Shown here: positions 1 through 64,000 of the stretch, piece after piece
How the letters are laid out: each line of letters opens with the position of its first letter
Position numbering within the stretch: position 1 is the stretch's first letter
Source of the DNA: Bacillales bacterium UBA4855
Lineage (GTDB): Bacteria > Bacillota_I > Bacilli_A > RFN20 > CAG-826
Reading direction: 5' to 3'
Length of the DNA: 64,000 bases
Assembly: GCA_002399785.1 (NCBI GenBank)
Contig: DHEH01000010.1
Span: forward strand, 68,106 to 132,105
Translations under genes and position numbers: made by a program
Notes under the pieces: model-generated
Seen by the model: the letters and a program-made list of their open reading frames with translations, nothing else
Databases searched by the model: none
Told to the model about the DNA's origin: nothing

Positions 1-42
1 GTTTATATAAAAAAACTAATCAAAATATAATACAATAAGTGC

Positions 43-1005
43 ATGGCAATTTTATTGTATGGCAATCAACAAATGATGATTAAAAATCAGTTAAAAAAAC
101 TGATTAAAGAACAATTTTCAAACGAAAATGAAAGGAATGTTGTTCGTTTTGATGCTTTAGAAACTAATGTTGAAGAAGTGGTAAATGAATGTTGCCAATT
201 CAGTTTAGAATTTGCAAAAAAGATGGTTATTTTAGATAATGCACAATATTTTAGCAATTCGAGGACGAAAGCAAAAATCAATATTTCAAACAAATTCGAT
301 ATCTTATTGAATTATTTAAAAAATGAAAATCCAGATTGTTTATTAGTTATCATAGTTAATTCATCGACTATTGCTTTAAAAAATGAAATAGTTAGTTTTA
401 TTAGCAAAAATGGAAAAATAACTGAATTAAAGGATTTAACAAAAGATGATTGGCCAATTTATGTTAAAAAATATTTTATGCTTAAAAATATTGAAATAGA
501 CAATGATGCCGTCAATGAAATTGTGTTAAGATCGAACAATGATTTAAATGTATTCATTAATGAAGCTACAAAATTAATATTATATAAAAACAATAAAATA
601 ACATTAAAAGACGTAAAAACTTTAATGATGGCACCTTTAGAAGAAAATTCTTTCGAAATACTTAATAATTTGCTTTTAAACAACAAAGAAAATGCTCTTA
701 AAATATATCGTGATTTATCACTATATAATGTCGAGCCAATTTCTTTAATAGCTTTAATTTCGACTTCATTAATATTTTATGATGAAGTGTATATATTGGA
801 AAAACAAGGTCTTTCTGGAGATACTATAAGTTCAAAATTAAATGCAAATCCTTATAGAGTCAGAATGACACTAAAAACATTAAGAAATGTATCATATAAA
901 AGAATTAGAAAAGCATTAGATGATCTTTACGAACTTGATAGATCGATTAAGCACAGTGAAGTGAATCGTTTCTATAACTTCGAAACATTTTTATTAAACT
1001 TCTAG
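43..1005 (+). CDS. holA: DNA polymerase III delta subunit
   Basis: 320 aa. Position upstream of convergent rpsT matches B. subtilis holA(yqeN)-rpsT. Delta-subunit-like sequence. Confidence 0.65.
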   Translation: MAILLYGNQQMMIKNQLKKLIKEQFSNENERNVVRFDALETNVEEVVNECCQFSLEFAKKMVILDNAQYFSNSRTKAKINISNKFDILLNYLKNENPDCLLVIIVNSSTIALKNEIVSFISKNGKITELKDLTKDDWPIYVKKYFMLKNIEIDNDAVNEIVLRSNNDLNVFINEATKLILYKNNKITLKDVKTLMMAPLEENSFEILNNLLLNNKENALKIYRDLSLYNVEPISLIALISTSLIFYDEVYILEKQGLSGDTISSKLNANPYRVRMTLKTLRNVSYKRIRKALDDLYELDRSIKHSEVNRFYNFETFLLNF

Positions 1006-1012
1006 AAAACAA

Positions 1013-1040
1013 AAAACCTCCAAAAATGGAGGTTTTATAA
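1013..1040. terminator. Bidirectional rho-independent terminator (holA / rpsT convergent)
   Basis: AAAACCTCC-AAAAAT-GGAGGTTTT hairpin with an A-run on one side and a T-run on the other. Confidence 0.8.
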
Positions 1041-1057
1041 ATACCAATAAAATATAA

Positions 1058-1324
1058 TTACTTGCTTAAAGTATTAACAAGATTTTGAAGATTTGATTTT
1101 TGTCTTGCAGCTGTTGCGTGTTTTTGAATACCTTTGACAACTGATCTATCAATGACACTAAAAGCTAAAGTTAACTTCTCTTGAGCTAATTTTTGATCTT
1201 TGGCATCAACAGCGACTCTAACGGCCTTAGCAGCACTTCTTAATTTTGATTTATAAGAAATATTTCTAACTCTGGCTTTCTCGCTTGTGATAATTCTCTT
1301 CTTTTGTTGTTTAATGTTTGCCAT
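1058..1324 (-). CDS. rpsT: 30S ribosomal protein S20
   Basis: 88 aa, MANIKQQKKR...; basic with the typical S20 N-terminus. Confidence 0.9.
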   Translation of the reverse strand: MANIKQQKKRIITSEKARVRNISYKSKLRSAAKAVRVAVDAKDQKLAQEKLTLAFSVIDRSVVKGIQKHATAARQKSNLQNLVNTLSK

Positions 1325-1451
1325 AAATTCTACCTCTTTCGATACGGTTATAATAATACCATAAATAGCATATTCAATTCAAATAGAAAATATAGGCAAA
1401 AACTGTAACTTGATATCGAAAAAAGGCTATATTTGAATTATAATAAACAAA

Positions 1452-2387
1452 ATGGAAATCAAGAAACTTAAAATAGTGTATTTTGGTACACCAGACATCT
1501 CGGCCAAGGTATTAGAACATCTTATTGAAGATGGATTTAATATTGTTGGTTTAGTAACTCAAATCGATAAACCACAAGGAAGAAAAAATATTATTACGCC
1601 TACACCAACTAAAATTGTAGCAATGAAACACGGAATTAATGTTTATCAACCTGTAAAAATTAGAAACGATTTTAATTTTTTGAAAGAAATTAATCCTGAT
1701 ATAATATTAACTTTAGCATATGGTCAATTAATACCTCATGAAGTGTTGGAATTGCCAAAATTAGGCGCTTTTAATCTTCATGGTTCAATATTGCCAAACT
1801 ATAGGGGTGCAAGTCCAATTCAATATAGTTTATTGAATGGTGACACAGAAACAGGTGTTACATTGATGGAAATGGTTGATAAAATGGATGCTGGTAAAAT
1901 GTATTACGTTTCTAAAGTTGAAATATCTTTAAACGATAACTATAGTTCACTAAAAGATAAAATAAGTGATGCTGCTTATGATGCCTTCATCAACGGAATT
2001 CAAGACGTTGTCGATGGAAAAAATAAAGGAAACGAGCAAGATGAAAATCTTGCAACATTTACTGCAAAAATAAATAAAGAAGACGAAATAATCAATTTTA
2101 ATTCTGATAATATAACTCTTTTTAATAAGATTAGGGCACTTTCATATGAACCAGGAATGTATTTTGTCTTTAATAATGAAAAAATTAAAATATTAAAAAC
2201 CCATATAGTTGATAGCAACGGAAAACCTGGTGAAATAATCGAATATTCAAAAAATGGATTCATTATTGCTACCTTAAATGGCGCTTTATCAGTTGACGAA
2301 ATTCAAAAGCCCGGGAAAAAAGTTATGACATTTAAAGATTTTTATAACGGGAATCAACATTTATTTGAAATTGGACAAATAATATAA
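1452..2387 (+). CDS. fmt: Methionyl-tRNA formyltransferase
   Basis: 311 aa; formyltransferase motifs (IVYFGTPD, NLHGSILPNYRGASPIQ). Confidence 0.85.
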   Translation: MEIKKLKIVYFGTPDISAKVLEHLIEDGFNIVGLVTQIDKPQGRKNIITPTPTKIVAMKHGINVYQPVKIRNDFNFLKEINPDIILTLAYGQLIPHEVLELPKLGAFNLHGSILPNYRGASPIQYSLLNGDTETGVTLMEMVDKMDAGKMYYVSKVEISLNDNYSSLKDKISDAAYDAFINGIQDVVDGKNKGNEQDENLATFTAKINKEDEIINFNSDNITLFNKIRALSYEPGMYFVFNNEKIKILKTHIVDSNGKPGEIIEYSKNGFIIATLNGALSVDEIQKPGKKVMTFKDFYNGNQHLFEIGQII

Positions 2388-2388
2388 A

Positions 2389-4740
2389 ATGATTCAATTG
2401 AAGCTTAGTGTTCACGAAATTGTAGATTTTTTATTACGAAAAGGTGATATAGATAATCGTGTTTTCAATACTTCAAGCATGCTTGAAGGAACGAAAATTC
2501 ATAAATACTATCAATTAAGGCAAGGAAACGACTATAGAAGCGAAGTTCCTTTGTCTATTAATATTTATTTAGATAATTATGAATTTAATATATATGGGCG
2601 TGCAGATGGTATCAGCACAAGCGGAATTCCTACAATTGATGAAATAAAAACTGCAAATATCGATTTAGAAACTTTTTATTTGCAATATAACGAATGGCAT
2701 TTAGGACAAGCTGAATTTTATGCATATATGTATGCTAGACAAAATTCTTTAAATAATATTAATATTTCTTTAACATATTTAAGTCAAACAAACAAAGATA
2801 GTTTAAAAAAATATTTTTCTTATTCAATTACCGATCTAGAAAATAAAATTTTTGGATATTTAAGAAGTTATATTTCTTATAAGTCTATTTTTGAAAGAAG
2901 GCATGATACAAGAAATAAATCATTAGATAGATTATGTTTTCCTTATAAAACAATAAGAAAAGGTCAAAGTGAATTAATTGATGCAACTAAATATTCGGTT
3001 AATAATCACGAAACTTATTTTATAGAAGCAAGTACTGGAATAGGTAAAACTATTTCAACTTTATATGGCGCACTAGACTCGGTTAAAAGCAACGATATAG
3101 ACAAAATATTTTACTTAACTGCTAAAAATAGCGGTTTTGTAAACTGTTTAAAAGCTATGAATGATCTGAAAAAGAAAGAATTGAATTTTATAACTATTCA
3201 AATTTCTGCTAGAGAAAAAATGTGTTTAAATCGTAAAAAAATTGGAAAATGTAACCCTGACGATTGTCCTTATACCAGAGATTATTTTTCAAAAATTAAA
3301 GATATAATCGTGGAATCTATTGATAAATATGATATTTTTGATAATAAAAGACTCATAAGTATTGGTAAAGAGAATATGGTTTGTCCATTTGAATTCAGTT
3401 TAGATTTATCAATGTTTAGTGATGTAATTCTATGTGATTATAATTATGTATTTAGTCCAATTGCCATGTTACAAAGATACTTTGAAACTCCAGATAAGCA
3501 ATATAACATGGTTTTATTAATCGATGAAGCTCATAACCTCATTAATCGATCCAGAGATATGTATAGTGCAAATTTATCCATTAATACATTTATAAAGGCA
3601 AAACCTGATTTGGATAATATTAGACTTAAATCTTTAAAAAATAGAATTCAAAAAATTTATTCGTATATTAACGAATTAAAGGATTTTGATTTTGGCTCTG
3701 AAAACAATGTATCAGTAGAAACTTTTAACATAGATTTTATAGATCAATTAACAAAATTTGACAAAGAAATCAAAACTTACAAAAATAAACATAAAAGATT
3801 TAAAAGTGATACAGTCGATGATTTAACTCGCGAAATTTATAAATTTATCGTTATTAATGAATACTATAAAGCGAATCCAGAAAAATATAGTTTATATGTA
3901 GCAAAAACCTTTGATGACGTTATTTTAAAAACTTTTTGTCTCGATTCTAGCCAATATATTAATGATATGGTTTATAAATTTAAGGGATCTGTTTGTTTTA
4001 GCGCAACATTATCCCCTCTTTATTATTATAAAAAAATTCTTTTTGGGAGAGATAATTTTAAAGATTTAATTATTCCTTCTCCTTTTCCAAAGGATAATTT
4101 TAAAGTGTTAGTAAATAATTCTGTTTCGTTATTATATAAAGATAGAAATAAATCCATCGGAGAAATAACGAATGAAATTGATGTCTTTATTAAAGGCAAA
4201 ATGGGCAATTATATTGTTTTTTGTCCCTCATTTGAATATCTAGATATGCTAGAAAGATCTTATTTAAAATCTAATTTTAATTGTATTTTTCAAAAAAGAT
4301 ATATGGATTTTTCTGAAAAAGAAAATTTCTTAAATTCTTTTAAAGAAAATCCTGACGAAACCTTTGTTGGTTTTTGTGTCCTAGGCGGAATTTTTAGTGA
4401 AGGAATAGATTTAGTTGGTTCTAGATTAATAGGAACTGTAGTGATTGGTATAGGTTTGCCAATGCTATCTTTTGAAAATAACCTACTTAAAACATATTAC
4501 GATTCAATCGGACTTAACGGATTTGAATATGCTTACTCAAATGTTGGAGTTAATAAAGTTATGCAAGCTGTTGGACGATTAATTAGAACACCTCAAGATA
4601 AAGGCGTAGTTTTGCTTTTAGATTATCGATATAGTTATAAAAATTTTAAAGAACTTTTTGAAAATTCATGGAGCAATTATTCGATTGTTAAAAATTGTGA
4701 TGATATTCAAAATTGTTTGAAATCGTTTTATAATAATTAA
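2389..4740 (+). CDS. RecB-family PD-(D/E)xK nuclease fused to an XPD/DinG-type Fe-S helicase (superfamily 2)
   Basis: N-terminus carries nuclease motifs: H-E, GRADGI, IDEIKT, QAEFYAYMY. Helicase motif I is ASTGIGKT and DEAH box is LLIDEAHNL. Four Cys sit between motifs I and II (C-x8-C-x4-C ... VCPFE). ATG lies 1 nt after the fmt stop. Confidence 0.75.
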   Translation: MIQLKLSVHEIVDFLLRKGDIDNRVFNTSSMLEGTKIHKYYQLRQGNDYRSEVPLSINIYLDNYEFNIYGRADGISTSGIPTIDEIKTANIDLETFYLQYNEWHLGQAEFYAYMYARQNSLNNINISLTYLSQTNKDSLKKYFSYSITDLENKIFGYLRSYISYKSIFERRHDTRNKSLDRLCFPYKTIRKGQSELIDATKYSVNNHETYFIEASTGIGKTISTLYGALDSVKSNDIDKIFYLTAKNSGFVNCLKAMNDLKKKELNFITIQISAREKMCLNRKKIGKCNPDDCPYTRDYFSKIKDIIVESIDKYDIFDNKRLISIGKENMVCPFEFSLDLSMFSDVILCDYNYVFSPIAMLQRYFETPDKQYNMVLLIDEAHNLINRSRDMYSANLSINTFIKAKPDLDNIRLKSLKNRIQKIYSYINELKDFDFGSENNVSVETFNIDFIDQLTKFDKEIKTYKNKHKRFKSDTVDDLTREIYKFIVINEYYKANPEKYSLYVAKTFDDVILKTFCLDSSQYINDMVYKFKGSVCFSATLSPLYYYKKILFGRDNFKDLIIPSPFPKDNFKVLVNNSVSLLYKDRNKSIGEITNEIDVFIKGKMGNYIVFCPSFEYLDMLERSYLKSNFNCIFQKRYMDFSEKENFLNSFKENPDETFVGFCVLGGIFSEGIDLVGSRLIGTVVIGIGLPMLSFENNLLKTYYDSIGLNGFEYAYSNVGVNKVMQAVGRLIRTPQDKGVVLLLDYRYSYKNFKELFENSWSNYSIVKNCDDIQNCLKSFYNN

Positions 4741-4779
4741 CGAAAAATAATTAATTAACTGATATAATGCATTAGAAAT

Positions 4780-6591
4780 ATGAATTACGATAAAACAAAG
4801 ATTAGAAATTTTAGCATTATTGCTCATATAGACCACGGAAAATCAACATTAGCTGATCGTATTTTAGAATTAACAAATACAATTGAAAAAAGAAATATTA
4901 GTCAACAAATGTTAGATGATAATCCTATTGAAAAAGAAAGAGGAATTACAATTAAGTTGAATGCTGTTACTGTTCAATATAAAGCTGATGATGGTAACAC
5001 ATATATTTTTAATCTCATCGATACTCCAGGGCATGTCGATTTTACTTATGAAGTTAGTAGATCACTAGCTGCATGTGAGGGTGCTCTTTTAGTTGTCGAC
5101 GCCACTCAAGGCGTTCAAGCTCAAACTTTAGCCAATACTTACTTAGCTGTAGATAATGATTTATATATTTTACCTGTAATTAATAAAATAGATCTACCAA
5201 GTGCAATGGTGGAGATGACAAAACGTGAAATAAGTGAAAAAATTGGATTAGATGGGGAAAATGCAATTGCTGTCAGTGCCAAAACCGGAGTAAATATCAA
5301 AGAAATATTAGAACGTGTTGTTAGAGATATTCCTGCACCTAGTGGAGATAACAACAATAAACTTCAAGCTCTTATATTCGATAGTTTTTACGATTCGTAT
5401 CGTGGTGTAGTTATTTTAATACGAATTAAAGAGGGTCACATTAAATTAGGAGATTCAATTCATTTAATGCGTCATAATAAGGATTACCAAGTGACTGAGT
5501 TAGGCATTAGAACACCTAAAGAAATCAGTAAAAACGAGTTAGATTGTGGAGAAGTTGGTTACTTATGTGCTCAAATAAAAGATATTCACGATGTTCATGT
5601 TGGTGACACTATAACATTGACCGATAATCCAGCAGAAAAGCCATTACCAGGTTATAAAAAAATACAATCTATGGTTTATTGTGGAATTTATCCATCGGAT
5701 TCTAGAAAATATGGTGAATTAAAAGATGCATTAGAGAAATTATGTCTTAATGATGCAAGTTTGAAGTATGAAACTGAAACAAGTAAAGCGTTAGGCTTTG
5801 GATTTAGATGCGGATTTCTTGGACTATTACACATGGATGTAATTCAAGAAAGACTTGAAAAAGAATACGATTTAGATCTTATTTTGACTGCTCCTAGTGT
5901 TGTTTATAAGGTTTATTTAACCGACGGAACAATAATTAATCTTGAAAATCCTGGAGACTTGCCTGATTTAACAACAATTAACCACATTGAAGAGCCATAT
6001 GTTACTGCACAAATTATGACTCCAAAAGAGTTTGTTGGTCCAATCATGAATCTTTGCCAAGAAAGAAGAGGAATATATAAAGATTTGCAATATTTCGATG
6101 AAACTCGTATGAATTTGATATACGAGATGCCTTTAAGCGAAATAATTTATAATTTTTTTGATAAATTAAAAAGTTATACCAAGGGTTACGCTTCTTTCGA
6201 TTATGAAATTTCTGAATATAAAAAATCCGATTTAGCTAAAATGGATATTCTATTAAATGGTGACGTTATTGATGCATTATGCAGCATTGTTTATAAACCA
6301 TTTGCATATAATCGTGGTTTAAAACTTGTATCAAAATTAAAAGATGTTATACCAAGACAACAATTTGAAATACCTGTTCAAGCCGCAATAAATGGTAAAA
6401 TAATCGCTAGAGCCGATATTAAAGCTGTTAGAAAAGATGTTTTAGCAAAATGTTATGGCGGAGACATAACTCGTAAGAAAAAATTATTAGAAAAACAAAA
6501 AGAAGGTAAAAAGAGGATGAAATCTATCGGATCTGTTGATGTTCCTCAAGAGGCCTTTATGAGTTTATTGTCAATTGATGATGATAAATAA
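4780..6591 (+). CDS. lepA: Elongation factor 4 (LepA)
   Basis: 603 aa; GTPase motifs AHIDHGKST and DTPGHVDF; LepA C-terminal domain. Confidence 0.95.
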
Positions 6592-6719
6592 AATTTTTCA
6601 AGTTAAGTAGTGGTGTAGACTAGTTAAAATTTAGTATTTTATAAGTAATAAATTAGTAATTTTGACTTTAAAATAATAAAAAAATAAATATAATATTAAT
6701 AGATAGGAAGACAAAATAT

Positions 6720-8141
6720 ATGAGTAATGATCTTGCAATTAAATTTAGCGATGAAACATACGCCACATACCAAGAAGTTGTAAATAATATGAAAACCCCA
6801 CTTATTGATAATATTTGGGCAAATATCGTTGAACATCGTTCACATTTTAATAAACAACTTAGTTTAAAACACTTAACGGGGGCAAATTTTTCCGTTTGTT
6901 ATACTCCTTACGTAACTAATAAAATAAACGAAGTTGAAAGAAAATTATTAAAATTAACCACTTCTTATTTTCAACTTTCAGCAAAAAATACAGACAAAGA
7001 ATACCAAAAATTAAGTTATATTGATATTTTGAGATCATTAGCTAATAAATATAAGTTAGCTGTTGATAATTCTGTTTTAAATCAAATTGTTACTAACCAA
7101 TTGAGTGTATTACCTCCTAATTTCATGATTTTAAATCGATATTTTAGATGTTTAAAAGAAATTGAAAACAATCCTTTAAGTGAATTAAACGATTCTGTTT
7201 TAGGTAATTTTTATAGTTTCTTAATGGGAACAGAAGAATTAAATGAATTTTATCGAACAACTGAAATCAGTGATATGGGAAGTAGAGTACTTGTTGGAAA
7301 AGTATATTTAGGTATTCCATCAACAGCCATAGGAAATGCAATGGATGATTTATTTAAGTTTATTAACTATTCAACATCAAGTTTATTTGTTAAGGCTGCT
7401 GCGAGTTTATATTACATGTATTATATAAAGCCTTTCGAAACATATAGTGAAGATTTGTCCATTTTATTATTTAAAAAAATAATTGGTTTTAATGATATTG
7501 GATCTGTTGCTTCTACTATTAATTTTGAATCTTTATTATTAAAAAGGGAAGAATTCGAAAAAAGTTTAATTGATTCTCAAAAAACTTTTGATTTAACTTA
7601 CTTTATTTTATATGTTGCTAATAAGACTTCTTCTTTAATTGATGAAGCGTTAAATAACGTTAATCAGGCAAGAAATAGCGTTATCAGTCAAGAAATGTAT
7701 CAAAAAGAAGAAGAAAAACCAACTATTGATCCAGATTTTAGTTATAAAGAAGAATCGAAAAAAGAAGAAACACTTTCACCAAAAGAGGATTCTTTACAAG
7801 AAAATCTAACCCAATATAAAACTCCAGATACAACTTCTTCTGTTAGTTATACTCAAAATATTGCAATTAGCAATGTTCCAAGCGGATTAAGTGAAGAAGA
7901 CGCTAATCGTCTAGAAAAACATTTAATCGAAATGAATCCTGCATTAAGCAGAGCACAAGCGCACTTTTATGCGCGTCACTGTACACTTGGAATGTCTTAT
8001 ACTATTTCACAATTTAAGAAAAGTTTAGGATGTGCCTACGAAACTGCAAGAAGTAGTATGGACCATCTTGTGTTTTTAGGGTATTATAAAAAAGATTCTT
8101 TGAGAAATAAATTTATTTATACACCAGTAAAGAAAAATTAA
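6720..8141 (+). CDS. Fic-fold-like protein with degenerate active-site motif and C-terminal winged-helix domain
   Basis: 473 aa. ...AAASLYYMYYIKPFETYSEDLSI aligns to the Fic core (hhhhIHPFxDGNGR) with the catalytic residues replaced. Low-complexity linker. C-terminal wHTH-like segment (ISQFKKSLGCAYETARSSMDHLVFLGYYKK). Confidence 0.4.
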   Translation: MSNDLAIKFSDETYATYQEVVNNMKTPLIDNIWANIVEHRSHFNKQLSLKHLTGANFSVCYTPYVTNKINEVERKLLKLTTSYFQLSAKNTDKEYQKLSYIDILRSLANKYKLAVDNSVLNQIVTNQLSVLPPNFMILNRYFRCLKEIENNPLSELNDSVLGNFYSFLMGTEELNEFYRTTEISDMGSRVLVGKVYLGIPSTAIGNAMDDLFKFINYSTSSLFVKAAASLYYMYYIKPFETYSEDLSILLFKKIIGFNDIGSVASTINFESLLLKREEFEKSLIDSQKTFDLTYFILYVANKTSSLIDEALNNVNQARNSVISQEMYQKEEEKPTIDPDFSYKEESKKEETLSPKEDSLQENLTQYKTPDTTSSVSYTQNIAISNVPSGLSEEDANRLEKHLIEMNPALSRAQAHFYARHCTLGMSYTISQFKKSLGCAYETARSSMDHLVFLGYYKKDSLRNKFIYTPVKKN

Positions 8142-8156
8142 TAAGGAGCTATAGTT

Positions 8157-8429
8157 ATGAATTTAGATATTGTATTTGCATCAAGTTTTCCAAGTTGGGC
8201 CATCTTTTTAGTAGTTATTTTGCTTGCAGCCGTAATTGGTGTCATTGCATTCGCTATTCACTTAATTATTAAAAAAAGAAAGCCTGAAGAAAAAAAAGAA
8301 AGTGAAGAAAAAATAGCTCAAGATAATGTTGATCGTTTTGTCGAAGATGTTTCTGATGAAGAAACCAAAAAAGAATTCGAAAAATACGTTAAAGAGCACG
8401 AGGAAGATGAAAAAAAAGACAATAAATAG
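8157..8429 (+). CDS. Small membrane protein (one TM helix, charged Lys/Glu-rich C-terminal tail)
   Basis: 90 aa; strong RBS AAGGAG 8 nt upstream; hydrophobic helix followed by KKRKPEEKKESEEK... Confidence 0.5.
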   Translation: MNLDIVFASSFPSWAIFLVVILLAAVIGVIAFAIHLIIKKRKPEEKKESEEKIAQDNVDRFVEDVSDEETKKEFEKYVKEHEEDEKKDNK

Positions 8430-9504
8430 TTTATATATTCATATTCCTTTTTGCTCGTCAATTTGTAGTTATTGCGCATTTTATAAAATTTTAGATAAAA
8501 TAACGACTGAAAATGCATATATAGATCAATTAATAGAAGATATTGAAAAAACTAAAAATAATTTCAATCCTTTTAAAACAATTTATATTGGTGGTGGAAC
8601 TCCAAGTTCTTTGAGTGTCGAAAACTTAAATAAGATTTTATTTGCACTCAATACATTAATTGATAAAGATTGTGAATTCACTATCGAAGCTAATCCTGAA
8701 TCAATTACTGAAGAAAAATTAATTTTGTTTAGAAAATATGGTATTAATCGAATTTCTATCGGATTAGAATCTTTTGATTCAAAATATTTAAAACTAATGA
8801 ACAGAGATTATAAAATTAATTATTTTAATTTGATAAAAACTATAAAAAAGCATTTTGATAACATAAACGTTGATCTAATTTATGGATTACCTAACGAAAC
8901 TGAAGATGATTTAAACGATGAGATTGCTAATTTTTTAAAATTAGATGTGCCTCATATTTCTTTATATTCACTAGAGATTCATAAAGGAACGTCCTTATAT
9001 ATTAAAGGATATAAAGAAGAAAACGGAGACACTTTAAGAAATCAATATGATTTAATTCTTTCTAAACTTAGAAATAATGGTTACGAAAGATATGAAGTTA
9101 GTAATTTTGCAAAACATGGTTACGAAAGCCAACATAATCTTAATTATTGGCACGACAATGAATATTTATCACTAGGAGTTGGTGGTAGCGGCTATATAAA
9201 TAATATTAGATATAAAATTAATCCTCCAATTAATGATTATTTATTAGGTAAACGCAATATTGTTAAAGAAACTGTTACTATAAGCGACAATAAAGAATAT
9301 TACTTACTTACCAATCTTCGATTAAAAGATGGTTTTTCCCTTAAAGAATATGAAAAAAAATTCAATTCAAGCATTCTTTTTGATAAAAAAATCGAGATAG
9401 AACAATATATTAATGTAGGGTTATTAAAAATTGAAGATAATCGACTTAAAGTTACTGATAATGGTATGTATATTTTAGATTCAATTTTAGTAGATTTGAT
9501 TTAA
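8407..9504 (+). CDS. hemW: Radical SAM heme chaperone HemW (HemN-like)
   Basis: CxxxCxxC (CSSICSYC) radical SAM motif. Start placed at the internal ATG behind GAGGAAG; the track ORF begins further upstream. Position lepA-hemN-hrcA as in B. subtilis. Confidence 0.8.
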   Translation: MKKKTINSLYIHIPFCSSICSYCAFYKILDKITTENAYIDQLIEDIEKTKNNFNPFKTIYIGGGTPSSLSVENLNKILFALNTLIDKDCEFTIEANPESITEEKLILFRKYGINRISIGLESFDSKYLKLMNRDYKINYFNLIKTIKKHFDNINVDLIYGLPNETEDDLNDEIANFLKLDVPHISLYSLEIHKGTSLYIKGYKEENGDTLRNQYDLILSKLRNNGYERYEVSNFAKHGYESQHNLNYWHDNEYLSLGVGGSGYINNIRYKINPPINDYLLGKRNIVKETVTISDNKEYYLLTNLRLKDGFSLKEYEKKFNSSILFDKKIEIEQYINVGLLKIEDNRLKVTDNGMYILDSILVDLI

Positions 9505-9577
9505 AGTAATAAATTTAATAATTTTTTAAATAAAATATTATCGATTGATTCGATATAATAATCACCTATTTAAAAAA

Positions 9578-9604
9578 TTAGCACTTTTATCTTGACAGTG
9601 CTAA
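9578..9604. promoter_or_regulatory. CIRCE operator (HrcA binding site) overlapping the -35 element
   Basis: TTAGCACTT-N9-CAGTGCTAA versus consensus TTAGCACTC-N9-GAGTGCTAA. TTGACA at 9592-9597 and TATAAT at 9614-9619. Confidence 0.85.
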
Positions 9605-9623
9605 TTATGGTTATATAATATAT

Positions 9624-9650
9624 TTAGCATTTGAAGTAAAGAGTGCTAGA
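9624..9650. promoter_or_regulatory. Second, degenerate CIRCE-like inverted repeat
   Basis: TTAGCATTT-N8/9-GAGTGCTAG immediately upstream of the hrcA RBS. Confidence 0.55.
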
Positions 9651-9662
9651 AAGGTGGTTAAT

Positions 9663-10680
9663 ATGTCTTTAAAAAGAAGTGAAATTATCCTCAAGTATAT
9701 TGTTGAAGATTATATCAAAACAAATGAGCCTGTCGGTAGTGAAAACCTAATTAAGGTACATAAATTACCATATTCTAGTGCAACCATCAGAAATGATATG
9801 GTTAATCTTGAAAAAAATGGCTTGATAGAGAAAACACATACGAGTAGCGGAAGAATTCCTTCACTTGAAGGTTATCGATACTATATTCGTAAGTTAAGAA
9901 GTGAAAAAGTTGATAAGTCTATACGTTATGAAGTAGATAAATTGTTTGATTCAAGCAAGTCGATTGAAGACTTGATGAGTGAAAGTTGTTTGCTTCTGTC
10001 TCATATGACGAATTTAGCTTGCTGCTTCTTAGCGCCATCAATTATCGAAGAAAGAGTAGCGAAGATTGAAGTTATCCCCCTTAACGAAAATCATTTCAGC
10101 TTCATCTTTCTTACCGATAAGGGCTTCCTAGAAAATAAAACGTTCGTTATTAATAAAAACGAATCAATTAAAGATCTAGTCAAAGCAATGAATATGTTTA
10201 ATAACGAATTAGTCGGGACTCATTTGTATGAATTGTTTCAAAAAATTAAAGATGTTAGAGGTAAATTAGGAAAATATAACAATTATTATCCTTATATGAA
10301 TCAATTATTAGCTTCTGTTATAAAAGATTTTGTAATTAGAAGAAATGGTCAATTCTATGGAAAAAATAATTTACTTCAACAACCAGAATTTAAAGACAAC
10401 ATCGAAGATATTAAAAAGATTGTGGATTTATTATCTAATCCATATCAAATAGGGGAAATGTTTAAAGGTTCAAGTGAGATTGCTATCTCAATTGGCGCAA
10501 ACAATATTCCAGATATTACGGTAATTGCTAAAGATATTAAATCTCCAGTTACTGGTGATGATCTAGGAAGAATTGCTATCGTTGGGCCAACAAGAATGGA
10601 TTACGATAAGGTACTTGAATATCTAAATTATGTTAGTGATATGTTGGTCAGTCACTTAATGGACTTAAAGGAGAATGATT

Positions 10681-10691
<11 letters not shown>
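9663..10691 (+). CDS. hrcA: Heat-inducible transcription repressor HrcA
   Basis: HrcA-like sequence preceded by CIRCE. ATG at 9663 follows RBS AAGGTGG; the track ORF starts at a GTG 9 nt upstream. Confidence 0.9.
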
Positions 10692-13205
<2,514 letters not shown>

Positions 13206-13286
13206 TTATTTAGTTAATTATTAGTAGAATAATAGGAGAACGTCGTTGATGCTCTCCTATTAGTATTTAGAAAGGAGCATTCTAAA

Positions 13287-14453
13287 ATGGCTCAATCAAA
13301 AAGAGATTATTATGAGGTGCTTGGTATTGACAAAAGCGCTTCACAAGACGATATAAAGAAAGCGTATAGATCACTTGCAAAGAAGTATCATCCAGACAAT
13401 AAAGAAACTGGTGATGCCGAAAAATTTAAAGAAGCAACTGAAGCTTATAGTGTTTTAAGCGATGATAGTAAACGTAAAACTTACGATCAATTTGGTGCGG
13501 CAGCTTTCGATCAAACTGCTGGTGGTCAAAATCCATTCGCTGGTAGCGGATTTGATGGTTTTAACTTCAATTCCGATAGCGGTGATTTCGGGAACTTAAA
13601 CGATTTATTTAGACAAATGTTTGGTGGAGCTGGTTTCGGAGGTAGTTCTTCAAGTTACAGTCGTAACAGCCGTGGTGGCGCAAACCGTGGCGAAGACACA
13701 TTAATGAGAATCCGAATCAATTTTATGGATGCAATTAATGGAAAAACAGTCTCTATTCCGCTAACTTACGATGAAAAATGCACAGATTGTAATGGCACTG
13801 GAGCAAAAAATGGTACTGAATTTGAAACTTGCAGTACCTGTGGTGGTCATGGAAGAGTAATTTCTCAACAAAGAACAATTTTTGGCATAATGCAACAAGA
13901 AACTGTATGTCCAGAATGTGGAGGAACAGGGAAAAAGATTAAGACTAAGTGTCCAACCTGCAATGGTGCTGGTTACTTTCATGTCAAAAAGAATGTCGAC
14001 GTCACAATTCCAGCTGGAATAAATGATGGTCAACAAATTAGATTGCAAGGCAAAGGTGAGCGCGGAAGTAATGGTGGTCCTAACGGAGATTTATACATCG
14101 AAATTGTCGTTCAAAACAATACATCATTTGTAAGAAAATCAAACGATATTTATATTGATATGGACGTCGATTTTGTTTCTTGTTGTTTGGGAGATGAATT
14201 AACAGTTCCAACTGTATATGGTGATGTTGAATTAAAGATTCCTGCTGGCACTCAATCAGGTCAAACATTTAGATTAAAAAACAAGGGTGTTAAGGATGTT
14301 CGTGGATCAACTTATGGCGATGAATACATAAAAATAAACGTAAAAATCCCAACATATATTAACGAAAAACAAAAGAAGGCACTTGAAGATTATAAAGCTG
14401 CAAGTGACAAAGACTCTTTCAAAGATAAATTTAAAAGAGCTTTTAAAAAATAG
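13287..14453 (+). CDS. dnaJ: Chaperone DnaJ
   Basis: J domain with HPD (YHPDN), G/F-rich region, four CxxCxGxG zinc-finger repeats. Confidence 0.97.
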
Positions 14454-14457
14454 CGAG

Positions 14458-14488
14458 AAATGCACTAAAAATTGGTGCATTTTTTGTT
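14458..14488 (+). terminator. Rho-independent terminator after dnaJ
   Basis: AAATGCAC-N9-GTGCATTTTTTG hairpin plus T-run. Confidence 0.75.
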
Positions 14489-14545
14489 ATAATAGATTAA
14501 CATAAGTATTATTAATATACTGAAAACGGAAGCAGAGGATTTATT

Positions 14546-14989
14546 ATGCCAAAATGTAAAAACTGTGGTGAAAATATTACTAAATTTGATAAAGAAATTT
14601 GTCCATATTGTGGATGCAAACATCCTTTAGATGAAGAAAGCGCTGAAACATGTGATGTTACTCAAACTATAGAAACAATGGAGAATACTGATCCAGATAT
14701 TTCTTATGAAGTTCATAAAAAGAGTATTACGTCGATTCTAGGCTTGTTTTTAGGCATTGCTGGAGCTGATGCTTTCTATCTTGGTTTTATAAAAGAAGGT
14801 ATTATTCGTTGTGTTTTATCAGTTACCGGATTAGGTTTAGCTTTTATTTTATTCTTTTTCGCTTTTCATTTATCAGTAGGATTATCAATTAGTTTTGCTT
14901 GCATGACAATTTATTTAATTTCAGTTATTGTTGGTTTAATTCTTATTTTTGTAAGAAAAAAAGATAAAAACGGAGTCTATTTAAGATAA
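14546..14989 (+). CDS. Zinc-ribbon / TM2-domain membrane protein
   Basis: N-terminal CxxC...CxxC ribbon (CKNCG...CPYCGC), then two hydrophobic helices with a TM2-like GxAGADAFYLG motif. Confidence 0.55.
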   Translation: MPKCKNCGENITKFDKEICPYCGCKHPLDEESAETCDVTQTIETMENTDPDISYEVHKKSITSILGLFLGIAGADAFYLGFIKEGIIRCVLSVTGLGLAFILFFFAFHLSVGLSISFACMTIYLISVIVGLILIFVRKKDKNGVYLR

Positions 14990-14991
14990 TT

Positions 14992-15717
14992 ATGCAAAGA
15001 TATTTTGCTACTTATGATTCAAATAATAATATAGTTTTTTTACCAGATGACATTTTTCATATGTCCCACGTAATGCGTATGAAACAAGGAGACAAAGTGG
15101 AAGTTAATTGTGATGGTGATTTATTTGTTGTCGAAATCGAGAGTTTTACACCATTTAAATTCTCCATATTAAACAAAATAATTGAAAATCATGAATTAAA
15201 TGGTTTTGTGAGGCTTCTTTATTGTCTTCCAAAAGGCGAAAAAACTGATTTAGTGATTCAAAAAGCTACCGAATTAGGAGTTGACGAAGTTGTTTTAATT
15301 AATTCAACTCGTTCAGTATCTAAAATAAACAACGATAACATCGACAAAAAAATTGTTAGATATAATAAAATCATTAAAGAAGCGAGTGAGCAATCAAAAC
15401 GCAATAAGTTAATGAAACTTACTGATGTTATCACTTTTAAAGATCTTAAAAATTATCCTGGTGATTATAATTTTATTGCTTATGAAGCCACACAAAACAA
15501 TTTAAACGATTTAAAAAATATTTTTTTGAATAATGATTTTACTAACAAAACTATTAATATAATTATCGGAGCTGAAGGCGGTTTAACTAAAGAAGAGGTG
15601 GATATTGCGATGAAACTTGGTTACACCGAAATAAGTTTAGGTAAACGAATTTTAAGAAGTGAGACAGCTTCTATATATATTTTGTCGTTAATATCTTTCT
15701 TTTTAGAGAGTAAATAA
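14992..15717 (+). CDS. rsmE: 16S rRNA (uracil1498-N3)-methyltransferase RsmE
   Basis: 241 aa; C-terminal GAEGGLTKEE / SLG motif of the RsmE (YqeU) family. Synteny dnaJ...rsmE-mtaB. Confidence 0.8.
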   Translation: MQRYFATYDSNNNIVFLPDDIFHMSHVMRMKQGDKVEVNCDGDLFVVEIESFTPFKFSILNKIIENHELNGFVRLLYCLPKGEKTDLVIQKATELGVDEVVLINSTRSVSKINNDNIDKKIVRYNKIIKEASEQSKRNKLMKLTDVITFKDLKNYPGDYNFIAYEATQNNLNDLKNIFLNNDFTNKTINIIIGAEGGLTKEEVDIAMKLGYTEISLGKRILRSETASIYILSLISFFLESK

Positions 15718-15718
15718 T

Positions 15719-16480
15719 ATGGGTGAATTATTTAAAGTATTAAAACAACATAGAGATACCAAGTTTATCAACAAATCTTCTGAACTTGAGTTTTTTTATA
15801 AAAATAGATTTTTGTTAAAAATGAATCAAATGGGTAGTAAATTATATGATTCTAGCGACTTATTTGACATTATTAAGGCTAATATTATTATAAAAGCTCT
15901 AAAAAATAAGGACGATATAGATCAAATTATTCATGAAGAATTAATTAATCATGGAAATTTAGGAGATCCATCCATTAAAGAGAATATTTCTGAAAAATTA
16001 CTCGATTTACCATGCATTTTCTTTAATACTTACAAAGTTTATATTCCGTTTTTCAATCAACCAACAAATATTGTTTATAGTAGTGATTTTGAAAAATTAC
16101 AGGAAGAGCCATATAACTCGATTGATAAAAATTTTGTTCCTTTTACGGTCAATCCATTCGAAATTTATAATTCAAATCTTTTTGATTCGACTTTTACCGA
16201 ACTGATTAGGATTGATGAAGATTTAACTTCGGTAGCTTTTTATGATTATTCGTTTAATACTTTGTTTTTTATTAATAAACAAGGCAGTTTGGATGCCGCC
16301 ATATATTTATTTGATAGACATATGAAACATCCAAGTAGGTCGAATGTTGTTGATAGATTAAGGCCGATTGTTAGTGCATATTACGACAATCGTTTAAACG
16401 ATTTTGTTAATCTCATGTTTAGTAACGATTTAATAAGTTATAAATTATATAGAAAGATTTGTAAGGTGAAAAAATTATGA
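15719..16480 (+). CDS. Hypothetical protein
   Basis: 253 aa, no recognisable motif; tightly packed between rsmE and mtaB, with 1-nt and 4-nt junctions. Confidence 0.4.
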   Translation: MGELFKVLKQHRDTKFINKSSELEFFYKNRFLLKMNQMGSKLYDSSDLFDIIKANIIIKALKNKDDIDQIIHEELINHGNLGDPSIKENISEKLLDLPCIFFNTYKVYIPFFNQPTNIVYSSDFEKLQEEPYNSIDKNFVPFTVNPFEIYNSNLFDSTFTELIRIDEDLTSVAFYDYSFNTLFFINKQGSLDAAIYLFDRHMKHPSRSNVVDRLRPIVSAYYDNRLNDFVNLMFSNDLISYKLYRKICKVKKL

Positions 16481-17787
16481 CATTTTTAATAGATTTTCTT
16501 GGTTGCAAGGTTAATTCGTATGAAGTCGAGTGTATCGGTGATCTTTTAATTAAAAACGGGTATACCGAATGGGTCAAAAAACCATTTCAAAAAGAACCAG
16601 ACGTAGTAATCATAAATACTTGTGCTGTCACTGAAACAAGTACGGCAAAAGATAGAAAAATGATTCGTCAATATAGAAGACAATATAAAAAAGCCATCCT
16701 AATCGTTATGGGTTGCTATTCTCAATACGACTATGATTTAATATCTGAAGAATTAAATGCAGATATCGTCTTAGGTACAGCTAATAGAGAAAAGATAATC
16801 GAATATATCGAACAATTTAAAAAAGATAAAAAACCAATTATTGATCATGTTAAAAATAACGATATAAAAAAATATGAAGAATTAAACCTATTTTCGTCCT
16901 TATTAACAACTCGTGTTTACTTAAAAATACAAGATGGATGCGACAATTATTGTACCTATTGTTTAATTCCTTACATCAGAGGAAGATCGAGAAGTAGAAG
17001 TAAACCAGAGATTCTAAAAGAAGTAAAAATCTTAATTGCTTCAGGTTACAAAGAAATTATTTTGACCGGAATCGACATGTCCAGTTATGGTGAAGATCTA
17101 TATAAAGATTATGGTTTAAGCGATTTAATTGAAGATATTTTAAAAGACAATCCAGATTTATACCGTTTACGCATTTCTAGTCTTGAAGCTAGTAAAATTG
17201 ATGATAAATTCATTAAATTATTAGAAAAATACCCAAATTTTGCTAATCATTTACATATTCCTCTCCAAAGCGCTTCAATTAATGTCTTAAAAAAGATGAA
17301 TAGACAATACGATATTAATGGTTTTAAAGATAAGATTGCAAAAATACGTAAAGTAAGACCAGATATATCAATTACAACTGATGTAATAGTGGGTTTTCCA
17401 ACTGAATTAGATGATGATTTTAACGATACTTTTCAATTTTGTAAGAAAATAAAGTTTAGTAAGATTCATGTTTTCCCTTATTCGAGTCGTGAAGGAACAA
17501 TTGCTAGTAAATATGTTTCAGATATTTCCGATTTTGATAAAAAAGTCCGTGTTACTAAATTAATTGCTTTAAGTGATGAATTAGAACTTAGTTATAGTAA
17601 AAAATTTAACGGTAAAACAATGGAGTTTTTACTTGAAAAATATGACGAAAAAAAGAAAACATATCATTGTCATTCATCAAATCATCTTGAATATTTTTAT
17701 AAAAGTGACCAAGCCAATCTTACTGGTAAAATAATTTCAATAAAATATGATTCTAATACTACATTTTTTGACATTGTCAAAAAGTAA
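16477..17787 (+). CDS. mtaB: tRNA methylthiotransferase MtaB/MiaB-like (radical SAM, TRAM domain)
   Basis: MTTase N-domain Cys (C..C..C), radical SAM CDNYCTYC; position equivalent to B. subtilis yqeV. Confidence 0.85.
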   Translation: MTFLIDFLGCKVNSYEVECIGDLLIKNGYTEWVKKPFQKEPDVVIINTCAVTETSTAKDRKMIRQYRRQYKKAILIVMGCYSQYDYDLISEELNADIVLGTANREKIIEYIEQFKKDKKPIIDHVKNNDIKKYEELNLFSSLLTTRVYLKIQDGCDNYCTYCLIPYIRGRSRSRSKPEILKEVKILIASGYKEIILTGIDMSSYGEDLYKDYGLSDLIEDILKDNPDLYRLRISSLEASKIDDKFIKLLEKYPNFANHLHIPLQSASINVLKKMNRQYDINGFKDKIAKIRKVRPDISITTDVIVGFPTELDDDFNDTFQFCKKIKFSKIHVFPYSSREGTIASKYVSDISDFDKKVRVTKLIALSDELELSYSKKFNGKTMEFLLEKYDEKKKTYHCHSSNHLEYFYKSDQANLTGKIISIKYDSNTTFFDIVKK

Positions 17788-17898
17788 ATAAGTCGATGTA
17801 ATCGAAATAATATAAACATTTTTTGAATATATCAAAAAACTATTTGATTATCAAATTGTAAAGAATATAATAATAAAGCAAATAAAAGGAGATTTAAT

Positions 17899-18090
17899 AT
17901 GGCAGTCCCATTTAGAAGAACTAGTAAAACTACAAAAAGAATGAGAAGAACTCATTACAAACTCGAAGTTTCTGGAATTACAACTTGCCCACACTGTGGT
18001 GCAATGATCCATTCACATACAGTTTGCCCAAAATGTGGTTATTACGATGGCAAACAAGTAATTAAAGTTAGCGAAAAGAAAGCCGACTAA
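17899..18090 (+). CDS. rpmF: 50S ribosomal protein L32
   Basis: [11 protein letters not shown]... with CPHCG...CPKCG zinc ribbon. Confidence 0.95.
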
Positions 18091-18107
18091 TTTACTTAAA
18101 AAATCTA

Positions 18108-18130
18108 AGAAAGGCGCAAGCCTTTTTTTC
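18108..18130 (+). terminator. Rho-independent terminator after rpmF
   Basis: AAAGGC-GCAA-GCCTTTTTTT. Confidence 0.7.
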
Positions 18131-18249
18131 TTGCTTAAATTCAGTAAAAATAGTGAGAAATTCCAACATAAATTGTGTTCTTATAGTTGAATAAAAAAAT
18201 ACCAATATTATATATTTAACTTGTTATTTTATACATAGGAGGCTCTACA

Positions 18250-18741
18250 ATGAAGCTACAAGCAAAAGCGGAAAAACTTATTAGAAGTATTTGTCAAGAA
18301 TACAATAACGAACCTACACCTTTAATGATGATTTTATCCAAAATTCAAAAAGAATACGGATATATTCCTCTTGAAGTTCAAGAAATTATTAGTGAAGAAA
18401 TTCACATACCAGTGAGTGATATTTATGGTGTTGTTACATTTTACTCATTCTTTTCTTTAAAACCAAAAGGAAAATATGTAATTGGCGTTTGCTTAGGTAC
18501 TGCCTGTTACGTTAAAGGAAGCCAAACAATTATTGATAAATTTAGCGAAATATTAAAGATAAAAGCTGGAGAAACTACTCCTGATGGTTTATTTTCACTC
18601 GATGCTTTAAGATGTATCGGCGCTTGCGGTATTGCTCCTGCTATTAGTATTAATGGAAAAGTTTACCCAAAGGTTACAGCTAATAAAGTTATGAGCATCA
18701 TTGATGAATACAAAAAATTAGTAGCGGAGGATGCACAATAA
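18250..18741 (+). CDS. NuoE-like 2Fe-2S thioredoxin-fold subunit of NADH-dependent [FeFe] hydrogenase (HydC/HndA)
   Basis: 163 aa; Cys pattern C..C...C...C of the NuoE/HoxE family. Confidence 0.8.
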   Translation: MKLQAKAEKLIRSICQEYNNEPTPLMMILSKIQKEYGYIPLEVQEIISEEIHIPVSDIYGVVTFYSFFSLKPKGKYVIGVCLGTACYVKGSQTIIDKFSEILKIKAGETTPDGLFSLDALRCIGACGIAPAISINGKVYPKVTANKVMSIIDEYKKLVAEDAQ

Positions 18742-20618
18742 TGAGTACAACTATCAAAACACCTGAAGAATTAAGAATGAAAACGGAGCATTGCGCTTCA
18801 TGTTTAAACAAAAAATTTCATTGTGAAAACGGAAAAAGAGCTATCGTTGTTTGTGGTGGAACTGGATGTATGTCATTCGATTCTCAAGAAATTAAAGAAA
18901 GATTAAGCAAAATTATTAAAGAAAAAGGCTTAGAAGAAAAAATAAGCGTAAATTTTGTTGAATGCTTTGGTTTTTGTTCGCAAGGTCCTTTTGTAAAGAT
19001 TTTCCCTGAAGATACTTTATATCGTATGGTTCAAGTATCTGATGTCGATAAAATTATCGAACAAGATATTATTGGTGGAAAAGTTGTTGATGAACTTTTA
19101 TACATTGATCCAGTAACTAAAGAACACGTTCAAAAACAAGACGATATCAATTTTTATAAAAAACAAATGAGAATTGCTCTTCATGGTTGCGGAGTTATCA
19201 ATCCTGAAGATATTAACGAGGCTTTAGGTTATCAAGGTTTAGAAGCTTTATTAAAAGTTTTAACAATAATGAAACCTCAAGATGTCATTGATGAAATTTT
19301 GGCGAGCGGATTGAGAGGAAGAGGCGGCGGCGGATTCCCTGCTGGTAGAAAATGGCAATTTGCTCACGACCAAAAGAATGATAATAAATATGTTGTTTGT
19401 AATGGTTATGAAGGAGATCCAGGTGCTTTCATGGATAGATCAATTCTTGAAGGAAACCCACTCGATGTTATTGAAGGTATGATGATTGCAGGATATGCTA
19501 TCGGTGCTAAAAATGGTTATTTCTACGTTAGAGCCGAATATCCAATAGCTGTTAAAAGACTTCGAATTGCAATAAAAGAAATGGAAGACCTTGGCTTACT
19601 AGGTGATAACATCTTAGGAACCAATTTCTCATTTAGAGCTCATATAAGATTAGGAGCAGGTGCTTTCGTTTGTGGCGAAGAAACTGCATTATTAAATTCA
19701 ATTGAAGGTAAACGTGGTATGCCACGTCCAAGACCTCCATTTCCAGCCGTTAAAGGATTATGGGGTAGACCAACCATTATTAATAACGTAGAAACTCTAG
19801 CAAATGTACCTCATATCATTAGAGAAGGAAGTAAAAAATTTGCTAGCATTGGTACTGAAAAATCTAAAGGAACAAAAGTTTTTGCTTTAAGTGGAAAAGT
19901 TAATAATGTTGGCTTAGTCGAAGTTCCAATGGGAACAACATTAAGAGAATTAATTTTTGATATCGGTGGAGGAATTCCAAACAATAAAGCCTTTAAAGCT
20001 ATTCAAACTGGTGGCCCATCCGGCGGCTGTTTAACTATGGCTGATTTAAATACACCAATTGATTACGATAACTTAATTGCTGCTGGTTCTATGATGGGAT
20101 CAGGCGGAGCTATCGTTATGGATGAAGATAACTGTATGGTTGATGTCGCAAAATTCTATATGGAATTTATTTGTGATGAATCATGCGGAAAATGTTCTCC
20201 ATGCAGAATCAGTACAAGAAGAATGCTTGAAATGTTAACTGATATTACCGAAGGAAGAGGAACCGAAGATACTTTATACCAACTTCAATATTTAGCTGAA
20301 GTTGTTAAGGGTGGCTCTTTATGTGGATTAGGTAAAACTTCAGCTAACCCAATTCTTTCAACCATGAAAAAATTTCCTTAAGAATACCATCAACACGTTG
20401 TTGATAAAAAATGTGCAGCACATGTTTGTAAGAATTTAATTTCTTTCCATATTGATGCTTATAAATGTAAAAAATGCTCGCTCTGTGCAAGAAATTGTCC
20501 AGTTAATGCTATTACCGGTGAAATAGGTAAGGTTCCTTACGTTATTGATTCCGATAAATGTATTAAGTGTAGATTATGCTTCAGTAACTGCAAATTTGGC
20601 GCAGTCATAAAAGATTAA
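18741..20618 (+). pseudogene. NuoF-like flavoprotein subunit of [FeFe] hydrogenase (HydB/HndC), interrupted by an in-frame TAA at 20379-20381
   Basis: NuoF core (GLRGRGGGGFPAG FMN/NAD site, CGKCSPCR). After the TAA the same frame continues with no ATG or RBS for 78 codons. These encode two CxxCxxCxxxCP [4Fe-4S] ferredoxin motifs, the normal C-terminus of HydB. Confidence 0.7.
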
Positions 20619-20631
20619 GGAGGAAACAAAA

Positions 20632-22401
20632 AATGGATAAAATTAATATTAAAATCGAGGGTCTCCCTTATCAAGTAGATGCCGGTTTAACAATTCTTTA
20701 AGCAGCAAAACAATGTGGGTACGATATTCCTTCTCTATGTTCTTATAAAAAAGGTGAGTGTTCATTAGCTTCGTGCCGTGTTTGCCTTGTTGAAGTTAAA
20801 GGTGCTAGAAGTTTAGTTGCTTCTTGTGTTTATCCAGTTAACGAAGGCATGGAAATTATGATTTCTTCTCCAAAAGCAATTGCCGCAAGAAGAACATCTG
20901 TTGAATTATTATTGAGTAATCACAACAAAAATTGTCAACAATGTATTAAAAACGACGAATGTGAATTACTTTATGCTGCTAAGCAAGTTGGTGCACGCGA
21001 AGGAATGTTTGTGGGTTCAAAATCAGAATCCTTTAAAGATGAAATAGCTCCTGGAATTGTAAGAGATACATCAAAATGTATTTTATGCGGACGTTGTGTT
21101 GTTAGATGCAAACAAGCCCACGGAATTTCAATTTTAGGTTTTGAAAAAAGAGGATTTAAAACAATTGTTGGTCCTGCCGGAAATCTTAGTTTTGCAAATT
21201 CACCATGTTTACAATGTGGTCAATGTGTTCTTGTTTGCCCAACTGGTGCTTTAGAAGAACATTCTGAAATTAGTAAAGTCGATCAAGCTTTTAAAAATGG
21301 AAAATATGTCATTGTTCAAACTGCTCCAGCAGTTAGAGCTGCCATTGCTGAAGAATTTGGTGCTAAAATTGGAACTGTTGCCACTGGGAAAATGGTGGCA
21401 GCTCTTCATAGATTAGGTTTTTATAGAGTTTTTGACACCAATTTTGGTGCTGATTTAACCATTATAGAAGAGGCTAACGAACTTCTTAACAGAATTAAAG
21501 GAGAAGAAGCTTTACCTCAAATAACTTCTTGCTCTCCAGGTTGGATTAATTATTGTGAATTCTTTTATCCTCAATTATTACCATATGTTTCAAGTTGCAA
21601 ATCGCCACATGAAATGATGGGAGCTATTATAAAATCATATTTTGCTAAAAAACATAATATTGATCCAAAAGATATATTTGTTGTTTCGATTATGCCATGT
21701 ACAGCGAAAAAATACGAAAAACAAAGACCTCAAAATTCAGTTGATGGACTTCAAGATGTCGATGCAGTCTTAACTACACGTGAATTAGGTCGTTTAATTA
21801 AAAGAAGTGGTATCGTTTGGAATAAATTAAAAGATGAAGAATTCGATCAACATTTACTTGGAGAATATTCAGGTGCTGGCGCAATTTTCGGTGTTACAGG
21901 CGGAGTTATGGAAGCTGCTTTTAGAACTGCTTATTTTGCTTTAGAAGGTAAAGAATATGAAAAAATCAACTTTACTGAAGTAAGAGGTTTAAAAGGTGTT
22001 AGAGAAGCAACTGTTCATATGGGTGGTATGGATGTCAAAGTTGCTATGGCAAGTGGTATGAGTTATGCTAAACCATTGCTTTATCAAATTGATACCGGAA
22101 CATCACCATATACCTTTATCGAAATTATGTTTTGTCCTGGTGGATGTGTTAACGGTGGAAGTCAACCATTCGTTAAAACTGTTTTCTTACCAAATGAAGA
22201 CGACGATATCTTAGAAACTTATGTCCAAAGAGAGCGAATGTCTTATATAGTGAAGACGAAAGACAAGTTATACGTCAATCACACAATAATCCTGATATAC
22301 AAAAATTATATAAAGAGTTCCTTGGTGAGCCATGTGGCGAAAAAGCTCACAAATTACTTCATACAACTTTTGTTAAAGACAGGCAAAGATACAAAGAATA
22401 A
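20632..22401 (+). pseudogene. hydA: [FeFe] hydrogenase catalytic subunit HydA with in-frame TAA at 20698-20700 and a frameshift near 22229-22234
   Basis: RBS AAGGAGG then MDKINIKIEGLPYQVDAGLTIL-TAA-AAKQCGYDIPSLC, where conserved TILEAA is expected. H-cluster motifs are intact (TSCSPGW, MPCTAKK, CPGGCVNGG). The conserved tail RANVLYSEDE...NPDIQKLYKEFLGEP...KAHKLLH reads in the +2 frame after an (AG)3 tract. Confidence 0.7.
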
Positions 22402-22403
22402 AT

Positions 22404-22441
22404 TAATAAATAGAGGGAAATTTAACCCTCTATTTATTTAA
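22404..22441 (+). terminator. Rho-independent terminator after hydA
   Basis: AATAAATAGAGGG-AAATTTAA-CCCTCTATTTATTT. Confidence 0.75.
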
Positions 22442-22486
22442 TGATTTTATCGATATAAACTTATATAATAATAAAAAGGAGTTTTT

Positions 22487-23122
22487 ATGAACTACAATAA
22501 ATTTATTGATAATACTTTATTAAAAGCTGATACTACCAAAGCGGAAATCAAGGCATTATGCGAAGAGTCGAAAAAATTTGATTTCAAATCATGTTGTGTT
22601 AATCCAGATATGATTGGCTGGACAAACGAATGCTTAAAAGGAAGCGATGTTCTCACTTGTGTCGTTATCGGTTTCCCATTAGGAAGCATGACTACAGATG
22701 CTAAAGTTTTTGAAGCGAGCGATGCAATCAAAAAAGGTGCTGATGAAGTTGATATGGTCATTAATATAAGCGAATTAAAAGATCACAACGATAAATATGT
22801 CGAAAACGAAATTCGCGAAATTAAAAAAGCTTGTGGTGATCACACTTTAAAAGTAATTATTGAGTGCTGTTTATTAACAGATGATGAAAAAATTAGAGCT
22901 TGTTTAGCGGCTAAAGCTGCTGGTGCTGATTTTGTAAAAACATCAACTGGATTCTCAAAATGGGGAGCAAAAGTTGAAGATGTTGCTTTAATGCGCAAAA
23001 CTGTTGGTCCAGTTATGGGAGTTAAAGCTGCCGGTGGAGTAAGAACACATGAAGAGATGGTTGAGATGATTGAAGCGGGAGCAACAAGAATCGGAACAAG
23101 TAGTGGCGCTAAATTAATGTAA
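22487..23122 (+). CDS. deoC: Deoxyribose-phosphate aldolase
   Basis: 211 aa; DeoC signature with catalytic Lys (DFVKTSTGF), VIGFPLG. Confidence 0.9.
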
Positions 23123-23262
23123 TTATTCAAAACCAAGTATTTCAAAGTACATGGTTTTTTATATGTTTTTTACTTGTATTTATCGAAGAAATACAATATT
23201 TATTGCTTTGCATTTATATTTATAGTATTATAAGAAAGCGATTTCGGAAGGTGGTGAGAAAA

Positions 23263-23436
23263 ATGTCAAAAGTAGTAATTAGAGACGGTGAAACACTTGA
23301 TGAAGCTTTAAGAAGATTTAAAAGACAAGTCAATAAAGCTGGAACCATCCAAGAATGCCGCAAAAGAGAATGCTTCTATAAGAAAAATCTTAAAAGAAAA
23401 ATGAAATCTGAAGCAGCAAGAAAGAAATATAGATAA
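23263..23436 (+). CDS. rpsU: 30S ribosomal protein S21
   Basis: [23 protein letters not shown]...; start at the internal ATG behind AAGGTGG. Confidence 0.9.
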
Positions 23437-23449
23437 ATTTCAAAAATAA

Positions 23450-23482
23450 AAGGACAATTGTAAAAATTGTTCTTTTTTTATT
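23450..23482 (+). terminator. Rho-independent terminator after rpsU
   Basis: GGACAATTG-TAAAA-ATTGTTC followed by TTTTTTT. Confidence 0.65.
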
Positions 23483-23599
23483 TTTTCTTCTTAATTTTTG
23501 AACTTAATAGACATCTTGTATGTGAAGGGCAAGAAAAATCTAATAATTATCCCCCACCAAAGTTGGATCTTCTTGCCCTGAAACATAAAGGAGTCTTAT

Positions 23600-24790
23600 A
23601 TGTCTTATTTCATCAAACAAATTATGAGTAAAGATTGCGGTTTTTCATGTCTAAAAATGTTGTTAGCAACAAAACAAAAAAATGAAAATTATCTTTTTTT
23701 AGATCAGGATGTCCAAGATAAACCATATTCTTACGAAAAATTAATAAGTATAGCTAAAAATGAAGGTTGCACATTAAAAGCTTATAAAGTTGTCGATAAA
23801 AAAGAGGTTTTTGAATCTAAAAATTTTCCAATAATGGTCACTTTTTCAAATAATAATACACTTCATATGGTTCTTCTTAAGAAAATAAACAAGAAAACAG
23901 TTGAAATAAACGATCCGGCAAAAGGAGAGTTGACCATTACAAGGGAAGAATTTATCGAACGTTTTAATGGTGAATTTCTAGAATGTGAAGAAATTGAAAA
24001 AAGAAAGTATAAAGCAAGAAAATTTCAATATATAAAAACAAAGCATATATGGCTAGCTTTATCTTTAGAACTTTTAAGTTTTGTTTTACTTATCACAGGG
24101 TTATATTTCAGTAGCGAAACAAATATAATTATCCCAATATTATTATTTATAGGTTTTATTTTAACCAGTTTTATATATCGCAAAATTTTAGTTTTAGGAA
24201 TGAAAGATTTCGACAAAAACGTAATTGAACCGTGTTATTTTCGAAGGAAAAAAGATTCAAAATCTACATTATTTAATATGGTTTCGTTCAAAAAAACATA
24301 TTTTGTATTACCTATCGAATTATTATCTAGTTCATTAATTTTAATATTTGGAAGTGTTTTACTTGCTCTTAACAGCATGTTAAATCTTATTAATGTATTA
24401 GTAATAATAATGTGTGAAATATTGTTTTATATCTTATTTAATAAAAAAATAAATGCCAAAAAAGCAAAAATTCAAGAGAAAGAAGAGGTTTTAAGTAAAA
24501 ATAACGATGAAGAAATTACTAAAAAGGCTATGGAAGAGGCGACAAATGAAGTCTATTCAATATCTAATTACTATGACTCCAAAAAATATATTACAGTTTT
24601 TCTTATTTTAATAATGACGCTTTTAAATATGTATATAGTTGATAAAATAAGTTTAAATTTTTTAATATTCCATTTTTTCTTTTATTCTTATTTAGATGAG
24701 TCAATTTCAAAAATAATAGATTTTTTAGATTCGTTCGACGAATACAAATATTATAAATGTCTTTATCTAAATTACTGTAAAGAAGAATAG
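23600..24790 (+). CDS. Peptidase C39 domain fused to an ABC-exporter-type transmembrane domain, lacking a nucleotide-binding domain
   Basis: Catalytic Cys in SKDCGFSCLKML, His in NTLHMVLL, DPAKGE. About 6 predicted TM helices follow. No Walker A/B; the gene ends 64 nt before ybeY. Confidence 0.65.
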   Translation: MSYFIKQIMSKDCGFSCLKMLLATKQKNENYLFLDQDVQDKPYSYEKLISIAKNEGCTLKAYKVVDKKEVFESKNFPIMVTFSNNNTLHMVLLKKINKKTVEINDPAKGELTITREEFIERFNGEFLECEEIEKRKYKARKFQYIKTKHIWLALSLELLSFVLLITGLYFSSETNIIIPILLFIGFILTSFIYRKILVLGMKDFDKNVIEPCYFRRKKDSKSTLFNMVSFKKTYFVLPIELLSSSLILIFGSVLLALNSMLNLINVLVIIMCEILFYILFNKKINAKKAKIQEKEEVLSKNNDEEITKKAMEEATNEVYSISNYYDSKKYITVFLILIMTLLNMYIVDKISLNFLIFHFFFYSYLDESISKIIDFLDSFDEYKYYKCLYLNYCKEE

Positions 24791-24854
24791 TGTATAACAA
24801 ATTACATATTTATTTTTAAATGATTATTCCTAAATATGATATAATTATGAAACG

Positions 24855-25316
24855 ATGGAATTCTCATTCAATAACGAAACAAATAACACTCTGGAAGAAT
24901 ATTCTGAACTTTATGAAAAATTGTTTTTAAAGACCTTAAAAACACTTAATTTAAGTTCTGAATATATTGTTAGTGTTACCATAGTTTCTAAAGAAGAAAT
25001 ACATCGAATTAATCGAGAATATCGACACATAGATCGTCCAACTGATGTAATCAGTTTTGCGTTTCTTGATGACAAAAAAGAAATTGTCAAAGGTGGAGAT
25101 ATTCCAATCGATTTAGGGGAAATTTACATTTGCTATGATGTTGCTGAAGAAAATGCAAAAAAATACGGAAATACACTAAAACGAGAATTATGTTTTCTTA
25201 GTGTACATGGATATTTGCATCTATTAGGATATGATCATATAACAAAAGAAGATGAAACCATTATGTTTGGTCTTCAAGATGTGATACTTCCTCCAAATAA
25301 GGAGATCATTTTATGA
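24855..25316 (+). CDS. ybeY: rRNA maturation endoribonuclease YbeY
   Basis: HGYLHLLGYDH zinc-binding motif. Confidence 0.9.
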   Translation: MEFSFNNETNNTLEEYSELYEKLFLKTLKTLNLSSEYIVSVTIVSKEEIHRINREYRHIDRPTDVISFAFLDDKKEIVKGGDIPIDLGEIYICYDVAEENAKKYGNTLKRELCFLSVHGYLHLLGYDHITKEDETIMFGLQDVILPPNKEIIL

Positions 25317-25711
25317 TTAAAGAAGAATTAATGGCTCAGGCCAAAGAAGCTATGGATTATTCGTATTCACCATACTCAAAATTTAAAGTTGGTGCGGCTT
25401 TATTAACAAAAGATGGAAAAATATTTTTAGGAGCCAATATTGAAAATGCATCATACGGTTTATCGATGTGTGGCGAAAGAAATGCAATATATAATGCTTA
25501 CTGTCATGGTGTCGAATACGATGACATTGAAGCTCTAGCTATCATTGGTGATACAGAAAAACCTGTTTCTCCTTGTGGCGCTTGCAGACAAGTTTTTAGC
25601 GAATTATTACCAAAGAATACAAGAATATACCTTGGCAACTTAGAAGGTGACATAAAAGAAACAACTGTTTCAGAATTGTTACCATATTCATTTTCTGGTG
25701 AAGATTTATAA
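25313..25711 (+). CDS. cdd: Cytidine deaminase
   Basis: CGERNA ... PCGACRQ zinc motifs. Confidence 0.9.
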   Translation: MIKEELMAQAKEAMDYSYSPYSKFKVGAALLTKDGKIFLGANIENASYGLSMCGERNAIYNAYCHGVEYDDIEALAIIGDTEKPVSPCGACRQVFSELLPKNTRIYLGNLEGDIKETTVSELLPYSFSGEDL

Positions 25712-25712
25712 T

Positions 25713-26588
25713 ATGAAGAGCGGATTTGTAAGTATTATTGGCAAACCAAACGTTGGAAAATCAACATTAATTAATGATATTGTTGGTTCAAAAATATCAA
25801 TTGTTACTCCAAAAGGCCAAACAACACGAAATTCAATTACAGGAATCTATAATGATGAAGAATCACAAATAGTGTTTTTTGACACTCCAGGGATTCATAA
25901 GCCTTTCAACGAATTAGGAATAGCTTTAGATAAAATATCTTATAGTACAATTAGGGATTGTGATATTGCCCTATTAGTAGTGGATGCTGGGCGTGAATAC
26001 GATGAGAGTGATGCATTCTTATGCGAAAAATTAAAATTTGATTGCAAACTTATCGTTGTATTTAATAAAATCGACACAACACGTATCGAACTCATTACTT
26101 CAATTAAAGAAAAATATAACACATTATTTCCAGATGCTTTAACATGTGAAATTTGCGCAAAAGATGGATTTGGTGTCACAGATTTAATAAAATTAATTAA
26201 AGAAAATCTAGAAGAAGGTCCTGCTTATTATGATGTTACTCAAATAACCGATCGTGACTTATCATTTAGGGTTCAAGAAATTATTCGTGAAAAATTATTG
26301 ATACTTTTAGATAAAGAAGTACCACACGGTGTTTTAGTTTTGACTGAAAAAATTGCAAAAGAAAGTGGTCGCTTATCAATATATTGCAAAATCATTTGTG
26401 AGAAAGAAAGCCAAAAAGGAATAATAATTGGCAAAGGCGGAAAGATGATTAAAAAGATTGGTACGTATTCCCGTCAAGATATAGAAAAAATGCTAGGTCA
26501 ACATATAAATCTTGAATTAGTGGTGCAAGTAGTTGAAAATTGGCGTAATTCTAGTAGATTTTTAGTAAAAGCAGGTTATAAAATTTAA
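25713..26588 (+). CDS. era: GTPase Era
   Basis: GKPNVGKST, DTPG, NKID; C-terminal KH domain. Start at the ATG 2 nt after the cdd stop. Confidence 0.9.
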   Translation: MKSGFVSIIGKPNVGKSTLINDIVGSKISIVTPKGQTTRNSITGIYNDEESQIVFFDTPGIHKPFNELGIALDKISYSTIRDCDIALLVVDAGREYDESDAFLCEKLKFDCKLIVVFNKIDTTRIELITSIKEKYNTLFPDALTCEICAKDGFGVTDLIKLIKENLEEGPAYYDVTQITDRDLSFRVQEIIREKLLILLDKEVPHGVLVLTEKIAKESGRLSIYCKIICEKESQKGIIIGKGGKMIKKIGTYSRQDIEKMLGQHINLELVVQVVENWRNSSRFLVKAGYKI

Positions 26589-27305
26589 ATGGAACAATTT
26601 GTTGGTTTAATAATTTCAGTCAACAAATATAAAGATAATAATGGCGTTATAAATATCTTAACCGAAAATGGAATAGTTTCTATTTTGGGACGAGGTATTT
26701 ATAAAGATGACAATAAAAATCATATCTTTACTAATAAATTTATTTATGCTAATTTTGATGTTTACAAAGGAAAAGTTGGTGGATATAAATTAAGAACCGC
26801 AAAAATAATCAAATTCTATCCATCCGCTATAGAATCTTACGAATACCTTTTGGCATTAGATTATTTAAGCGAAGTAGTTTACAAAACAATTGACGACGTA
26901 TTAGCTGATGAAGATTTAGATTTTAAAAGCAAGTTATTACATACAGTCATTAAAACATTAGATTACATGATTGAAACAAGAAGAATTTATGCTTCTTTAT
27001 CTTATTTTTCTTCTACATTAATTAAAGAATTAGGGATTAAACCTAATCTAAACAAATTAGAAAATATTGAAAGTCAAACATATTCTTTTTTAAACGGAAG
27101 TATTGTTGCTAATACCAAAAAAGAAAATAACGATATTGTTTTATCAAAAGAAAATATAAATTGTATAAATATGTATTTATGTTGCGATAATATCGATGAA
27201 ATTTTAATCGGTGAAACTAACTCTAAATTTGTTTTTATCTTTTTTAATAGACAAATTGAGAGTTCTTTTTCGATTAAATTAAACTCTTTGAATTTAATCT
27301 TGTAA
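26589..27305 (+). CDS. recO: DNA repair protein RecO
   Basis: 238 aa; position era-recO-glyQS conserved; RecO-like OB N-terminus. Confidence 0.6.
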   Translation: MEQFVGLIISVNKYKDNNGVINILTENGIVSILGRGIYKDDNKNHIFTNKFIYANFDVYKGKVGGYKLRTAKIIKFYPSAIESYEYLLALDYLSEVVYKTIDDVLADEDLDFKSKLLHTVIKTLDYMIETRRIYASLSYFSSTLIKELGIKPNLNKLENIESQTYSFLNGSIVANTKKENNDIVLSKENINCINMYLCCDNIDEILIGETNSKFVFIFFNRQIESSFSIKLNSLNLIL

Positions 27306-27375
27306 GTACACTTATAATAGTTTGACAAAATATAGTTTTGACCTATAATCAAAGAGTATTTGAATGGAGATTTTT

Positions 27376-28755
27376 ATGGAATTTAAAAATAAATTTGAAA
27401 CAGTTGCTACACACCTACAAACAACTGGGTATGTTTTTCAAGGATCACAAATATATGGTGGCCTAAGTAACACTTGGGATTACGGCCCTTTAGGAAGCGA
27501 ATTAAAAAACAACATTAGACAATTATGGCTTAAAAAATATGTTCATGAATCACCTTATAACGTTGCTATTGATTCAGCAATATTGATGAATTCTAGAGTT
27601 TGGCAAGCAACAGGTCATGTCACAACATTCAATGACCCTTTAATTGATTGTAAAGCATGTAAAAGTAGATTTAGAGCTGATGAATTGATCGAGCAACAAT
27701 ATAAAGATGCTGACGTCAACGGAATGAGTCAAGATGACATGAATAATTTTATGCATGACCATAAATTGGTTTGTCCTACTTGTGGAAAAAGTGATTTTAC
27801 AGATATTAGACAATTCAATATGATGTTTAAAACTCACATCGGTGTTACTGATGATAATAAAAGTGAAGTTTATTTAAGACCAGAAACAGCTCAAGGTGTT
27901 TTTGTTAATTTTAAAAATGTTCAAAGATCAACAAGAAAAAAAATACCTTTTGGAATCTGTAATACAGGTAAAGTTTTTAGAAACGAAATTACTCCAGGTA
28001 ATTTTACTTTTAGAACTAGAGAATTTGAACAAATGGAATTAGAATTTTTCTGTAAACCAGGTACCGATTTAGATTGGCAAAAATACTGGAAAGATTTTTC
28101 TTTAAAATTTATCGAAACTTTAGGTATTAAACCAGAAAATTTAAGATATAGAGATCACGAACCAGAAGAATTAGCTTTTTATTCTAAAGCTACTACAGAT
28201 ATTGAGTATAAGTTTAGCTTTGGTTGGGGAGAAATTATGGGTGTCGCTGATCGTACTGATTACGATCTAAATAGACACGCAAAGTTTTCTGGAGAACCTC
28301 TCGATTATTTAGATCCTGATACTAACGAAAAATATGTTCCTTATTGTATCGAACCAAGTATTGGGTTAGATAGAATGTTTTTGATGATTGTAAATGATGC
28401 ATATGATGAAGAAACTTTACCAAATGGAGAAGTGAGAAAAGTAATGCATCTTCAACCATTTTTAGCACCATATAAGGCTGCAATTTTACCTTTAAGTAAA
28501 CAACTTAGTTCACAAGCTGAGAAAATTTATCAAGATTTAGCACCTTATATTACGTTAAGTTACGATGTCACCGGATCAATCGGTAAAAGATACAGAAGAA
28601 ACGATGAAATCGGAACACCATTCTGTGTTACAGTTGATTTTGATACGCAAAATGATAATTGCGTTACAGTTAGAGAAAGAGACTCTATGACACAAGAAAG
28701 GATCAATATCTCCGCATTAAAAGACTATTTAATGGAGAAATGTTTTTATAAATAG
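27376..28755 (+). CDS. glyQS: Glycine--tRNA ligase (dimeric GlyQS type)
   Basis: Class II aaRS motifs; strong similarity pattern to GlyQS (RPETAQG, FRNEI, GLDR). Confidence 0.9.
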
Positions 28756-30614
28756 TGGATATTAAACAATTAACTGAAGATATATTAAAACAAGTAAATA
28801 TTGTAGACATAATTTCTCATTACACCCAAGTTCAAAAAGCAGGAAGAAATTACACATGTCTATGTCCTTTTCATGATGATAAGAAATTGGGGAATTTTTA
28901 CATAAATCCTGACAAACAAATTTTTAAATGTTTTTCTTGCGGAAAAGGTGGAAACGCGATAACTTTCGTTCAATATAGAGAAAATATTTCTTTTATAGAA
29001 GCCTTAAGAAAGGTTTGTGACTTATCGGGCATTAAAGACGACAGATTAACTTCAAACGTTAAAAGAGTCGAAATTCCAACTGAAATTAAAAATATCTATG
29101 ATTGTTTGTCGAATATCAATTCTTTTTATATGACCAGCTTATATCAAAATATTAACGGAAGAAAAGCCTTAGAATATCTAACTCAACGAGGTCTAACTGA
29201 AGAAATCATTAAAAATTTTAATATTGGTTATTCACAAAGTGATGGCAAAAATGTCGTTAAATATTTAAATGATAAAAATTATAGTTTGAAAACAATAGCC
29301 GAAACAGGCATTGTTCGAATAGACGAAACACCATTGAAAGATTTAAATGCAGGTAGAATCACATTTGGAATCACCAACAAAGATAATAAAATTGTTGGTT
29401 TTAGTGCTCGTATTTTTGGTGATATTAAAAGCGATGCTAAATATATAAACACTAAGGAAACTAAACTTTTTAATAAATCCGATATACTATACAACTACTA
29501 TTCTGCCTTAAACGAATCAAGAAGAGTCGGTTATGTATATGTTTTAGAAGGTTTTATGGATGTTATCGCTTGTTATAGAGTAGGTATCAAAAGTGCAGTC
29601 GGTTTGATGGGAACAGCTTTTACAAAACAACAATTGCAAATGCTTAGATTCATGAGATGCGAAATTCGCTTATGTTTAGATTTAGATACTCCTGGGCAAG
29701 ATAATATGTCAAAAATTATTGAAGTGTTAGATGAAAAAGGAATCAAATATAGATTAGTCAATAACAATTCAGGTTTTCATGGAAAAGACAGCGACGAGAT
29801 ATTAAAAAATGATGGCGAAAAGGGTTTATTATCTTTCTTAGATAATTTAATTAGCAAAGGCGAATGGCTTATAAATTATTACGCAAAATCTTTTGATTTA
29901 AGCAGTTTAGATGGAAGAAAAAAGATGTTAAAAGCCTTTATACCAGTTATTTCACAAACTAACAGCCGATTAGATAGAGAAGATTACATTAATAGAATTT
30001 CTAAATTGACGAATTTTAGTATCAAAACAATCCTTGACATGGTAAATAACATGCAAACAAATATCGAAAAAAACGATAATGAAGATTTTGCAAAATGGTA
30101 TAACTCAAATAAATTTGAAAGCAAGAAATTAGATAGATTGCAATTTGCAGAAAGACAAATGATGAGATATATTCTTGAGAATAAGGAAGCTTATGATCAA
30201 TACACAGAGAAGTTGGGATATTTTACTAATAAAGATTATAGACAAATAATTGATGCAATTGATGAATATGTAAACACAGATGTCATCAACCAAAGCAACT
30301 ACTCTTTAACAAATATTATCACATCATTAACATCCAACGAAAATTTAGAACAAAAAACGAAAGAAAAAATAATCGATGATATCACTACGGTAGCTTTAGA
30401 TAAATCGCGGTATTGCCCTCCATATAACGAGAAAAGTTTCGTAAATCTTGTTGAAACAATCAATAACGAAAGAGAACTTAAGAGAAGCAAAGAAGCTTAT
30501 GAGAACTCAATAATTAACCTAAATCCTGAAGAAAAAAATAAACAAACAGTCAATTTTCTAGAATCAATCAAAGAAAATCTAGAGAGAGACAAAATTAAAA
30601 AAGGAGGCAAATGA
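28755..30614 (+). CDS. dnaG: DNA primase
   Basis: Zinc-binding CxxH...CxxC N-terminus, TOPRIM domain (EGFMD), before sigA. Confidence 0.9.
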
Positions 30615-31873
30615 TGGAAAAAGTTAAAAATAAGTGTATTTATAGTAGTAATCAAGTAAATAACTCATCCAAGGAACTTGAAAGCGTAATCAATTCATTA
30701 GATCTAACTGAAAACAATAAAACAAATTTATTAAGTTCATTAATAAACATCGAAGGAAACATAAAGAAAACAAAAACAATAAAATTAACAGAATTAGATG
30801 TTTTATTTTCTAAATGCGGAGTTAATGATAATGATGCAGATGTTTTATTAGAATATCTTACTAATAATGGTTTTATTTGTAATGACGATTCTGGAAATAA
30901 TAATATGTACGATGACGATTCTCAATTTACGCATATGGAAATCGATGATGACGATGACGAAGACGAAACACTAATAGATCCCTACGTTGATGAAACATTT
31001 CCTAAAATTGACAAAGATGTCAAAAATACTAATTCAATTAAGTCTTACCTAAATAATATTTCTTCATATGATTTATTATCAAAAGAAGAAGAAATAGAAT
31101 TAGCAAACAAAATTAAATTAGGTGACGAAAAAGCTAAACAAGAATTATCTGAACATAACTTAAGACTTGTTGTAAGTCTTGCTAAAAATTACATCGGTAG
31201 AGGACTTTCTTTACAAGACTTAATTCAAGAAGGCAATGCTGGTTTGCTTAAAGCAGTAGAAAAGTTCGACATCACCAAGAATTGTCGATTCTCAACTTAT
31301 GCAACATGGCGGATAAATCAATCGCTTTCAGAGGCCGTAAAATCAAAAGGGCACACAATTCATTTACCATCATACATTCTTAAAGCAGTTTCTAAAATAA
31401 ACAAAACAGCAAACGAATTAACTTTAAAATTAAACCACAAACCAACCTATACAGAGATTAGTGAAGCATTAAATTGGGAATTTTCTCCCGAAAAAATAGA
31501 AAGATTCCTGTGGTACGCAACATCGACATCAATAAGATCTACTGATGAAAAAAGAAGTGATAGCGAAAAAAGCGAATCATTAATTGAAGCAATACCCGAT
31601 AATAGTGATTCAATTGAGGATTATCTATCAAATACAGCAAATCACGAAAACGTGAATAAATTACTTAAAGTTCTTAATGAAAGAGAAAAAATTATTATAA
31701 CTGAATATTTCGGTCTAGATGATGACGAAAGCAAAACTCTTGAACAAATAGGGCATGAATTAGGCCTTACAAGAGAAAGAGTTAGACAAATTAAATTTCT
31801 TGCAATTAAAAAAATGTTTGATTCTACCGAAAAAAACAAATTAACAAATTTACATAATCAAATGGAGGATTAA
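30611..31873 (+). CDS. Divergent sigma-70 family paralog (regions 1.2-4 present, altered DNA-contact residues)
   Basis: 420 aa. Regions 2-4 recognisable ([38 protein letters not shown]). Acidic N-terminal insert. Overlaps the dnaG stop (ATGA). Confidence 0.7.
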
Positions 31874-31876
31874 ATT

Positions 31877-33313
31877 ATGAAAAACACAAACAAAGACATT
31901 AAAAAAACAATATTAGATTTAGATGAGGAAAAAACATCAAAAAAGACAAAAAAGGCAACTGATACAAAAAAAGAAAAGTTGGACAAAAAAGAAACGAAAC
32001 CTAAAAAAATAACAACTAAAATTGAAAACGAAGAAAAAAATTCCAAAAATTCGCATTCTTTAATAACAAAAAAAGATATTACAAAATATATTGTCCTTGA
32101 AGAAGTAGATGATGAAGATGAGACTGTAACGGAAAATAGCCTTATTAAACAAGGATTAATTAAACAAACAGAGAAATATTTAAAAAGTCTTGGGTCAGAA
32201 AACGAAGTTGATATGGATGATTATTTTGATTTAACCAAAAATTTAAATGTTGATGATGAGACTATGGATAAAGTCATGGAATATTTTAAAGATTGTGGTT
32301 ACAAAATTAGAGGTGAAAATGTCGATGAAGTCGAAGATGTTGATTTTGATCCAAATTCCATCAACGAGGACGATGATTTATTGGATGAAGATGATGATAT
32401 ATCAGAAGACAGTGACTCTTCTGAAACAATTGCTATTTTAAATAGCATTGATGCTTATGATAGCGATTTTAAGACAAGTGATTCAGTTAAATTATACATG
32501 AAAGATATGCATGATTACGCTTTAATCGATGCTAAAAAAGAAAAAGAACTTGCTGTAAGAATCGCTCATGGTGACCAAGAAGCGAGAGATGAATTAACAA
32601 CAGCAAACTTAAGATTAGTTGTTAATGTTGCTAAACATTATGTTAATCGTGGAATGGCTTTATTAGATTTAATCCAAGAAGGTAATATAGGTTTAATGAA
32701 GGCAGTTAATAAATTCGATCCAACAAAAGGTTTTAAATTTTCTACTTATGCAACTTGGTGGATTAGACAATCTATAACAAGAGCTATTGCTGACCAAGCA
32801 AAAACTATTCGTGTTCCAGTTCATATGGTTGAAACAATAAACAAAATAAATAGAACTAAGAAAGTTTTGACACAAGAACTCGGAAGAGAACCAACCCTTG
32901 AAGAAATTAGCAAAAGATTAGAAGGAAAATATACCCCAGAAAAAATCTTAGAAATATTAAATTATGCTCAAGATCCTGTTTCTACAGATTGCCCAATTGG
33001 AAAAGATGACGACACCCAATTAATGGATTTTATTCAAGATAAAGAAGATGTTTCTCCTGAAGAATATACTAAGCGACAATTAAATATTGAAAACTTAAAT
33101 AAAATTATGCAAGATTTATCAGAAAGAGAGCAAAGAGTTTTATGCTTACGTTATGGTCTCGTTGAAGATGGTAGAGCTAGAACACTTGAAGAAGTTGGTA
33201 AAGAATTTGGTGTTACAAGAGAAAGAGTACGTCAAATTGAAGCGAAAGCCATCAAAAAACTTAGACATAAATCACGTACTAAATTTTTAGACTGCGAATA
33301 TTATTCGAAATAA
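31877..33313 (+). CDS. sigA: RNA polymerase sigma factor SigA (RpoD)
   Basis: Canonical regions 2.x ([38 protein letters not shown]) and 4.2 ([13 protein letters not shown]). Confidence 0.92.
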
Positions 33314-33318
33314 TTTTT

Positions 33319-34005
33319 ATGCTTTCAAAAAGATTACAAACTATTTATGATTTGGTTGATGAAAATTCAAATTTAGCAGATATAGGTGCTGATCATGGCT
33401 TCTTATTGATTGAATTGGCAAAAAATAACAAATGTAATCTTCTTTTAGGCGTAGAAAATAAAAAAGGTCCATACGAAAAGTTGCTTAATGATATCCGAAT
33501 AAATTCACTTAAAAATAAAATTTTTACATCATTTAGTGACGGATTATCAAAAATAACGCCTGAATACAAAACAATAGTTATTGCCGGGATGGGAACCGAC
33601 AATATAAAAAAAATAATTAAAGATTCGATCTCTAGTATTGATTTTATCAATACATTTATAATCGATTCTCATACAAAAATAGAAGAATTAAGAAAATTTG
33701 TTGTTTCACTCGGTTTTAAAATTTCACAAGAAAAAATATTAAAAGAAGACAATATTGTGTATGAAATTATTCGATTTGATAAAGGAAGTGCTACTTATTC
33801 AGATATTCAATATAAATTCGGACCTTGTTTAATAAAAGAAAAAACAAATGATTTTATCAATATTTATAAAGAAAGATTAATGTGGCTAAAGAACAAGAGA
33901 AAAAATACTTCAAATCCTGACTTTATTAGATCACTTGAGTTAGATATTAAAGAAATAGAGGCAATAATTTATGAAAACCAATGTTTTATTAAAAAAATTA
34001 AGTAA
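33319..34005 (+). CDS. trmK: tRNA (adenine22-N1)-methyltransferase TrmK
   Basis: LADIGADHG SAM-binding start, YqfN position after sigA. Confidence 0.75.
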   Translation: MLSKRLQTIYDLVDENSNLADIGADHGFLLIELAKNNKCNLLLGVENKKGPYEKLLNDIRINSLKNKIFTSFSDGLSKITPEYKTIVIAGMGTDNIKKIIKDSISSIDFINTFIIDSHTKIEELRKFVVSLGFKISQEKILKEDNIVYEIIRFDKGSATYSDIQYKFGPCLIKEKTNDFINIYKERLMWLKNKRKNTSNPDFIRSLELDIKEIEAIIYENQCFIKKIK

Positions 34006-34747
34006 GAACTTTCCAAAAAGATTACAAGAAGGGTTCGATCATTGTGGATTGCAAACCGGAAAGTTAAGAGAAGACACTAATAATATTGTATTATGCCTAG
34101 ATTTTGATGAAGAGGTCTTTGAAATTATGAAAAATAAGAATCTTTTTGATAAAACAGATTTGATTATAACGCATCATCCATTTATTTTTGGAACAAAGTT
34201 CAAAGTTTTTGAATTTGATGAAAAAAAGAAGGTTTTATGTGATAAGATTGATAGCAAAAATATCCCAATTTATTCTTATCACACAAGTTTTGATACTGGA
34301 AAAGACGGAATGAACGACGCACTAGCAAATGCATTAAACTTACAAAACATCAAACAACTCGATTCTGTCCCAATGGCTAGAGGCGGTTTTTTAACGCAAC
34401 CTATGGAAATTCACGACTTTTGTAAATATGCAAAAAAATGTTTAAATGTAGATTACGGAAAACTTATTAACAAAGGAAGTAAAACAATTAAAAGTGTTGC
34501 TATTATTGGTGGCGGTGGATGGAGTAGTTATCATGATGTTCAAAAAGAAGGTTATGACATTTATATAAGCGGAGACATCCCGCATCACGGAAGACGCGGT
34601 GTTATTGAACGGCAATATAACTATTTAGATTTGCCACACGAAATCGAACGAATTTTTATGACACAAATGAAAAAAATCTTGCTTGATATAGACCCAAGTT
34701 TAAATATAACAATAATCGATCACGAAGCCCTTCCTGAACTCATTTGA
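33971..34747 (+). CDS. Nif3-like dinuclear metal centre protein (YqfO)
   Basis: DHCGLQ N-terminal motif, HHP, GGG...HH C-terminal motifs; follows trmK as in B. subtilis. Confidence 0.75.
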   Translation: MKTNVLLKKLSKNFPKRLQEGFDHCGLQTGKLREDTNNIVLCLDFDEEVFEIMKNKNLFDKTDLIITHHPFIFGTKFKVFEFDEKKKVLCDKIDSKNIPIYSYHTSFDTGKDGMNDALANALNLQNIKQLDSVPMARGGFLTQPMEIHDFCKYAKKCLNVDYGKLINKGSKTIKSVAIIGGGGWSSYHDVQKEGYDIYISGDIPHHGRRGVIERQYNYLDLPHEIERIFMTQMKKILLDIDPSLNITIIDHEALPELI

Positions 34748-35621
34748 TATCTTTTAAATAATTAGAAATTTCATCAACGATTGTCGACGGAGTAGATGTA
34801 GCGCTAGCAATCAAAACACTTTTACTTTTCTTTACATCTAACAACTTTTTAACGTCATTTATATCGGATACTAAATAACAATTATCTTGTTTAGTAGTAA
34901 TATAGTACATTTTTAGTAAAAGTTTAGCATTACTTGAAGTATTTGATCCTACTATGAAAACAATGTCATACATTCGCTTTAAGCCTTCATTACACAACTT
35001 ATTAAAACGTCGTACAGGCTCTCCGCATATTCTTCTAAAGTCATTAATTTTTTTAGCATTTAAAACAAGTTGTTCTTTCACCATCAAATAAGATAAGTTA
35101 GATACAGTTGATTGAGTAAATAAATTAACTGTTTTATTTTCGCATTTACCAAGATCATAAAGATTGTCTTCATTAATAACCATAAAGTTATCACCATAAC
35201 TTATTAGTGAAGTGGTTTCAACATGAAGCGGATTTCCGACAAAAATATTAATATCGGCTTTTTTATAATTATTATCAATTATTTTTTTTGTGTCCCTTAA
35301 AAATGGACAAATAGCATCATAAAATTTAATTTTATTATCACTTAACATTTTTTCGACTTTTTTTGAATGACCATGAGCACTCAATATAATGATTTCATCT
35401 TTTTTAACATTTTTAAGATAATTGATAAAATTATCGTCATTTCCGTCAATAATGTTAATTTTATTATCACTTAACAATTTATTTGCATCTTCATTATGAA
35501 CAATTGGACCTAAACACGTAATTTTTCTATCAGGTCTTTTATTTCTTAGCAAAATTGCAAGTTTTAAAGCTCTATTAACACCTCCGCAAAAACCATATGG
35601 CTTAATTATATTGACAAACAT
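34740..35621 (-). CDS. ispH: 4-hydroxy-3-methylbut-2-enyl diphosphate reductase
   Basis: 293 aa; GFCGGVNRA, HNE, SAHG, STVSN motifs of IspH/LytB. Confidence 0.85.
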   Translation of the reverse strand: MFVNIIKPYGFCGGVNRALKLAILLRNKRPDRKITCLGPIVHNEDANKLLSDNKINIIDGNDDNFINYLKNVKKDEIIILSAHGHSKKVEKMLSDNKIKFYDAICPFLRDTKKIIDNNYKKADINIFVGNPLHVETTSLISYGDNFMVINEDNLYDLGKCENKTVNLFTQSTVSNLSYLMVKEQLVLNAKKINDFRRICGEPVRRFNKLCNEGLKRMYDIVFIVGSNTSSNAKLLLKMYYITTKQDNCYLVSDINDVKKLLDVKKSKSVLIASATSTPSTIVDEISNYLKDIK

Positions 35622-35687
35622 GTAAATATATTAGCATTTATTAATAAATAATGTGTATTAAGTGTTAAATTTATATATAATTAGCAT

Positions 35688-37040
35688 ATGAAATTTAGTG
35701 CATTTAATTTAAAAAAAGACGTAGTAAATTGTTTAAATCAATTAAACTATATTACGCCAACTTCTGTTCAAGAAGTTGTTATTCCTAAAGCCCTTAAAGG
35801 CGAAAGTGTTGTTGTTCAAAGTGAAACCGGAACCGGAAAAACACATAGTTTTTTAATTCCAATTATTAATAATGTTGAATATAACGGAAAAATTCAAGCC
35901 TTAGTAATTTCTCCAACTAGAGAATTGGCTAGACAAACTTACATTTTTGCAAAACAATTTTGCAAACATTTACCAAAATTAAAAGTAAAAATGTTTGTTA
36001 GTGGTGAAGATTCAAAAAAAGATTTGAATTCTTTTAAAAACGAAGCTGAGATCATTATTGCTACCCCCGGTAAGCTTAATTATTTAATAGAAAATAGTGA
36101 TATAGACTTAACAAATATAAAAACCCTTGTTTTAGATGAAGCAGATATGCTTATGGAAGATAGTTTTCTTTCTGATATCGACAAGATTATTAAAAAGTTA
36201 GTTAAACCTCAAATTGAAGTTTTTAGCGCCACAATCAACAAAAAAGTAGAATTTTTTCTAAAAAAATATATTTCGGCGGATTATGTACTTACAATTTCGA
36301 AAGGAAGAACCAGTAAAACTGTAAATCATTATTTCATTAATACTAAACACAGTGATTTATTAGAATCAGTAATGAAGTTTATAAGCATTAAAAACCCATT
36401 TTTATTATTAATTTTTACCAATTCTAAAGAAGAAACAAAGAAATTATATACTTATTTATGTAGTCAAAAACTTAAATGTGGAATATTAAGCGGTGACCTC
36501 GAATCACGCGAAAGAAGATCGATGTTAAGAAGAATTAATGCTTACGATTTCCAAATTGTTGTTTGCACAGATATTGCAAGTAGAGGACTTGACATTAACG
36601 ATGTAACCGATGTTTTAAGCATCGGTTTACCAAATAATCTTGAATATTATTATCATAGAGCTGGACGAACCGGACGCAATTATAAGGAAGGAAATTCATT
36701 TGTTTTTTATGATTCTGATCATGTTGAATTGCCATTAAAATTAATCGATAACGGCTTAACTCCTGCCTTTTTAAAGTTTAAAGATGATGAATTAGTCGAA
36801 GACACACCAATTATTAGACCTAAAAAAGTATTTAAAAGAAAAGATGTTGAACTTAATCGAGAAATTCAAAAAGCTAAACACGAAGCAACTAGTAAAAAAG
36901 TTAAACCTAACTACAAAAAGAAAGTTTCTTTAGCTATAGATAAAGTCAAAAAAAGACATAAACGTGAAATAATCAAAAAAGATATTCGTCGCCAAATGAA
37001 CGAAAGATACAAAAAAGAAGGTAGAAATAGGGATGAATAA
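35688..37040 (+). CDS. DEAD-box ATP-dependent RNA helicase (CshB-like)
   Basis: Q motif, TGTGKT, DEAD, SAT, HRAGRTGR, basic C-terminal tail. Confidence 0.9.
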   Translation: MKFSAFNLKKDVVNCLNQLNYITPTSVQEVVIPKALKGESVVVQSETGTGKTHSFLIPIINNVEYNGKIQALVISPTRELARQTYIFAKQFCKHLPKLKVKMFVSGEDSKKDLNSFKNEAEIIIATPGKLNYLIENSDIDLTNIKTLVLDEADMLMEDSFLSDIDKIIKKLVKPQIEVFSATINKKVEFFLKKYISADYVLTISKGRTSKTVNHYFINTKHSDLLESVMKFISIKNPFLLLIFTNSKEETKKLYTYLCSQKLKCGILSGDLESRERRSMLRRINAYDFQIVVCTDIASRGLDINDVTDVLSIGLPNNLEYYYHRAGRTGRNYKEGNSFVFYDSDHVELPLKLIDNGLTPAFLKFKDDELVEDTPIIRPKKVFKRKDVELNREIQKAKHEATSKKVKPNYKKKVSLAIDKVKKRHKREIIKKDIRRQMNERYKKEGRNRDE

Positions 37041-37935
37041 CGATTTAATTATCGGAAGTCATATAACAATGACTGGTCCTGATTATTTTTTAGGATCAGT
37101 TAAAAGTGCCATATCTTATGAGGAAACTGCCTTTATGTTCTATACTGGAGCCCCTCAAAATACAGTTCGCTCCCCTCTTGAAAAATTAAAAATCAAAGAA
37201 GGGTTGGAATTATTAAAAAACAGTGACATAAAAATTCAAAATGTTATTGTTCATGCGCCTTATTTAATAAATTTAGCAAATACAATAAAAGCTGATATTT
37301 TTGACTTAAGTGTTAATTTTCTTGTTTCTGAACTTAAAAGAACAGCTGCATTTGGAGTAACAAAAATAGTACTACATCCTGGAGCTCACTTGCAAGCAGG
37401 TAAAGAAAAAGGTTTAAATCAATTGATTAAAGGTTTAGACATTGCAATGGACAAAGACGGAACAAATGTAACAATATGTTTAGAAACTATGGCCGGAAAA
37501 GGTAGTGAAATAGGCGTTACTTTTGAAGATTTAGCTTACGTAATCAACAATTCAAAGCATAACGATCGTTTAGGTGTTTGTTTAGACACTTGTCATATTA
37601 ATGATTTCGGCTATTGCGTAGCTGAACTAGAACAAATACTTAATGAATTTGACCGAATTATTGGATTAGATAAATTAATGGTAATTCATTTAAACGATTC
37701 AAAAAGTGAACGTTATAGCCATAAAGATCGCCATGAAAATATCGGTTACGGAACGATAGGTTTTGAAACTTTATTAAAATGGGCATATGAACCAAGATTA
37801 AAAAATGTTCCAAAAATTTTAGAAACCCCATACATAGATGGTGTTGCACCTTATAAAAATGAGATTTTAATGATTAGAAATAAAAAATTTGATGCAAACT
37901 TAAAAGAAAAACCTGATATTATTTCACTTTTTTAA
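37033..37935 (+). CDS. nfo: Endonuclease IV
   Basis: 300 aa; AP endonuclease family 2 His/Glu/Asp metal ligands (HAPY, HPG, LETMAGKG, HLND). Confidence 0.88.
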   Translation: MNNDLIIGSHITMTGPDYFLGSVKSAISYEETAFMFYTGAPQNTVRSPLEKLKIKEGLELLKNSDIKIQNVIVHAPYLINLANTIKADIFDLSVNFLVSELKRTAAFGVTKIVLHPGAHLQAGKEKGLNQLIKGLDIAMDKDGTNVTICLETMAGKGSEIGVTFEDLAYVINNSKHNDRLGVCLDTCHINDFGYCVAELEQILNEFDRIIGLDKLMVIHLNDSKSERYSHKDRHENIGYGTIGFETLLKWAYEPRLKNVPKILETPYIDGVAPYKNEILMIRNKKFDANLKEKPDIISLF

Positions 37936-38986
37936 ATGTATCGATTTCGGCAAAAAGCGCTTTTAAAGCATCTTTTTCTTTAACTTTTGCAATTTCTTTT
38001 CCTTTTTTGAAAATAATAAAGTCATGCCCAGCACCAGCTAAACCTAAATCAGCATCTTTTGCTTCGTTAATTCCGTTTACTGGACATCCCATAATAGCAA
38101 CTTTGATGTTAATATTGTTATCTTCAAGATATTTTAAAGTTTTTTCACAATAAACTTTAATATTTTTAACCATTGTTCTTCCGCAAGTAGGACAACTAAT
38201 TAATGTAGGATAATTAGAATATAAACCTAAATCATGCAACAATCTTTTAGCAGTAATAATCTCTTTATAGGGATCCTTTGTTAAAGAAATTCTGATAGTG
38301 GAGCCAATGCCTTCTAAAATTAAAGGACTCAATACAGAAATTGATCTTATAATTCCAACTTCATCAAAACCAGATTCAGTAACACCAATATGAATTGGGT
38401 AATTAGTCTTTTTTGCAATCATTCTGTAAGCTATTAAAGTAACATCAGGAGAGCTAGATTTAACGCTGAGAACAATATTATCGAAATTGTGTTCTTCAAA
38501 ATATTTAACATATTCTAAAGTTTTATCAACTAAAGCTTTAGCAATCTTTTCGTTATCTTTCTTTTCTTCTTTACTTATTTTCAAACTACCTTCATTAACG
38601 CCAATACGAATTGGAATACGGTCACGATGCGCAATTTTTAATAGAACGTTCAACTTATCATTATTGTTAATGTTTCCTGGATTTATTCTTATAGCATCAG
38701 CACCTGCACCAATAGCTTTTAAGGCAAAATCCAATGAATAATGAATATCACATATAACAGGTATGGAAACTTTTTCTTTTATCTTGGTAATAGCGGAAAC
38801 ATCATCATTATCTTGAATCGAGACACGCATCATTGAAGCACCTAAGCGAGCGCATTCATTAATTTGCTTTATAACTTTTTTATAATTACTTGTCTTTATA
38901 TCACACATCGATTGAATTAATATTTTGTTTGATCCACCAAGCGTAACATTGCCAATTTTTATCTTTTTTGTTTCGATTCTATTCAT
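37919..38986 (-). CDS. ispG: 4-hydroxy-3-methylbut-2-en-1-yl diphosphate synthase
   Basis: MNRIETKKIKIGNVTLGG...IQSM N-terminus, C-terminal CPTCGR...GCPVNG Fe-S motif. The track ORF extends 10 codons further upstream, to 39016. Confidence 0.88.
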   Translation of the reverse strand: MNRIETKKIKIGNVTLGGSNKILIQSMCDIKTSNYKKVIKQINECARLGASMMRVSIQDNDDVSAITKIKEKVSIPVICDIHYSLDFALKAIGAGADAIRINPGNINNNDKLNVLLKIAHRDRIPIRIGVNEGSLKISKEEKKDNEKIAKALVDKTLEYVKYFEEHNFDNIVLSVKSSSPDVTLIAYRMIAKKTNYPIHIGVTESGFDEVGIIRSISVLSPLILEGIGSTIRISLTKDPYKEIITAKRLLHDLGLYSNYPTLISCPTCGRTMVKNIKVYCEKTLKYLEDNNINIKVAIMGCPVNGINEAKDADLGLAGAGHDFIIFKKGKEIAKVKEKDALKALFAEIDTFKKVK

Positions 38987-39149
38987 ACGTTCTTCATTAT
39001 AATTGAACCACACCAAATAATCTATAAAAACAAGGTTATAATACCAAAAAAATACGTATTGTTAATTATAAATATATATTTATAAATCTTTCTTTTTAAC
39101 ATTAGTTGTGATATATTAATCAAGCATATTTTACAAAGGAGATTTTATT

Positions 39150-39311
39150 ATGGCAAAAGGTAGTAGAGATTCAATTATACTTAAATGTACTGTATGCGGC
39201 GAAGAAGCTTACATTACAAGTAAAAACAAAAAGAATCACCCAGACAAATTACAACAAGAAAAGTACTGTCCACATTGCAGAAAAAAGACTTTATTTAAAG
39301 AGAAGAAATAA
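39150..39311 (+). CDS. rpmG: 50S ribosomal protein L33
   Basis: 53 aa MAKGSRDSIILKCTVCGEEAYITSKNKKN...CPHCRKKTLFKEKK, preceded by AAAGGAG. Absent from the ORF track (<60 aa). Confidence 0.9.
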   Translation: MAKGSRDSIILKCTVCGEEAYITSKNKKNHPDKLQQEKYCPHCRKKTLFKEKK

Positions 39312-39949
39312 TGATTAAAACTTTTAGGTATGATGATGATGTCGATGAATTTAGCGCTAATACATATGTAATAGGCGAAAAAAATCAAGGTTGCATTGTA
39401 ATCGATTTAGGTTCTACAACCGATAGAGTCATTAAATACATAAAAGAAAATCATGCTTCAAGTGTTTTAGGTGTCTTATTAACTCACGGTCATTTCGATC
39501 ATATCAGGGGCTTGAATAAATTCTTAAAGAAATTTCCATGTACTGTTTTTATCGATAGAAACGAAGTTGAAATGCTTAATAACACAAGATTGAATGGTTC
39601 TGTTACATTTGATGAAGAAATAACTGTTAATTATAACAATTTATATTTATTAGATGATGAAGACGAAATAAATTTTGGCAACGGATACTTGTTTAAAGTC
39701 ATTGAGACTCCAGGACATACTCGCGGATCAGTTTGCTTCGAATTAGATAAAGAAAAAGCCATCTTTACTGGCGATACTCTTTTTAAAAATAGTGTAGGTC
39801 GAACAGATTTACCAACAGGATCAATTAAAAGCATGAATCAATCACTAGAAAGAATTAAGCATCTTCCAATAGATTTAACAATCTATCCTGGACACGGTGA
39901 TTATTCAAATTTAAAAAAAGAATTAGAAACTAATGTTTATTTAAAATAG
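39311..39949 (+). CDS. MBL-fold metallo-hydrolase
   Basis: THGHFDH, TPGHT, GDTLF motifs. ATG overlaps the rpmG stop (TAATG). Confidence 0.8.
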   Translation: MIKTFRYDDDVDEFSANTYVIGEKNQGCIVIDLGSTTDRVIKYIKENHASSVLGVLLTHGHFDHIRGLNKFLKKFPCTVFIDRNEVEMLNNTRLNGSVTFDEEITVNYNNLYLLDDEDEINFGNGYLFKVIETPGHTRGSVCFELDKEKAIFTGDTLFKNSVGRTDLPTGSIKSMNQSLERIKHLPIDLTIYPGHGDYSNLKKELETNVYLK

Positions 39950-39960
39950 GAGGAAGTTTT

Positions 39961-40518
39961 ATGAACGCAACAGAATTAAGACCTGGCAATTACTATGAAG
40001 ATAGTAATGAATTATTGCTTGTTATTGATATTTTATTAAACAAAACAGCAATGAGAAAGATGGTTGCAAAAGTTAAAGTTAAAAACGTAAGAACTGGTTC
40101 TATAACCGAAAAGAGTTATAACTCTGGCTATAACGTCGAAACCGTCAGATTGGAAAAAAATAAAATGAATTATCTATATGATGATGGAACTTCATTTGTT
40201 TTTATGGATCAAACAACTTACAACCAAATTGAAATTGCTCACGACAAACTCGAATGGGAAAAACAATTCTTGAAAGAGAACCTTGAAGTTGAAATCGTTT
40301 CATACGATGAAGAAATTTTAGGTATTAATCTTCCTGCTAAGGTCGCTTTAAAGATTACACACTGTGAACCAGCCGTTAGAGGTGATACAGTTAACAAAGC
40401 TACAAAAGAAGCAACATTAGAAACCGGATTAAAAGTTAGAGTTCCTTTATTCATTAATGATGGTGAAAACGTTTTAGTTAGAACTGACAACGCTCAATAC
40501 GACGGTAGAGCTAACTAA
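39961..40518 (+). CDS. efp: Elongation factor P
   Basis: 185 aa; EF-P KOW/OB domains. Confidence 0.9.
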   Translation: MNATELRPGNYYEDSNELLLVIDILLNKTAMRKMVAKVKVKNVRTGSITEKSYNSGYNVETVRLEKNKMNYLYDDGTSFVFMDQTTYNQIEIAHDKLEWEKQFLKENLEVEIVSYDEEILGINLPAKVALKITHCEPAVRGDTVNKATKEATLETGLKVRVPLFINDGENVLVRTDNAQYDGRAN

Positions 40519-40532
40519 GCGAGGACACTAAA

Positions 40533-40751
40533 ATGGATCGGTGGCAAATATTATTAATATGTATAGCTTGCGTAATTGCTAGTGCCGTTGCAACATTCTT
40601 TATCACTCGTCATTTCTTTCAAAAACAAATGGAGGAAAATCCTCCAATTAATGAAGACATGATCAGAGCAATGTATATGCAAATGGGAAGAAAACCTAGT
40701 GAAGCACAAATTAGAGCTGTCATGAATAACGTTAACAAACACAAAAAATAA
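40533..40751 (+). CDS. yneF: UPF0154 family small membrane protein (YneF)
   Basis: 72 aa, one TM helix then ...NPPINEDMIRAMYMQMGRKPSE.... Adjacent to plsY-parE-parC as yneF is in B. subtilis. Confidence 0.8.
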   Translation: MDRWQILLICIACVIASAVATFFITRHFFQKQMEENPPINEDMIRAMYMQMGRKPSEAQIRAVMNNVNKHKK

Positions 40752-40765
40752 AAATTCTTAATACA

Positions 40766-40796
40766 AAAAAACGACCATAAATAGTGGTCGTTTTTC
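40766..40796 (+). terminator. Rho-independent terminator after yneF
   Basis: CGACCA-TAAATA-GTGGTCG followed by TTTTT. Confidence 0.7.
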
Positions 40797-40898
40797 TATG
40801 CTCGTATTTTAATTTTTTTGAACTTTTGTTGCATCTATTTTAAATAGCGAAGTATTATTAAACGCTAAAGAAAAAAATAATTAACGAAAAATTGTCAA

Positions 40899-40924
40899 TT
40901 AAAAACGCGATAACAATCGCGTTA
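40899..40924 (-). terminator. Rho-independent terminator after plsY (minus strand)
   Basis: On the minus strand: AACGCGAT-TGTT-ATCGCGTT followed by TTTTT. Confidence 0.7.
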
Positions 40925-40993
40925 TTTTGATATGTGGAATAAATATAGTTATTTATCCACATTACTAGATATATACTAAAAATCTACTAATTA

Positions 40994-41758
40994 TTATTTT
41001 AACCAGGTTATTTTTCTTTCGCTTCCTGCCGTGATACTTTTAATATTTTCTCTATGTCTAAAGACCAATAATAACCAAGCAAATGTACAAACTATAGGAT
41101 AGTAAATTGAGCATTGAGGGCCGAAGTCGAACCACATCATATATTGAACTGGGCCAACATTTGTAGCAGTGAAAGTTAATGCGTAAACAATATAACATAT
41201 CCAACTATAAATCATAGCTGTTCCAGAAGATACAATGCTTGAAAGCGAAACATATTTTGTTTTCTTTAAAGTAATAAAGAATACAGGAAAGAAAACCGGA
41301 ATTGCAATGTATGTTAAACAAAGTTGAGTTCCTGCATAAGTCGAAACAACCTTTCCTCCTTTAAATTTTATATAGATAGAATAGGCGTGCCCAAATATTG
41401 CAGAAAAAGGAACTATATAATAACAAAGTTGCCCTAAAGTATTTCCTTCACCATAAACATTAAAATCTTGATTCGTGCCAAGCATATAATTTTTAATGGG
41501 TTCGTTAAATTCAAAAAGATAAATAGCAATAATCGTAGGTATTAAAACTTTTAAAATATCTAAAACAATCGCAAGAATTCCAAATTTTTTGCCTAAAACT
41601 CTTCCGGTATTAGTTCCTCCAATATTATGAGATCCATAATTACGAACATCTTTATGCCCAAACATCCATCCCAAAATTAATCCGTTTGGAATACTTCCAA
41701 AAAGATAACCAGTTAAGAAACATGCAATAACAATAAGAGTTTTGTACAATATATCCAT
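40994..41758 (-). CDS. plsY: Glycerol-3-phosphate acyltransferase PlsY
   Basis: 254 aa multi-pass membrane protein; PlsY motifs (GSGNIGGTN, HNIGG). Confidence 0.85.
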   Translation of the reverse strand: MDILYKTLIVIACFLTGYLFGSIPNGLILGWMFGHKDVRNYGSHNIGGTNTGRVLGKKFGILAIVLDILKVLIPTIIAIYLFEFNEPIKNYMLGTNQDFNVYGEGNTLGQLCYYIVPFSAIFGHAYSIYIKFKGGKVVSTYAGTQLCLTYIAIPVFFPVFFITLKKTKYVSLSSIVSSGTAMIYSWICYIVYALTFTATNVGPVQYMMWFDFGPQCSIYYPIVCTFAWLLLVFRHRENIKSITAGSERKITWLK

Positions 41759-41916
41759 AACGAAAATTATAAAGTAAACTTCTTATTTTTGCCACATTAT
41801 TAATGTGTATTAATTTTTTATGTAAATGATGTTTTTATAAGGCTAAAACAATATAAAATTAACTTAATTTATGTACTATAATAATGTATAATGAACACTG
41901 AAACAAAATTATTATT

Positions 41917-43860
41917 ATGGCTGTAACTAACGAATATAACGCAAACTCAATTGAATTACTAAGTGGTCTTGAAGGTGTAAGAAAAAGACCAGGAATGTAT
42001 ATAGGAAGCACAAACTCTTATGGTTTGCATCATTTAGTATGGGAAATTATCGACAATTCTATCGATGAAGCTTTGAATGGTTTTGGAAATAAAATTTCTC
42101 TTACAATCCATAAAGATAATTCTATAACAGTAAGCGATGAAGGTAGAGGCATACCTTGTGACATCAATAAGCAAACAGGAAAACCTGCAGTTGAGCTTAT
42201 TTTTACTACTCTTCATAGTGGAGGAAAATTTTCAGATACTGCTTATAAAGCCAGCGGTGGTCTTCATGGAGTCGGTAGTAGCGTCACTAATGCTTTAAGT
42301 GAATATACCGATGTTACTGTATATACAAATAATAAAATCTATAACATCCGATTTGAACGTGGAGAAAAAATAGCTGTTCCTCTTCATGTTGTTGGAAATA
42401 CAATAAAACACGGCACAACCGTAACATTTAAACCAGATAAAGCGATTTTTTCTGATATTAATTTTAGTTATGATCGTATTGCTAGTCATCTTCAAGAATC
42501 TGCTTTTTTATTAAGAAAAGTTAGATTCATTTTAATTGATGAAAGAAGTGGCTCAAAAGATGAGTTCTTTTATGAAAACGGAATTAGTGAATATGTTAGT
42601 GAAATAAATCAAAATAAAACACCTTTAGGACAAGTTCTTGATTTTGAAGGAGTAGATAACCAAATTAATGTCGAAATCGCTCTTCAATATTGTTATAACG
42701 ATTACAACGAAACAATTCGATCTTACGTAAATAATGTTCATACAATAGATGGTGGAACTCACGAAATTGGTTTTAAAAGTGGAATAACTAAAGCAGTTAA
42801 TGATTACGCCGATAATAACGATCTTTTAAGAGGTAAAATGAAACTTGAGGGAAGCGATATTCGTGAAGGGTTAACTGCAATTGTTAGTTTAAGACTTCCT
42901 GAATCTATTCTTGAATTCGAAGGTCAAACAAAAACTAAACTTGGTACACAAATTGCTCAAACAGTTGTGAGTAATTTAATTTACAATAAAATGACTTATT
43001 ATTTAAATGAAAATAAAGAGTTTGCTGTTCGCTTAATTAAAAAATGCCAAGATAGTGCAAACGCACGTTTAGCTGCAAGAAAAGCTAAAGATGAATTAAG
43101 AAATAAAAAGAAAAATAAAGATAATGTTATCTTAAGTGATAAATTAACACCTGCTCAATCAAAAGATTATAACCAAAACGAATTATTTATCGTTGAAGGA
43201 GATTCCGCAGGAGGAACTGCAAAGAAAGGAAGAAACCCAATCCATCAAGCGATTCTTCCACTTAGAGGAAAACCACTCAATACCGACTCTTTGACCATGG
43301 ATAAAATTTTAAATAATGTCGAATTTGCCACAATTATTAATACAATCGGTGCTGGAGCTGGTCAAAATTTTGATGTTAAAGAAATACATTATAATAAAGT
43401 TATTATTATGACCGATGCTGATACAGATGGTGCTCATATTCAAACTTTACTTTTAACATTCTTTTATAATTATATGAGAAGTTTAATTACTGAAGGTCAT
43501 GTTTTTGTGGCTGTCCCACCTTTATATCGCATATATAAAGAGGATAGATACGGAAATATTAATATTGAAAAATATGCTTGGGATGACGACGGATTAGAAA
43601 AAGAAAAAAAAGAAGTTGGAGCCGGATACAAAGTAAGTCGTTATAAAGGACTTGGGGAAATGAGCGATAAACAACTCAAAACTACAACCATGGACCCTAA
43701 ACATCGTCTTTTAATTCAAGTTTCTATTGATGACCCATTAAATGTAGAAAACAAAGTTGCTATTTTGATGGGGAAAGACGCAGACAAACGTAAAAGATGG
43801 CTTGAACAAAACGTTGATTTTAACGATAATGACGAATTTATCAAGGAGGTAACAAAATAA
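41917..43860 (+). CDS. parE: DNA topoisomerase IV subunit B
   Basis: GHKL ATPase and TOPRIM domains. Assigned ParE rather than GyrB by context yneF-plsY-parE-parC, with no dnaA/dnaN/recF nearby. Confidence 0.8.
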   Translation: MAVTNEYNANSIELLSGLEGVRKRPGMYIGSTNSYGLHHLVWEIIDNSIDEALNGFGNKISLTIHKDNSITVSDEGRGIPCDINKQTGKPAVELIFTTLHSGGKFSDTAYKASGGLHGVGSSVTNALSEYTDVTVYTNNKIYNIRFERGEKIAVPLHVVGNTIKHGTTVTFKPDKAIFSDINFSYDRIASHLQESAFLLRKVRFILIDERSGSKDEFFYENGISEYVSEINQNKTPLGQVLDFEGVDNQINVEIALQYCYNDYNETIRSYVNNVHTIDGGTHEIGFKSGITKAVNDYADNNDLLRGKMKLEGSDIREGLTAIVSLRLPESILEFEGQTKTKLGTQIAQTVVSNLIYNKMTYYLNENKEFAVRLIKKCQDSANARLAARKAKDELRNKKKNKDNVILSDKLTPAQSKDYNQNELFIVEGDSAGGTAKKGRNPIHQAILPLRGKPLNTDSLTMDKILNNVEFATIINTIGAGAGQNFDVKEIHYNKVIIMTDADTDGAHIQTLLLTFFYNYMRSLITEGHVFVAVPPLYRIYKEDRYGNINIEKYAWDDDGLEKEKKEVGAGYKVSRYKGLGEMSDKQLKTTTMDPKHRLLIQVSIDDPLNVENKVAILMGKDADKRKRWLEQNVDFNDNDEFIKEVTK

Positions 43861-43862
43861 TT

Positions 43863-46580
43863 ATGGCAAAAAAGAAAATTGCGGTAGAAGAGTTACCTAC
43901 AAAAGAAAATATATCCATTGAAGCAATGGATAACATTATGGGCGATAGATACGCTGTTTATGCCAAATATGTTATTCAAGATAGAGCTATACCTGATGCT
44001 CGCGATGGTTTAAAACCAGTTCAAAGAAGAATTATTTATAGCATGTTCAAAAATGGAAATACCTATGATAAGCCAACAAAAAAATGCGCAAAGATTGTTG
44101 GTGATGTTATGGGAAGATTTCACCCACATGGCGACTCATCAATTTATGATGCTCTTGTTAGACTAAGTCAACCATGGAAAATGTCTTCTCCATTAATTCA
44201 ATTTCAAGGAAATAACGGAAGCATTGATAACGATCCAGCGGCTGCATACCGTTATACAGAAGCAAAATTAAATGAATTTAGCCAATTTTTAACTCAAGAT
44301 ATTGATAAAAATACAGTTGATATGGCTTTAAATTTTGATGATACCGAACTAGAGCCTGTTGTTTTACCAAGTAGATATCCAAATTTATATGTTAATGGTA
44401 GTGAAGGTATTGCTGTTGCTATCGCTACAGATATTCCACCCCACAATTTAATTGAAATGTGCAATGCAACAATTTATAGAATGAATCATCCTAAATGCTC
44501 TTTAGATGACCTTCTAGAATTTGTTAAAGGGCCAGACTTTCCAACTGGAGGAATAATTTTTAAATCCGAAGGAATTAAAAATATTTACGAAACAGGTAAA
44601 GGTAAAATAGAACTAGCAAGTAAAGTTCAAATTATAGAAAACAACGATTATAACGAATTATTAATCACAGAAATTCCTTATGGCGTTGTTAAACAAAATT
44701 TAGTTTATTCAATAGATAAAATAAAGAGGTCAAAAGAAATTGATGGTTTATTAGATGTTAAAGATTTGAGTGCTGGTGATGATATAAAAATCACAGTCGA
44801 TATTAAAAAAACAATTGACCCAAAAATTATTTTGGCTTATTTAATGAACAAAACACAATTAAAAGTCAGTTATACATCAAATTGTGTTGCAATCTGCCAA
44901 AATCATCCAAGAACGATGACTCTAGAATTTTATTTAGATACATATATTGAACACCAAATTGATGTCGTATCTAGATATACTACATTCGACTTAAATAAAG
45001 CACAAAATCGTTTACATATCATTAAAGGTTTAATCAAAGCGATTAATATTATCGATGAAGTCGTCAAAATTATTCGTGGAAGTAAAGACAAAGGAGATTC
45101 AAAACATAATTTAATTAATGCTTATAGTTTTTCTGAAACCCAAGCTGAAGCTATTGTTATGATGCCTTTATATAAATTAAGCAATACTGATGTAAATATT
45201 TACATTAAGGAACAAGCTGATTTAGAATCTCAAATTAAAGATCTTACTGAAACATTAAATAATCCAACGAAATTAAAACGTATAATTATTGATGAATTAC
45301 ATGATATAACGAAAAAATACGGAGTTCCAAGAAGATCGGTCATTGTTGATGAGTCACCAAAGATTGAGATTGATAAAAGAGATTTAATAATTAAAGAAGA
45401 CGTGTACGTTGTTGTTACCAGTGATGGATACATAAAACGTTCATCAATTAAATCATACAATGCAAGTGATAATTCACTCCCTGGTGTTAAAGTTGGGGAT
45501 TGTGTTGTAATGAGCCAACTTTGCAATACTTTTGATTATTTATTATGTTTTACAGATAAAGGAAATTATTTCTGCCTTTGTGTTGACCAAATTCAAGAAG
45601 GAAAGTGGAAAGATGAAGGAAAACATATTAATTATGTCTGTAATTTGCCACTTGATGAATCAATAATCAAATGCATATTAGTAAAAGATTTTAACAAAAA
45701 AGTTAATGTTGTTTTAGTTAGTGCTAATGGACAAATCAAAAAAACCAAACTTAATGATTTTTATATGGATAGATGCACAAAACCAAATCAATGTATGCGT
45801 TTATTAAATGATGACACTGTTGTTGATGCTTGTATTTCTAATGGCGATAATAATTTAATGATTATTACAAAGAAAGGTTACTCAACATATTTTAGTGAAT
45901 CAGAAGTAACTTCTACTGGATTAAAATCTTCCGGTGTTAAGGCTATTTCTACGCTTAGAGATAGTCAAGTTGCTGTACTTTTAACATATAGAAAAGATGA
46001 AAAAGGAAAGATCATTATAATTACCAAAGAAGGTTGTTCAAGAATTTACGATATAAGTTACAATGAATTAACAAATAGATTAGGTAAGAACTTTGCTGTT
46101 TTTAAATCTTTTAAATCATCACCTCACAAACTTGTTTATTGCAATAAGATTATTGATAAAAATGAACCAATGATGCTCAACGCTTTAATGGATGATGATA
46201 GTGTGATTTCACTAAATATCAATGATTTCCATCTTACCCCCTTAGAGTCTTATTGTAAGAAAAATTTAGATTTTTCAGATAAACTAACCATCAAAAAGAT
46301 TTACTTTAATACTATTCAAACTGTTGATCAGGATACAATTGAAGAAAACACTCACGAAAACTTTAAACCAACAGATTTTTTCGGAAGAAAAGAAGAAAAA
46401 CCTGTAGCAAAAGTGGAGGAACAAACTGAAAAAGTGAGCATTTTTGAAAAACTTGGAATGGAAAAGAAACAAAAAATTAACGATTCTTTAATAAATAAAG
46501 ATAAAAAGAATGATGAAAAAAAAGATGACAAAAATTCAAATTATGAACAAATTTCTATATTTGATGATATGGGCGATTAA
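43863..46580 (+). CDS. parC: DNA topoisomerase IV subunit A
   Basis: Active-site Tyr region (AAAYRYTEAKL); 905 aa with a long low-complexity K/D/E-rich C-terminal tail. Confidence 0.8.
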   Translation: MAKKKIAVEELPTKENISIEAMDNIMGDRYAVYAKYVIQDRAIPDARDGLKPVQRRIIYSMFKNGNTYDKPTKKCAKIVGDVMGRFHPHGDSSIYDALVRLSQPWKMSSPLIQFQGNNGSIDNDPAAAYRYTEAKLNEFSQFLTQDIDKNTVDMALNFDDTELEPVVLPSRYPNLYVNGSEGIAVAIATDIPPHNLIEMCNATIYRMNHPKCSLDDLLEFVKGPDFPTGGIIFKSEGIKNIYETGKGKIELASKVQIIENNDYNELLITEIPYGVVKQNLVYSIDKIKRSKEIDGLLDVKDLSAGDDIKITVDIKKTIDPKIILAYLMNKTQLKVSYTSNCVAICQNHPRTMTLEFYLDTYIEHQIDVVSRYTTFDLNKAQNRLHIIKGLIKAINIIDEVVKIIRGSKDKGDSKHNLINAYSFSETQAEAIVMMPLYKLSNTDVNIYIKEQADLESQIKDLTETLNNPTKLKRIIIDELHDITKKYGVPRRSVIVDESPKIEIDKRDLIIKEDVYVVVTSDGYIKRSSIKSYNASDNSLPGVKVGDCVVMSQLCNTFDYLLCFTDKGNYFCLCVDQIQEGKWKDEGKHINYVCNLPLDESIIKCILVKDFNKKVNVVLVSANGQIKKTKLNDFYMDRCTKPNQCMRLLNDDTVVDACISNGDNNLMIITKKGYSTYFSESEVTSTGLKSSGVKAISTLRDSQVAVLLTYRKDEKGKIIIITKEGCSRIYDISYNELTNRLGKNFAVFKSFKSSPHKLVYCNKIIDKNEPMMLNALMDDDSVISLNINDFHLTPLESYCKKNLDFSDKLTIKKIYFNTIQTVDQDTIEENTHENFKPTDFFGRKEEKPVAKVEEQTEKVSIFEKLGMEKKQKINDSLINKDKKNDEKKDDKNSNYEQISIFDDMGD

Positions 46581-46807
46581 TTTAAGGCTATTATTCCCAT
46601 TGCTATAAGATACATAATAAAAAATAAAGAACAAAGAATACCGGACAAATTCAAATAAAAATCACTACATTTAAAATCTGCTTTTGTCGTTAAACAAATA
46701 ATCAATCCAAAAATAAATAATGGTAGCGCAGCAAAAGATAAAGCTGTAGTTGCTGTAAACAAATAACCTATATATCCAAATTTGGTTGATAATTTTATTT
46801 CGTTCAT
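46577..46807 (-). CDS. Small hypothetical membrane protein
   Basis: 76 aa, two hydrophobic helices; weak RBS, so low confidence. Confidence 0.3.
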   Translation of the reverse strand: MNEIKLSTKFGYIGYLFTATTALSFAALPLFIFGLIICLTTKADFKCSDFYLNLSGILCSLFFIMYLIAMGIIALN

Positions 46808-46977
46808 TTTTCTATTATAAACTATTTTTTAATATAAAATCATTCATTAAAATTTAATTATCAATTGTTCTCTTAATTTCTATAATTTATTTTTTATCGA
46901 ATATATCGTGATAAAACGATATTCACTAAGCAAATATTAGTTTAATTATTCAGTTATGTTTAATATAATAAAGATAT

Positions 46978-47511
46978 ATGAAAAAATATATTCCATACGC
47001 TTATAGCGAAAGTTTGTTTGAAATTGATCCTGATTTTTTTAAAAAAATTGGTATTAAATACATTATTTGTGATTTAGATAATACTTTAGACAGCCACAAA
47101 CAAGAAATTCCAAGCGATAGAACTCGTGAATATCTTGAATTATTAAAGAAAAACAATTTAATTCCAATAGTCATTTCTAATAACACCAAAAAAAGAGTCG
47201 ACAAATATTGTGAATGTTTAAATTTGTTATATATACCGAGAGCTGGCAAACCATTTACAAAAAACACAAGAAAGTTTTTAAAGACCAACTCAATTAATCA
47301 AGACGAATGTATAATGATTGGTGATCAATTAATGACAGATATAAAATGCGCAAATAAAATTGGCATCAAATCTATATTAACTGAAAACGTAGTAAATTCC
47401 GATCAATTAGTCACAAAACGGAATAAATTATTCGATAAACCAAAAAGAAATAAATTAAAAAAGCAGAAGCTTTTAATTAATTGGAGGACAATATATGGCA
47501 GAGTTAAGTAA
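46978..47511 (+). CDS. yqeG: HAD-family phosphatase YqeG
   Basis: ICDLDNTL HAD motif I; precedes yqeH. Confidence 0.8.
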   Translation: MKKYIPYAYSESLFEIDPDFFKKIGIKYIICDLDNTLDSHKQEIPSDRTREYLELLKKNNLIPIVISNNTKKRVDKYCECLNLLYIPRAGKPFTKNTRKFLKTNSINQDECIMIGDQLMTDIKCANKIGIKSILTENVVNSDQLVTKRNKLFDKPKRNKLKKQKLLINWRTIYGRVK

Positions 47512-48634
47512 AGTTTATAGATGTTATCATTGTGGTGTTATTCTTCAAAATGATGACAATAGCAAACCTGGGTACATCGAAAAAGAAGTAATGGAGAAAT
47601 ACCCTGAAGGACTTTTATTGTGTGATAATTGTTTTAAGAATGAAAGATTTAATAGTTCCCCTAAAGAAGCTGATTTTGAAGTAAGCTACGAAAGTATTCT
47701 TGGTGAAATAAAAATTAAGAATGCTCTTGTTGTCTATGTTGTTGATGTTTTTTCATTCGAAGGTTCTTTCATTTCTAAATTAAACAAAAAGTTAGAAGGT
47801 ATCGATGTTTTTGCTGTAGCTAGCAAAAGAGATTTACTTCCTTCAGAAGCCGACAATGATATTTTGCAACATTACATCGAACATAGATTAAGAGTGTCAA
47901 AATTAACCGTTAAGGATTCGATATTAGTTTCAACAAATAGCGGTTATAACATGAATATACTTCATGAAAAACTAATTAAGTATGGAAAAAATAGAGATAT
48001 TTATTTTATTGGTGCAACTACAAGTGGTAAATCAACAATAATTGAAGATTTCCTTCGAAACTATACAAATAACACTCATAACTTAATTACAACTTACACT
48101 TTCAACGATTCAGATCTTAGAGGTTTTAGAATTCCAATAAATGATAGTCACTATATTTATGAAACTCCAGGAACAAGCATTAATAATTCAATTATATCTA
48201 AAGCTGATAAAATTTCACAAAACCAAATTATTCCTAAAAAAACTGTTAAGGCAAGAAACTTTAAATTATCACCAAATAACTCAATATTATTTGGTGGTCT
48301 AGTTGGCATTCAATTAATAAACGGCCCAAGAACGAACGTTTCCTGTTACGCAAGTAGTGAAGTTAATATAAATTTGATAAAGGGTGATTTAGAAAATTCA
48401 TTAACCAATCTATTAAAAAAGAAAAAGGTTTCGCCTATTATCGATTATATAAAATCTGCTACAGATTTTGATGCTTATGATATTCAAATTCCTGAAAAAG
48501 GAAGTAGAGATATTGGTATTTTAGGATTAGGCTGGATTAATTTCATTGGAAACAATCAATTATTTAGAGTTTTTGTCCCTAAAGGAGTTTATGTTTATAC
48601 AACAAGAGGAAAAGTTCAATATGTTAACAAGTAA
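47495..48634 (+). CDS. yqeH: Ribosome biogenesis GTPase YqeH (circularly permuted)
   Basis: N-terminal CYHCG...CDNC zinc finger; G4-G1-G3 order (ASKRD...GATTSGKST). Confidence 0.85.
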   Translation: MAELSKVYRCYHCGVILQNDDNSKPGYIEKEVMEKYPEGLLLCDNCFKNERFNSSPKEADFEVSYESILGEIKIKNALVVYVVDVFSFEGSFISKLNKKLEGIDVFAVASKRDLLPSEADNDILQHYIEHRLRVSKLTVKDSILVSTNSGYNMNILHEKLIKYGKNRDIYFIGATTSGKSTIIEDFLRNYTNNTHNLITTYTFNDSDLRGFRIPINDSHYIYETPGTSINNSIISKADKISQNQIIPKKTVKARNFKLSPNNSILFGGLVGIQLINGPRTNVSCYASSEVNINLIKGDLENSLTNLLKKKKVSPIIDYIKSATDFDAYDIQIPEKGSRDIGILGLGWINFIGNNQLFRVFVPKGVYVYTTRGKVQYVNK

Positions 48635-48929
48635 AAACAAAAGTCAATTAAGAACAATTGCACACCAAAAGAAAAATTTATTAAAATTTAACATTGGTAA
48701 ATCCGATATTGACGAAAATGTTATTAAATTATTAAATAATGCTTTAACAAAATACGAAATTATTAAAATATCTTTTTTAAATTCTTCATTTGCATCCAAA
48801 ACCAAAGAAGAAATGATTTTAGATATTCTTGGAGCAACTAAGTCAGATTTGGTCCAATCCATAGGAAAAACAATCATTATTTATAAGCAAAACTTAAAAC
48901 TTAAAGATCATATTACATTAGAAAAATAA
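48621..48929 (+). CDS. yhbY: RNA-binding protein YhbY (CRS1/CRM domain)
   Basis: LTSKNKSQLRTIAHQKK...IGKSDIDENVIKLL matches the YhbY family. The track ORF begins 25 codons upstream of this start. Confidence 0.8.
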   Translation: MLTSKNKSQLRTIAHQKKNLLKFNIGKSDIDENVIKLLNNALTKYEIIKISFLNSSFASKTKEEMILDILGATKSDLVQSIGKTIIIYKQNLKLKDHITLEK

Positions 48930-48931
48930 TC

Positions 48932-49585
48932 ATGGCTAAAAATATTTATTTTGATTCTTCTTGTTTTGTTGTTCAAAAAAATGGAAAAATTAACGCTAAA
49001 AAACGGATTAATGATATTGTTAAAAAGAATATTAGCGAGGAAAGATTTGTTCATTCGCAAAGTGTTGCTCAATTATCATACGATATCGCCGTTAAACACA
49101 ATTTGAAAGATCCGCTTAAATATTTTTTTGCCGGACTAACCCATGATATAGCTAAATTTATCGACAAAAACAAAGAAAGAGAATTAATGAATACTGTTGT
49201 CGAAAAGAAATATCAATGCGTTGATGAATACGCTTTTCACAGCTTTATAGCCCCTTTTATACTGAAAAGTGAATTTAATATTACCGATTCACAAATTTTA
49301 AATGCTGTCCGTTTCCATTGTACAGGAAAGAAAACTATGTCTACAATGGAAAAAGTTATTTATGCTTCTGATAAAATAGATCCATCTAGAGGCTATGATT
49401 CAAGCGATATGATTTATGCAATGATGAATATGTCAATAAACAAAGGTTTTGTCTATGTACTAAATAAAAATAAAGAGTTTTTAGATAATAAAAAGAATAA
49501 ATTTAATGAAAACGTTTTTAGTATTGAATGCTTCGATCATTATTTAGGAACAAACACAAGCGATGGCAAAATAATTAAACAATAA
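48932..49585 (+). CDS. yqeK: HD-domain phosphohydrolase YqeK
   Basis: H...HD (LTHDIAKF) motifs. Not preceded by nadD in this window. Confidence 0.75.
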   Translation: MAKNIYFDSSCFVVQKNGKINAKKRINDIVKKNISEERFVHSQSVAQLSYDIAVKHNLKDPLKYFFAGLTHDIAKFIDKNKERELMNTVVEKKYQCVDEYAFHSFIAPFILKSEFNITDSQILNAVRFHCTGKKTMSTMEKVIYASDKIDPSRGYDSSDMIYAMMNMSINKGFVYVLNKNKEFLDNKKNKFNENVFSIECFDHYLGTNTSDGKIIKQ

Positions 49586-49713
49586 ATTCAAATTGTTAAT
49601 GAATATCGTTATTTTAACAACTTAAATAAATGCATAAAATATTTTTTAACTCTTTTAGTGATACAATTTGCAGTCAAAATATCGACTAATAGATATAGGC
49701 GATTAATTAGAAA

Positions 49714-50979
49714 TTAAAAAGTAATACCAGTTGAATCGATACTAAAACTCGTAGAAACAATTGGTAAAATCTTTATTCCTAGAGTTTTTGTTTCTGAATC
49801 AACATTATATTTATTCATATTTACAGTTAAAGAATCGAAAGTGGAATATATGTCATAAAATGACAATATGTCAGTTCCGTTATGAGCTGTGTCTTCATCA
49901 TCTATAAACGCACTATATTTAAATATAAAATTTGCACTTTTTTCATCATATGACAAACCATCATACCAACTTTGAAAATCTTTTTTAAAAGAATCTATAT
50001 TAAAAACTGTCCCATTTACAATATATTTTGAATAAATGTTTGTTAAATCGTATTCTTTATTAAAATAATATGTTCCAAAAACTTTTTGGCCACCAACTAA
50101 TTTTTCACCTTTATAAGATAAATCTTTAAAAATGAAAGAATAAGTAGGGTTATAGTCTTTATTGATAGTGTAATCGGAATAAGTATTGCTGTTTGATATG
50201 CTAATTTTAGTATTATGTGTAATGGTGGCAATCTTTGTTGAAATTGCCTCTGTATAATTCTCGCTAATAACTTGATTTAATACTAATTCGCTTGATAAAA
50301 GTTTCTTTTCGCAATCAATTGATGCAGTAGCGAACATGGAATTATCATAATTAGATATGCCTTTTAATATCATCTGCTCACCAAAATATTTTGTTCTCTT
50401 AATATTGCACGATAAATCCTTATTATCAACTAATGTTAAATAATCTAATACGTTTTTATTGATTGCCCAATCAGAATCTTTATTTTTCCAATAAATTTGC
50501 CATTTAACACCCGTATCAGCATAATATGAAGGGGTAATAGTGGCTGATATTTTATATTCGTCAGCACTGATTCTTGCCATTTTAACGGACATAAGTGATA
50601 GGTCGCTAGGTAACAAATTTAAATTATTATCTTCTCCATCGATAATAGTAAGCTTTGCTTCGCATTTTTTCACAACATCGTTGTATTTAAAATCAATAAA
50701 ATAAGTGTAAACATCAACTTTTACACACTCAGCGACAATTTGGTTCTTTGAATTTCTTATTGTATGTGATTCTTTCATTTGATCCGGCATATCGATGTCT
50801 AGTTTATGTGGTATTCCATCATAAACAACTTCTTTATCTTTGACAGTGATTTTTTCAAATAAGTTGTTTGATGAATTGTGACCAAGACCATAACCAACAA
50901 AAACCGCACCAGCCGTAAGAGCACCAAGCAAAACTGATGCTGTAGCAACAACAATAAAAACTTTACTTTTTTTCTTCAT
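49714..50979 (-). CDS. Hypothetical surface-anchored protein (N-terminal signal anchor, large extracellular domain)
   Basis: 421 aa; N-terminal hydrophobic helix, the rest Ser/Thr/Asn/Tyr-rich with no recognisable motif. Confidence 0.5.
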   Translation of the reverse strand: MKKKSKVFIVVATASVLLGALTAGAVFVGYGLGHNSSNNLFEKITVKDKEVVYDGIPHKLDIDMPDQMKESHTIRNSKNQIVAECVKVDVYTYFIDFKYNDVVKKCEAKLTIIDGEDNNLNLLPSDLSLMSVKMARISADEYKISATITPSYYADTGVKWQIYWKNKDSDWAINKNVLDYLTLVDNKDLSCNIKRTKYFGEQMILKGISNYDNSMFATASIDCEKKLLSSELVLNQVISENYTEAISTKIATITHNTKISISNSNTYSDYTINKDYNPTYSFIFKDLSYKGEKLVGGQKVFGTYYFNKEYDLTNIYSKYIVNGTVFNIDSFKKDFQSWYDGLSYDEKSANFIFKYSAFIDDEDTAHNGTDILSFYDIYSTFDSLTVNMNKYNVDSETKTLGIKILPIVSTSFSIDSTGITF

Positions 50980-51254
50980 TTATTTTCTCCTTTTATGATT
51001 TGCTTATAAAAAAGCAGTGTTAATTCAACAAAATGCTTTAATAGTTATTTTTAGTAAATTAGTGTATCAAATTATCGTTTTTAAATTACTTCGGATAATA
51101 TCTATTATGTAAATAAAAAGTATTTAAACATTCGAATATATCGATATATTTTGTGCAACAAACAAAAATTTAACGAAATTATTAGTTATATTTAATCGTA
51201 GTTATCCACATTTTTATGATATTAAAATATTACTAATTAACTACTAATTTAATA

Positions 51255-51842
51255 CTAACATACCTTAACTACAGTACATTTAAATTGGTAATCCATAATT
51301 TTGTTTAATAATTTAATGTAAAAAGACATCACATCAAAAACAACATCATTAAAGACATGCGCAACTTCTTTTTGTTGAATTCCAGGAATTAAAAAGCGTT
51401 TTTTCTGGATAAAACGAATTTCTTGAATTGCAGCAATATATTCAGAATTGCCAAAATTAGGAATCAAACCTATGTTTAAGCCTTCTTTTAAGCAAACTTC
51501 ATTCTTTACCTTATATATTGGACAAATAATTGCTAAAGGCTGCCATTTATTTGACATTTCAAGAACTATACATAAACCTTTAATAATTGATCCATCTGAA
51601 TTTGCGGCTTTTGCGTATTCATGAATTGAACCCTGACTTAAATTTATGTCATGTGATTTAGAGAAAGAACTAGATAGATTTTCTCGAGCATTTTCCATCC
51701 AAGTTAATTGTGATTGCAATGAACTATTCTTTTCAAAATCAATGACATAAACGGGCTCTTTTAACGAATTTGCATCTTTATCCATAATAAAATACCTAGA
51801 ATAATTTAAACCTTCGTGCACAGAAAATTTAAATTTATTCAT
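51255..51842 (-). CDS. Hypothetical protein with a possible MazF/PemK(Kid)-fold C-terminal domain
   Basis: 195 aa. By-eye alignment to the MazF/PemK pattern: PVYVIDFEKN..., CIVLEMS, LAIICPIYK, AAIQEIRFIQKKRF. No upstream antitoxin ORF. Confidence 0.3.
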   Translation of the reverse strand: MNKFKFSVHEGLNYSRYFIMDKDANSLKEPVYVIDFEKNSSLQSQLTWMENARENLSSSFSKSHDINLSQGSIHEYAKAANSDGSIIKGLCIVLEMSNKWQPLAIICPIYKVKNEVCLKEGLNIGLIPNFGNSEYIAAIQEIRFIQKKRFLIPGIQQKEVAHVFNDVVFDVMSFYIKLLNKIMDYQFKCTVVKVC

Positions 51843-51890
51843 TCCTTTACATACAAGATGTCTATAAAGTCTAAAAATTAAGAAGAAAAT

Positions 51891-52670
51891 TTAATTTATT
51901 TTTTCTTTAATGCGTTTTCTTAATAAAAACAATAATAAATCTATAATTCCGTAAACAAAAATGACAATTATTACATATGAGTAAATATCTATAAAATTAA
52001 AAGTTATACTTTGTGCTTCATATATTAAATAGCCTAATCCCCTAATAGAACCATAACCAATAAGTATTTCTGACATTATTTCCACTTTTAAACCCAATCC
52101 TATCGATTGAATGAGACCCAAATTAATATAAGGAAAAGACATTGGTAACAAAACCTTTAGAAACACTTTTGGTCTATAAAACCCTTCCATTTTACAAGAT
52201 TCTATTATGTATTTGTCGATATTTATAAAACCATTTAATGTTGACTCATACATAATAGGAAAAATTACCAAAAATACGATAATTAAATAAGAAGCAAAAC
52301 CTTTAGAAAACAATATTAATAATATTACTACACAAACAGTTGGTATTATCTTAAAAAAACTAACAAAAGGTCTTAAAAAATTCCTTAACAGTTCAATATA
52401 AAACGATAAAACACCAAAAACAAACCCAAAAATTAGAGAAAATATAATTGCTAGCAAGGCCATCCCTAAAGTAGTTAATGTAGATAAATAGATGCTTTTT
52501 TGAGTTAAAAGTAATCCTAAATTAGCAAATGTATCAATAACATTAGGAAAAACATAAGGAGAATTATAAGATCTACTTGCAACATCCCAAACAAGAAATA
52601 AAAAAACAATTCCTAAAATCACAAATAGAATATTTATTAAGCTTTTGTGATTTTTATAGAATTGTTTCAT
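51891..52670 (-). CDS. ABC transporter permease (NitT/TauT-type, ThiX/SsuC-like)
   Basis: 259 aa, 6 TM helices; EAA-like loop (YESTLNG...). Paired with the adjacent substrate-binding protein gene. Confidence 0.75.
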   Translation of the reverse strand: MKQFYKNHKSLINILFVILGIVFLFLVWDVASRSYNSPYVFPNVIDTFANLGLLLTQKSIYLSTLTTLGMALLAIIFSLIFGFVFGVLSFYIELLRNFLRPFVSFFKIIPTVCVVILLILFSKGFASYLIIVFLVIFPIMYESTLNGFINIDKYIIESCKMEGFYRPKVFLKVLLPMSFPYINLGLIQSIGLGLKVEIMSEILIGYGSIRGLGYLIYEAQSITFNFIDIYSYVIIVIFVYGIIDLLLFLLRKRIKEKIN

Positions 52671-52682
52671 ATTAAATTAATT

Positions 52683-53708
52683 TTATATATGATTCGCCGA
52701 AGCGCTTCCAATTTCAATTAAAAACTCATTAATTTTGGTAGTATTAATAGCTTTATCCCCTCCGATTAATCCTTTAGGATCGCTAATCCCAAACAAATTA
52801 GAACTATTTTTTTGTAAAGGATCAATTAAAGAAGAATTGAAACCAAATTTTTTAGTAAAATCATCAGAAGTCATTTTGCTATTTGTAATATCTTCAATTA
52901 CTTTTGTTGGATTATTAATAGCATTAGTCATATCTTTTTTTACTTGAACCATAAAATTATTAACATTTGTTAAACTACTTTCATAATAAGAATTTTTAAC
53001 AAATAAGCCACCTTGTGGAATAAAATCAAATTTTCCATCAGTTTTTTCTTTTATCCAAGTTGTACAATTTTTATAATCTTTAACTTTATTGTTTTTATTT
53101 AACACATTTTGAAGAGCAGGCTCCGCAATTAAAGCCCAATAAGACGTATATTCACCATCAGGTCCAGCAATTAACTTTTGAGCAACTGCACTTACGCCAG
53201 TTTCTAAATAATTAATAGTCGATCCAGATTCGTATGCTTCAGGAACTAAAAACTTCATGATTTCATCAGTCATCAATCCTTTTCCGAAAGAAACAAAATG
53301 ATCACCAATAGCAGGGACCGCATCTACTTCTTGATTAAAACCCACAAGATGATAATTTCCGCTAGTCAAGAGACCAAGAAAAGTATATTTAGCCTTATTA
53401 GCCTTAACTAATTTCAAAGCATTCACAGCATCAAATACGACGTAATTATAAAATGAATTTGTATCTAGTAATTGAGCTGGAATATCAGCAGGCGTCGTTG
53501 TTGTAAGCGAACTCGTCGTTAAAACTTTACTATATACAGCTAAATTTGGTGCACCAGCAGGAGATAGCATCATTGAATCTTTGTCTAAATAATCAATGCT
53601 GTCTTCATTGTTATCATCATCGTTATTAGCAGCTGAATTACAACTTGCCAAAGAGACAATAGATGTAACGACTGCCAAAAAACCTAATAATTTATAACTT
53701 TTTTTCAT
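52683..53708 (-). CDS. ABC transporter substrate-binding lipoprotein (NMT1/THI5-like)
   Basis: Lipobox LASC after the signal peptide, then an Asn/Asp-rich linker. Confidence 0.7.
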   Translation of the reverse strand: MKKSYKLLGFLAVVTSIVSLASCNSAANNDDDNNEDSIDYLDKDSMMLSPAGAPNLAVYSKVLTTSSLTTTTPADIPAQLLDTNSFYNYVVFDAVNALKLVKANKAKYTFLGLLTSGNYHLVGFNQEVDAVPAIGDHFVSFGKGLMTDEIMKFLVPEAYESGSTINYLETGVSAVAQKLIAGPDGEYTSYWALIAEPALQNVLNKNNKVKDYKNCTTWIKEKTDGKFDFIPQGGLFVKNSYYESSLTNVNNFMVQVKKDMTNAINNPTKVIEDITNSKMTSDDFTKKFGFNSSLIDPLQKNSSNLFGISDPKGLIGGDKAINTTKINEFLIEIGSASANHI

Positions 53709-53729
53709 AATGGCAAATCTCTTTAATTC

Positions 53730-54938
53730 CTATTTCAATATCTCTTCGATTGGATCGCCAACCATTGTTTTATCTTTTTTAAGACCAAAATTCTCTAAAA
53801 TAGTTGAACCAATAGCTCCAAAGGATTGAACATCGCCAAGACATCTTCCGTCATTAATTGCTTTAGAATAAACCAATAATGGGACTTTTTCACGAGTATG
53901 ATCAGTTCCTCCCCAAGTTGGATCATTTCCGTGATCTGCTGTAACCATAATTAAATCATCATCATTAATCGAAGATATCAATTCTTTTAATCTAGGATCA
54001 AATTCTTCAATACATTTTGCATAACCTAAAGTATTTCTTCTATGTCCAAATTCGCTATCAAATTCAACAAGATTTACAAAACATAGACCTTCTTTAAAAT
54101 TTTTCGATTTAGCAATTTCAATAGTTTTATCCATTCCGTCTTGATTAGAAATAGTATGAACAGTCTCAGTGACACCTACGCTATTAAATATATCGTTAAT
54201 TTTACCAACACAACTTACGGATAAGTTGTTATCTTTAAGAATATCCATAGCTGTAATTCCACTTGGACTAACAGCGTAATCGTGCCTATTGCTTGTACGT
54301 TTAAATTCACCGACTTTTTCGCCAACAAAAGGACGTGCGATAACTCTTCCAACAAACCATTCAGGTTTCATACATAATTTACGAGCAATTTCGCAACATC
54401 TATAAAGCTCGTTTAAGCCCATATACTTTTCAGAGCCGCATAATTGAAGAACTGAATCGCTAGATGTATAAATAATTAAAGCATTTTCTTTAATTGATTG
54501 TTCTCCTAAATCATTAAGAATAACGGTACCGCTACTAGCATAATTTCCAATTAATTTATGTCCAGTTTTCTTACTTAATTCATCTAATAAATCTTGAGGA
54601 AAACCTGTATCCGTAAATGTTTTAAATGGTTTTGTAGTTAAAATTCCCATCATTTCCCAATGACCAGTCATTGTATCTTTTCCGTTACTAGATTCATTTA
54701 ACTTAATCGAATAACTATTTGGGTGCTTAACAATAGCGACATCATTCAATTCATCGATATCAGCAACTCCCAAACTTTCTAATGTAGGAATATTTAATTT
54801 TTTTGCTTCACTAATATGTTTAAATGTATTTGCTCCAAGGTCGCTAATTTCACCAGTTTGATGAAAAGCATTTTGATCCTTAGCATGTCCGATTCCTAAA
54901 GAATCCATAACAATTACAAAAATTCTTTTATATTTCAT
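53730..54938 (-). CDS. deoB: Phosphopentomutase
   Basis: 402 aa alkaline-phosphatase-superfamily phosphopentomutase motifs (DSLGIG, TADHGNDP). Confidence 0.9.
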   Translation of the reverse strand: MKYKRIFVIVMDSLGIGHAKDQNAFHQTGEISDLGANTFKHISEAKKLNIPTLESLGVADIDELNDVAIVKHPNSYSIKLNESSNGKDTMTGHWEMMGILTTKPFKTFTDTGFPQDLLDELSKKTGHKLIGNYASSGTVILNDLGEQSIKENALIIYTSSDSVLQLCGSEKYMGLNELYRCCEIARKLCMKPEWFVGRVIARPFVGEKVGEFKRTSNRHDYAVSPSGITAMDILKDNNLSVSCVGKINDIFNSVGVTETVHTISNQDGMDKTIEIAKSKNFKEGLCFVNLVEFDSEFGHRRNTLGYAKCIEEFDPRLKELISSINDDDLIMVTADHGNDPTWGGTDHTREKVPLLVYSKAINDGRCLGDVQSFGAIGSTILENFGLKKDKTMVGDPIEEILK

Positions 54939-54973
54939 ATAATCTCCCCGATATTTCTTCTATTTATTATATT

Positions 54974-55873
54974 TTATTTCTTTTTCCAATACAAATCATA
55001 AGCGTTAATAATGTGTTGATTACTTAAATGTGTATAAATTTGGGTAGTTTCTACCTTGGTATGACCAAGCATTTCTTGTACTGCCCTTAAATCTGCTCCA
55101 TTTTCTAATAAATGAGTTGCAAAAGAGTGCCTTAAAGTATGCGGATGAATATCTTTTTCGATTCCACATTGTTTTGCATATTTTTTAATACAAGTAAAAA
55201 AATATTGTCTAGATAATCTCTTGCCTTGTTTGTTAAGAAAAACATAGTTTTTTTCGACAATTACACCTTTATTCCTTACTTCAGAAATATACATTTTAAG
55301 AAATTTTATTGATTCATCTCTGATTGGAATCGATCTTTCTTTTTTACCTTTTCCTACAACTGTGATTATATGTTCATCAACATTTATTTGTTTAAGTTGC
55401 AAGTTTATTAATTCACTAACTCTCAAACCGGACGAATACATAGTCTCAATCATGGCTTTATCACGTAATTTATTGCCTTTTTTGATATTTGGAACCGACA
55501 TTAAACGATCTATTTCTGCAACAGTTAAATAAACTGGCAAGGTTTTCTCTCTTTTTGGCATTATGATTGGTTTTACAAGACCTTTTTTAATACCTTCAGT
55601 ATCCAAAAATAAGAAAAAATTCTTTAAAACTGTAATTCTTCGAGCAATTGAACTAGTTTTAAGACCGTTTAACGATTGTTGATAAGTAAATTCTTCGATA
55701 TCAGAATCATTCAAGTCATCTATCGTCTTTTTGTCTGGAAAATATTTTAAAAATAAACGAAAATCTTCGTTATAGTCGTATATTGTTATTTTTGTTAAAT
55801 TTTTTTCAAATAAACAATATTGAATAAATCTTGAAATAGCATCACTTAGATCCATTTTTAAATAAATCCTCAT
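54974..55873 (-). CDS. xerD: Tyrosine recombinase XerD (chromosome dimer resolution)
   Basis: R...HxxR...Y catalytic set (HTLRHSFATHLL, GHTKVETTQIYTHL). Adjacent to deoB like ripX-drm in B. subtilis. Confidence 0.8.
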   Translation of the reverse strand: MRIYLKMDLSDAISRFIQYCLFEKNLTKITIYDYNEDFRLFLKYFPDKKTIDDLNDSDIEEFTYQQSLNGLKTSSIARRITVLKNFFLFLDTEGIKKGLVKPIIMPKREKTLPVYLTVAEIDRLMSVPNIKKGNKLRDKAMIETMYSSGLRVSELINLQLKQINVDEHIITVVGKGKKERSIPIRDESIKFLKMYISEVRNKGVIVEKNYVFLNKQGKRLSRQYFFTCIKKYAKQCGIEKDIHPHTLRHSFATHLLENGADLRAVQEMLGHTKVETTQIYTHLSNQHIINAYDLYWKKK

Positions 55874-57071
55874 CTTTCAATTCACTCGCTCGAAAAAACA
55901 TTTTTTTATTAATTTCTCTATTTAAACTTTCGATTATATCGTGAGTTTTATCAATACTGTCATCGTTTTCAAAATCGTCAAAAGTCATTTGAATCTTAGC
56001 GTCCTTAGCGTCAGTTAAATTTTGAAAACAAACGCCACTCATTCTTATCAATTGGCCATTGTATGTTTCTTTAAATAAATTTCTAACAGCTTCTATTATA
56101 GTATCATCATTATTTGTGGGATTCATCAATGTTTTAGAGAATTGTTTAACTTTAAATTGGCAACTTTCTTCATCAAATTTTGCGTTTTTATAAGTTAATT
56201 GTATTGTTTTTGTTAATTTTTTTGCTTTATGTAACTCTTTAAGAATTGATTTCGTTTGCTGAATCATAAAAGACAAAATGAATTCCGAGTCGTCCGAATT
56301 CTCTTCAAAAGTAGAAGTAGTTCCGATGCTTTTAGGATCACTAGGAGCAGTATTAATTTTAAAACTACTATTTCCTTCAAGTTCAGAAATGATAGAAGTA
56401 GAAAATGAACCAATAATACCATTAACATCATCTCTTTGTGATTTAATCCCATAATATAAATCACCAATCGTTTTTATACCTATTTCTTCTAAAATTGGAT
56501 AAGTTTTTTTACCAATTCCAAAAAAGGTTTTAATTGGCAAAGGAAAAATCTTTGATGGAATATCTTTTTTTCGAATTATTGTTATGCCGTTTGGTTTTTT
56601 CATATCGCTACCCATTTTTGCCAAAAATTTTGTTGGAGCAACACCTATGGAGCATTTTAATTTTGTTTTATTAAATAACCCAATCTGAAATTCTTTTAAG
56701 AATTCATCAATATTATTGTTACCATATTGATAATAAACATTAGTAAAATCAGCAAAACATTCATCGACACTCGTTTGTTCCACTAGACTCGTATACGTTC
56801 TTACATAATGAATAAATTCTCGACTATACAATTCGTAATTATGAAAATCACAAGGGATCACAATTAAGTTTTTACAAAGCATTTGTGCTTGAAACATTGG
56901 CATACCGGAATGAATTCCGTATTCTCTGGCTTTATAGGAACAAGTAGAAACTATTCCTCCCCTACCAACTCCTCCAACCGCAACAGGTTTACCTTCTAAT
57001 AAAGGATTTTTAATTTCTTCACATCTTACAAAGAAGGTATTTAAATCAATATGTAAAATTATTCTACTCAT
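55842..57071 (-). CDS. dinB: DNA polymerase IV
   Basis: MSRIILHIDLNTFFVRCE Y-family N-terminus, SVDECF. Confidence 0.88.
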   Translation of the reverse strand: MSRIILHIDLNTFFVRCEEIKNPLLEGKPVAVGGVGRGGIVSTCSYKAREYGIHSGMPMFQAQMLCKNLIVIPCDFHNYELYSREFIHYVRTYTSLVEQTSVDECFADFTNVYYQYGNNNIDEFLKEFQIGLFNKTKLKCSIGVAPTKFLAKMGSDMKKPNGITIIRKKDIPSKIFPLPIKTFFGIGKKTYPILEEIGIKTIGDLYYGIKSQRDDVNGIIGSFSTSIISELEGNSSFKINTAPSDPKSIGTTSTFEENSDDSEFILSFMIQQTKSILKELHKAKKLTKTIQLTYKNAKFDEESCQFKVKQFSKTLMNPTNNDDTIIEAVRNLFKETYNGQLIRMSGVCFQNLTDAKDAKIQMTFDDFENDDSIDKTHDIIESLNREINKKMFFRASELKDEDLFKNGSK

Positions 57072-57112
57072 ATTTAACCTCCTTTATTTACTATTTTTAT
57101 ACTATTTATTTA

Positions 57113-57313
57113 CTATTTATCAACTTTTTCTAGATTATCAACCATATCTTTAGCATGTTTAATTTTTTCTTCTAAATCTGTAATAAGTGTTTGAGCTTCA
57201 GAATATAGTTCAATAGATTTCTCAATTGAAAGTTCTCCGCTTTCTATTTTTTCAGAAATATATTCTAATCTCTTCATCTCTTCTTCAAATGTTTTATTAG
57301 TTTTTTCGTTCAT
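57113..57313 (-). CDS. xseB: Exodeoxyribonuclease VII small subunit
   Basis: 66 aa, FEEEMKRLEYISEKIESGELSIEKSIELY. Confidence 0.85.
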   Translation of the reverse strand: MNEKTNKTFEEEMKRLEYISEKIESGELSIEKSIELYSEAQTLITDLEEKIKHAKDMVDNLEKVDK

Positions 57314-58539
57314 TTTGAAACTCCTTCTTTAATTATTTTATCAACAACAACATTTACTTGTCCATCTCGATACCTGATAGTTAATTGATCATTAGTGTGT
57401 AATTTATTAACATTTGTGATTAATTTACCATCACTATCAAAAGTGAGAACATAACCTTTCTTTAATAAATTCAAAGGGTTCGATAATTCAATTTTTGTTT
57501 TTAGAATATCAACATCATTTGAAAGTTCCACAATGTATTTATTATAATCATTTTCGATTTTAATTGATAAATTTGAAATTCGAGAAATATACTGATCGTA
57601 AACTGCACCAACATTAACAAATACTTTATTCTTTAAAATGTTAGCAACTCTCAATTCGTAACGATTTATCATTGATTTTAATAAAGTTTGAATATTACCT
57701 TTATAATACTCAACTTCTTTATACAAATCTTTGATATCACTAACAGCTATTTCACAAGCTCCAGTTGGTGTGCTTGCATGAGCATCTGATGATAAATCAC
57801 ATAAAGATAGATTAATTTCATGCCCAATTGCAGTGATTATTGGAACTTTGCAATTTGCGACTTTCCTAACTAATTTTTCATCATCAAAAGCGCTCAAATC
57901 TTCAACTGATCCACCGCCTCTACCCAAAATTATAATATCAGGAGAATCATTTTCACATTCAGTAATTGCTCTAATTAAATCTTGAGGTGCATCACTACCC
58001 TGCACTTTTGCGCCATAAACTTTTATTTTTACCATCGGATTTCTTCTATTAAGGTTAAATACAAAATCACGTTCAGCAGCGCTATTTTTACCAGTAATAA
58101 TACCGATTTTTTTGGGATAAATTGGTATTTTCTTTTTTCTATTAACATCAAAAAGTCCTTCTAAAACTAATTTATTTTTAAGCATTTCTTTTTTCAACAA
58201 TAAATTGCCTTCTCCATAAGGAATAATTTTTTTACATATTATTTGGTATGTACCAGCAACTGTATAACTTGAAATTGAGCCAACAACAAGAACTTCATCG
58301 CCATCTTTCATCTCAAAATCTAACGACATTGTATCGTATTTAAACATCACGGCATTAATTGAAGCAAATTCGTCTTTAAGTGAAAAATAAATGTGCCCAT
58401 TTCTATTACGCCCACGATAATTAGATATCTCACCAATTAATCCAATGCCTTGTAAAGTTATTGTATTATCAAAAAGTGATTTTATATACTCATTAACTTC
58501 TTTAATCGAATAATAATCTTTATTGCTTATATTTATCAT
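57310..58539 (-). CDS. xseA: Exodeoxyribonuclease VII large subunit
   Basis: 409 aa; OB fold N-terminus, catalytic RGGGS motif. Confidence 0.88.
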   Translation of the reverse strand: MINISNKDYYSIKEVNEYIKSLFDNTITLQGIGLIGEISNYRGRNRNGHIYFSLKDEFASINAVMFKYDTMSLDFEMKDGDEVLVVGSISSYTVAGTYQIICKKIIPYGEGNLLLKKEMLKNKLVLEGLFDVNRKKKIPIYPKKIGIITGKNSAAERDFVFNLNRRNPMVKIKVYGAKVQGSDAPQDLIRAITECENDSPDIIILGRGGGSVEDLSAFDDEKLVRKVANCKVPIITAIGHEINLSLCDLSSDAHASTPTGACEIAVSDIKDLYKEVEYYKGNIQTLLKSMINRYELRVANILKNKVFVNVGAVYDQYISRISNLSIKIENDYNKYIVELSNDVDILKTKIELSNPLNLLKKGYVLTFDSDGKLITNVNKLHTNDQLTIRYRDGQVNVVVDKIIKEGVSK

Positions 58540-58945
58540 TTAAACAATTATCCAAAACGGCATTAACGAACTTATAATCTTTGTCGTCGTCACCATATTT
58601 TTTGGCTAATTTAACGGCGACATCAATTGAAACGCCTTTGTCTTCGTTTAAATATATGTAATTTGTTACAGCTAAAATTAAAATAGCTTGTATACAACTA
58701 TTTAAACGAGAAAATTTCCAATTTTTTAAGTAATTCGAAATATGATCCACTATTCGATCTTGATTTTTTAAAGCGGTAATCAATATTTCCTTGATAAAAA
58801 TCGAACTATCCTTGTAAGGTTCATTGGTTAAATTTTCAATAGTCGCAACAACATCAATTGGTTGATCAATAGATTCGTCTATTAAAAAACCATACATTGC
58901 TTGCATTGCTAGTTCTTGTTCTTTATTTCTTGATGTTTGTTGCAT
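58520..58945 (-). CDS. nusB: Transcription antitermination factor NusB
   Basis: 141 aa; RNKEQELAMQAMYGF N-terminus typical of NusB; nusB-xseA order conserved. Confidence 0.8.
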   Translation of the reverse strand: MQQTSRNKEQELAMQAMYGFLIDESIDQPIDVVATIENLTNEPYKDSSIFIKEILITALKNQDRIVDHISNYLKNWKFSRLNSCIQAILILAVTNYIYLNEDKGVSIDVAVKLAKKYGDDDKDYKFVNAVLDNCLNDKYKQ

Positions 58946-58965
58946 ATAATCCCCGTTCCAACGAA

Positions 58966-59283
58966 TTATTTAATATCAAATACCAGTTTAATGTCAACTG
59001 ATTTTTCATCAGCATCACATAACAACTTTAAATTTGCATAAATAATACTTTCAACTTCTTTTTGTAATTCTTCTTTATTTTCTTTTTCTGAAGCTTTAAC
59101 ATGAATTTTATAAAAAACATGATTTTCTTTAATTAAAACTTCGACATCGCCAAACTTTTCTTTGTTTTTTTCTAAATCAATCTCTTTTGTTAAACAATGT
59201 TCAGCCACCGCTTTAAAAACATTTTTATTAATACCTAAATCACCATTTTGACAATAATTTTCTAAATATTGATAATTTTTCAT
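58966..59283 (-). CDS. Asp23/Gls24-family protein (YqhY-like)
   Basis: 105 aa; position upstream of nusB as yqhY in B. subtilis. Confidence 0.6.
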   Translation of the reverse strand: MKNYQYLENYCQNGDLGINKNVFKAVAEHCLTKEIDLEKNKEKFGDVEVLIKENHVFYKIHVKASEKENKEELQKEVESIIYANLKLLCDADEKSVDIKLVFDIK

Positions 59284-59299
59284 ATAAAGCCTCCTTTTT

Positions 59300-61288
59300 T
59301 TATTTTAATAAATCTTGAATCTTTTTAACAATCGAATCCAATCCAAAACCTATATGTTCAACAACATCTTCAGCTTTGGCACTGGCTCCGAAATGATCGT
59401 ATCCAATATTGTTTGGAGCATACTTACCCCAACCAAATGTAGATGCCATTTCAAGACTAACTCGTTTAGTATAATCTTTTCCGATGATAGAATCCTTATA
59501 TTTTTTAGTTTGTTGATCAAACAGCTCCATACATGGCATTGAAACAACTCTGATTCCTTTACCTTTTTCTTTAAGAGCCTTTTTAGCTTCAATTGCTAAA
59601 CTGACTTCACTTCCGGTTGCAATAATAACCATTTTACAAACTTTTAATGATTCTTTATCAACAATATACGCGCCTTTTTTGACATCATCATATTCACTAC
59701 TGTTCTTAAGTAAAGGCAAATCTTGCCTGCTCAAAATAAGAGCACTAGGAGTATGAACTTGCTCAAGAGCAATACGATAGGAAGCATAAGTTTCACGAGA
59801 ATCACATGGTCTAAAAGTAAGTAAATTTGGGATACTTCTTAAAGCAGCAAGATGTTCGATTGGTTGATGTGTTGGACCGTCTTCTCCAACCATCACTGAG
59901 TCGTGTGATAACAAATAAAGATTTGGACACTTCATTAAAGCAGCCATTCTAATTGCAGATTTTGCATAATCACTAAAAACAAAGAATGATCCAGTATAAG
60001 TTCTTAATCCACCATGAAGTAATATTCCGTTAGATGCAGCTTGCATCAAAAACTCTCTAATACCCCAATTGATATTGGTTCCTTCACGATGTTCTGGAGA
60101 ATAAGTTATTCCATTTTTAAGCTCAGTTTTGACTGAACCAGCAACGTCAGCACTACCACCAACAAAATTTGGCAATAATTCATGAAAATAATTTAATATA
60201 CGATGCGAAGCGTTTCTGGTAGATTCAACTTTTAAATTATCAATCTTTAAATTAAGTTTATTTAAATATTTTGAAACATCATTTGAAGCAAAAGTAACTA
60301 CTTCATCATAAGTTTTTTCATCATTCTTCTTTAATTCTTCCATTGCTAAAGAATGTTGAGCAAAAGCTTGTTGTCCTCTATTATAGAAGGAGTTTTCGAA
60401 ATTTTTATACACTTCTTGAGGCAATTCGAATTGATTATGTCCGACATAACCATAAAATTCTTTGGCTTTTTCACCATCTTCAGCACCAAGTGGAGCACCA
60501 TGTACTTTATGTGTACCTTGATTTGCGCTTCCAAAACCAATAATTGTTTTATATATAATTAAAGTTGGATTAGAAATACTCTTTCTAGCTTTTTTAATAG
60601 ATTTTTGAATATCTTTTAAATTATTCCCGTCTTTAACATAAACCACATCCCATCCAGCACTTAAAAATCTTTCAATAGTATTTTCTTTATTACTTTGAGC
60701 CAATGGACCATCCAAAGTGACATCATTAGCATCATATAAAAGAATTAATCTATTTAAGTGTTCTAAACCAGCAAAAGTAATTGCTTCTTGAGAAATTCCT
60801 TCTTCTAAGCATCCGTCCCCACACATACAATATGTATAATGGTCGTATATTTTATTACCATATTTTGCTCTAAGCATAGTTTCAGCCATTGCTAAACCAA
60901 CTGCTTCAGCAATACCTTGGCCTAATGGACCACTGCCAGCATCAATTCCGTCAGTAACTCCAACTTCTGGATGTCCTGGAGTAATTGAACCGTATTGACG
61001 AAATTGTTTTAAATCATCAACAGATATATTAAATTTGCATAAGTGCAACACAGTGTACAAAAGACTTGAGGCATGTCCACAGCTCAAAACGAAACGATCT
61101 CTATCAATCCAATTTGGATTTTTTGGATCAGCTTTCATGAAGTCCTTATAAAGGACATAAAGCATTGGAGCGCAACTTAAAGCAGCGCCTGGGTGGCCGC
61201 TTTTAGCTTTATTGATCATGTCAATACAATTAGCTCTAATAGCAGCAACGCTCAAATCATCAACTGTCTTAATCTTTTGTTTTTTCAT
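59300..61288 (-). CDS. tkt: Transketolase
   Basis: 662 aa; TPP-binding GDGC...E.G, HDS and GEDGPTHQ motifs. Confidence 0.95.
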   Translation of the reverse strand: MKKQKIKTVDDLSVAAIRANCIDMINKAKSGHPGAALSCAPMLYVLYKDFMKADPKNPNWIDRDRFVLSCGHASSLLYTVLHLCKFNISVDDLKQFRQYGSITPGHPEVGVTDGIDAGSGPLGQGIAEAVGLAMAETMLRAKYGNKIYDHYTYCMCGDGCLEEGISQEAITFAGLEHLNRLILLYDANDVTLDGPLAQSNKENTIERFLSAGWDVVYVKDGNNLKDIQKSIKKARKSISNPTLIIYKTIIGFGSANQGTHKVHGAPLGAEDGEKAKEFYGYVGHNQFELPQEVYKNFENSFYNRGQQAFAQHSLAMEELKKNDEKTYDEVVTFASNDVSKYLNKLNLKIDNLKVESTRNASHRILNYFHELLPNFVGGSADVAGSVKTELKNGITYSPEHREGTNINWGIREFLMQAASNGILLHGGLRTYTGSFFVFSDYAKSAIRMAALMKCPNLYLLSHDSVMVGEDGPTHQPIEHLAALRSIPNLLTFRPCDSRETYASYRIALEQVHTPSALILSRQDLPLLKNSSEYDDVKKGAYIVDKESLKVCKMVIIATGSEVSLAIEAKKALKEKGKGIRVVSMPCMELFDQQTKKYKDSIIGKDYTKRVSLEMASTFGWGKYAPNNIGYDHFGASAKAEDVVEHIGFGLDSIVKKIQDLLK

Positions 61289-61289
61289 T

Positions 61290-63038
61290 TTATTTCTCCT
61301 TGATTATGTCGATTCCTAAAACTTTCAATTGATCTTCATCAACTGGATAAGGGGCATTTGTAACAGGGCATACACCAGCAAGATTCTTAGGGAAAGCAAT
61401 AACATCACGTATATTGTCTGTTCCGCTTAAAATCATTGTTAATCTATCAAGACCAAAAGCTAAACCACCATGTGGAGGTGTTCCAAATTTTAAAGCATCA
61501 ACAAACCAACCAAACTTTTTTTGAATTCTTTCAGGAGTTAATCCTAATATTTCAAAAATTTCTTGTTGAACTTTTTGATCATAAATTCTTAAAGATCCAC
61601 CGCCAGCTTCGTATCCATTAATAACAATATCATACGCATAAGCATAAACATTAAATGGATCGGTTCTTAATTTTGACAAATCTTCATCACATGGACGAGT
61701 AAATGGATGGTGAACAGCAACAATTTCACCTGTTTCTTCACTCTTTTCAAACAATGGAAAATGTACAACCCATAACAAATCAAAAGTATTTGGCTTAATT
61801 AAATTTAATTTCTTTGCCATCATACTTCTTAAAGCACCAACACCAAAACATACATTATGTTTATCGTTTCCACTACCAACAAATATGACATCGCCATTTT
61901 TAGCATCCATAGCTTGTATAACGTTTTTAATTTGTTCAGGATTCATGAATTTTACTAAAGAACCTTCTAAAGTATCATTTTCAACTTTGAAGCAAGCATA
62001 AAACTTCATTCCAAACTTATTAGCAAGCAAATTATATTCGTCTTGCTTTTTTCTGCTTGTTTCTTCAGCAATTCCTTCAATTTTTATAGCTTTAATAAAC
62101 TTTGAATCTTTCCAAGCGCCAAATTCTGTTTTATCTAAAATATCTTTTAAATCTACTAATTTCATTCCAAAACGAGTATCTGGTTTATCACTACCATAAA
62201 AATTGACAGCATCATCATATTCCATATGTCTTAAAGGAAGTTGAACATCGAAATCAACAACTTCTTTAAAAACTTTCTTCAAGAAACCCTCAGCCATCGC
62301 AAGAATTTCATCTTCATTCATAAAAGACATTTCAACATCTATCTGAGTAAAATCTGGTTGTCTATCAGCACGTAAATCTTCATCTCTAAAGCATCTTGCT
62401 ACTTGATAATATCTATCAAAACCAGCAACCATCAACATTTGTTTAAATAATTGAGGAGATTGAGGTAAAGCATAAAAAGATCCTTTTTTTAATCTAGATG
62501 GAACAAGATAATCTCTTGCACCTTCTGGTGTAGAAGGACTTAAATATGGAGTTTCAACATTTACAAAATCATTGCTAGAAAAATAATCATGAGCACATTT
62601 TGTAATTTTTGCTCTCGTTAAAAATCTATTAACCATAGATTGTCTTCTTAAATCTAGATAACGATATTTTAAACGGATATCTTCACTTGCATCAGTATCA
62701 TCACTAATAACAATTGGAGGTTGTTCGCTTGTGTTAATTAAAACTACTTTGTCAGCAACTATTTCAATATCTCCAGTTGCTAAATTTTTATTAGGAACAT
62801 CTTTTTTGCTAATTTTACCAAATACTTGAATTATATATTCATTACGAATATCAGGTAATTCAACATCTTCAGGTTTAACAACAACTTGAACAATTCCCCA
62901 TCTATCGCGTAAATCGATAAAAACAAGAGAACCTAAATTTCTTCTTTTTTGAACCCAACCAATAACAATAACTGATTTTCCAACATCAGCTAATCTTAAA
63001 TCACCACAACGATTAGTTCTTTCAAATTTTTCATTCAT
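61290..63038 (-). CDS. aspS: Aspartate--tRNA ligase
   Basis: 582 aa; class IIb motifs (FRDEDLRADRQPDFTQ, GGGSLR), OB anticodon-binding domain. Confidence 0.95.
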   Translation of the reverse strand: MNEKFERTNRCGDLRLADVGKSVIVIGWVQKRRNLGSLVFIDLRDRWGIVQVVVKPEDVELPDIRNEYIIQVFGKISKKDVPNKNLATGDIEIVADKVVLINTSEQPPIVISDDTDASEDIRLKYRYLDLRRQSMVNRFLTRAKITKCAHDYFSSNDFVNVETPYLSPSTPEGARDYLVPSRLKKGSFYALPQSPQLFKQMLMVAGFDRYYQVARCFRDEDLRADRQPDFTQIDVEMSFMNEDEILAMAEGFLKKVFKEVVDFDVQLPLRHMEYDDAVNFYGSDKPDTRFGMKLVDLKDILDKTEFGAWKDSKFIKAIKIEGIAEETSRKKQDEYNLLANKFGMKFYACFKVENDTLEGSLVKFMNPEQIKNVIQAMDAKNGDVIFVGSGNDKHNVCFGVGALRSMMAKKLNLIKPNTFDLLWVVHFPLFEKSEETGEIVAVHHPFTRPCDEDLSKLRTDPFNVYAYAYDIVINGYEAGGGSLRIYDQKVQQEIFEILGLTPERIQKKFGWFVDALKFGTPPHGGLAFGLDRLTMILSGTDNIRDVIAFPKNLAGVCPVTNAPYPVDEDQLKVLGIDIIKEK

Positions 63039-63041
63039 ATT

Positions 63042-64000
63042 TTATTCTTCTTTCTTATCTTTGCATTCACATCCACATCCGCAATGGCACTCATGTTCGT
63101 GTTCATGTTCTTCTTCAACACCTAATAATTCGTCCAATTTATCAATTAAATCTTCTATTTTTACTTTAATTTGCTTTTGCTCCGACAAATCCTTTAAAAC
63201 AACTTCTTTATTTTGAACTTCTTCTGAACCAATAATAATTCCAAATGTCGAATTTCTTCTAGTAGCTTTTTTAAACATTTGACCCATCGACTTATTTTCC
63301 AAACAAATATCAGCATTAAATCCATTATCTCGAATATAATTGGTGACATTAAACGCATAATCAATGTTTTCTTCACCAATTGGCATTACATAAGCATCAA
63401 GGAACAAATCATTTCTATTTATTTCATCGAATAAATGATCATCATTCATAACTGCAACAAGTCTTTCGATACCCATTGCATATCCAACGCCTTCAACACT
63501 TGGTCCACCAATTTCTGCAATTAAATTTGAATAATGTCCGCCAGCTCCGATTGCACCGTAATTTTTACCTTCTTTAGAGGTGTAATGAAATTCAAAAACA
63601 ACTCCACTATAATAATCTAATCCCCTAACTAAGCCATCATCAATACTATATTTTACTTCGTTATCGTCTAAAATTTTAAGCAAGGTATTAAAATCTTTTT
63701 TTGCATTTTCCGTTAAATAATCACCCATTTTAGGAGCTTTTTTAACTATTTCTTGATCTTCTGGTACTTTGCAATCAAGAATACGTAATACATTTAATTT
63801 ATATCTTTCCTGACAATCTTCACACATGTTAGAAATTGAAGAAGCGAAGAAATCTTTTAAGGCTTTCTTATAATTCTCACGGCTTTCAGCATCTCCTAAA
63901 GAATTTATTTTTAACTCAAGATTTTTGAAACCAAGCATTTGAAGTTGAGAATAGGCCATAACAATTGTTTCTGCATCTCTATAAGGAGAAGAAACTCCGG
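63042..64000 (-). CDS. hisS: Histidine--tRNA ligase (partial; N-terminus beyond window end)
   Basis: C-terminal catalytic and anticodon-binding part of HisS (GGRYD-like GGHYSNL). Cys/His-rich tail HEHEHECHCGCGCECK. Confidence 0.85.
   Translation of the reverse strand, partial: GVSSPYRDAETIVMAYSQLQMLGFKNLELKINSLGDAESRENYKKALKDFFASSISNMCEDCQERYKLNVLRILDCKVPEDQEIVKKAPKMGDYLTENAKKDFNTLLKILDDNEVKYSIDDGLVRGLDYYSGVVFEFHYTSKEGKNYGAIGAGGHYSNLIAEIGGPSVEGVGYAMGIERLVAVMNDDHLFDEINRNDLFLDAYVMPIGEENIDYAFNVTNYIRDNGFNADICLENKSMGQMFKKATRRNSTFGIIIGSEEVQNKEVVLKDLSEQKQIKVKIEDLIDKLDELLGVEEEHEHEHECHCGCGCECKDKKEE

Follow-up and report, generated by a model that had tools for sequence, protein, structure and literature searches.

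A predicted EndoDinG-family nuclease-helicase in the fmt-lepA gene block of an uncultured low-GC gut Bacilli lineage

The window analysed here, a stretch of 64,000 nucleotides (64 kb) from Bacillales bacterium UBA4855, carries between fmt and lepA a gene for a protein of 783 amino acids, whose limits, strand and ATG start are exactly those of the preliminary description of this DNA (Table 1). The fmt stop codon ends at position 2387 and the ATG lies at 2389, leaving a gap of 1 nt. The local gene order is holA, rpsT (on the minus strand), fmt, the nuclease-helicase gene, lepA, orf473, hemW, hrcA, grpE, dnaK, dnaJ, rsmE and mtaB, which matches from holA to mtaB the Bacillus-type synteny recognised earlier; at the corresponding position B. 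subtilis presumably has gpr-spoIIP. Every identified neighbour in the window is a housekeeping gene, and none is a cas or defence gene. No CRISPR-like array or array-like repeats were found in the 64 kb, and neither a tRNA scan nor an Rfam scan of it returned a hit that could act as a taxonomic marker.

Table 1. Coordinates of the nuclease-helicase gene, its domains and motifs, and the flanking genes (positions in the window).
Feature	Position	Strand	Evidence or remark
fmt (methionyl-tRNA formyltransferase)	1452..2387	+	TIGR00460, 292.7 bits (cutoff 201.5)
Predicted EndoDinG-family nuclease-helicase gene	2389..4740	+	783 aa, stop codon included in the coordinates, ATG start
N-terminal PD-(D/E)xK (RecB/Cas4-type) endonuclease domain, residues 1 to about 180	2389..2928	+	Matches the N-terminal domain of 9KQH
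Walker A / helicase motif I, A214-S-T-G-I-G-K220-T221	3028..3051	+	Invariant residues in alignment A1
Fe-S domain, four Cys, C279-x8-C288-x4-C293 ... C332 (VCPFE)	3223..3384	+	Cys conservation, Pfam DEAD_2
DEAH box / helicase motif II, D379-E-A-H382	3523..3534	+	Invariant residues
Arch domain, approximate limits, residues about 398-530	3580..3978	+	Helical insertion in the AF2 model
Motor domain 2 (MD2, Helicase_C_2), residues 601-763, with P691 (P motif), F712 (ratchet) and R747	4189..4677	+	Pfam PF13307
lepA	4780..6591	+	Pfam GTP_EFTU and LepA_C; 39 nt downstream of the nuclease-helicase gene

The ATG is not preceded by a Shine-Dalgarno-like sequence, no plus-strand terminator was found within positions 900-6800 (the interval from fmt to lepA included), and promoter-like sites are not enriched (40, against 38.6 +/- 5.8 in shuffled sequence). 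Operon structure was therefore read from spacing only, and the gene and lepA probably share a transcription unit. About 14 related MAGs keep fmt, the nuclease-helicase gene, lepA, orf473 and hemW in synteny. In the nearest clade, for which 14 loci were compared, the gene lies at most 5 nt from fmt or overlaps it in 8 loci and lies 24-48 nt from it in 4. The translational coupling to fmt that had been proposed is plausible at this locus, which has the 1-nt gap and neither a Shine-Dalgarno sequence nor a terminator, but it is not conserved in the clade. The nearest gut Bacilli/Mollicutes-like clade alone keeps the core of the block, from fmt to lepA, and adjacency to lepA holds in most of its loci. 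In a comparison of 82 EndoDinG loci, no neighbour recurs outside this clade beyond a divergent LysR-type regulator (7 loci).

A fusion of this kind has already been described. EndoDinG is a named subgroup of the DinG-like helicases (Cheng 2025, PMC11981726), of which the DinG of Finegoldia magna (FmaDinG) has been characterised by crystal structure (PDB 9KQH) and biochemistry (Li et al. 2026, PMC13650095). FmaDinG acts as a Mn2+-preferred ssDNA endonuclease and as a 5'-3' helicase, and it digests into duplex DNA in an ATP-dependent manner, an activity that is abolished in the ATPase-dead mutant D378A. The substitutions H40A, E54A, R73A, D75A, E88A and K90A abolish nuclease activity, the C289A/C294A double mutant is unstable, and a "gate" loop formed by residues 18-28 rearranges (PMC13650095).

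In a phmmer comparison, the protein encoded here matches chain A of 9KQH (9kqh_A) over residues 3-761 with 34% identity (E=1.5e-133), a similarity that, judged on sequence, is far above chance level, and its N-terminal 180 residues alone match the N-terminal domain of 9KQH with E=2e-18. The best Foldseek match of the full-length AF2 model (pLDDT 91.3) is again 9kqh_A (E=2.9e-73, TM 0.79/0.83 over 769 columns). The same holds for the model of the nuclease domain (pLDDT 91.8; E=3.7e-15, rmsd 2.7 A), the next matches being Cas4 4ic1, AddA 4ceh, RecE, EXO5 and MGME1. The AlphaFold check suggested in the preliminary description has thus yielded models that superpose on 9KQH, and the stretch of lowest confidence in both of them, residues 21-30, falls on the gate loop of FmaDinG. 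A Pfam search of residues 1-180 gave no nuclease family; Pfam has no model for such a divergent domain, and its silence is not counter-evidence to a nuclease fold, a question that was decided by the match to 9KQH and by the fold search of the N-terminal domain. Residues 1-182 are free of Cys, the first one standing in RLCFPY at residue ~183, which, together with the fold search, agrees with the reading of this region as a RecB/Cas4-like nuclease that lacks the Cas4 Cys cluster. On the helicase side, DEAD_2 (residues 274-398) and Helicase_C_2 (E=2.6e-35) both exceed their Pfam cutoffs, and HBB gives a sub-threshold Pfam match at residues 489-584.

Conservation was assessed over 34 diverse homologues of 31-52% identity (alignment A1). 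The nuclease residues H38, E52, D73, E85 and K87, the substrate residue R71 and the Q107/Y111 motif are invariant, which indicates purifying selection on catalysis. The motifs picked out in the preliminary description (H-E, GRADGI, IDEIKT and QAEFY) are accordingly all found at family-invariant positions, namely H38/E52, G70-R71-A-D73-G74-I, I-D-E85-I-K87-T and Q107-A-E-F-Y111. Also invariant are T216, G217, G219 and K220 of Walker A, D379, E380 and H382 of the DEAH box, and the Fe-S cysteines C288, C293 and C332, while C279 is present in 33 of the 34; the four-Cys Fe-S helicase of XPD/DinG type described earlier is thereby borne out, as it is by the two Pfam matches. In the residue map against FmaDinG, H40, E54, D75, E88, K90 and R73 correspond to identical H38, E52, D73, E85, K87 and R71, D378 corresponds to D379, and C289 and C294 to C288 and C293, such that every catalytic, ATPase and Fe-S residue validated by mutagenesis is identical in the two proteins. 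The DNA-contact residues K246, K277, R586, P691, F712 and R747 are retained. R10 of FmaDinG is replaced by H9, His being the second most common state at this position (15 of 34 family members), and F478, which stacks on DNA in the Arch domain, is replaced by R481 (Arg in 6 of 34). As H9 and R481 deviate from the DNA contacts of FmaDinG, substrate handling could differ in detail between the two enzymes.

We therefore regard the gene product, on these comparisons, as an orthologue-grade EndoDinG within the bacterial DinG/XPD-like SF2 helicases. It possesses a PD-(D/E)xK domain with H, E, D, E and the catalytic K (E-x-K), an XPD-like core, full-length homology and, by its sequence, a canonical CCCC Fe-S domain rather than a pFeS, the cluster itself being predicted. 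It shares with FmaDinG the order of the domains (PD-(D/E)xK, then MD1 with the Fe-S and Arch insertions, then MD2) and has a similar length (783 versus 748 aa). It differs in its host, an uncultured Bacilli/Mollicutes-like lineage of the gut with low GC (about 25-30%), which has Candidatus Onthovivens as its nearest named relatives and is absent from the orders listed in PMC13650095 and PMC11981726, and in its location within a housekeeping block, from fmt to lepA, that is specific to its clade.

The family turned out to have a much wider distribution than published work gives it, the existing survey having sampled one genome per order. A scan of genome contigs with the single protein gave no relative, and a rerun with alignment A1 gave 560 confirmed loci. 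The family comprises 563 clusters at 50% identity and is found in at least 560 GTDB species representatives, with carriers that include Listeria, Enterococcus, Clostridium, Erysipelotrichaceae, Acholeplasmataceae and Anaeroplasmataceae. EndoDinG proteins are annotated solely as "ATP-dependent DNA helicase", the nuclease having been missed by genome annotation. The view that the fusion is architecturally unusual and might be a new enzyme is not supported, as it belongs to EndoDinG, a subgroup with a crystallised member (PDB 9KQH) and this many carriers. The preliminary description had itself allowed that the fusion might prove already ordinary and well characterised, and this is largely the case, given that it bears a name and has many Firmicutes carriers.

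The only clearly conjugative-type elements among the carriers are Legionella plasmids, whose homologues have only 28-29% identity. On two of these plasmids the gene is flanked by genes for Ku, UdgX, a GIY-YIG nuclease, dinB, a Y-family polymerase, umuD and SRAP, which suggests a repair role for the family; the gene for the GIY-YIG nuclease overlaps the 3' end of the EndoDinG gene there. Several other matches labelled as plasmids are replicons of megabase scale whose gene content is chromosomal, and those in the phage collection come from unannotated records that bear the names of Listeria or Enterococcus phages; neither group was counted as evidence of mobility.

Comparison with better known systems places the protein more closely. 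XPD (Rad3), e.g. that of Thermoplasma acidophilum (PDB 4A15, 9P55), has the same four-domain Fe-S core with four Cys, Arch and DEAH, and is the best structural match outside EndoDinG (TMt 0.77-0.78, E about 1e-31 to 1e-33; sequence E 2.5e-27). It works in NER/TFIIH, a setting for which nothing speaks here, and has no nuclease domain, whereas 180 residues of nuclease are added here. Membership of XPD/Rad3 was rejected on the score against TIGR00604 (158.9 bits, cutoff 246.95) and on the extra domain, the core fold being XPD-like nonetheless. With AddAB, AdnAB, RecBCD and Dna2 the protein would have in common a translocating motor that feeds ssDNA to a RecB-type PD-(D/E)xK nuclease, and Foldseek relates its nuclease domain structurally to those of AddA, AdnA/B and RecB. 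The coupled nuclease-helicase logic of Dna2 and AddAB, invoked in the preliminary description as that of Dna2/AddB, is supported by the homology, the conserved residues and the fold. The protein falls outside these groups, in which the motor is of SF1 rather than of the SF2 XPD type; here the Fe-S cluster would belong to the helicase instead of the nuclease domain, and there is a single polypeptide with no evident Chi-recognition module. Among stand-alone proteins, Cas4 (SSO0001, PDB 4IC1; Foldseek E about 1e-7) comes structurally nearest to the nuclease domain; it lacks an equivalent of E52 (PMC13650095). Cas4 profiles match the N-terminus weakly (TIGR00372, E=3.1e-5; PADLOC Cas4, E=8.2e-6), and membership of Cas4 was rejected on the TIGR00372 score (23.9 bits, cutoff 65), the lack of a Cys cluster, the fusion to a helicase and the lack of cas context.

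From homology at 34% identity we infer for this protein the same activities as for FmaDinG. The [4Fe-4S] XPD-type motor, made up of MD1, Fe-S, Arch and MD2, would load on a 5' single-stranded tail or a fork and translocate 5'-3' with ATP, unwinding the duplex. The unwound DNA would be fed into the N-terminal PD-(D/E)xK domain, a putative Mn2+-preferring, single-strand-specific endonuclease, and the two activities would jointly digest progressively into duplex DNA. In the gut Bacilli/Mollicutes-like lineage the enzyme may serve in damage, fork or end processing, its gene being presumably co-transcribed with fmt and probably with lepA. Overall, we give a probability of roughly 0.88 to the reading that the protein is an EndoDinG with an FmaDinG-like mechanism and a vertically inherited core enzyme of genome maintenance, not a mobile defence gene.

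The main alternative is that the protein degrades invading DNA instead of maintaining the host genome, either as a CasDinG-like component of a type IV CRISPR system or as a stand-alone anti-phage or anti-plasmid helicase-nuclease. Nuclease-helicase fusions are common in defence systems, a role against mobile elements was left open by the authors of the FmaDinG study (PMC13650095), the N-terminus weakly matches Cas4 models (E about 1e-5), and the PADLOC model PDLC01439 (typeIV_DinG, "CAS-IV-A; associated") matches residues 177-771 with 344.7 bits. This last match, which leaves some chance of a defence-related ancestry for the helicase clade, shows no more than that the helicase cores are related; TIGR03117, the curated model for Csf4, gives 41.5 bits against a cutoff of 400, and archaeal XPD (TMt 0.77) is a closer structural match than CasDinG (TMt 0.65), whose pFeS is degenerate and devoid of Cys (PMC13650095) where four family-conserved Cys stand here. 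The surroundings also argue against defence, since the array-free 64 kb offers housekeeping neighbours and no cas or defence gene, the gene is fixed in a housekeeping block conserved throughout the clade, the 82 loci compared show no recurrent defence neighbour, and on plasmids it is repair and translesion-synthesis islands that house EndoDinG. We consider a defence function, which the preliminary description had kept as an option, improbable; the housekeeping operon of the clade and the Legionella islands together favour genome maintenance over phage defence, although the housekeeping surroundings speak for repair in an indirect way only.

Two further readings concern the domains themselves. 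The N-terminal domain might be a degenerate, non-catalytic DNA-binding module, as in pExoDinG, leaving a helicase-only protein; the failure of Pfam to assign residues 1-180 to a nuclease family and the change of the substrate contact R10 to H9 could be taken in this sense. Yet His is common at this position in the family, the five catalytic residues, R71 and the Q..Y motif are all present and invariant, and the domain model superposes on the active domain of FmaDinG, which makes such degeneration very improbable. The other reading is that of a canonical DinG mistaken for something else, be it the Firmicute ExoDinG with its DnaQ-type exonuclease or DinG/YoaA of the E. coli type. NCBIfam models for DinG, YoaA and dinG_rel do give significant E-values, but on the C-terminal helicase part only and with scores far below the curated cutoffs (YoaA 97.1 versus 680 bits, PRK08074 83.8 versus 789, TIGR01407 78 versus 547.7, PRK11747 59.8 versus 598). 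ExoDinG of the S. aureus/B. subtilis type (PDB 9II8, 8ZEF) likewise couples an N-terminal nuclease to a 5'-3' DinG motor; its nuclease is a DEDD, DnaQ-like 3'-5' exonuclease, whereas no DnaQ/DEDD domain is present here and the N-terminus has the PD-(D/E)xK fold. In Foldseek, the full-length model scores much lower against S. aureus ExoDinG (TM 0.52/0.46) and E. coli DinG (0.56/0.62) than against 9KQH. The profile scores, the structural comparison and the N-terminal fold effectively refute a canonical DinG.

As a discovery the gene has little significance, its architecture having been named, crystallised and assayed before. Of modest value are the breadth of the family, the nuclease overlooked in annotation, and the genomic contexts, which suggest tractable organisms (Listeria, Enterococcus) for work on the in vivo role of EndoDinG. 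One might speculate, at rather long odds, that in this reduced-genome, low-GC gut clade EndoDinG is a fixed core gene of the fmt/lepA operon that serves as the principal nuclease-helicase for DNA ends and forks, replacing resection of the AddAB/RecBCD type, and that the Legionella islands reflect a general role in double-strand-break or damage processing. Were this true, the Ku, UdgX, GIY-YIG and translesion-synthesis islands on the Legionella plasmids would point to a role in processing double-strand breaks or damage across the whole family.

The open reading frame is confirmed in the window. Its 783-aa product, in a search of PDB sequences, matches chain 9kqh_A over nearly its full length (residues 3-761, E=1.5e-133), and its first 180 aa, searched by themselves, align with residues 4-181 of that chain (E=2e-18). 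According to Li et al. 2026 (PMC13650095), 9KQH is the DinG of Finegoldia magna (FmaDinG) and the first member of the EndoDinG subgroup to be characterised; proteins of this subgroup are DinG/XPD-like helicases that carry a canonical Fe-S domain and, at the N-terminus, a PD-(D/E)xK nuclease domain. They were named EndoDinG in the Cheng 2025 review (PMC11981726). Li et al. describe FmaDinG as an ssDNA-specific endonuclease that prefers Mn2+, with a 5'-3' helicase, able to digest into duplex DNA with ATP; digestion is abolished in the ATPase mutant D378A and the nuclease by H40A, E54A, R73A, D75A, E88A and K90A. With 34% identity to this characterised enzyme, the window gene is, judged from its sequence, a new EndoDinG member with predicted activities, in a lineage absent from the accessible literature. 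The fusion, which the preliminary description had considered an unusual architecture, is that of a family which already has a name (PMC11981726), has recently been characterised (PMC13650095) and is widespread.

Every sequence feature listed in that description is present: the 783-aa frame, the RecB/Cas4-like motifs, the lack of a Cas4 Cys cluster (the first Cys lies at about residue 183) and the four-Cys Fe-S helicase; the kind of enzyme proposed, a nuclease joined to an XPD/DinG helicase, was also right, as the 9KQH match, residue mapping and fold show. Of the checks it proposed, profile searches recovered both helicase domains, while Pfam gave no match in residues 1-180, and AlphaFold modelling bore out both parts. 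The alignment-based AlphaFold2 model (pLDDT 91.3, pTM 0.88) superposes best on 9kqh_A among solved structures (E=2.9e-73, TM 0.79/0.83, 769 columns), followed by archaeal XPD (TMt ~0.77), with E. coli DinG, S. aureus ExoDinG and CasDinG at lower scores. Residues 1-176, modelled on their own (pLDDT 91.8), are confirmed to have a RecB/Cas4-type PD-(D/E)xK fold, since the best match of this model is the FmaDinG nuclease domain (E=3.7e-15, TMq 0.83, rmsd 2.7 A), followed by Cas4 SSO0001, AddA, RecE, ACE1, EXO5, MGME1, AdnAB, lambda exonuclease and RecB. The sole low-confidence stretch of this domain, residues 21-30, coincides with the FmaDinG 'gate' segment, proposed to open for DNA entry (PMC13650095).

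All validated FmaDinG residues were mapped onto the window protein by HMMER alignment, and conservation was scored among 34 diverse full-length homologues (31-52% identity). FmaDinG H40, E54, D75, E88 and K90 correspond to H38, E52, D73, E85 and K87, D378 to D379, and the Fe-S ligands C289 and C294 to C288 and C293, all invariant, as is C332; R73 corresponds to R71 (kept in 31 of 34), and C279 is present in 33. The DNA-contact residues K249, K280, R578, P677, F698 and R733 are found as K246, K277, R586, P691, F712 and R747. Two positions differ: the contact R10 is H9 in the window protein (R in 18 homologues, H in 15), and F478, which stacks in the Arch domain, is replaced by R481 (F in 19, R in 6, Y in 4).

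The survey of its distribution also speaks against an unusual fusion. The nuclease domain alone retrieved 1452 clusters at E<=1e-3 and 563 at E<=1e-10 (50% identity representatives); nearly all complete matches are 750-820 aa long, a length that implies fusion to the helicase. When one genome per GTDB species was scanned with the guidance of a profile, at least 560 loci were confirmed. Carriers among the matches listed include Clostridia, Tissierellia, Bacilli (Listeria, Enterococcus, Companilactobacillus, Heyndrickxia), Erysipelotrichaceae, Acholeplasmataceae, Anaeroplasmataceae, Latescibacterota, Verrucomicrobia, Desulfobacteria and Chloroflexi. The published lineage list is shorter because that survey took one KEGG genome per bacterial order (PMC11981726). 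Apart from one 91% match, the nearest relatives are Candidatus Onthovivens and "Mollicutes bacterium" MAGs (50-53% identity), labelled only "ATP-dependent DNA helicase" at NCBI. Matching records of the phage collection ('Listeria phage LM 4-11-1', 'Enterococcus phage Efs 1-1-1') are unannotated, and 'plasmid' records of 0.5-2.9 Mb carry full-length EndoDinG among genes of chromosomal type; such records appear to be chromids or DNA of the host chromosome, not mobile elements.

Features of the window protein, the window and related loci
Feature	Location	Particulars
EndoDinG gene	window 2389-4740 (+)	783 aa
Nuclease motifs	H38, E52; G70-R71-A-D73-G74-I; E85-I-K87; Q107...Y111	GRADGI, IDEIKT, QAEFY
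Walker A	K220	ASTGIGKT
Cys cluster	C279-x8-C288-x4-C293...C332	VCPFE
DEAH box	residues 379-382	
DEAD_2	residues 274-398	Pfam, above threshold
Helicase_C_2	residues 601-763	Pfam, above threshold
orf473	window 6720-8141 (+)	473 aa
Small ORF	window 8157-8429 (+)	90 aa
hemW (listed)	window 8326-9504 (+)	
[FeFe]-hydrogenase cluster	window 18250-22441 (+)	three genes, NADH-dependent
Sigma-70-family genes	window 30611-31873 (+), 31877-33313 (+)	420 aa, 478 aa
dinB, xseA	window 55842-58539 (-)	Pol IV, exonuclease VII large subunit
Hydrogenase cluster, clade locus L001	8529-12680	same kind
L. lytica pLlyPCM2298_2 (L086)	3148-11870	UdgX - Ku - EndoDinG - GIY-YIG nuclease - dinB - Y-family polymerase - umuD
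L. longbeachae pB1445CHC_73K (L084)	5980-9988	EndoDinG - GIY-YIG nuclease - dinB - Y-family polymerase - umuD - SRAP

The gene lies in the order holA, rpsT(-), fmt, EndoDinG, lepA, orf473, hemW, hrcA, grpE, dnaK, dnaJ, rsmE, mtaB, the Bacillus-type arrangement invoked in the preliminary description, at a position presumably held in B. subtilis by gpr-spoIIP. The fmt assignment is firm (TIGR00460, 292.7 bits, above cutoff), and its stop codon ends at 2387, one nucleotide before the ATG, as described earlier. This adjacency is kept across the nearest clade (L001-L016), and the wider block fmt-EndoDinG-lepA-orf473-hemW in most of these loci. Translational coupling to fmt is plausible for the window, but tight spacing is frequent rather than defining: of 14 clade loci, 8 have a gap of at most 5 nt or overlapping genes, and four have a gap of 24-48 nt. 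Near more distant EndoDinG loci fmt and lepA are absent, and no recurrent common neighbour was found.

Searches of Pfam, NCBIfam and PDB sequences gave no match to orf473, yet its position is kept in about 11 related MAG loci (25-41% identity); this protein of the housekeeping block is clade-specific and uncharacterised. The product of the small ORF that follows is hydrophobic at its N-terminus, has a tail rich in Lys and Glu and matches a holin family below threshold. This ORF overlaps the listed hemW start by ~100 nt; hemW probably begins downstream of that listed start, close to the 'SLYIHIPFC' radical-SAM motif. The hydrogenase cluster lies ~14 kb downstream of EndoDinG, and in L001 its counterpart interrupts the block directly, with EndoDinG on one side and lepA on the other, so the block has been rearranged within the clade. 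Two sigma-70-family genes in tandem, each with regions 1.2, 2, 3 and 4, directly follow dnaG, where one rpoD is usual. Other repair genes, dinB and xseA, adjoin the xerD-like recombinase gene ~50 kb away and are unlinked to EndoDinG.

That the nuclease domain is inactive is very improbable, being contradicted by the invariance of its catalytic residues. Scores against curated models of ExoDinG, canonical DinG, YoaA, Csf4/CasDinG, Cas4 and rad3 all fall far below the cutoffs, and these cutoffs together with the fold make a canonical DinG or ExoDinG scarcely conceivable. A defence or CasDinG-like enzyme, the former an option left by the preliminary description, is favoured only by the PADLOC profile "typeIV_DinG, CAS-IV-A associated" (345 bits on the helicase core); we consider it unlikely, given the four conserved Cys, the fold ranking and the context. 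All identified genes of the 64 kb are housekeeping, among them a DEAD-box helicase, nfo, ispG, a type II topoisomerase pair, yqeH, tkt, aspS and hisS, and no cas genes, defence genes or CRISPR-like array were found there.

Full-length EndoDinG with intact catalytic residues is also carried by Legionella plasmids, within DNA-damage islands (SRAP being an SOS-response-associated peptidase), a context that offers a hint to its role in vivo. On both plasmids the GIY-YIG nuclease gene overlaps the preceding EndoDinG by 8 nt, and its product is a possible functional partner; no mention of this link was found in the accessible text of PMC13650095 and PMC11981726. Because EndoDinG sits in a housekeeping block in the clade and in DNA-damage islands on Legionella plasmids, we favour genome maintenance over phage defence. 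It is conceivable, though rather improbable, that in this reduced-genome clade EndoDinG carries out most of the processing of DNA ends or forks.

Follow-up and report, generated by a model that had tools for sequence, protein, structure and literature searches.

Independent disruption of an electron-bifurcating-type [FeFe]-hydrogenase operon among strains of a gut-type bacterium: a probable pseudogene operon

The hydC-hydB-hydA operon found at 18.2-22.4 kb of the window (the whole stretch of 64,000 nucleotides that was analysed) is very probably a true pseudogene operon that was relaxed from selection recently, and comparison of strains indicates that it has been broken independently in nearly every one sampled. 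The host is an uncultured low-GC gut-type bacterium. The three genes lie in this order on the + strand, and the locus appears to have formerly encoded a trimeric NADH- and ferredoxin-linked [FeFe]-hydrogenase of the electron-bifurcating type, HydABC. The operon is made up of the following features:

18187..18216, + strand: promoter-like site TTGAAT-18-TATATT, 5' of hydC (consensus scan)
18250..18741, + strand: hydC (NuoE-like [2Fe-2S] subunit), 163 aa, ORF open here (PF01257, 170 bits)
18741..20381, + strand: hydB 5' part (NuoF-like FMN/NADH subunit), 546 codons, ended by a premature TAA
20379..20381, + strand: Lesion 1, hydB codon 547 GAA->TAA (G->T), E547*
20382..20618, + strand: stranded hydB 3' remnant, 78 codons, C-terminal 2x[4Fe-4S] ferredoxin domain (Pfam Fer4)
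20633..20701, + strand: hydA start (ATG 20633-20635) and Lesion 2, codon 23 GAA->TAA (E23*) at 20699-20701
20702..22229, + strand: hydA body, codons 24-532, rest of the N-terminal [2Fe-2S] domain, F-cluster and H-cluster domains
22227..22229, + strand: Lesion 3, 1-nt deletion (ancestral AAAA -> AAA), hydA frameshift after codon 532
22228..22401, + strand: stranded hydA 3' remnant in the -1 frame, 57 codons, Fe_hyd_SSU-like C-terminal segment (PF02256, 83.5 bits on the repaired protein)
22405..22438, + strand: intrinsic terminator hairpin with a 13-bp stem, operon end

The identity of the operon is clear from its layout and from the repaired proteins. One promoter-like site and one terminator bracket the three genes; the promoter-like site, preceded by the rpmF terminator (18107-18128), is a consensus match only, and such sites are no commoner in the region than in shuffled sequence. 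hydC follows a ribosome-binding site (GGAGG, 18238-18242), its stop is overlapped by the hydB start at 18741, and 14 nt separate hydB from hydA. HydC has the properties of a NuoE-like [2Fe-2S] subunit with a thioredoxin fold, and its gene stands first in the single C-B-A operon; the gene is intact in the window strain, which counts against the pseudogene reading. Along the continuous hydB frame, Pfam finds the expected NuoF-like FMN/NADH, N-terminal [2Fe-2S] and C-terminal 2x[4Fe-4S] domains. HydA as encoded consists of three separate pieces. Once repaired, it presents the expected architecture in Pfam (N-terminal [2Fe-2S], F-cluster domains, H-cluster domain and small-subunit-like C-terminus) and reaches 801.9 bits, above the cut-off of 765, with NCBIfam NF040763 over profile positions 1-570 of 571, the only qualifying proteins being this computationally repaired HydA and the intact allele P0001. 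Moreover, intact alleles align end to end with chains B and A of PDB 7Q4V (E = 3e-250 and 8e-181), the intact allele P0136 matching 7q4v_B over residues 33-624. Gene order and the domain architecture of all three subunits are like those of electron-bifurcating HydABC (HydDB group A3; NCBIfam 'group A6'; PDB 7Q4V/8A5E, 8A6T; Thermotoga maritima 7P5H). In contrast to HydABC of the 7Q4V type, the window genes are interrupted and cannot encode three full-length subunits: a functional member would have uninterrupted ORFs and the invariant cofactor-binding residues, whereas two in-frame TAA codons, one frameshift and replaced invariant residues are found here. Genes for the maturases HydE/F/G were not found within the 64-kb window.

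The preliminary description, made from this sequence alone, had reported a hydB frame stopping at TAA 20379-20381 and continuing without ATG through 78 codons of ferredoxin motifs. This is seen directly: the 5' part ends in STMKKFP, the remnant frame is open to TAA 20616-20618 and has no in-frame ATG, GTG or TTG according to the ORF list, and Pfam places Fer4 motifs at residues 570-592 and 601-621 of repaired HydB. For hydA, the ribosome-binding site AAGGAGG (20617-20623) and the early TAA were also confirmed, with both coordinates moved by one (ATG at 20633 rather than 20632, TAA at 20699-20701 rather than 20698-20700). This TAA was rightly derived from GAA, the reading of intact alleles, and the largest callable ORF, of 530 codons, indeed begins only at the next ATG, codon 73 (20849). 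A product re-initiated at M73 would be without most of the N-terminal [2Fe-2S] domain. The frameshift proposed for the hydA tail is likewise real; its placement within an (AG)3 tract was not, since the lost A lies in an A4 run directly 5' of (AG)3. Because one A is missing from the run at 22227-22229, the tail (KRANVLYSEDE...HTTFVKDRQRYKE, ending in RQRYKE) is out of frame, and the old frame runs through 70 unrelated codons into the terminator to a stop at 22439-22441.

The claim that all H-cluster motifs are intact holds for the Cys ligands of the H-cluster, which are present, and fails for the L3 motif, which reads MFCPGGCVNGGSQP. In HydA, G510S replaces a Gly of GGGQP that is invariant in 119/119 homologues, C500F affects a position that is otherwise C or G only, and D407H falls at another family-invariant position (119/119 homologues). 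In HydB, G74E, D223Y, G491S, Q532K and G611R each affect a position invariant in 41/41 homologues; D223Y lies within CNGDEGDPG, the invariant FMN-site motif, and the 3' remnant carries D574Y and G611R.

To assess the lesions, their sites were compared with the 99.67%-identical intact allele L081 and with 12 other loci. Both window TAA codons are GAA in intact alleles, and L081 and both outgroups give GAA, GAA and A4 as the ancestral state (codon 547 being GAT in L089-91). All three lesions turn up again, each in one or more independent assemblies of this species (about 99% nucleotide identity) from other samples or studies. Several assemblies share a study, as their adjacent accession numbers show, and are perhaps not fully independent. 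At hydB codon 547, TAA is also present in L092, L093 and L097, and GAA in L081, L086, L087, L088, L096 and L094. The TAA at hydA codon 23 is common to the window and L086, an assembly with a coverage of only ~2x, the remaining loci having GAA or GAG; besides the window, only L086 and L088 have the 1-nt deletion.

These data bear on the possibility that the operon is intact and that all three lesions are errors of the consensus sequence. The frameshift does sit in a short homopolymer, and the independent Logan assembly L084 (SRR1561996), 100% identical to the window over 7.9 kb including four hydB replacements, ends 230 nt before the first TAA and leaves the three lesion sites outside. However, the window comes from a 261-kb SPAdes contig of ~24x coverage, G->T is not a typical consensus error, every lesion recurs in other assemblies, and the 19 neighbouring genes are without truncation. 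Such an artefact is extremely improbable. We therefore agree with the earlier view that the inactivation is real rather than due to sequencing error, a view that the recurrence in other assemblies and a pseudogene-type selection signature both support; the lesions themselves are, on this sequence evidence, to be regarded as real.

Comparison with orthologous hyd operons gives a population picture of the same kind. At least one loss-of-function lesion is present in 8/9 same-species assemblies, and ten distinct nonsense, frameshift or deletion events are distributed across hydC, hydB and hydA in the species. hydC itself is broken elsewhere: L087 carries E49* together with a +1 nt insertion, and L092 a 1-nt deletion. 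A 320-bp deletion is among the strain-specific lesions. In two sister lineages (~89-90% identity) the hyd reading frames are open. Syntenic rpmF-hyd-deoC loci with open hyd frames are found in L094 and, over the covered part, in L081; as L081 has no truncating lesion in that part, a functional allele may still segregate. An apparent 155-nt hydB insertion in the sister lineage L089 was discarded as a lesion, since it proved to be scaffold-gap Ns next to a duplicated edge. Among the GTDB representative matches listed, there were only relatives of at most 74% identity and none of this species. The interruptions do not recur in relatives as conserved small ORFs: some strains share them, but they are polymorphic, mixed with strain-specific lesions, and accompanied by a pN/pS of about 1.

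Indeed, the substitution pattern provides the second line of evidence for a pseudogene operon. Polymorphism of hyd within the species comprises 52 non-synonymous and 5 nonsense changes versus 11 synonymous ones, while fixed differences between lineages are 35 non-synonymous versus 311 synonymous (polymorphic versus fixed, Fisher p = 2e-34). In 19 flanking genes the within-species counts are 36 versus 51, which gives an odds ratio of 7.3 for hyd versus flank (p = 7e-8). The operon is not a mutation or error hotspot, since its synonymous diversity (1.27%) is like that of the flanks (1.57%); as the excess is confined to non-synonymous sites with normal synonymous diversity, random error is ruled out as its source. 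Between the window and L081, 19 of 44 differences fall in the 3.2 kb of hyd and 25 in the next 10 kb, a hyd share greater than chance would give. Many hyd replacements affect residues that never vary in the family. Derived changes in hyd are 51 GC->AT versus 11 AT->GC (28 versus 53 in the flanks) and track the raw, unfiltered GC->AT mutation bias. Strong purifying selection acted on hyd along the branch between the species and its sisters. Thus, disrupted and intact orthologues occupy the same position, the lesions are reproducible, and purifying selection within the species has been lost (pN/pS ~1). The neighbouring genes are intact, as had been noted from the sequence, and hyd alone is affected in the 64-kb window, so that this looks like the loss of one function and not genome-wide decay.

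If the ribosome read through TAA and shifted by -1 (programmed recoding), or if the genetic code were a variant one, HydB and HydA might still be made at full length and be active. Each in-frame TAA stands in place of Glu with a G after it, and a -1 shift near CAAAG could in principle restore the frame. The sites, however, vary within the species and the sister lineages lack them, strains carry different lesions (one of them a 320-bp deletion), invariant catalytic-site residues are replaced, and pN/pS is near 1. Direct reading of 22223-22231 revealed no slippery heptamer of the X XXY YYZ type, and no Rfam frameshift or read-through element was found; a recoding site would be conserved and carry recoding signals, and these are not of that kind. 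An alternative code or suppressor tRNA was also rejected: the 51 long ORFs of the window terminate in all three stop codons (36 in TAA, 8 in TGA and 7 in TAG), and the window has no tRNA gene and hence no suppressor tRNA. We consider recoding extremely improbable.

Functional remodelling is another, very unlikely, explanation, in which HydC, truncated HydB and an M73-initiated HydA core would assemble into a smaller enzyme of a new kind, such as a hydrogenase that does not bifurcate electrons or an NADH:acceptor oxidoreductase. It could draw on the open hydC of the window, on the FMN and N3-cluster domains retained by truncated HydB, and on the persistence of the long hydA ORF with its H-cluster Cys ligands. 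However, D223Y and G510S strike invariant motifs, the remaining HydA ORF is without the Fe_hyd_SSU-like C-terminal segment kept in all 119 HydA homologues, hydC is broken in two other strains, the truncated products show no conservation from strain to strain, and non-synonymous changes are unconstrained over the whole operon.

A pseudogene operon remains the preferred explanation, and its history may be outlined. The release from constraint on H2 evolution by this enzyme presumably dates from the common ancestor of the sampled strains or shortly before it; lesions would then have accumulated neutrally and been shuffled between strains by homologous recombination. Recombination is suggested because all four combinations of E547* and the hydA frameshift exist among the strains, although metagenomic contigs may be strain chimeras, which would inflate apparent mosaicism. 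In the window strain, one GAA->TAA stop deprives HydB of its C-terminal two-cluster ferredoxin domain, a second cuts the start-proximal 22 codons off hydA, and the 1-nt deletion removes the small-subunit-like C-terminal segment of HydA; replacements have built up at invariant cofactor-site residues. From its sequence, the locus is predicted to yield no active hydrogenase. A shared 'first hit' within the operon was considered and rejected, as only 9 derived replacements are fixed and none is clearly inactivating. The fixed HydB change G384S affects a Gly that 41/41 HydB homologues share, but complex I NuoF proteins have Ser at this position.

The relaxation might go back to the loss of maturases HydE/F/G, to redundancy with a second hydrogenase or another electron sink, to a niche shift, or to positive selection for loss. 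The last might mean that null alleles were favoured, loss being adaptive in the niche of this species (for example by keeping reductant away from H2) and independent knock-outs arising repeatedly and being spread by homologous recombination; in a variant, the decay would echo one earlier event elsewhere in the genome, such as maturase loss. Adaptive loss would explain the lesions in 8/9 assemblies, their mosaicism and a pN/pS slightly above 1, and we regard it as possible but rather doubtful.

Gene loss is an ordinary, known process, and breakage of the same operon in at least ten ways in other strains makes this an ordinary kind of event; here, however, the process can be watched under way with unusual clarity, in a clean example at population level. 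Our literature search found no paper on the decay of this hyd operon. Among host-associated anaerobes, Endomicrobiellum lineages H and I lost HydABC and other NADH/ferredoxin-reoxidising enzymes in the course of genome erosion (PMC11257099). The likeness is that a family-ancestral group A3 HydABC proves dispensable and is lost in some derived lineages; there the genes are simply absent between lineages, whereas here loss is in progress, with intact-looking and broken alleles at ~99% identity. In Salmonella Typhi and Paratyphi A, pseudogenes are reported to accumulate after niche restriction, and the same functions are independently inactivated in close lineages, mostly by nonsense mutations and small frameshifts (PMC2658671); by contrast, only the hyd operon is hit within our 64-kb window.

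When H2 production by gut and rumen communities is predicted from genomes, it is hydA homologues that are counted. On that basis its 527-aa 'hydrogenase' gene call would make this species an H2 producer, yet almost certainly no enzyme is made from this locus. To conclude, the locus offers a compact natural case of gene loss, with constraint before (between lineages) and neutral decay after (within the species), numerous null alleles of independent origin and one candidate for an intact allele that has survived; it could serve to ask at what point, and for what reason, fermenters abandon electron-bifurcating H2 evolution.

In the window, hydC, hydB and hydA form a single transcription unit between the rpmF terminator and a 13-bp hairpin, with the following features:

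18107-18128, terminator after rpmF
18250-18741, hydC
18741, start of hydB
20379-20381, TAA closing hydB after ...STMKKFP
20633, ATG start of hydA, preceded by AAGGAGG
20699-20701, TAA at hydA codon 23
22228-22401, conserved C-terminal 57 codons of hydA (KRANVLYSEDE...RQRYKE*), in the -1 frame
22405-22438, 13-bp terminator hairpin, 3' border of the hyd unit

Beyond its TAA, the hydB frame remains open for 78 further codons, to 20618, which encode two [4Fe-4S] motifs and hold no in-frame start codon. Frame reading confirmed the hydB stop, the hydA stop and the hydA frameshift of the preliminary description, whose hydA coordinates were one base low and which had placed the frameshift in an (AG)3 tract; one A has been lost from an A4 run (22227-22229) that adjoins this tract but lies outside it. 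The window has 29.4% G+C, all three stop codons are used normally at the ends of its 51 long ORFs (36 TAA, 8 TGA, 7 TAG), and neither a tRNA gene nor an Rfam match was found in it.

A protein search with repaired HydA (stops read through, frame restored) retrieved P0001, an intact HydA of 589 aa that is 99% identical. This protein is encoded on contig L081, which runs collinear with positions 19203-32401 of the window (99.67% identity, 43 mismatches, one gap) and reads GAA, GAA and AAAA at the lesion sites, versus TAA, TAA and AAA in the window. Each of the window's two stops has therefore arisen from a Glu codon by a G->T change, as had been proposed for hydA. The window belongs to ENA ERZ724032 NODE_16, a 261-kb SPAdes contig with 23.9x coverage, and every one of the three lesions is present in at least one other assembly. 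An independent assembly, the 55-kb Logan contig L084 from SRR1561996, matches 7.9 kb of the window at 100% identity and ends inside hydB at window 20149, 230 nt short of the first TAA; the break could reflect two hyd alleles coexisting in that sample.

Domains were assigned on the repaired proteins: PF01257 in HydC; thioredoxin-like 2Fe-2S, Complex1_51K, SLBB, NADH_4Fe-4S and two Fer4 in HydB; Fer2_4, NADH-G_4Fe-4S_3, Fer4 dicluster, Fe_hyd_lg_C and Fe_hyd_SSU in HydA. Repaired HydA scored 801.9 bits (cut-off 765) against NCBIfam NF040763, 'NADH-dependent [FeFe] hydrogenase, group A6', over profile positions 1-570 of 571, and intact alleles of the same species aligned end to end with 7Q4V, a HydABC structure from cryo-EM (E-values of 3e-250 for HydB and 8e-181 for HydA). 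By these domain matches and this alignment, the ancestral operon is assigned, at the level of sequence, to the standard trimeric bifurcating-type HydABC.

HydA and HydB clusters at 90% identity supplied further alleles, whose contigs were retrieved; the operon alignment took in 13 further loci. Nine assemblies are mutually ~99% identical and were thus handled as one species; one MAG of this species, GCA_020633815.1, bears the NCBI name 'Erysipelotrichaceae bacterium'.

State of the hyd genes in the nine same-species assemblies (hydC; hydB; hydA)
Window: open; E547*; E23* and 1-nt deletion at codon 532
L086: mostly uncovered; open; E23* and the window's codon-532 1-nt deletion
L088: open; full length; 320-bp deletion (20755-21074) and codon-532 1-nt deletion
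L087: E49* and +1 nt insertion; Q551*; Q549*
L092: 1-nt deletion; 2-nt deletion and E547*; full length
L093: uncovered; E547*; full length
L097: uncovered; E547*; full length
L096: uncovered; Q551*; full length
L081: uncovered; open from codon 155; full length

Ten distinct loss-of-function events were counted, with at least one in 8/9 assemblies. The hyd genes are open in the sister lineages L089/L090/L091 (~90% identity) and L094/L095 (~89%); an apparent 155-nt insertion in L089 was rejected as a lesion because it consists of Ns that fill a scaffold gap. E547* and the codon-532 deletion are found together in the window, E547* without the deletion in L092, the deletion without E547* in L086 and neither in L081, so that all four combinations are represented, a sign of inter-strain recombination or of contig chimerism. 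In L094 (GCA_964416025.1), synteny with the window's species ends directly after the hyd operon; an ECF-type sigma factor and a 494-aa serpin (12579-14563, downstream of deoC) stand in place of the rpsU-C39-ybeY block.

Selection was examined on codon alignments of seven in-group sequences with L089 as outgroup, the flanks being 19 genes from grpE to the second sigma factor.

Polymorphism and divergence (N, non-synonymous; S, synonymous)
Within species, N (+ nonsense) : S: hyd 52 (+5) : 11; flanks 36 : 51
Fixed versus sister lineage, N : S: hyd 35 : 311; flanks 423 : 1288
Synonymous diversity: hyd 11/868 sites (1.27%); flanks 51/3244 sites (1.57%)
Non-synonymous diversity: hyd 1.74%; flanks 0.27%

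Past constraint was stronger on hyd than on the neighbouring genes. Polymorphic and fixed changes in hyd differ sharply (Fisher p = 2e-34), as does polymorphic N:S between hyd and flanks (odds ratio 7.3, p = 7e-8); non-synonymous diversity in hyd is more than 6x that of the flanks, with a pN/pS of ~1.4. Synonymous diversity is equal in hyd and flanks, which rules out a local hotspot of mutation or error. Given that each lesion recurs and that the excess is limited to non-synonymous sites, assembly error is excluded for practical purposes, and the earlier claim of real inactivation is supported. Derived hyd polymorphisms comprise 51 GC->AT, 11 AT->GC and 6 other changes in a region of only 34% G+C, and those of the flanks 28, 53 and 3; the hyd spectrum looks as it would if mutations in an AT-rich genome went unfiltered. 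Each of the five nonsense mutations turns GAA or CAA into TAA. Of the derived polymorphisms, 18/68 in hyd (18250-22401) versus 4/84 in the flanks are G->T or C->A transversions, a putative 8-oxoguanine-like signature in the lineage's unfiltered mutation spectrum.

The window's HydB carries G74E, D223Y (CNGDEGDPG), G491S (CRIGT), Q532K (LGQT) and G611R at sites invariant in 41/41 homologues, and its HydA D407H and G510S (GGGQP) at sites invariant in 119/119. The H-cluster motifs, described as intact, are therefore so only for the Cys ligands. Other strains show D223N, A250P, G288A, A316E, P396S and S427Y in HydB, and S64F and G393S in HydA, at sites invariant in all compared homologues. Even L081/P0001, the sole allele without a truncating lesion, has D407H (L081:2648-2650, window 21851-21853), at a site that is Asp in 119/119 homologues and in both sister lineages, and may be less than fully functional.

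Recoding or a variant genetic code yielding full proteins is contradicted by normal TAA usage, lesion sites that are not conserved, the absence of recoding signals and other strain-specific lesions, including the 320-bp deletion. A remodelled, smaller enzyme built from the remaining pieces is likewise contradicted by replacements within FMN and H-cluster motifs, by the lesions that other strains carry in hydC and by the lack of constraint across the operon as a whole. The hyd operon is real, recently relaxed and decaying population-wide, neither an artefact nor a recoding system. Only nine replacements are fixed species-wide against both sister lineages, none clearly inactivating, and non-synonymous diversity in hyd approximates synonymous diversity. 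From this we infer that hyd would have been released from constraint at about the time of the sampled strains' common ancestor, owing to a change of niche or to a cause that lies outside hydC, hydB and hydA. No hydE, hydF or hydG lies in the 64-kb window, which otherwise holds intact housekeeping genes only.

Elsewhere in the window, two tandem sigma-70-family genes (30614-31873 and 31877-33313) follow dnaG. Non-synonymous divergence from the sister lineage is unusually high in the first of these (N : S 98 : 107), in recO (26589-27305; 62 : 60) and in a C39-domain gene (48 : 91), their neighbours showing roughly 1 : 5 to 1 : 8. The latter (23600-24790), alone between rpsU and ybeY and conserved in all strains, encodes a 396-aa protein with an N-terminal Peptidase_C39 domain and a long hydrophobic C-terminal part; an ABC ATPase domain is not recognisable in it. 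Neither Pfam nor NCBIfam gave a match for five sizeable ORFs (211-489 aa), three of which flank an ABC permease gene (51891-52676):

6672-8141, +
15719-16480, +
49714-50979, -
51255-51890, -
52683-53729, -

Our literature search found no paper on the organism or its hyd locus. Group A3 HydABC, along with other reductant-disposal enzymes, is reported as lost between lineages of host-associated Endomicrobiaceae (PMC11257099), and parallel pseudogene formation is classic in niche-restricted pathogens (PMC2658671). To conclude, hyd decay is a new instance of a process already known, notable in that the before and after states and many independent null alleles are visible very cleanly.

Follow-up and report, generated by a model that had tools for sequence, protein, structure and literature searches.

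What can be the role of a gene that joins a double-glycine-type peptidase to an exporter-type membrane domain, encodes no ATPase, and is placed among housekeeping genes next to ybeY? In peptidase-containing ABC transporters (PCATs), a textbook example, ATP hydrolysis is coupled to both the removal of the leader and the export of the product. The gene considered here was found in the window, i.e., the whole 64-kb stretch of DNA that was analysed, and corresponds to a complete CDS of 396 aa on the forward strand (23600..24790) ending in a TAG codon, whose ATG at position 23600 is preceded by an AAGGAG at 23588-23593, as read from the sequence. The initial annotation had described a C39 peptidase followed by an exporter-type membrane domain without ATPase, an observation that was confirmed overall, while its interpretation was only partly supported; the start that it assigned to the gene (23484) falls in the 5′ leader, outside the CDS. 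With a confidence only slightly above even, we consider this gene to be a functional, lineage-specific PCAT derivative devoid of the ATPase domain, in which a competent double-glycine-type peptidase would be carried by a dimeric exporter-fold domain operating ATP-free.

The peptidase domain comprises residues 1-132 (23600..23995, forward strand) and was recognised by the Pfam profile Peptidase_C39 (PF03412) over residues 3-131, with an E-value of 7.4e-20 and a score of 71.6 bits (curated threshold, 22), so that the similarity to C39 was not rejected by profile search; the same profile was matched by 90/90 family members scanned. The three motifs that had been quoted in support of this domain were found at residues 12-21 (DCGFSCLKML), 88-93 (LHMVLL), and 105-109 (DPAKG). 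A profile alignment placed Gln7 (codon 23618-23620), Cys13 (23636-23638), His89 (23864-23866), and Asp105 (23912-23914) one-to-one with LahT Q21/C27/H101/D117, and also with the catalytic residues of PCAT1. Judging from this alignment, the full catalytic set is present, with Gln7 as the putative oxyanion residue and Cys13 as the putative nucleophile, together with His89 and Asp105. None of 90 diverse members departs from Cys13 or His89, and conservation is 99% at Gln7 and Asp105. When the 90-member profile was compared with structures, it matched LahT150 (6mpz, E=7e-19), PCAT1 (1.7e-18), and ComA (4.8e-13), and a weak match to FapD (E=1.7e-4) was obtained in the NCBIfam search. Stand-alone or excised C39 peptidases, such as the LahT150 construct and FapD, likewise present a C39 catalytic domain without ATPase; however, they are soluble or single-domain, whereas the present protein keeps a whole exporter-fold domain under strong constraint. 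The two domains are connected by a basic linker (residues 133-146, beginning with IEKRKYKARKFQYI; 23996..24037, forward strand), which was delimited by sequence reading, displayed low pLDDT in the model, and would place the peptidase on the cytoplasmic side according to the positive-inside rule.

The remainder of the protein corresponds to a six-helix membrane domain of predicted type-IV ABC-exporter fold (residues 147-392; 24038..24775, forward strand), as revealed by AF2 modelling and Foldseek. The approximately six membrane helices that had been anticipated after the peptidase were observed in the model at residues 147-169, 177-215, 220-258, 260-300, 304-347, and 352-392, and the protein ends four residues beyond helix 6. 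The model of the membrane domain alone (pLDDT 93, pTM 0.84) retrieved type-IV ABC exporter membrane domains in all of its top 50 PDB matches, with TMq values of 0.68 for PCAT1 (the best match), 0.69 for TmrAB, and 0.62 for SbmA, and the full-length model also had PCAT1 as the best fold match (E=8e-14), besides matching HlyB (7sgr). The proposed resemblance to the PCAT membrane domain is thus upheld at the fold level, but not by sequence alone, since an HMM restricted to the membrane domain found nothing significant among PDB sequences (MsbA, E=3.4). For this reason, the long PCAT1 and ComA alignments given by full-length profiles do not constitute independent sequence evidence for this domain, and its homology to ABC exporters is suggested by the predicted structure. 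With ~245 aa, it is also shorter than the aligned PCAT1 stretch, as ~300 alignment columns were needed for 259 residues, and in the membrane-domain model the intracellular loop tips are 1-3-residue turns without coupling helices, a further difference from PCATs. Some polar residues are conserved across the family (D205 in 99%, K231 in 94%, N258 in 98%, and E295 in 98% of members), and these near-invariant positions map to the intracellular bundle and to the turns on the extracellular side. In contrast to the window protein, which carries a Ser at this position, 72% of the members present E190 in helix 2, a candidate proton-coupling acid.

Neither ABC_tran nor ABC_membrane was matched by the window protein in Pfam, even at E≤1, nor by any member of the family (0/90), all 90 carrying C39 only. 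In agreement with the absence of Walker A/B and ABC signatures noted initially, the 64-kb window yielded no Walker A or LSGGQ motif in any ORF of 100 aa or longer. Moreover, ybeY starts 64 nt past the stop codon at 24790, which leaves no room for an ATPase, as had been remarked, nor for a frameshifted ATPase domain. A profile of the membrane domain alone, compared with 5.8 billion proteins, retrieved only family members, none with an ATPase domain, and its top 120 matches were all of 387-406 aa with C39 only. This family is large: at least 284 clusters (50% identity) matched at E≤1e-30, the best 150 of which are nearly all 373-422 aa long, and the same architecture (371-422 aa) is carried by 68 species-level genomes. 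Both halves of the protein, C39 and membrane, are under strong purifying selection, with dN/dS ratios of ~0.095-0.10. In the source records, family members are labelled either 'hypothetical protein' or generic double-glycine-peptidase. Sequence and predicted structure, as far as they go, support the suggestion that this is an ATPase-independent membrane protease of an ordinarily unannotated type.

Relative to the PCAT/AMS transporters (PCAT1 of Clostridium thermocellum, ComA, LahT, and NukT), the family is alike in its N-terminal C39 domain with the Gln/Cys/His/Asp set, in the predicted six-helix domain that follows it, and in its presumed topology. It differs in that no examined member has a nucleotide-binding domain, in a membrane-domain sequence that is not recognised as ABC_membrane, and in the location of the present gene, which lies in a housekeeping operon without adjacent GG-leader substrate, accessory, or immunity genes. 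The best NCBIfam match was NF045998 (Mbov_0121 family peptidase domain-containing ABC transporter), a Mycoplasma-type PCAT from the related low-GC Bacilli/Mollicutes (E=7.7e-16). This match takes in the peptidase plus membrane helix 1 (residues 6-168 versus positions 1-173 of the 673 of the model) and reaches 57.5 bits against a full-length cut-off of 500, leaving ~500 model positions, the ATPase included, unmatched. No description of ATPase-less C39-membrane proteins was found in the open-access literature.

Regarding its genomic context, the gene is preceded by rpsU, encoding ribosomal protein S21 (23263..23436, forward strand; Pfam Ribosomal_S21, E=1.9e-16), and followed by the endoribonuclease gene ybeY (24855..25316, forward strand; Pfam YbeY, E=2.4e-43), and then by cdd, era, recO, glyS, and dnaG. 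It had been suggested that the gene was inserted in the rpsU-ybeY cluster, interrupting it, but the comparison of related loci does not support this idea. In 55/59 loci, each from a different species, ybeY is found no more than 400 nt downstream, and the identity of the C39-membrane protein tracks that of the flanking Era, GlyS, and S21 (Spearman 0.62-0.81), whereas the upstream neighbour varies among rpsU, dnaJ, valS, and a YqfD-like gene, rpsU lying less than 400 nt upstream in 45/64 related loci. Because of this adjacency and correlation, the gene is regarded as a stable, vertically inherited resident of the ybeY locus, and its conservation next to ybeY across a clade of uncultured gut Bacilli points to a working exporter variant rather than a broken gene. 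In Bacillus, the slot beside ybeY is occupied by PhoH and PgpH; the Walker A motif of PhoH was absent from the 64-kb window and from all related loci in a motif search. PADLOC defence models gave no match.

The initial annotation had also reported no double-glycine peptide gene nearby, and this remained true for the window and ~1.2 Mb of related loci. GG-leader genes were searched for in the window and in 73 related loci reaching up to 10 kb to either side of the gene, and none emerged from a regular expression applied to ORFs of 25-160 aa, from a position-weighted score applied to all ORFs of the window and the 73 loci, or from inspection of small intergenic ORFs of the window. The main false positive was the 'CPFCGG' segment of a conserved TM2-domain protein, which was rejected as a GG leader since it belongs to a zinc ribbon with a CxxC...CPxC metal-binding knuckle, and the other matches of these searches were likewise spurious. 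By eye, the small ORFs of the window resemble what we take to be ribosomal proteins S20, L32, and L33 and housekeeping genes such as XseB. Accessory, immunity, or bacteriocin-like genes were likewise absent near the gene in the window and in the 73 loci, within the same 10 kb on each side.

If the gene is a functional PCAT derivative, the protein would reside in the membrane with both termini in the cytoplasm and would form a dimer as ABC exporters do. The membrane domain would hold the peptidase in place on the cytoplasmic side and activate it, so that one or more precursors encoded elsewhere in the genome would be cut after a Gly-Gly-type site, and the cargo may then enter the exporter-fold chamber. 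Stimulation of peptidase activity by the membrane domain is known for PCAT1 and NukT (PMC6363468). Any translocation would be ATP-free, either passive or, as in SbmA, powered by the proton-motive force; otherwise, the chamber may serve as a docking scaffold only. An anti-Shine-Dalgarno hairpin in the leader may keep translation low or conditional. Against this reading, the housekeeping operon context hints at no secreted product, no GG-leader gene was found in the window or the 73 loci, and the window protein carries a Ser where most members present the candidate proton-coupling E190.

The closest precedent for an exporter-like membrane fold without ATPase is SbmA/BacA (SLiPT family), and SbmA is described as ATPase-less and proton-driven in two reports (PMC8442886, PMC13316013). 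The resemblance is limited to the fold level (SbmA 9g3d, TMt 0.45, with the TMq given above), PCAT1 being structurally closer to the present protein, and there is no sequence relationship: the SbmA_BacA Pfam profile had no match in the window protein (E≤1) or in the 90 members (E≤0.01). Besides, SbmA has no peptidase domain and imports peptides. Proton-driven transport by the present protein is raised only by analogy with SbmA. A bolder and tentative version of the favoured reading, which we hold as possible but unlikely, is that an ancient PCAT, having lost its ATPase, would be the first exporter with a peptidase to work by facilitated or secondary-active (pmf-driven) transport. It would still mature and release a conserved precursor of housekeeping type (e.g., a surface or signalling peptide), a function needed throughout a clade of gut Bacilli with reduced genomes and, in part, no cell wall, and the RBS-occluding leader would co-regulate it with genes of ribosome maturation.

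A large and strongly constrained family that combines a peptidase with an exporter-fold chamber, in which ATPase and coupling helices are missing, indicates that the peptidase-membrane module is selectable on its own and, beside SbmA, constitutes a second natural bridge from ABC exporters to ATP-independent membrane proteins. The gene is near-universal in uncultured gut and rumen Bacilli, yet unannotated, and is fixed beside ybeY, which makes it a candidate marker of the lineage; it probably carries out a core step of maturation in these organisms, whose cell biology has hardly been described.

The same evidence admits a second explanation, less probable than the PCAT derivative but deserving serious consideration, in which the protein is a membrane-tethered processing or regulatory protease that transports nothing. 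The exporter-fold domain would only anchor, dimerise, and activate the C39 domain, whose conserved target protein, in the cytoplasm or the membrane, would be matured or degraded; such a housekeeping function would be in keeping with the ybeY/era operon. The position in this operon in nearly all loci, the lack of bacteriocin-like, accessory, or immunity genes nearby, the absence of an energy-coupling module, and the stimulation of PCAT peptidases by association with their membrane domain are all consistent with such a role. However, the membrane half is constrained as strongly as the catalytic half (dN/dS 0.095), the near-invariant N258, D205, K231, and E295 are more than a simple anchor requires, and the model retains the full exporter architecture with helices of ~40 residues, which together speak against such a role.

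It is improbable that the protein represents the peptidase-plus-membrane half of a split ABC transporter, whose ATPase would be a separate polypeptide encoded elsewhere in the genome. The long intracellular helical extensions kept in the model (helices of 39-44 residues) would suit such an arrangement, and the inspected part of each genome was only ~10 kb to either side of the gene. Within that range, however, Pfam searches of called genes in a subset of the related loci revealed no ABC ATPase, the remaining related loci having been compared by tblastn against eight window proteins only, and the window itself was devoid of ABC ATPase genes with Walker A/LSGGQ. In the predicted structure, moreover, the tight intracellular turns would offer none of the coupling helices on which ATPase domains dock in type-IV exporters. 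In type-IV exporters generally, the ATPase is nearly always part of the same polypeptide.

It is very improbable that the domain is a non-catalytic C39-like domain (CLD) that chaperones the substrate, as it does in type I secretion transporters of the HlyB type. These transporters are alike by fold, with an N-terminal papain-like domain and an exporter membrane domain, and the match of the full-length model to HlyB agrees with this reading, but they represent the reverse case: the CLD has no catalytic Cys (PMC6363468) and the ATPase is kept, whereas in the present family the peptidase is intact, with the catalytic positions conserved at ≥99%, and the ATPase is gone. Finally, a decaying or truncated PCAT pseudogene has practically no likelihood, nor has a frameshifted ATPase domain concealed by an assembly error. 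The architecture does look like a PCAT cut after helix 6, and a hydrogenase gene nearby in the window appears damaged, but the 'truncated PCAT remnant' proposed initially is refuted by the number of clusters and genomes, the nearly uniform length among the 150 clusters listed, the C39-only composition of all 90 members, the invariant Cys13/His89, dN/dS of ~0.1, the short spacing to ybeY, and a membrane-domain profile that never retrieves an ATPase-containing protein. The pseudogene and CLD readings were thus rejected on conservation and dN/dS.

The expression of the gene may also be modulated at the translational level. An AT-rich hairpin followed by a T-run is found after rpsU (23451..23486, forward strand; sequence reading and RNA fold) and is likely a weak intrinsic terminator; it was not called by the terminator scan, its stem having fewer than three G-C pairs, and most orthologous leaders present a clearer terminator hairpin at the corresponding place. 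In a scan around the gene, promoter-like sites were no commoner than in shuffled sequences. The structured leader that had been proposed was confirmed for 23484-23599 (MFE -46.6 kcal/mol, z=-6.0), as 0/200 shuffles folded as well. It contains a long imperfect hairpin (23509..23597, forward strand; RNA fold), in whose core stem GGGCAAGAA (23527-23535) pairs with TTCTTGCCC (23570-23578), with a C-rich loop, TCCCCCACC, at 23550-23558, and the base of the stem pairs with the Shine-Dalgarno AAGGAG; in the predicted RNA fold, the hairpin occludes the ribosome-binding site. A known riboswitch or leader family was considered and rejected, since an Rfam scan of 22900-25100 (E≤10) gave only chance-level matches, far from gathering scores (e.g., IS009, 22 bits versus 117). 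Leader identity is 91% to related locus L074 and 80% to L006, whereas the synonymous sites differ by pS 0.44 and 0.68, respectively. RBS-occluding hairpins are found family-wide, with a mean pairing probability of 0.81 (n=58), whereas 513 control genes average 0.45 (Mann-Whitney P=7e-20), and this recurrence offers a simple system in which translational control within a housekeeping operon can be tested.

The C39-membrane gene was found on the forward strand at 23600..24790, encoding 396 amino acids, with AAGGAG at 23588-23593 ahead of its ATG. It was preceded by rpsU (23263-23436; Pfam Ribosomal_S21) and a 116-nt leader on the same strand (23484-23599), while ybeY (24855-25316) started 64 nt past its stop codon and was followed by cdd, era, recO, glyS and dnaG. 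The initial annotation had described a C39 peptidase joined to an exporter-like membrane domain without an ATPase, and this observation was confirmed. The motifs that it quoted were located at residues 12-21, 88-93 and 105-109, and the C39 similarity was upheld by Pfam Peptidase_C39 (residues 3-131, E=7.4e-20, 71.6 bits against a cut-off of 22). The best NCBIfam match, NF045998, a Mycoplasma-type peptidase-containing ABC transporter (PCAT), involved only model positions 1-173 of 673, with a score far under its cut-off. A 90-member profile matched LahT150 (6mpz, E=7e-19), PCAT1 (4ry2, 1.7e-18) and ComA (8hf6, 4.8e-13), and Gln7, Cys13, His89 and Asp105 were aligned with LahT Gln21, Cys27, His101 and Asp117, which constitute the catalytic triad and the putative oxyanion residue of that enzyme (PMC6363468). 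Because of this correspondence, a catalytically competent C39 peptidase is predicted, and the Cys-less C39-like domain of HlyB-type transporters was ruled out by the alignment of Cys13 with LahT Cys27.

The full-length AF2 model (pLDDT 80) presented a papain-like fold followed by six helices, and its top PDB match was PCAT1 (E=8e-14). Since the peptidase domain could carry this match, residues 138-396 were modelled alone with 30 homologues (pLDDT 93, pTM 0.84), giving helix lengths of 22 and 39-44 residues. Turns of only 1-3 residues linked helices 2-3 and 4-5, so the predicted membrane domain lacks coupling helices. In Foldseek, all 50 top matches of the membrane-only model were type-IV ABC exporter membrane domains, in which PCAT1 ranked first (TMq 0.64-0.68), followed by TmrAB, TM287/288, BmrA, TAP and MsbA; the ATPase-less, proton-driven peptide transporter SbmA was also matched (TMq 0.62). 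The PCAT-like membrane domain of the initial annotation thus held for the predicted fold but not for the sequence, as the protein had no Pfam match to ABC_membrane or ABC_tran even at E<=1, and the membrane-only HMM had no significant match in the PDB. Since sequence comparison did not identify the membrane half as an ABC exporter domain, the term 'PCAT-type membrane domain' is a fold-level claim from a confident prediction. Basic stretches were read from the sequence in the linker, at 196-235 and 284-330 and at the C-terminus, while the turns at 170-176, 258-262 and 347-352 were not basic; this charge distribution points to an exporter-like topology with both termini inside.

A word-indexed search retrieved 17 homologues of 373-399 aa, each with C39 as its sole Pfam domain. 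At E<=1e-3, an exhaustive profile search recovered 1576 representatives, of which 284 remained at E<=1e-30; the best 150 of these 284 were nearly all 373-422 aa long and aligned end to end. PF03412 was present in 90/90 diverse members scanned, none of which had an ABC domain, and the 120 best matches of a profile built from just the membrane half were all C39-only proteins of 387-406 aa. An alignment of 90 sequences that shared about 25-35% identity with the window protein showed Cys13 and His89 to be invariant, while Gln7, Asp105, Pro106, Gly109, Asp205, Lys231, Asn258 and Glu295 were at least 94% conserved. Comparison with the nearest two relatives (88% and 72% identity) gave a dN/dS of 0.095-0.10, with equal values for codons 1-135 and 136-396. 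The size of the family at E<=1e-30, its uniform C39-only architecture, its conserved residues and this dN/dS exclude the proposed truncated PCAT remnant as well as a pseudogene or an assembly artefact; the C39-membrane protein is a real feature.

Some related loci from other genomes departed from the usual frame. The orthologue in L061 (341-1545) stopped at codon 233, with many stops thereafter and ybeY still next, and is possibly a pseudogene or a sequencing error in that metagenome-assembled genome. An in-frame TGA was observed at codon 149 in L008, L009, L024 and L028 and at codon 113 in L019. Protein similarity ran on to the usual end, and TGA is probably translated as a sense codon in these lineages, as in a Mycoplasma-like code. 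For uncultured Bacilli of GTDB order RFN20, reassignments of other codons are on record (PMC8629427).

With one genome scanned for each species, the gene was found in 68 genomes, all metagenome-assembled, with labels including Bacilli, 'Mollicutes', Erysipelotrichaceae, Ca. Onthovivens and Ca. Fiminaster; many contig names indicated a gut origin (human, chicken, horse, ruminant). Among the loci with enough sequence, ybeY lay within 400 nt downstream in 55/59; the other four were accounted for by an insertion (L037, L065), a contig end (L067) or the damaged copy of L061. The upstream neighbour was rpsU, less than 400 nt away, in 45/64 loci, and dnaJ, a YqfD-like gene, or valS together with a lipoprotein gene in the others. 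The identity of the C39-membrane protein correlated with that of the flanking Era, GlyS and S21 (Spearman 0.62-0.81), which indicates vertical inheritance. Given this inheritance and the ybeY linkage, the gene has long occupied the slot directly 5′ of ybeY and does not interrupt a conserved block, contrary to the initial annotation. In Bacillus, phoH and pgpH (yqfF) are found in this slot; a PhoH motif was absent from the window and from every related locus. Seven contigs with this Bacilli-type operon (L009, L024, L028, L029, L032, L033, L034) had record titles with unrelated names (Slackia isoflavoniconvertens, Parabacteroides goldsteinii, Acutalibacteraceae, Lachnospiraceae, Oscillospiraceae, Bacteroidaceae, Gemmiger formicilis). 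Where flanking genes could be recovered, they shared ~45-80% identity with their counterparts in the window; L034 gave a C39 match only. Mis-binning or mislabelling probably explains these records.

It is proposed that the C39-membrane protein derives from PCATs and works like them, retaining exactly the parts that recognise, cleave and house the cargo and having lost the motor. However, both the ATPase and the gene cluster that define PCATs are missing, and the protein should therefore not be filed as an ABC transporter. SbmA/BacA shares the exporter fold without an ATPase but has no sequence relation to this protein, which additionally carries a peptidase. Existing source labels were 'hypothetical protein', 'predicted double-glycine peptidase' or a generic bacteriocin exporter, and no description of the ATPase-less family was found in the full text of open-access papers.

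The most economical mechanism would be a dimeric, ATP-free, membrane-embedded peptidase of the double-glycine type, whose cytoplasmic C39 domain would dock onto the exporter-fold domain and then cut one or more precursors encoded elsewhere. Association of the peptidase with the membrane domain stimulates the peptidase activity of PCAT1 and NukT (PMC6363468). That the membrane half evolves under equal constraint and keeps near-invariant polar residues, Asn258 at the extracellular turns and Asp205, Lys231 and Glu295 in the intracellular bundle, argues that it is more than an anchor. For this reason, and because the exporter fold can run on a proton gradient in SbmA (PMC8442886, PMC13316013), processing coupled to ATP-independent release of the cargo is tentatively favoured. 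A membrane protease restricted to processing ranked next and is considered only somewhat less probable. An ATPase encoded elsewhere in the genome could lie beyond the 10 kb of flanks covered, but this alternative is disfavoured by the coupling helices missing from the modelled domain and by the lack of a neighbouring ATPase, both in the window and in those related loci for which genes were examined. Walker A and LSGGQ motifs were absent from all ORFs of 100 aa or longer across the 64-kb window.

As also remarked initially, no credible double-glycine leader ORF was found in the window, nor in ~1.2 Mb of related loci. A single pattern match recurred, CPFCGG, and was rejected as a leader. It belonged to a conserved ~145-aa protein encoded between dnaJ and rsmE (L007 4392-4835, L013, L017, L045, L051, L052, L064), which begins with a zinc ribbon (MPKCKYC...CPFCGG) and had a weak TM2-domain match. 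By score the motif mimics a double-glycine leader (E at -8, hydrophobic residues at -7 and -4, GG), and it was judged from its sequence to be a probable metal-binding knuckle.

Behind rpsU, a weak terminator-like hairpin (23451-23486) was followed by a long imperfect leader hairpin (23509-23597), whose base paired the Shine-Dalgarno (SD) sequence. The leader fold had z=-6.0, and 0/200 shuffles folded equally well. Its identity to the two close relatives was 91% and 80%, against synonymous-site pS of 0.44 and 0.68, with one stem difference among them (C-G to U-G). Leader sequences varied across the family, most having a CCUCC/CCCC anti-SD 10-25 nt 5′ of a GGAGG-type SD, and no Rfam family matched the leader. 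The mean computed SD pairing probability was 0.81 in C39-membrane leaders (n=58) versus 0.45 in 513 other genes of the same loci (Mann-Whitney P=7e-20, indicative only, as the sequences are related). The hairpin is interpreted as damping or controlling the translation of a membrane protein whose gene follows a highly expressed gene for a ribosomal protein. In a subclade (L020, L022, L023, L025, L027, L037, L062), the last ~30 nt before the ATG had no SD/anti-SD hairpin, and a conserved CTTATATAT box was found ~15-20 nt 5′ of the ATG, which suggests a dedicated promoter with a very short or leaderless 5′ end as another expression solution for this gene.

The start region of ybeY (24836-24857) was also without an SD, and an extended -10-like box, TGATATAAT, ended 9 nt 5′ of its ATG, so ybeY may be expressed from its own promoter as a leaderless or near-leaderless mRNA, or through coupling to the upstream gene. 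Further upstream in the window, a [FeFe]-hydrogenase HydA-like ORF (20849..22441, region 20381-22441) was missing a ~72-aa N-terminal 2Fe-2S part present in L074 (641..2410, 589 aa), the relative of 88% identity, and its C-terminus was frameshifted after ...DDDILETY. No ORF above 50 aa occurred at 20382-20848, and either the hydrogenase gene is decaying or the assembly contains errors here.
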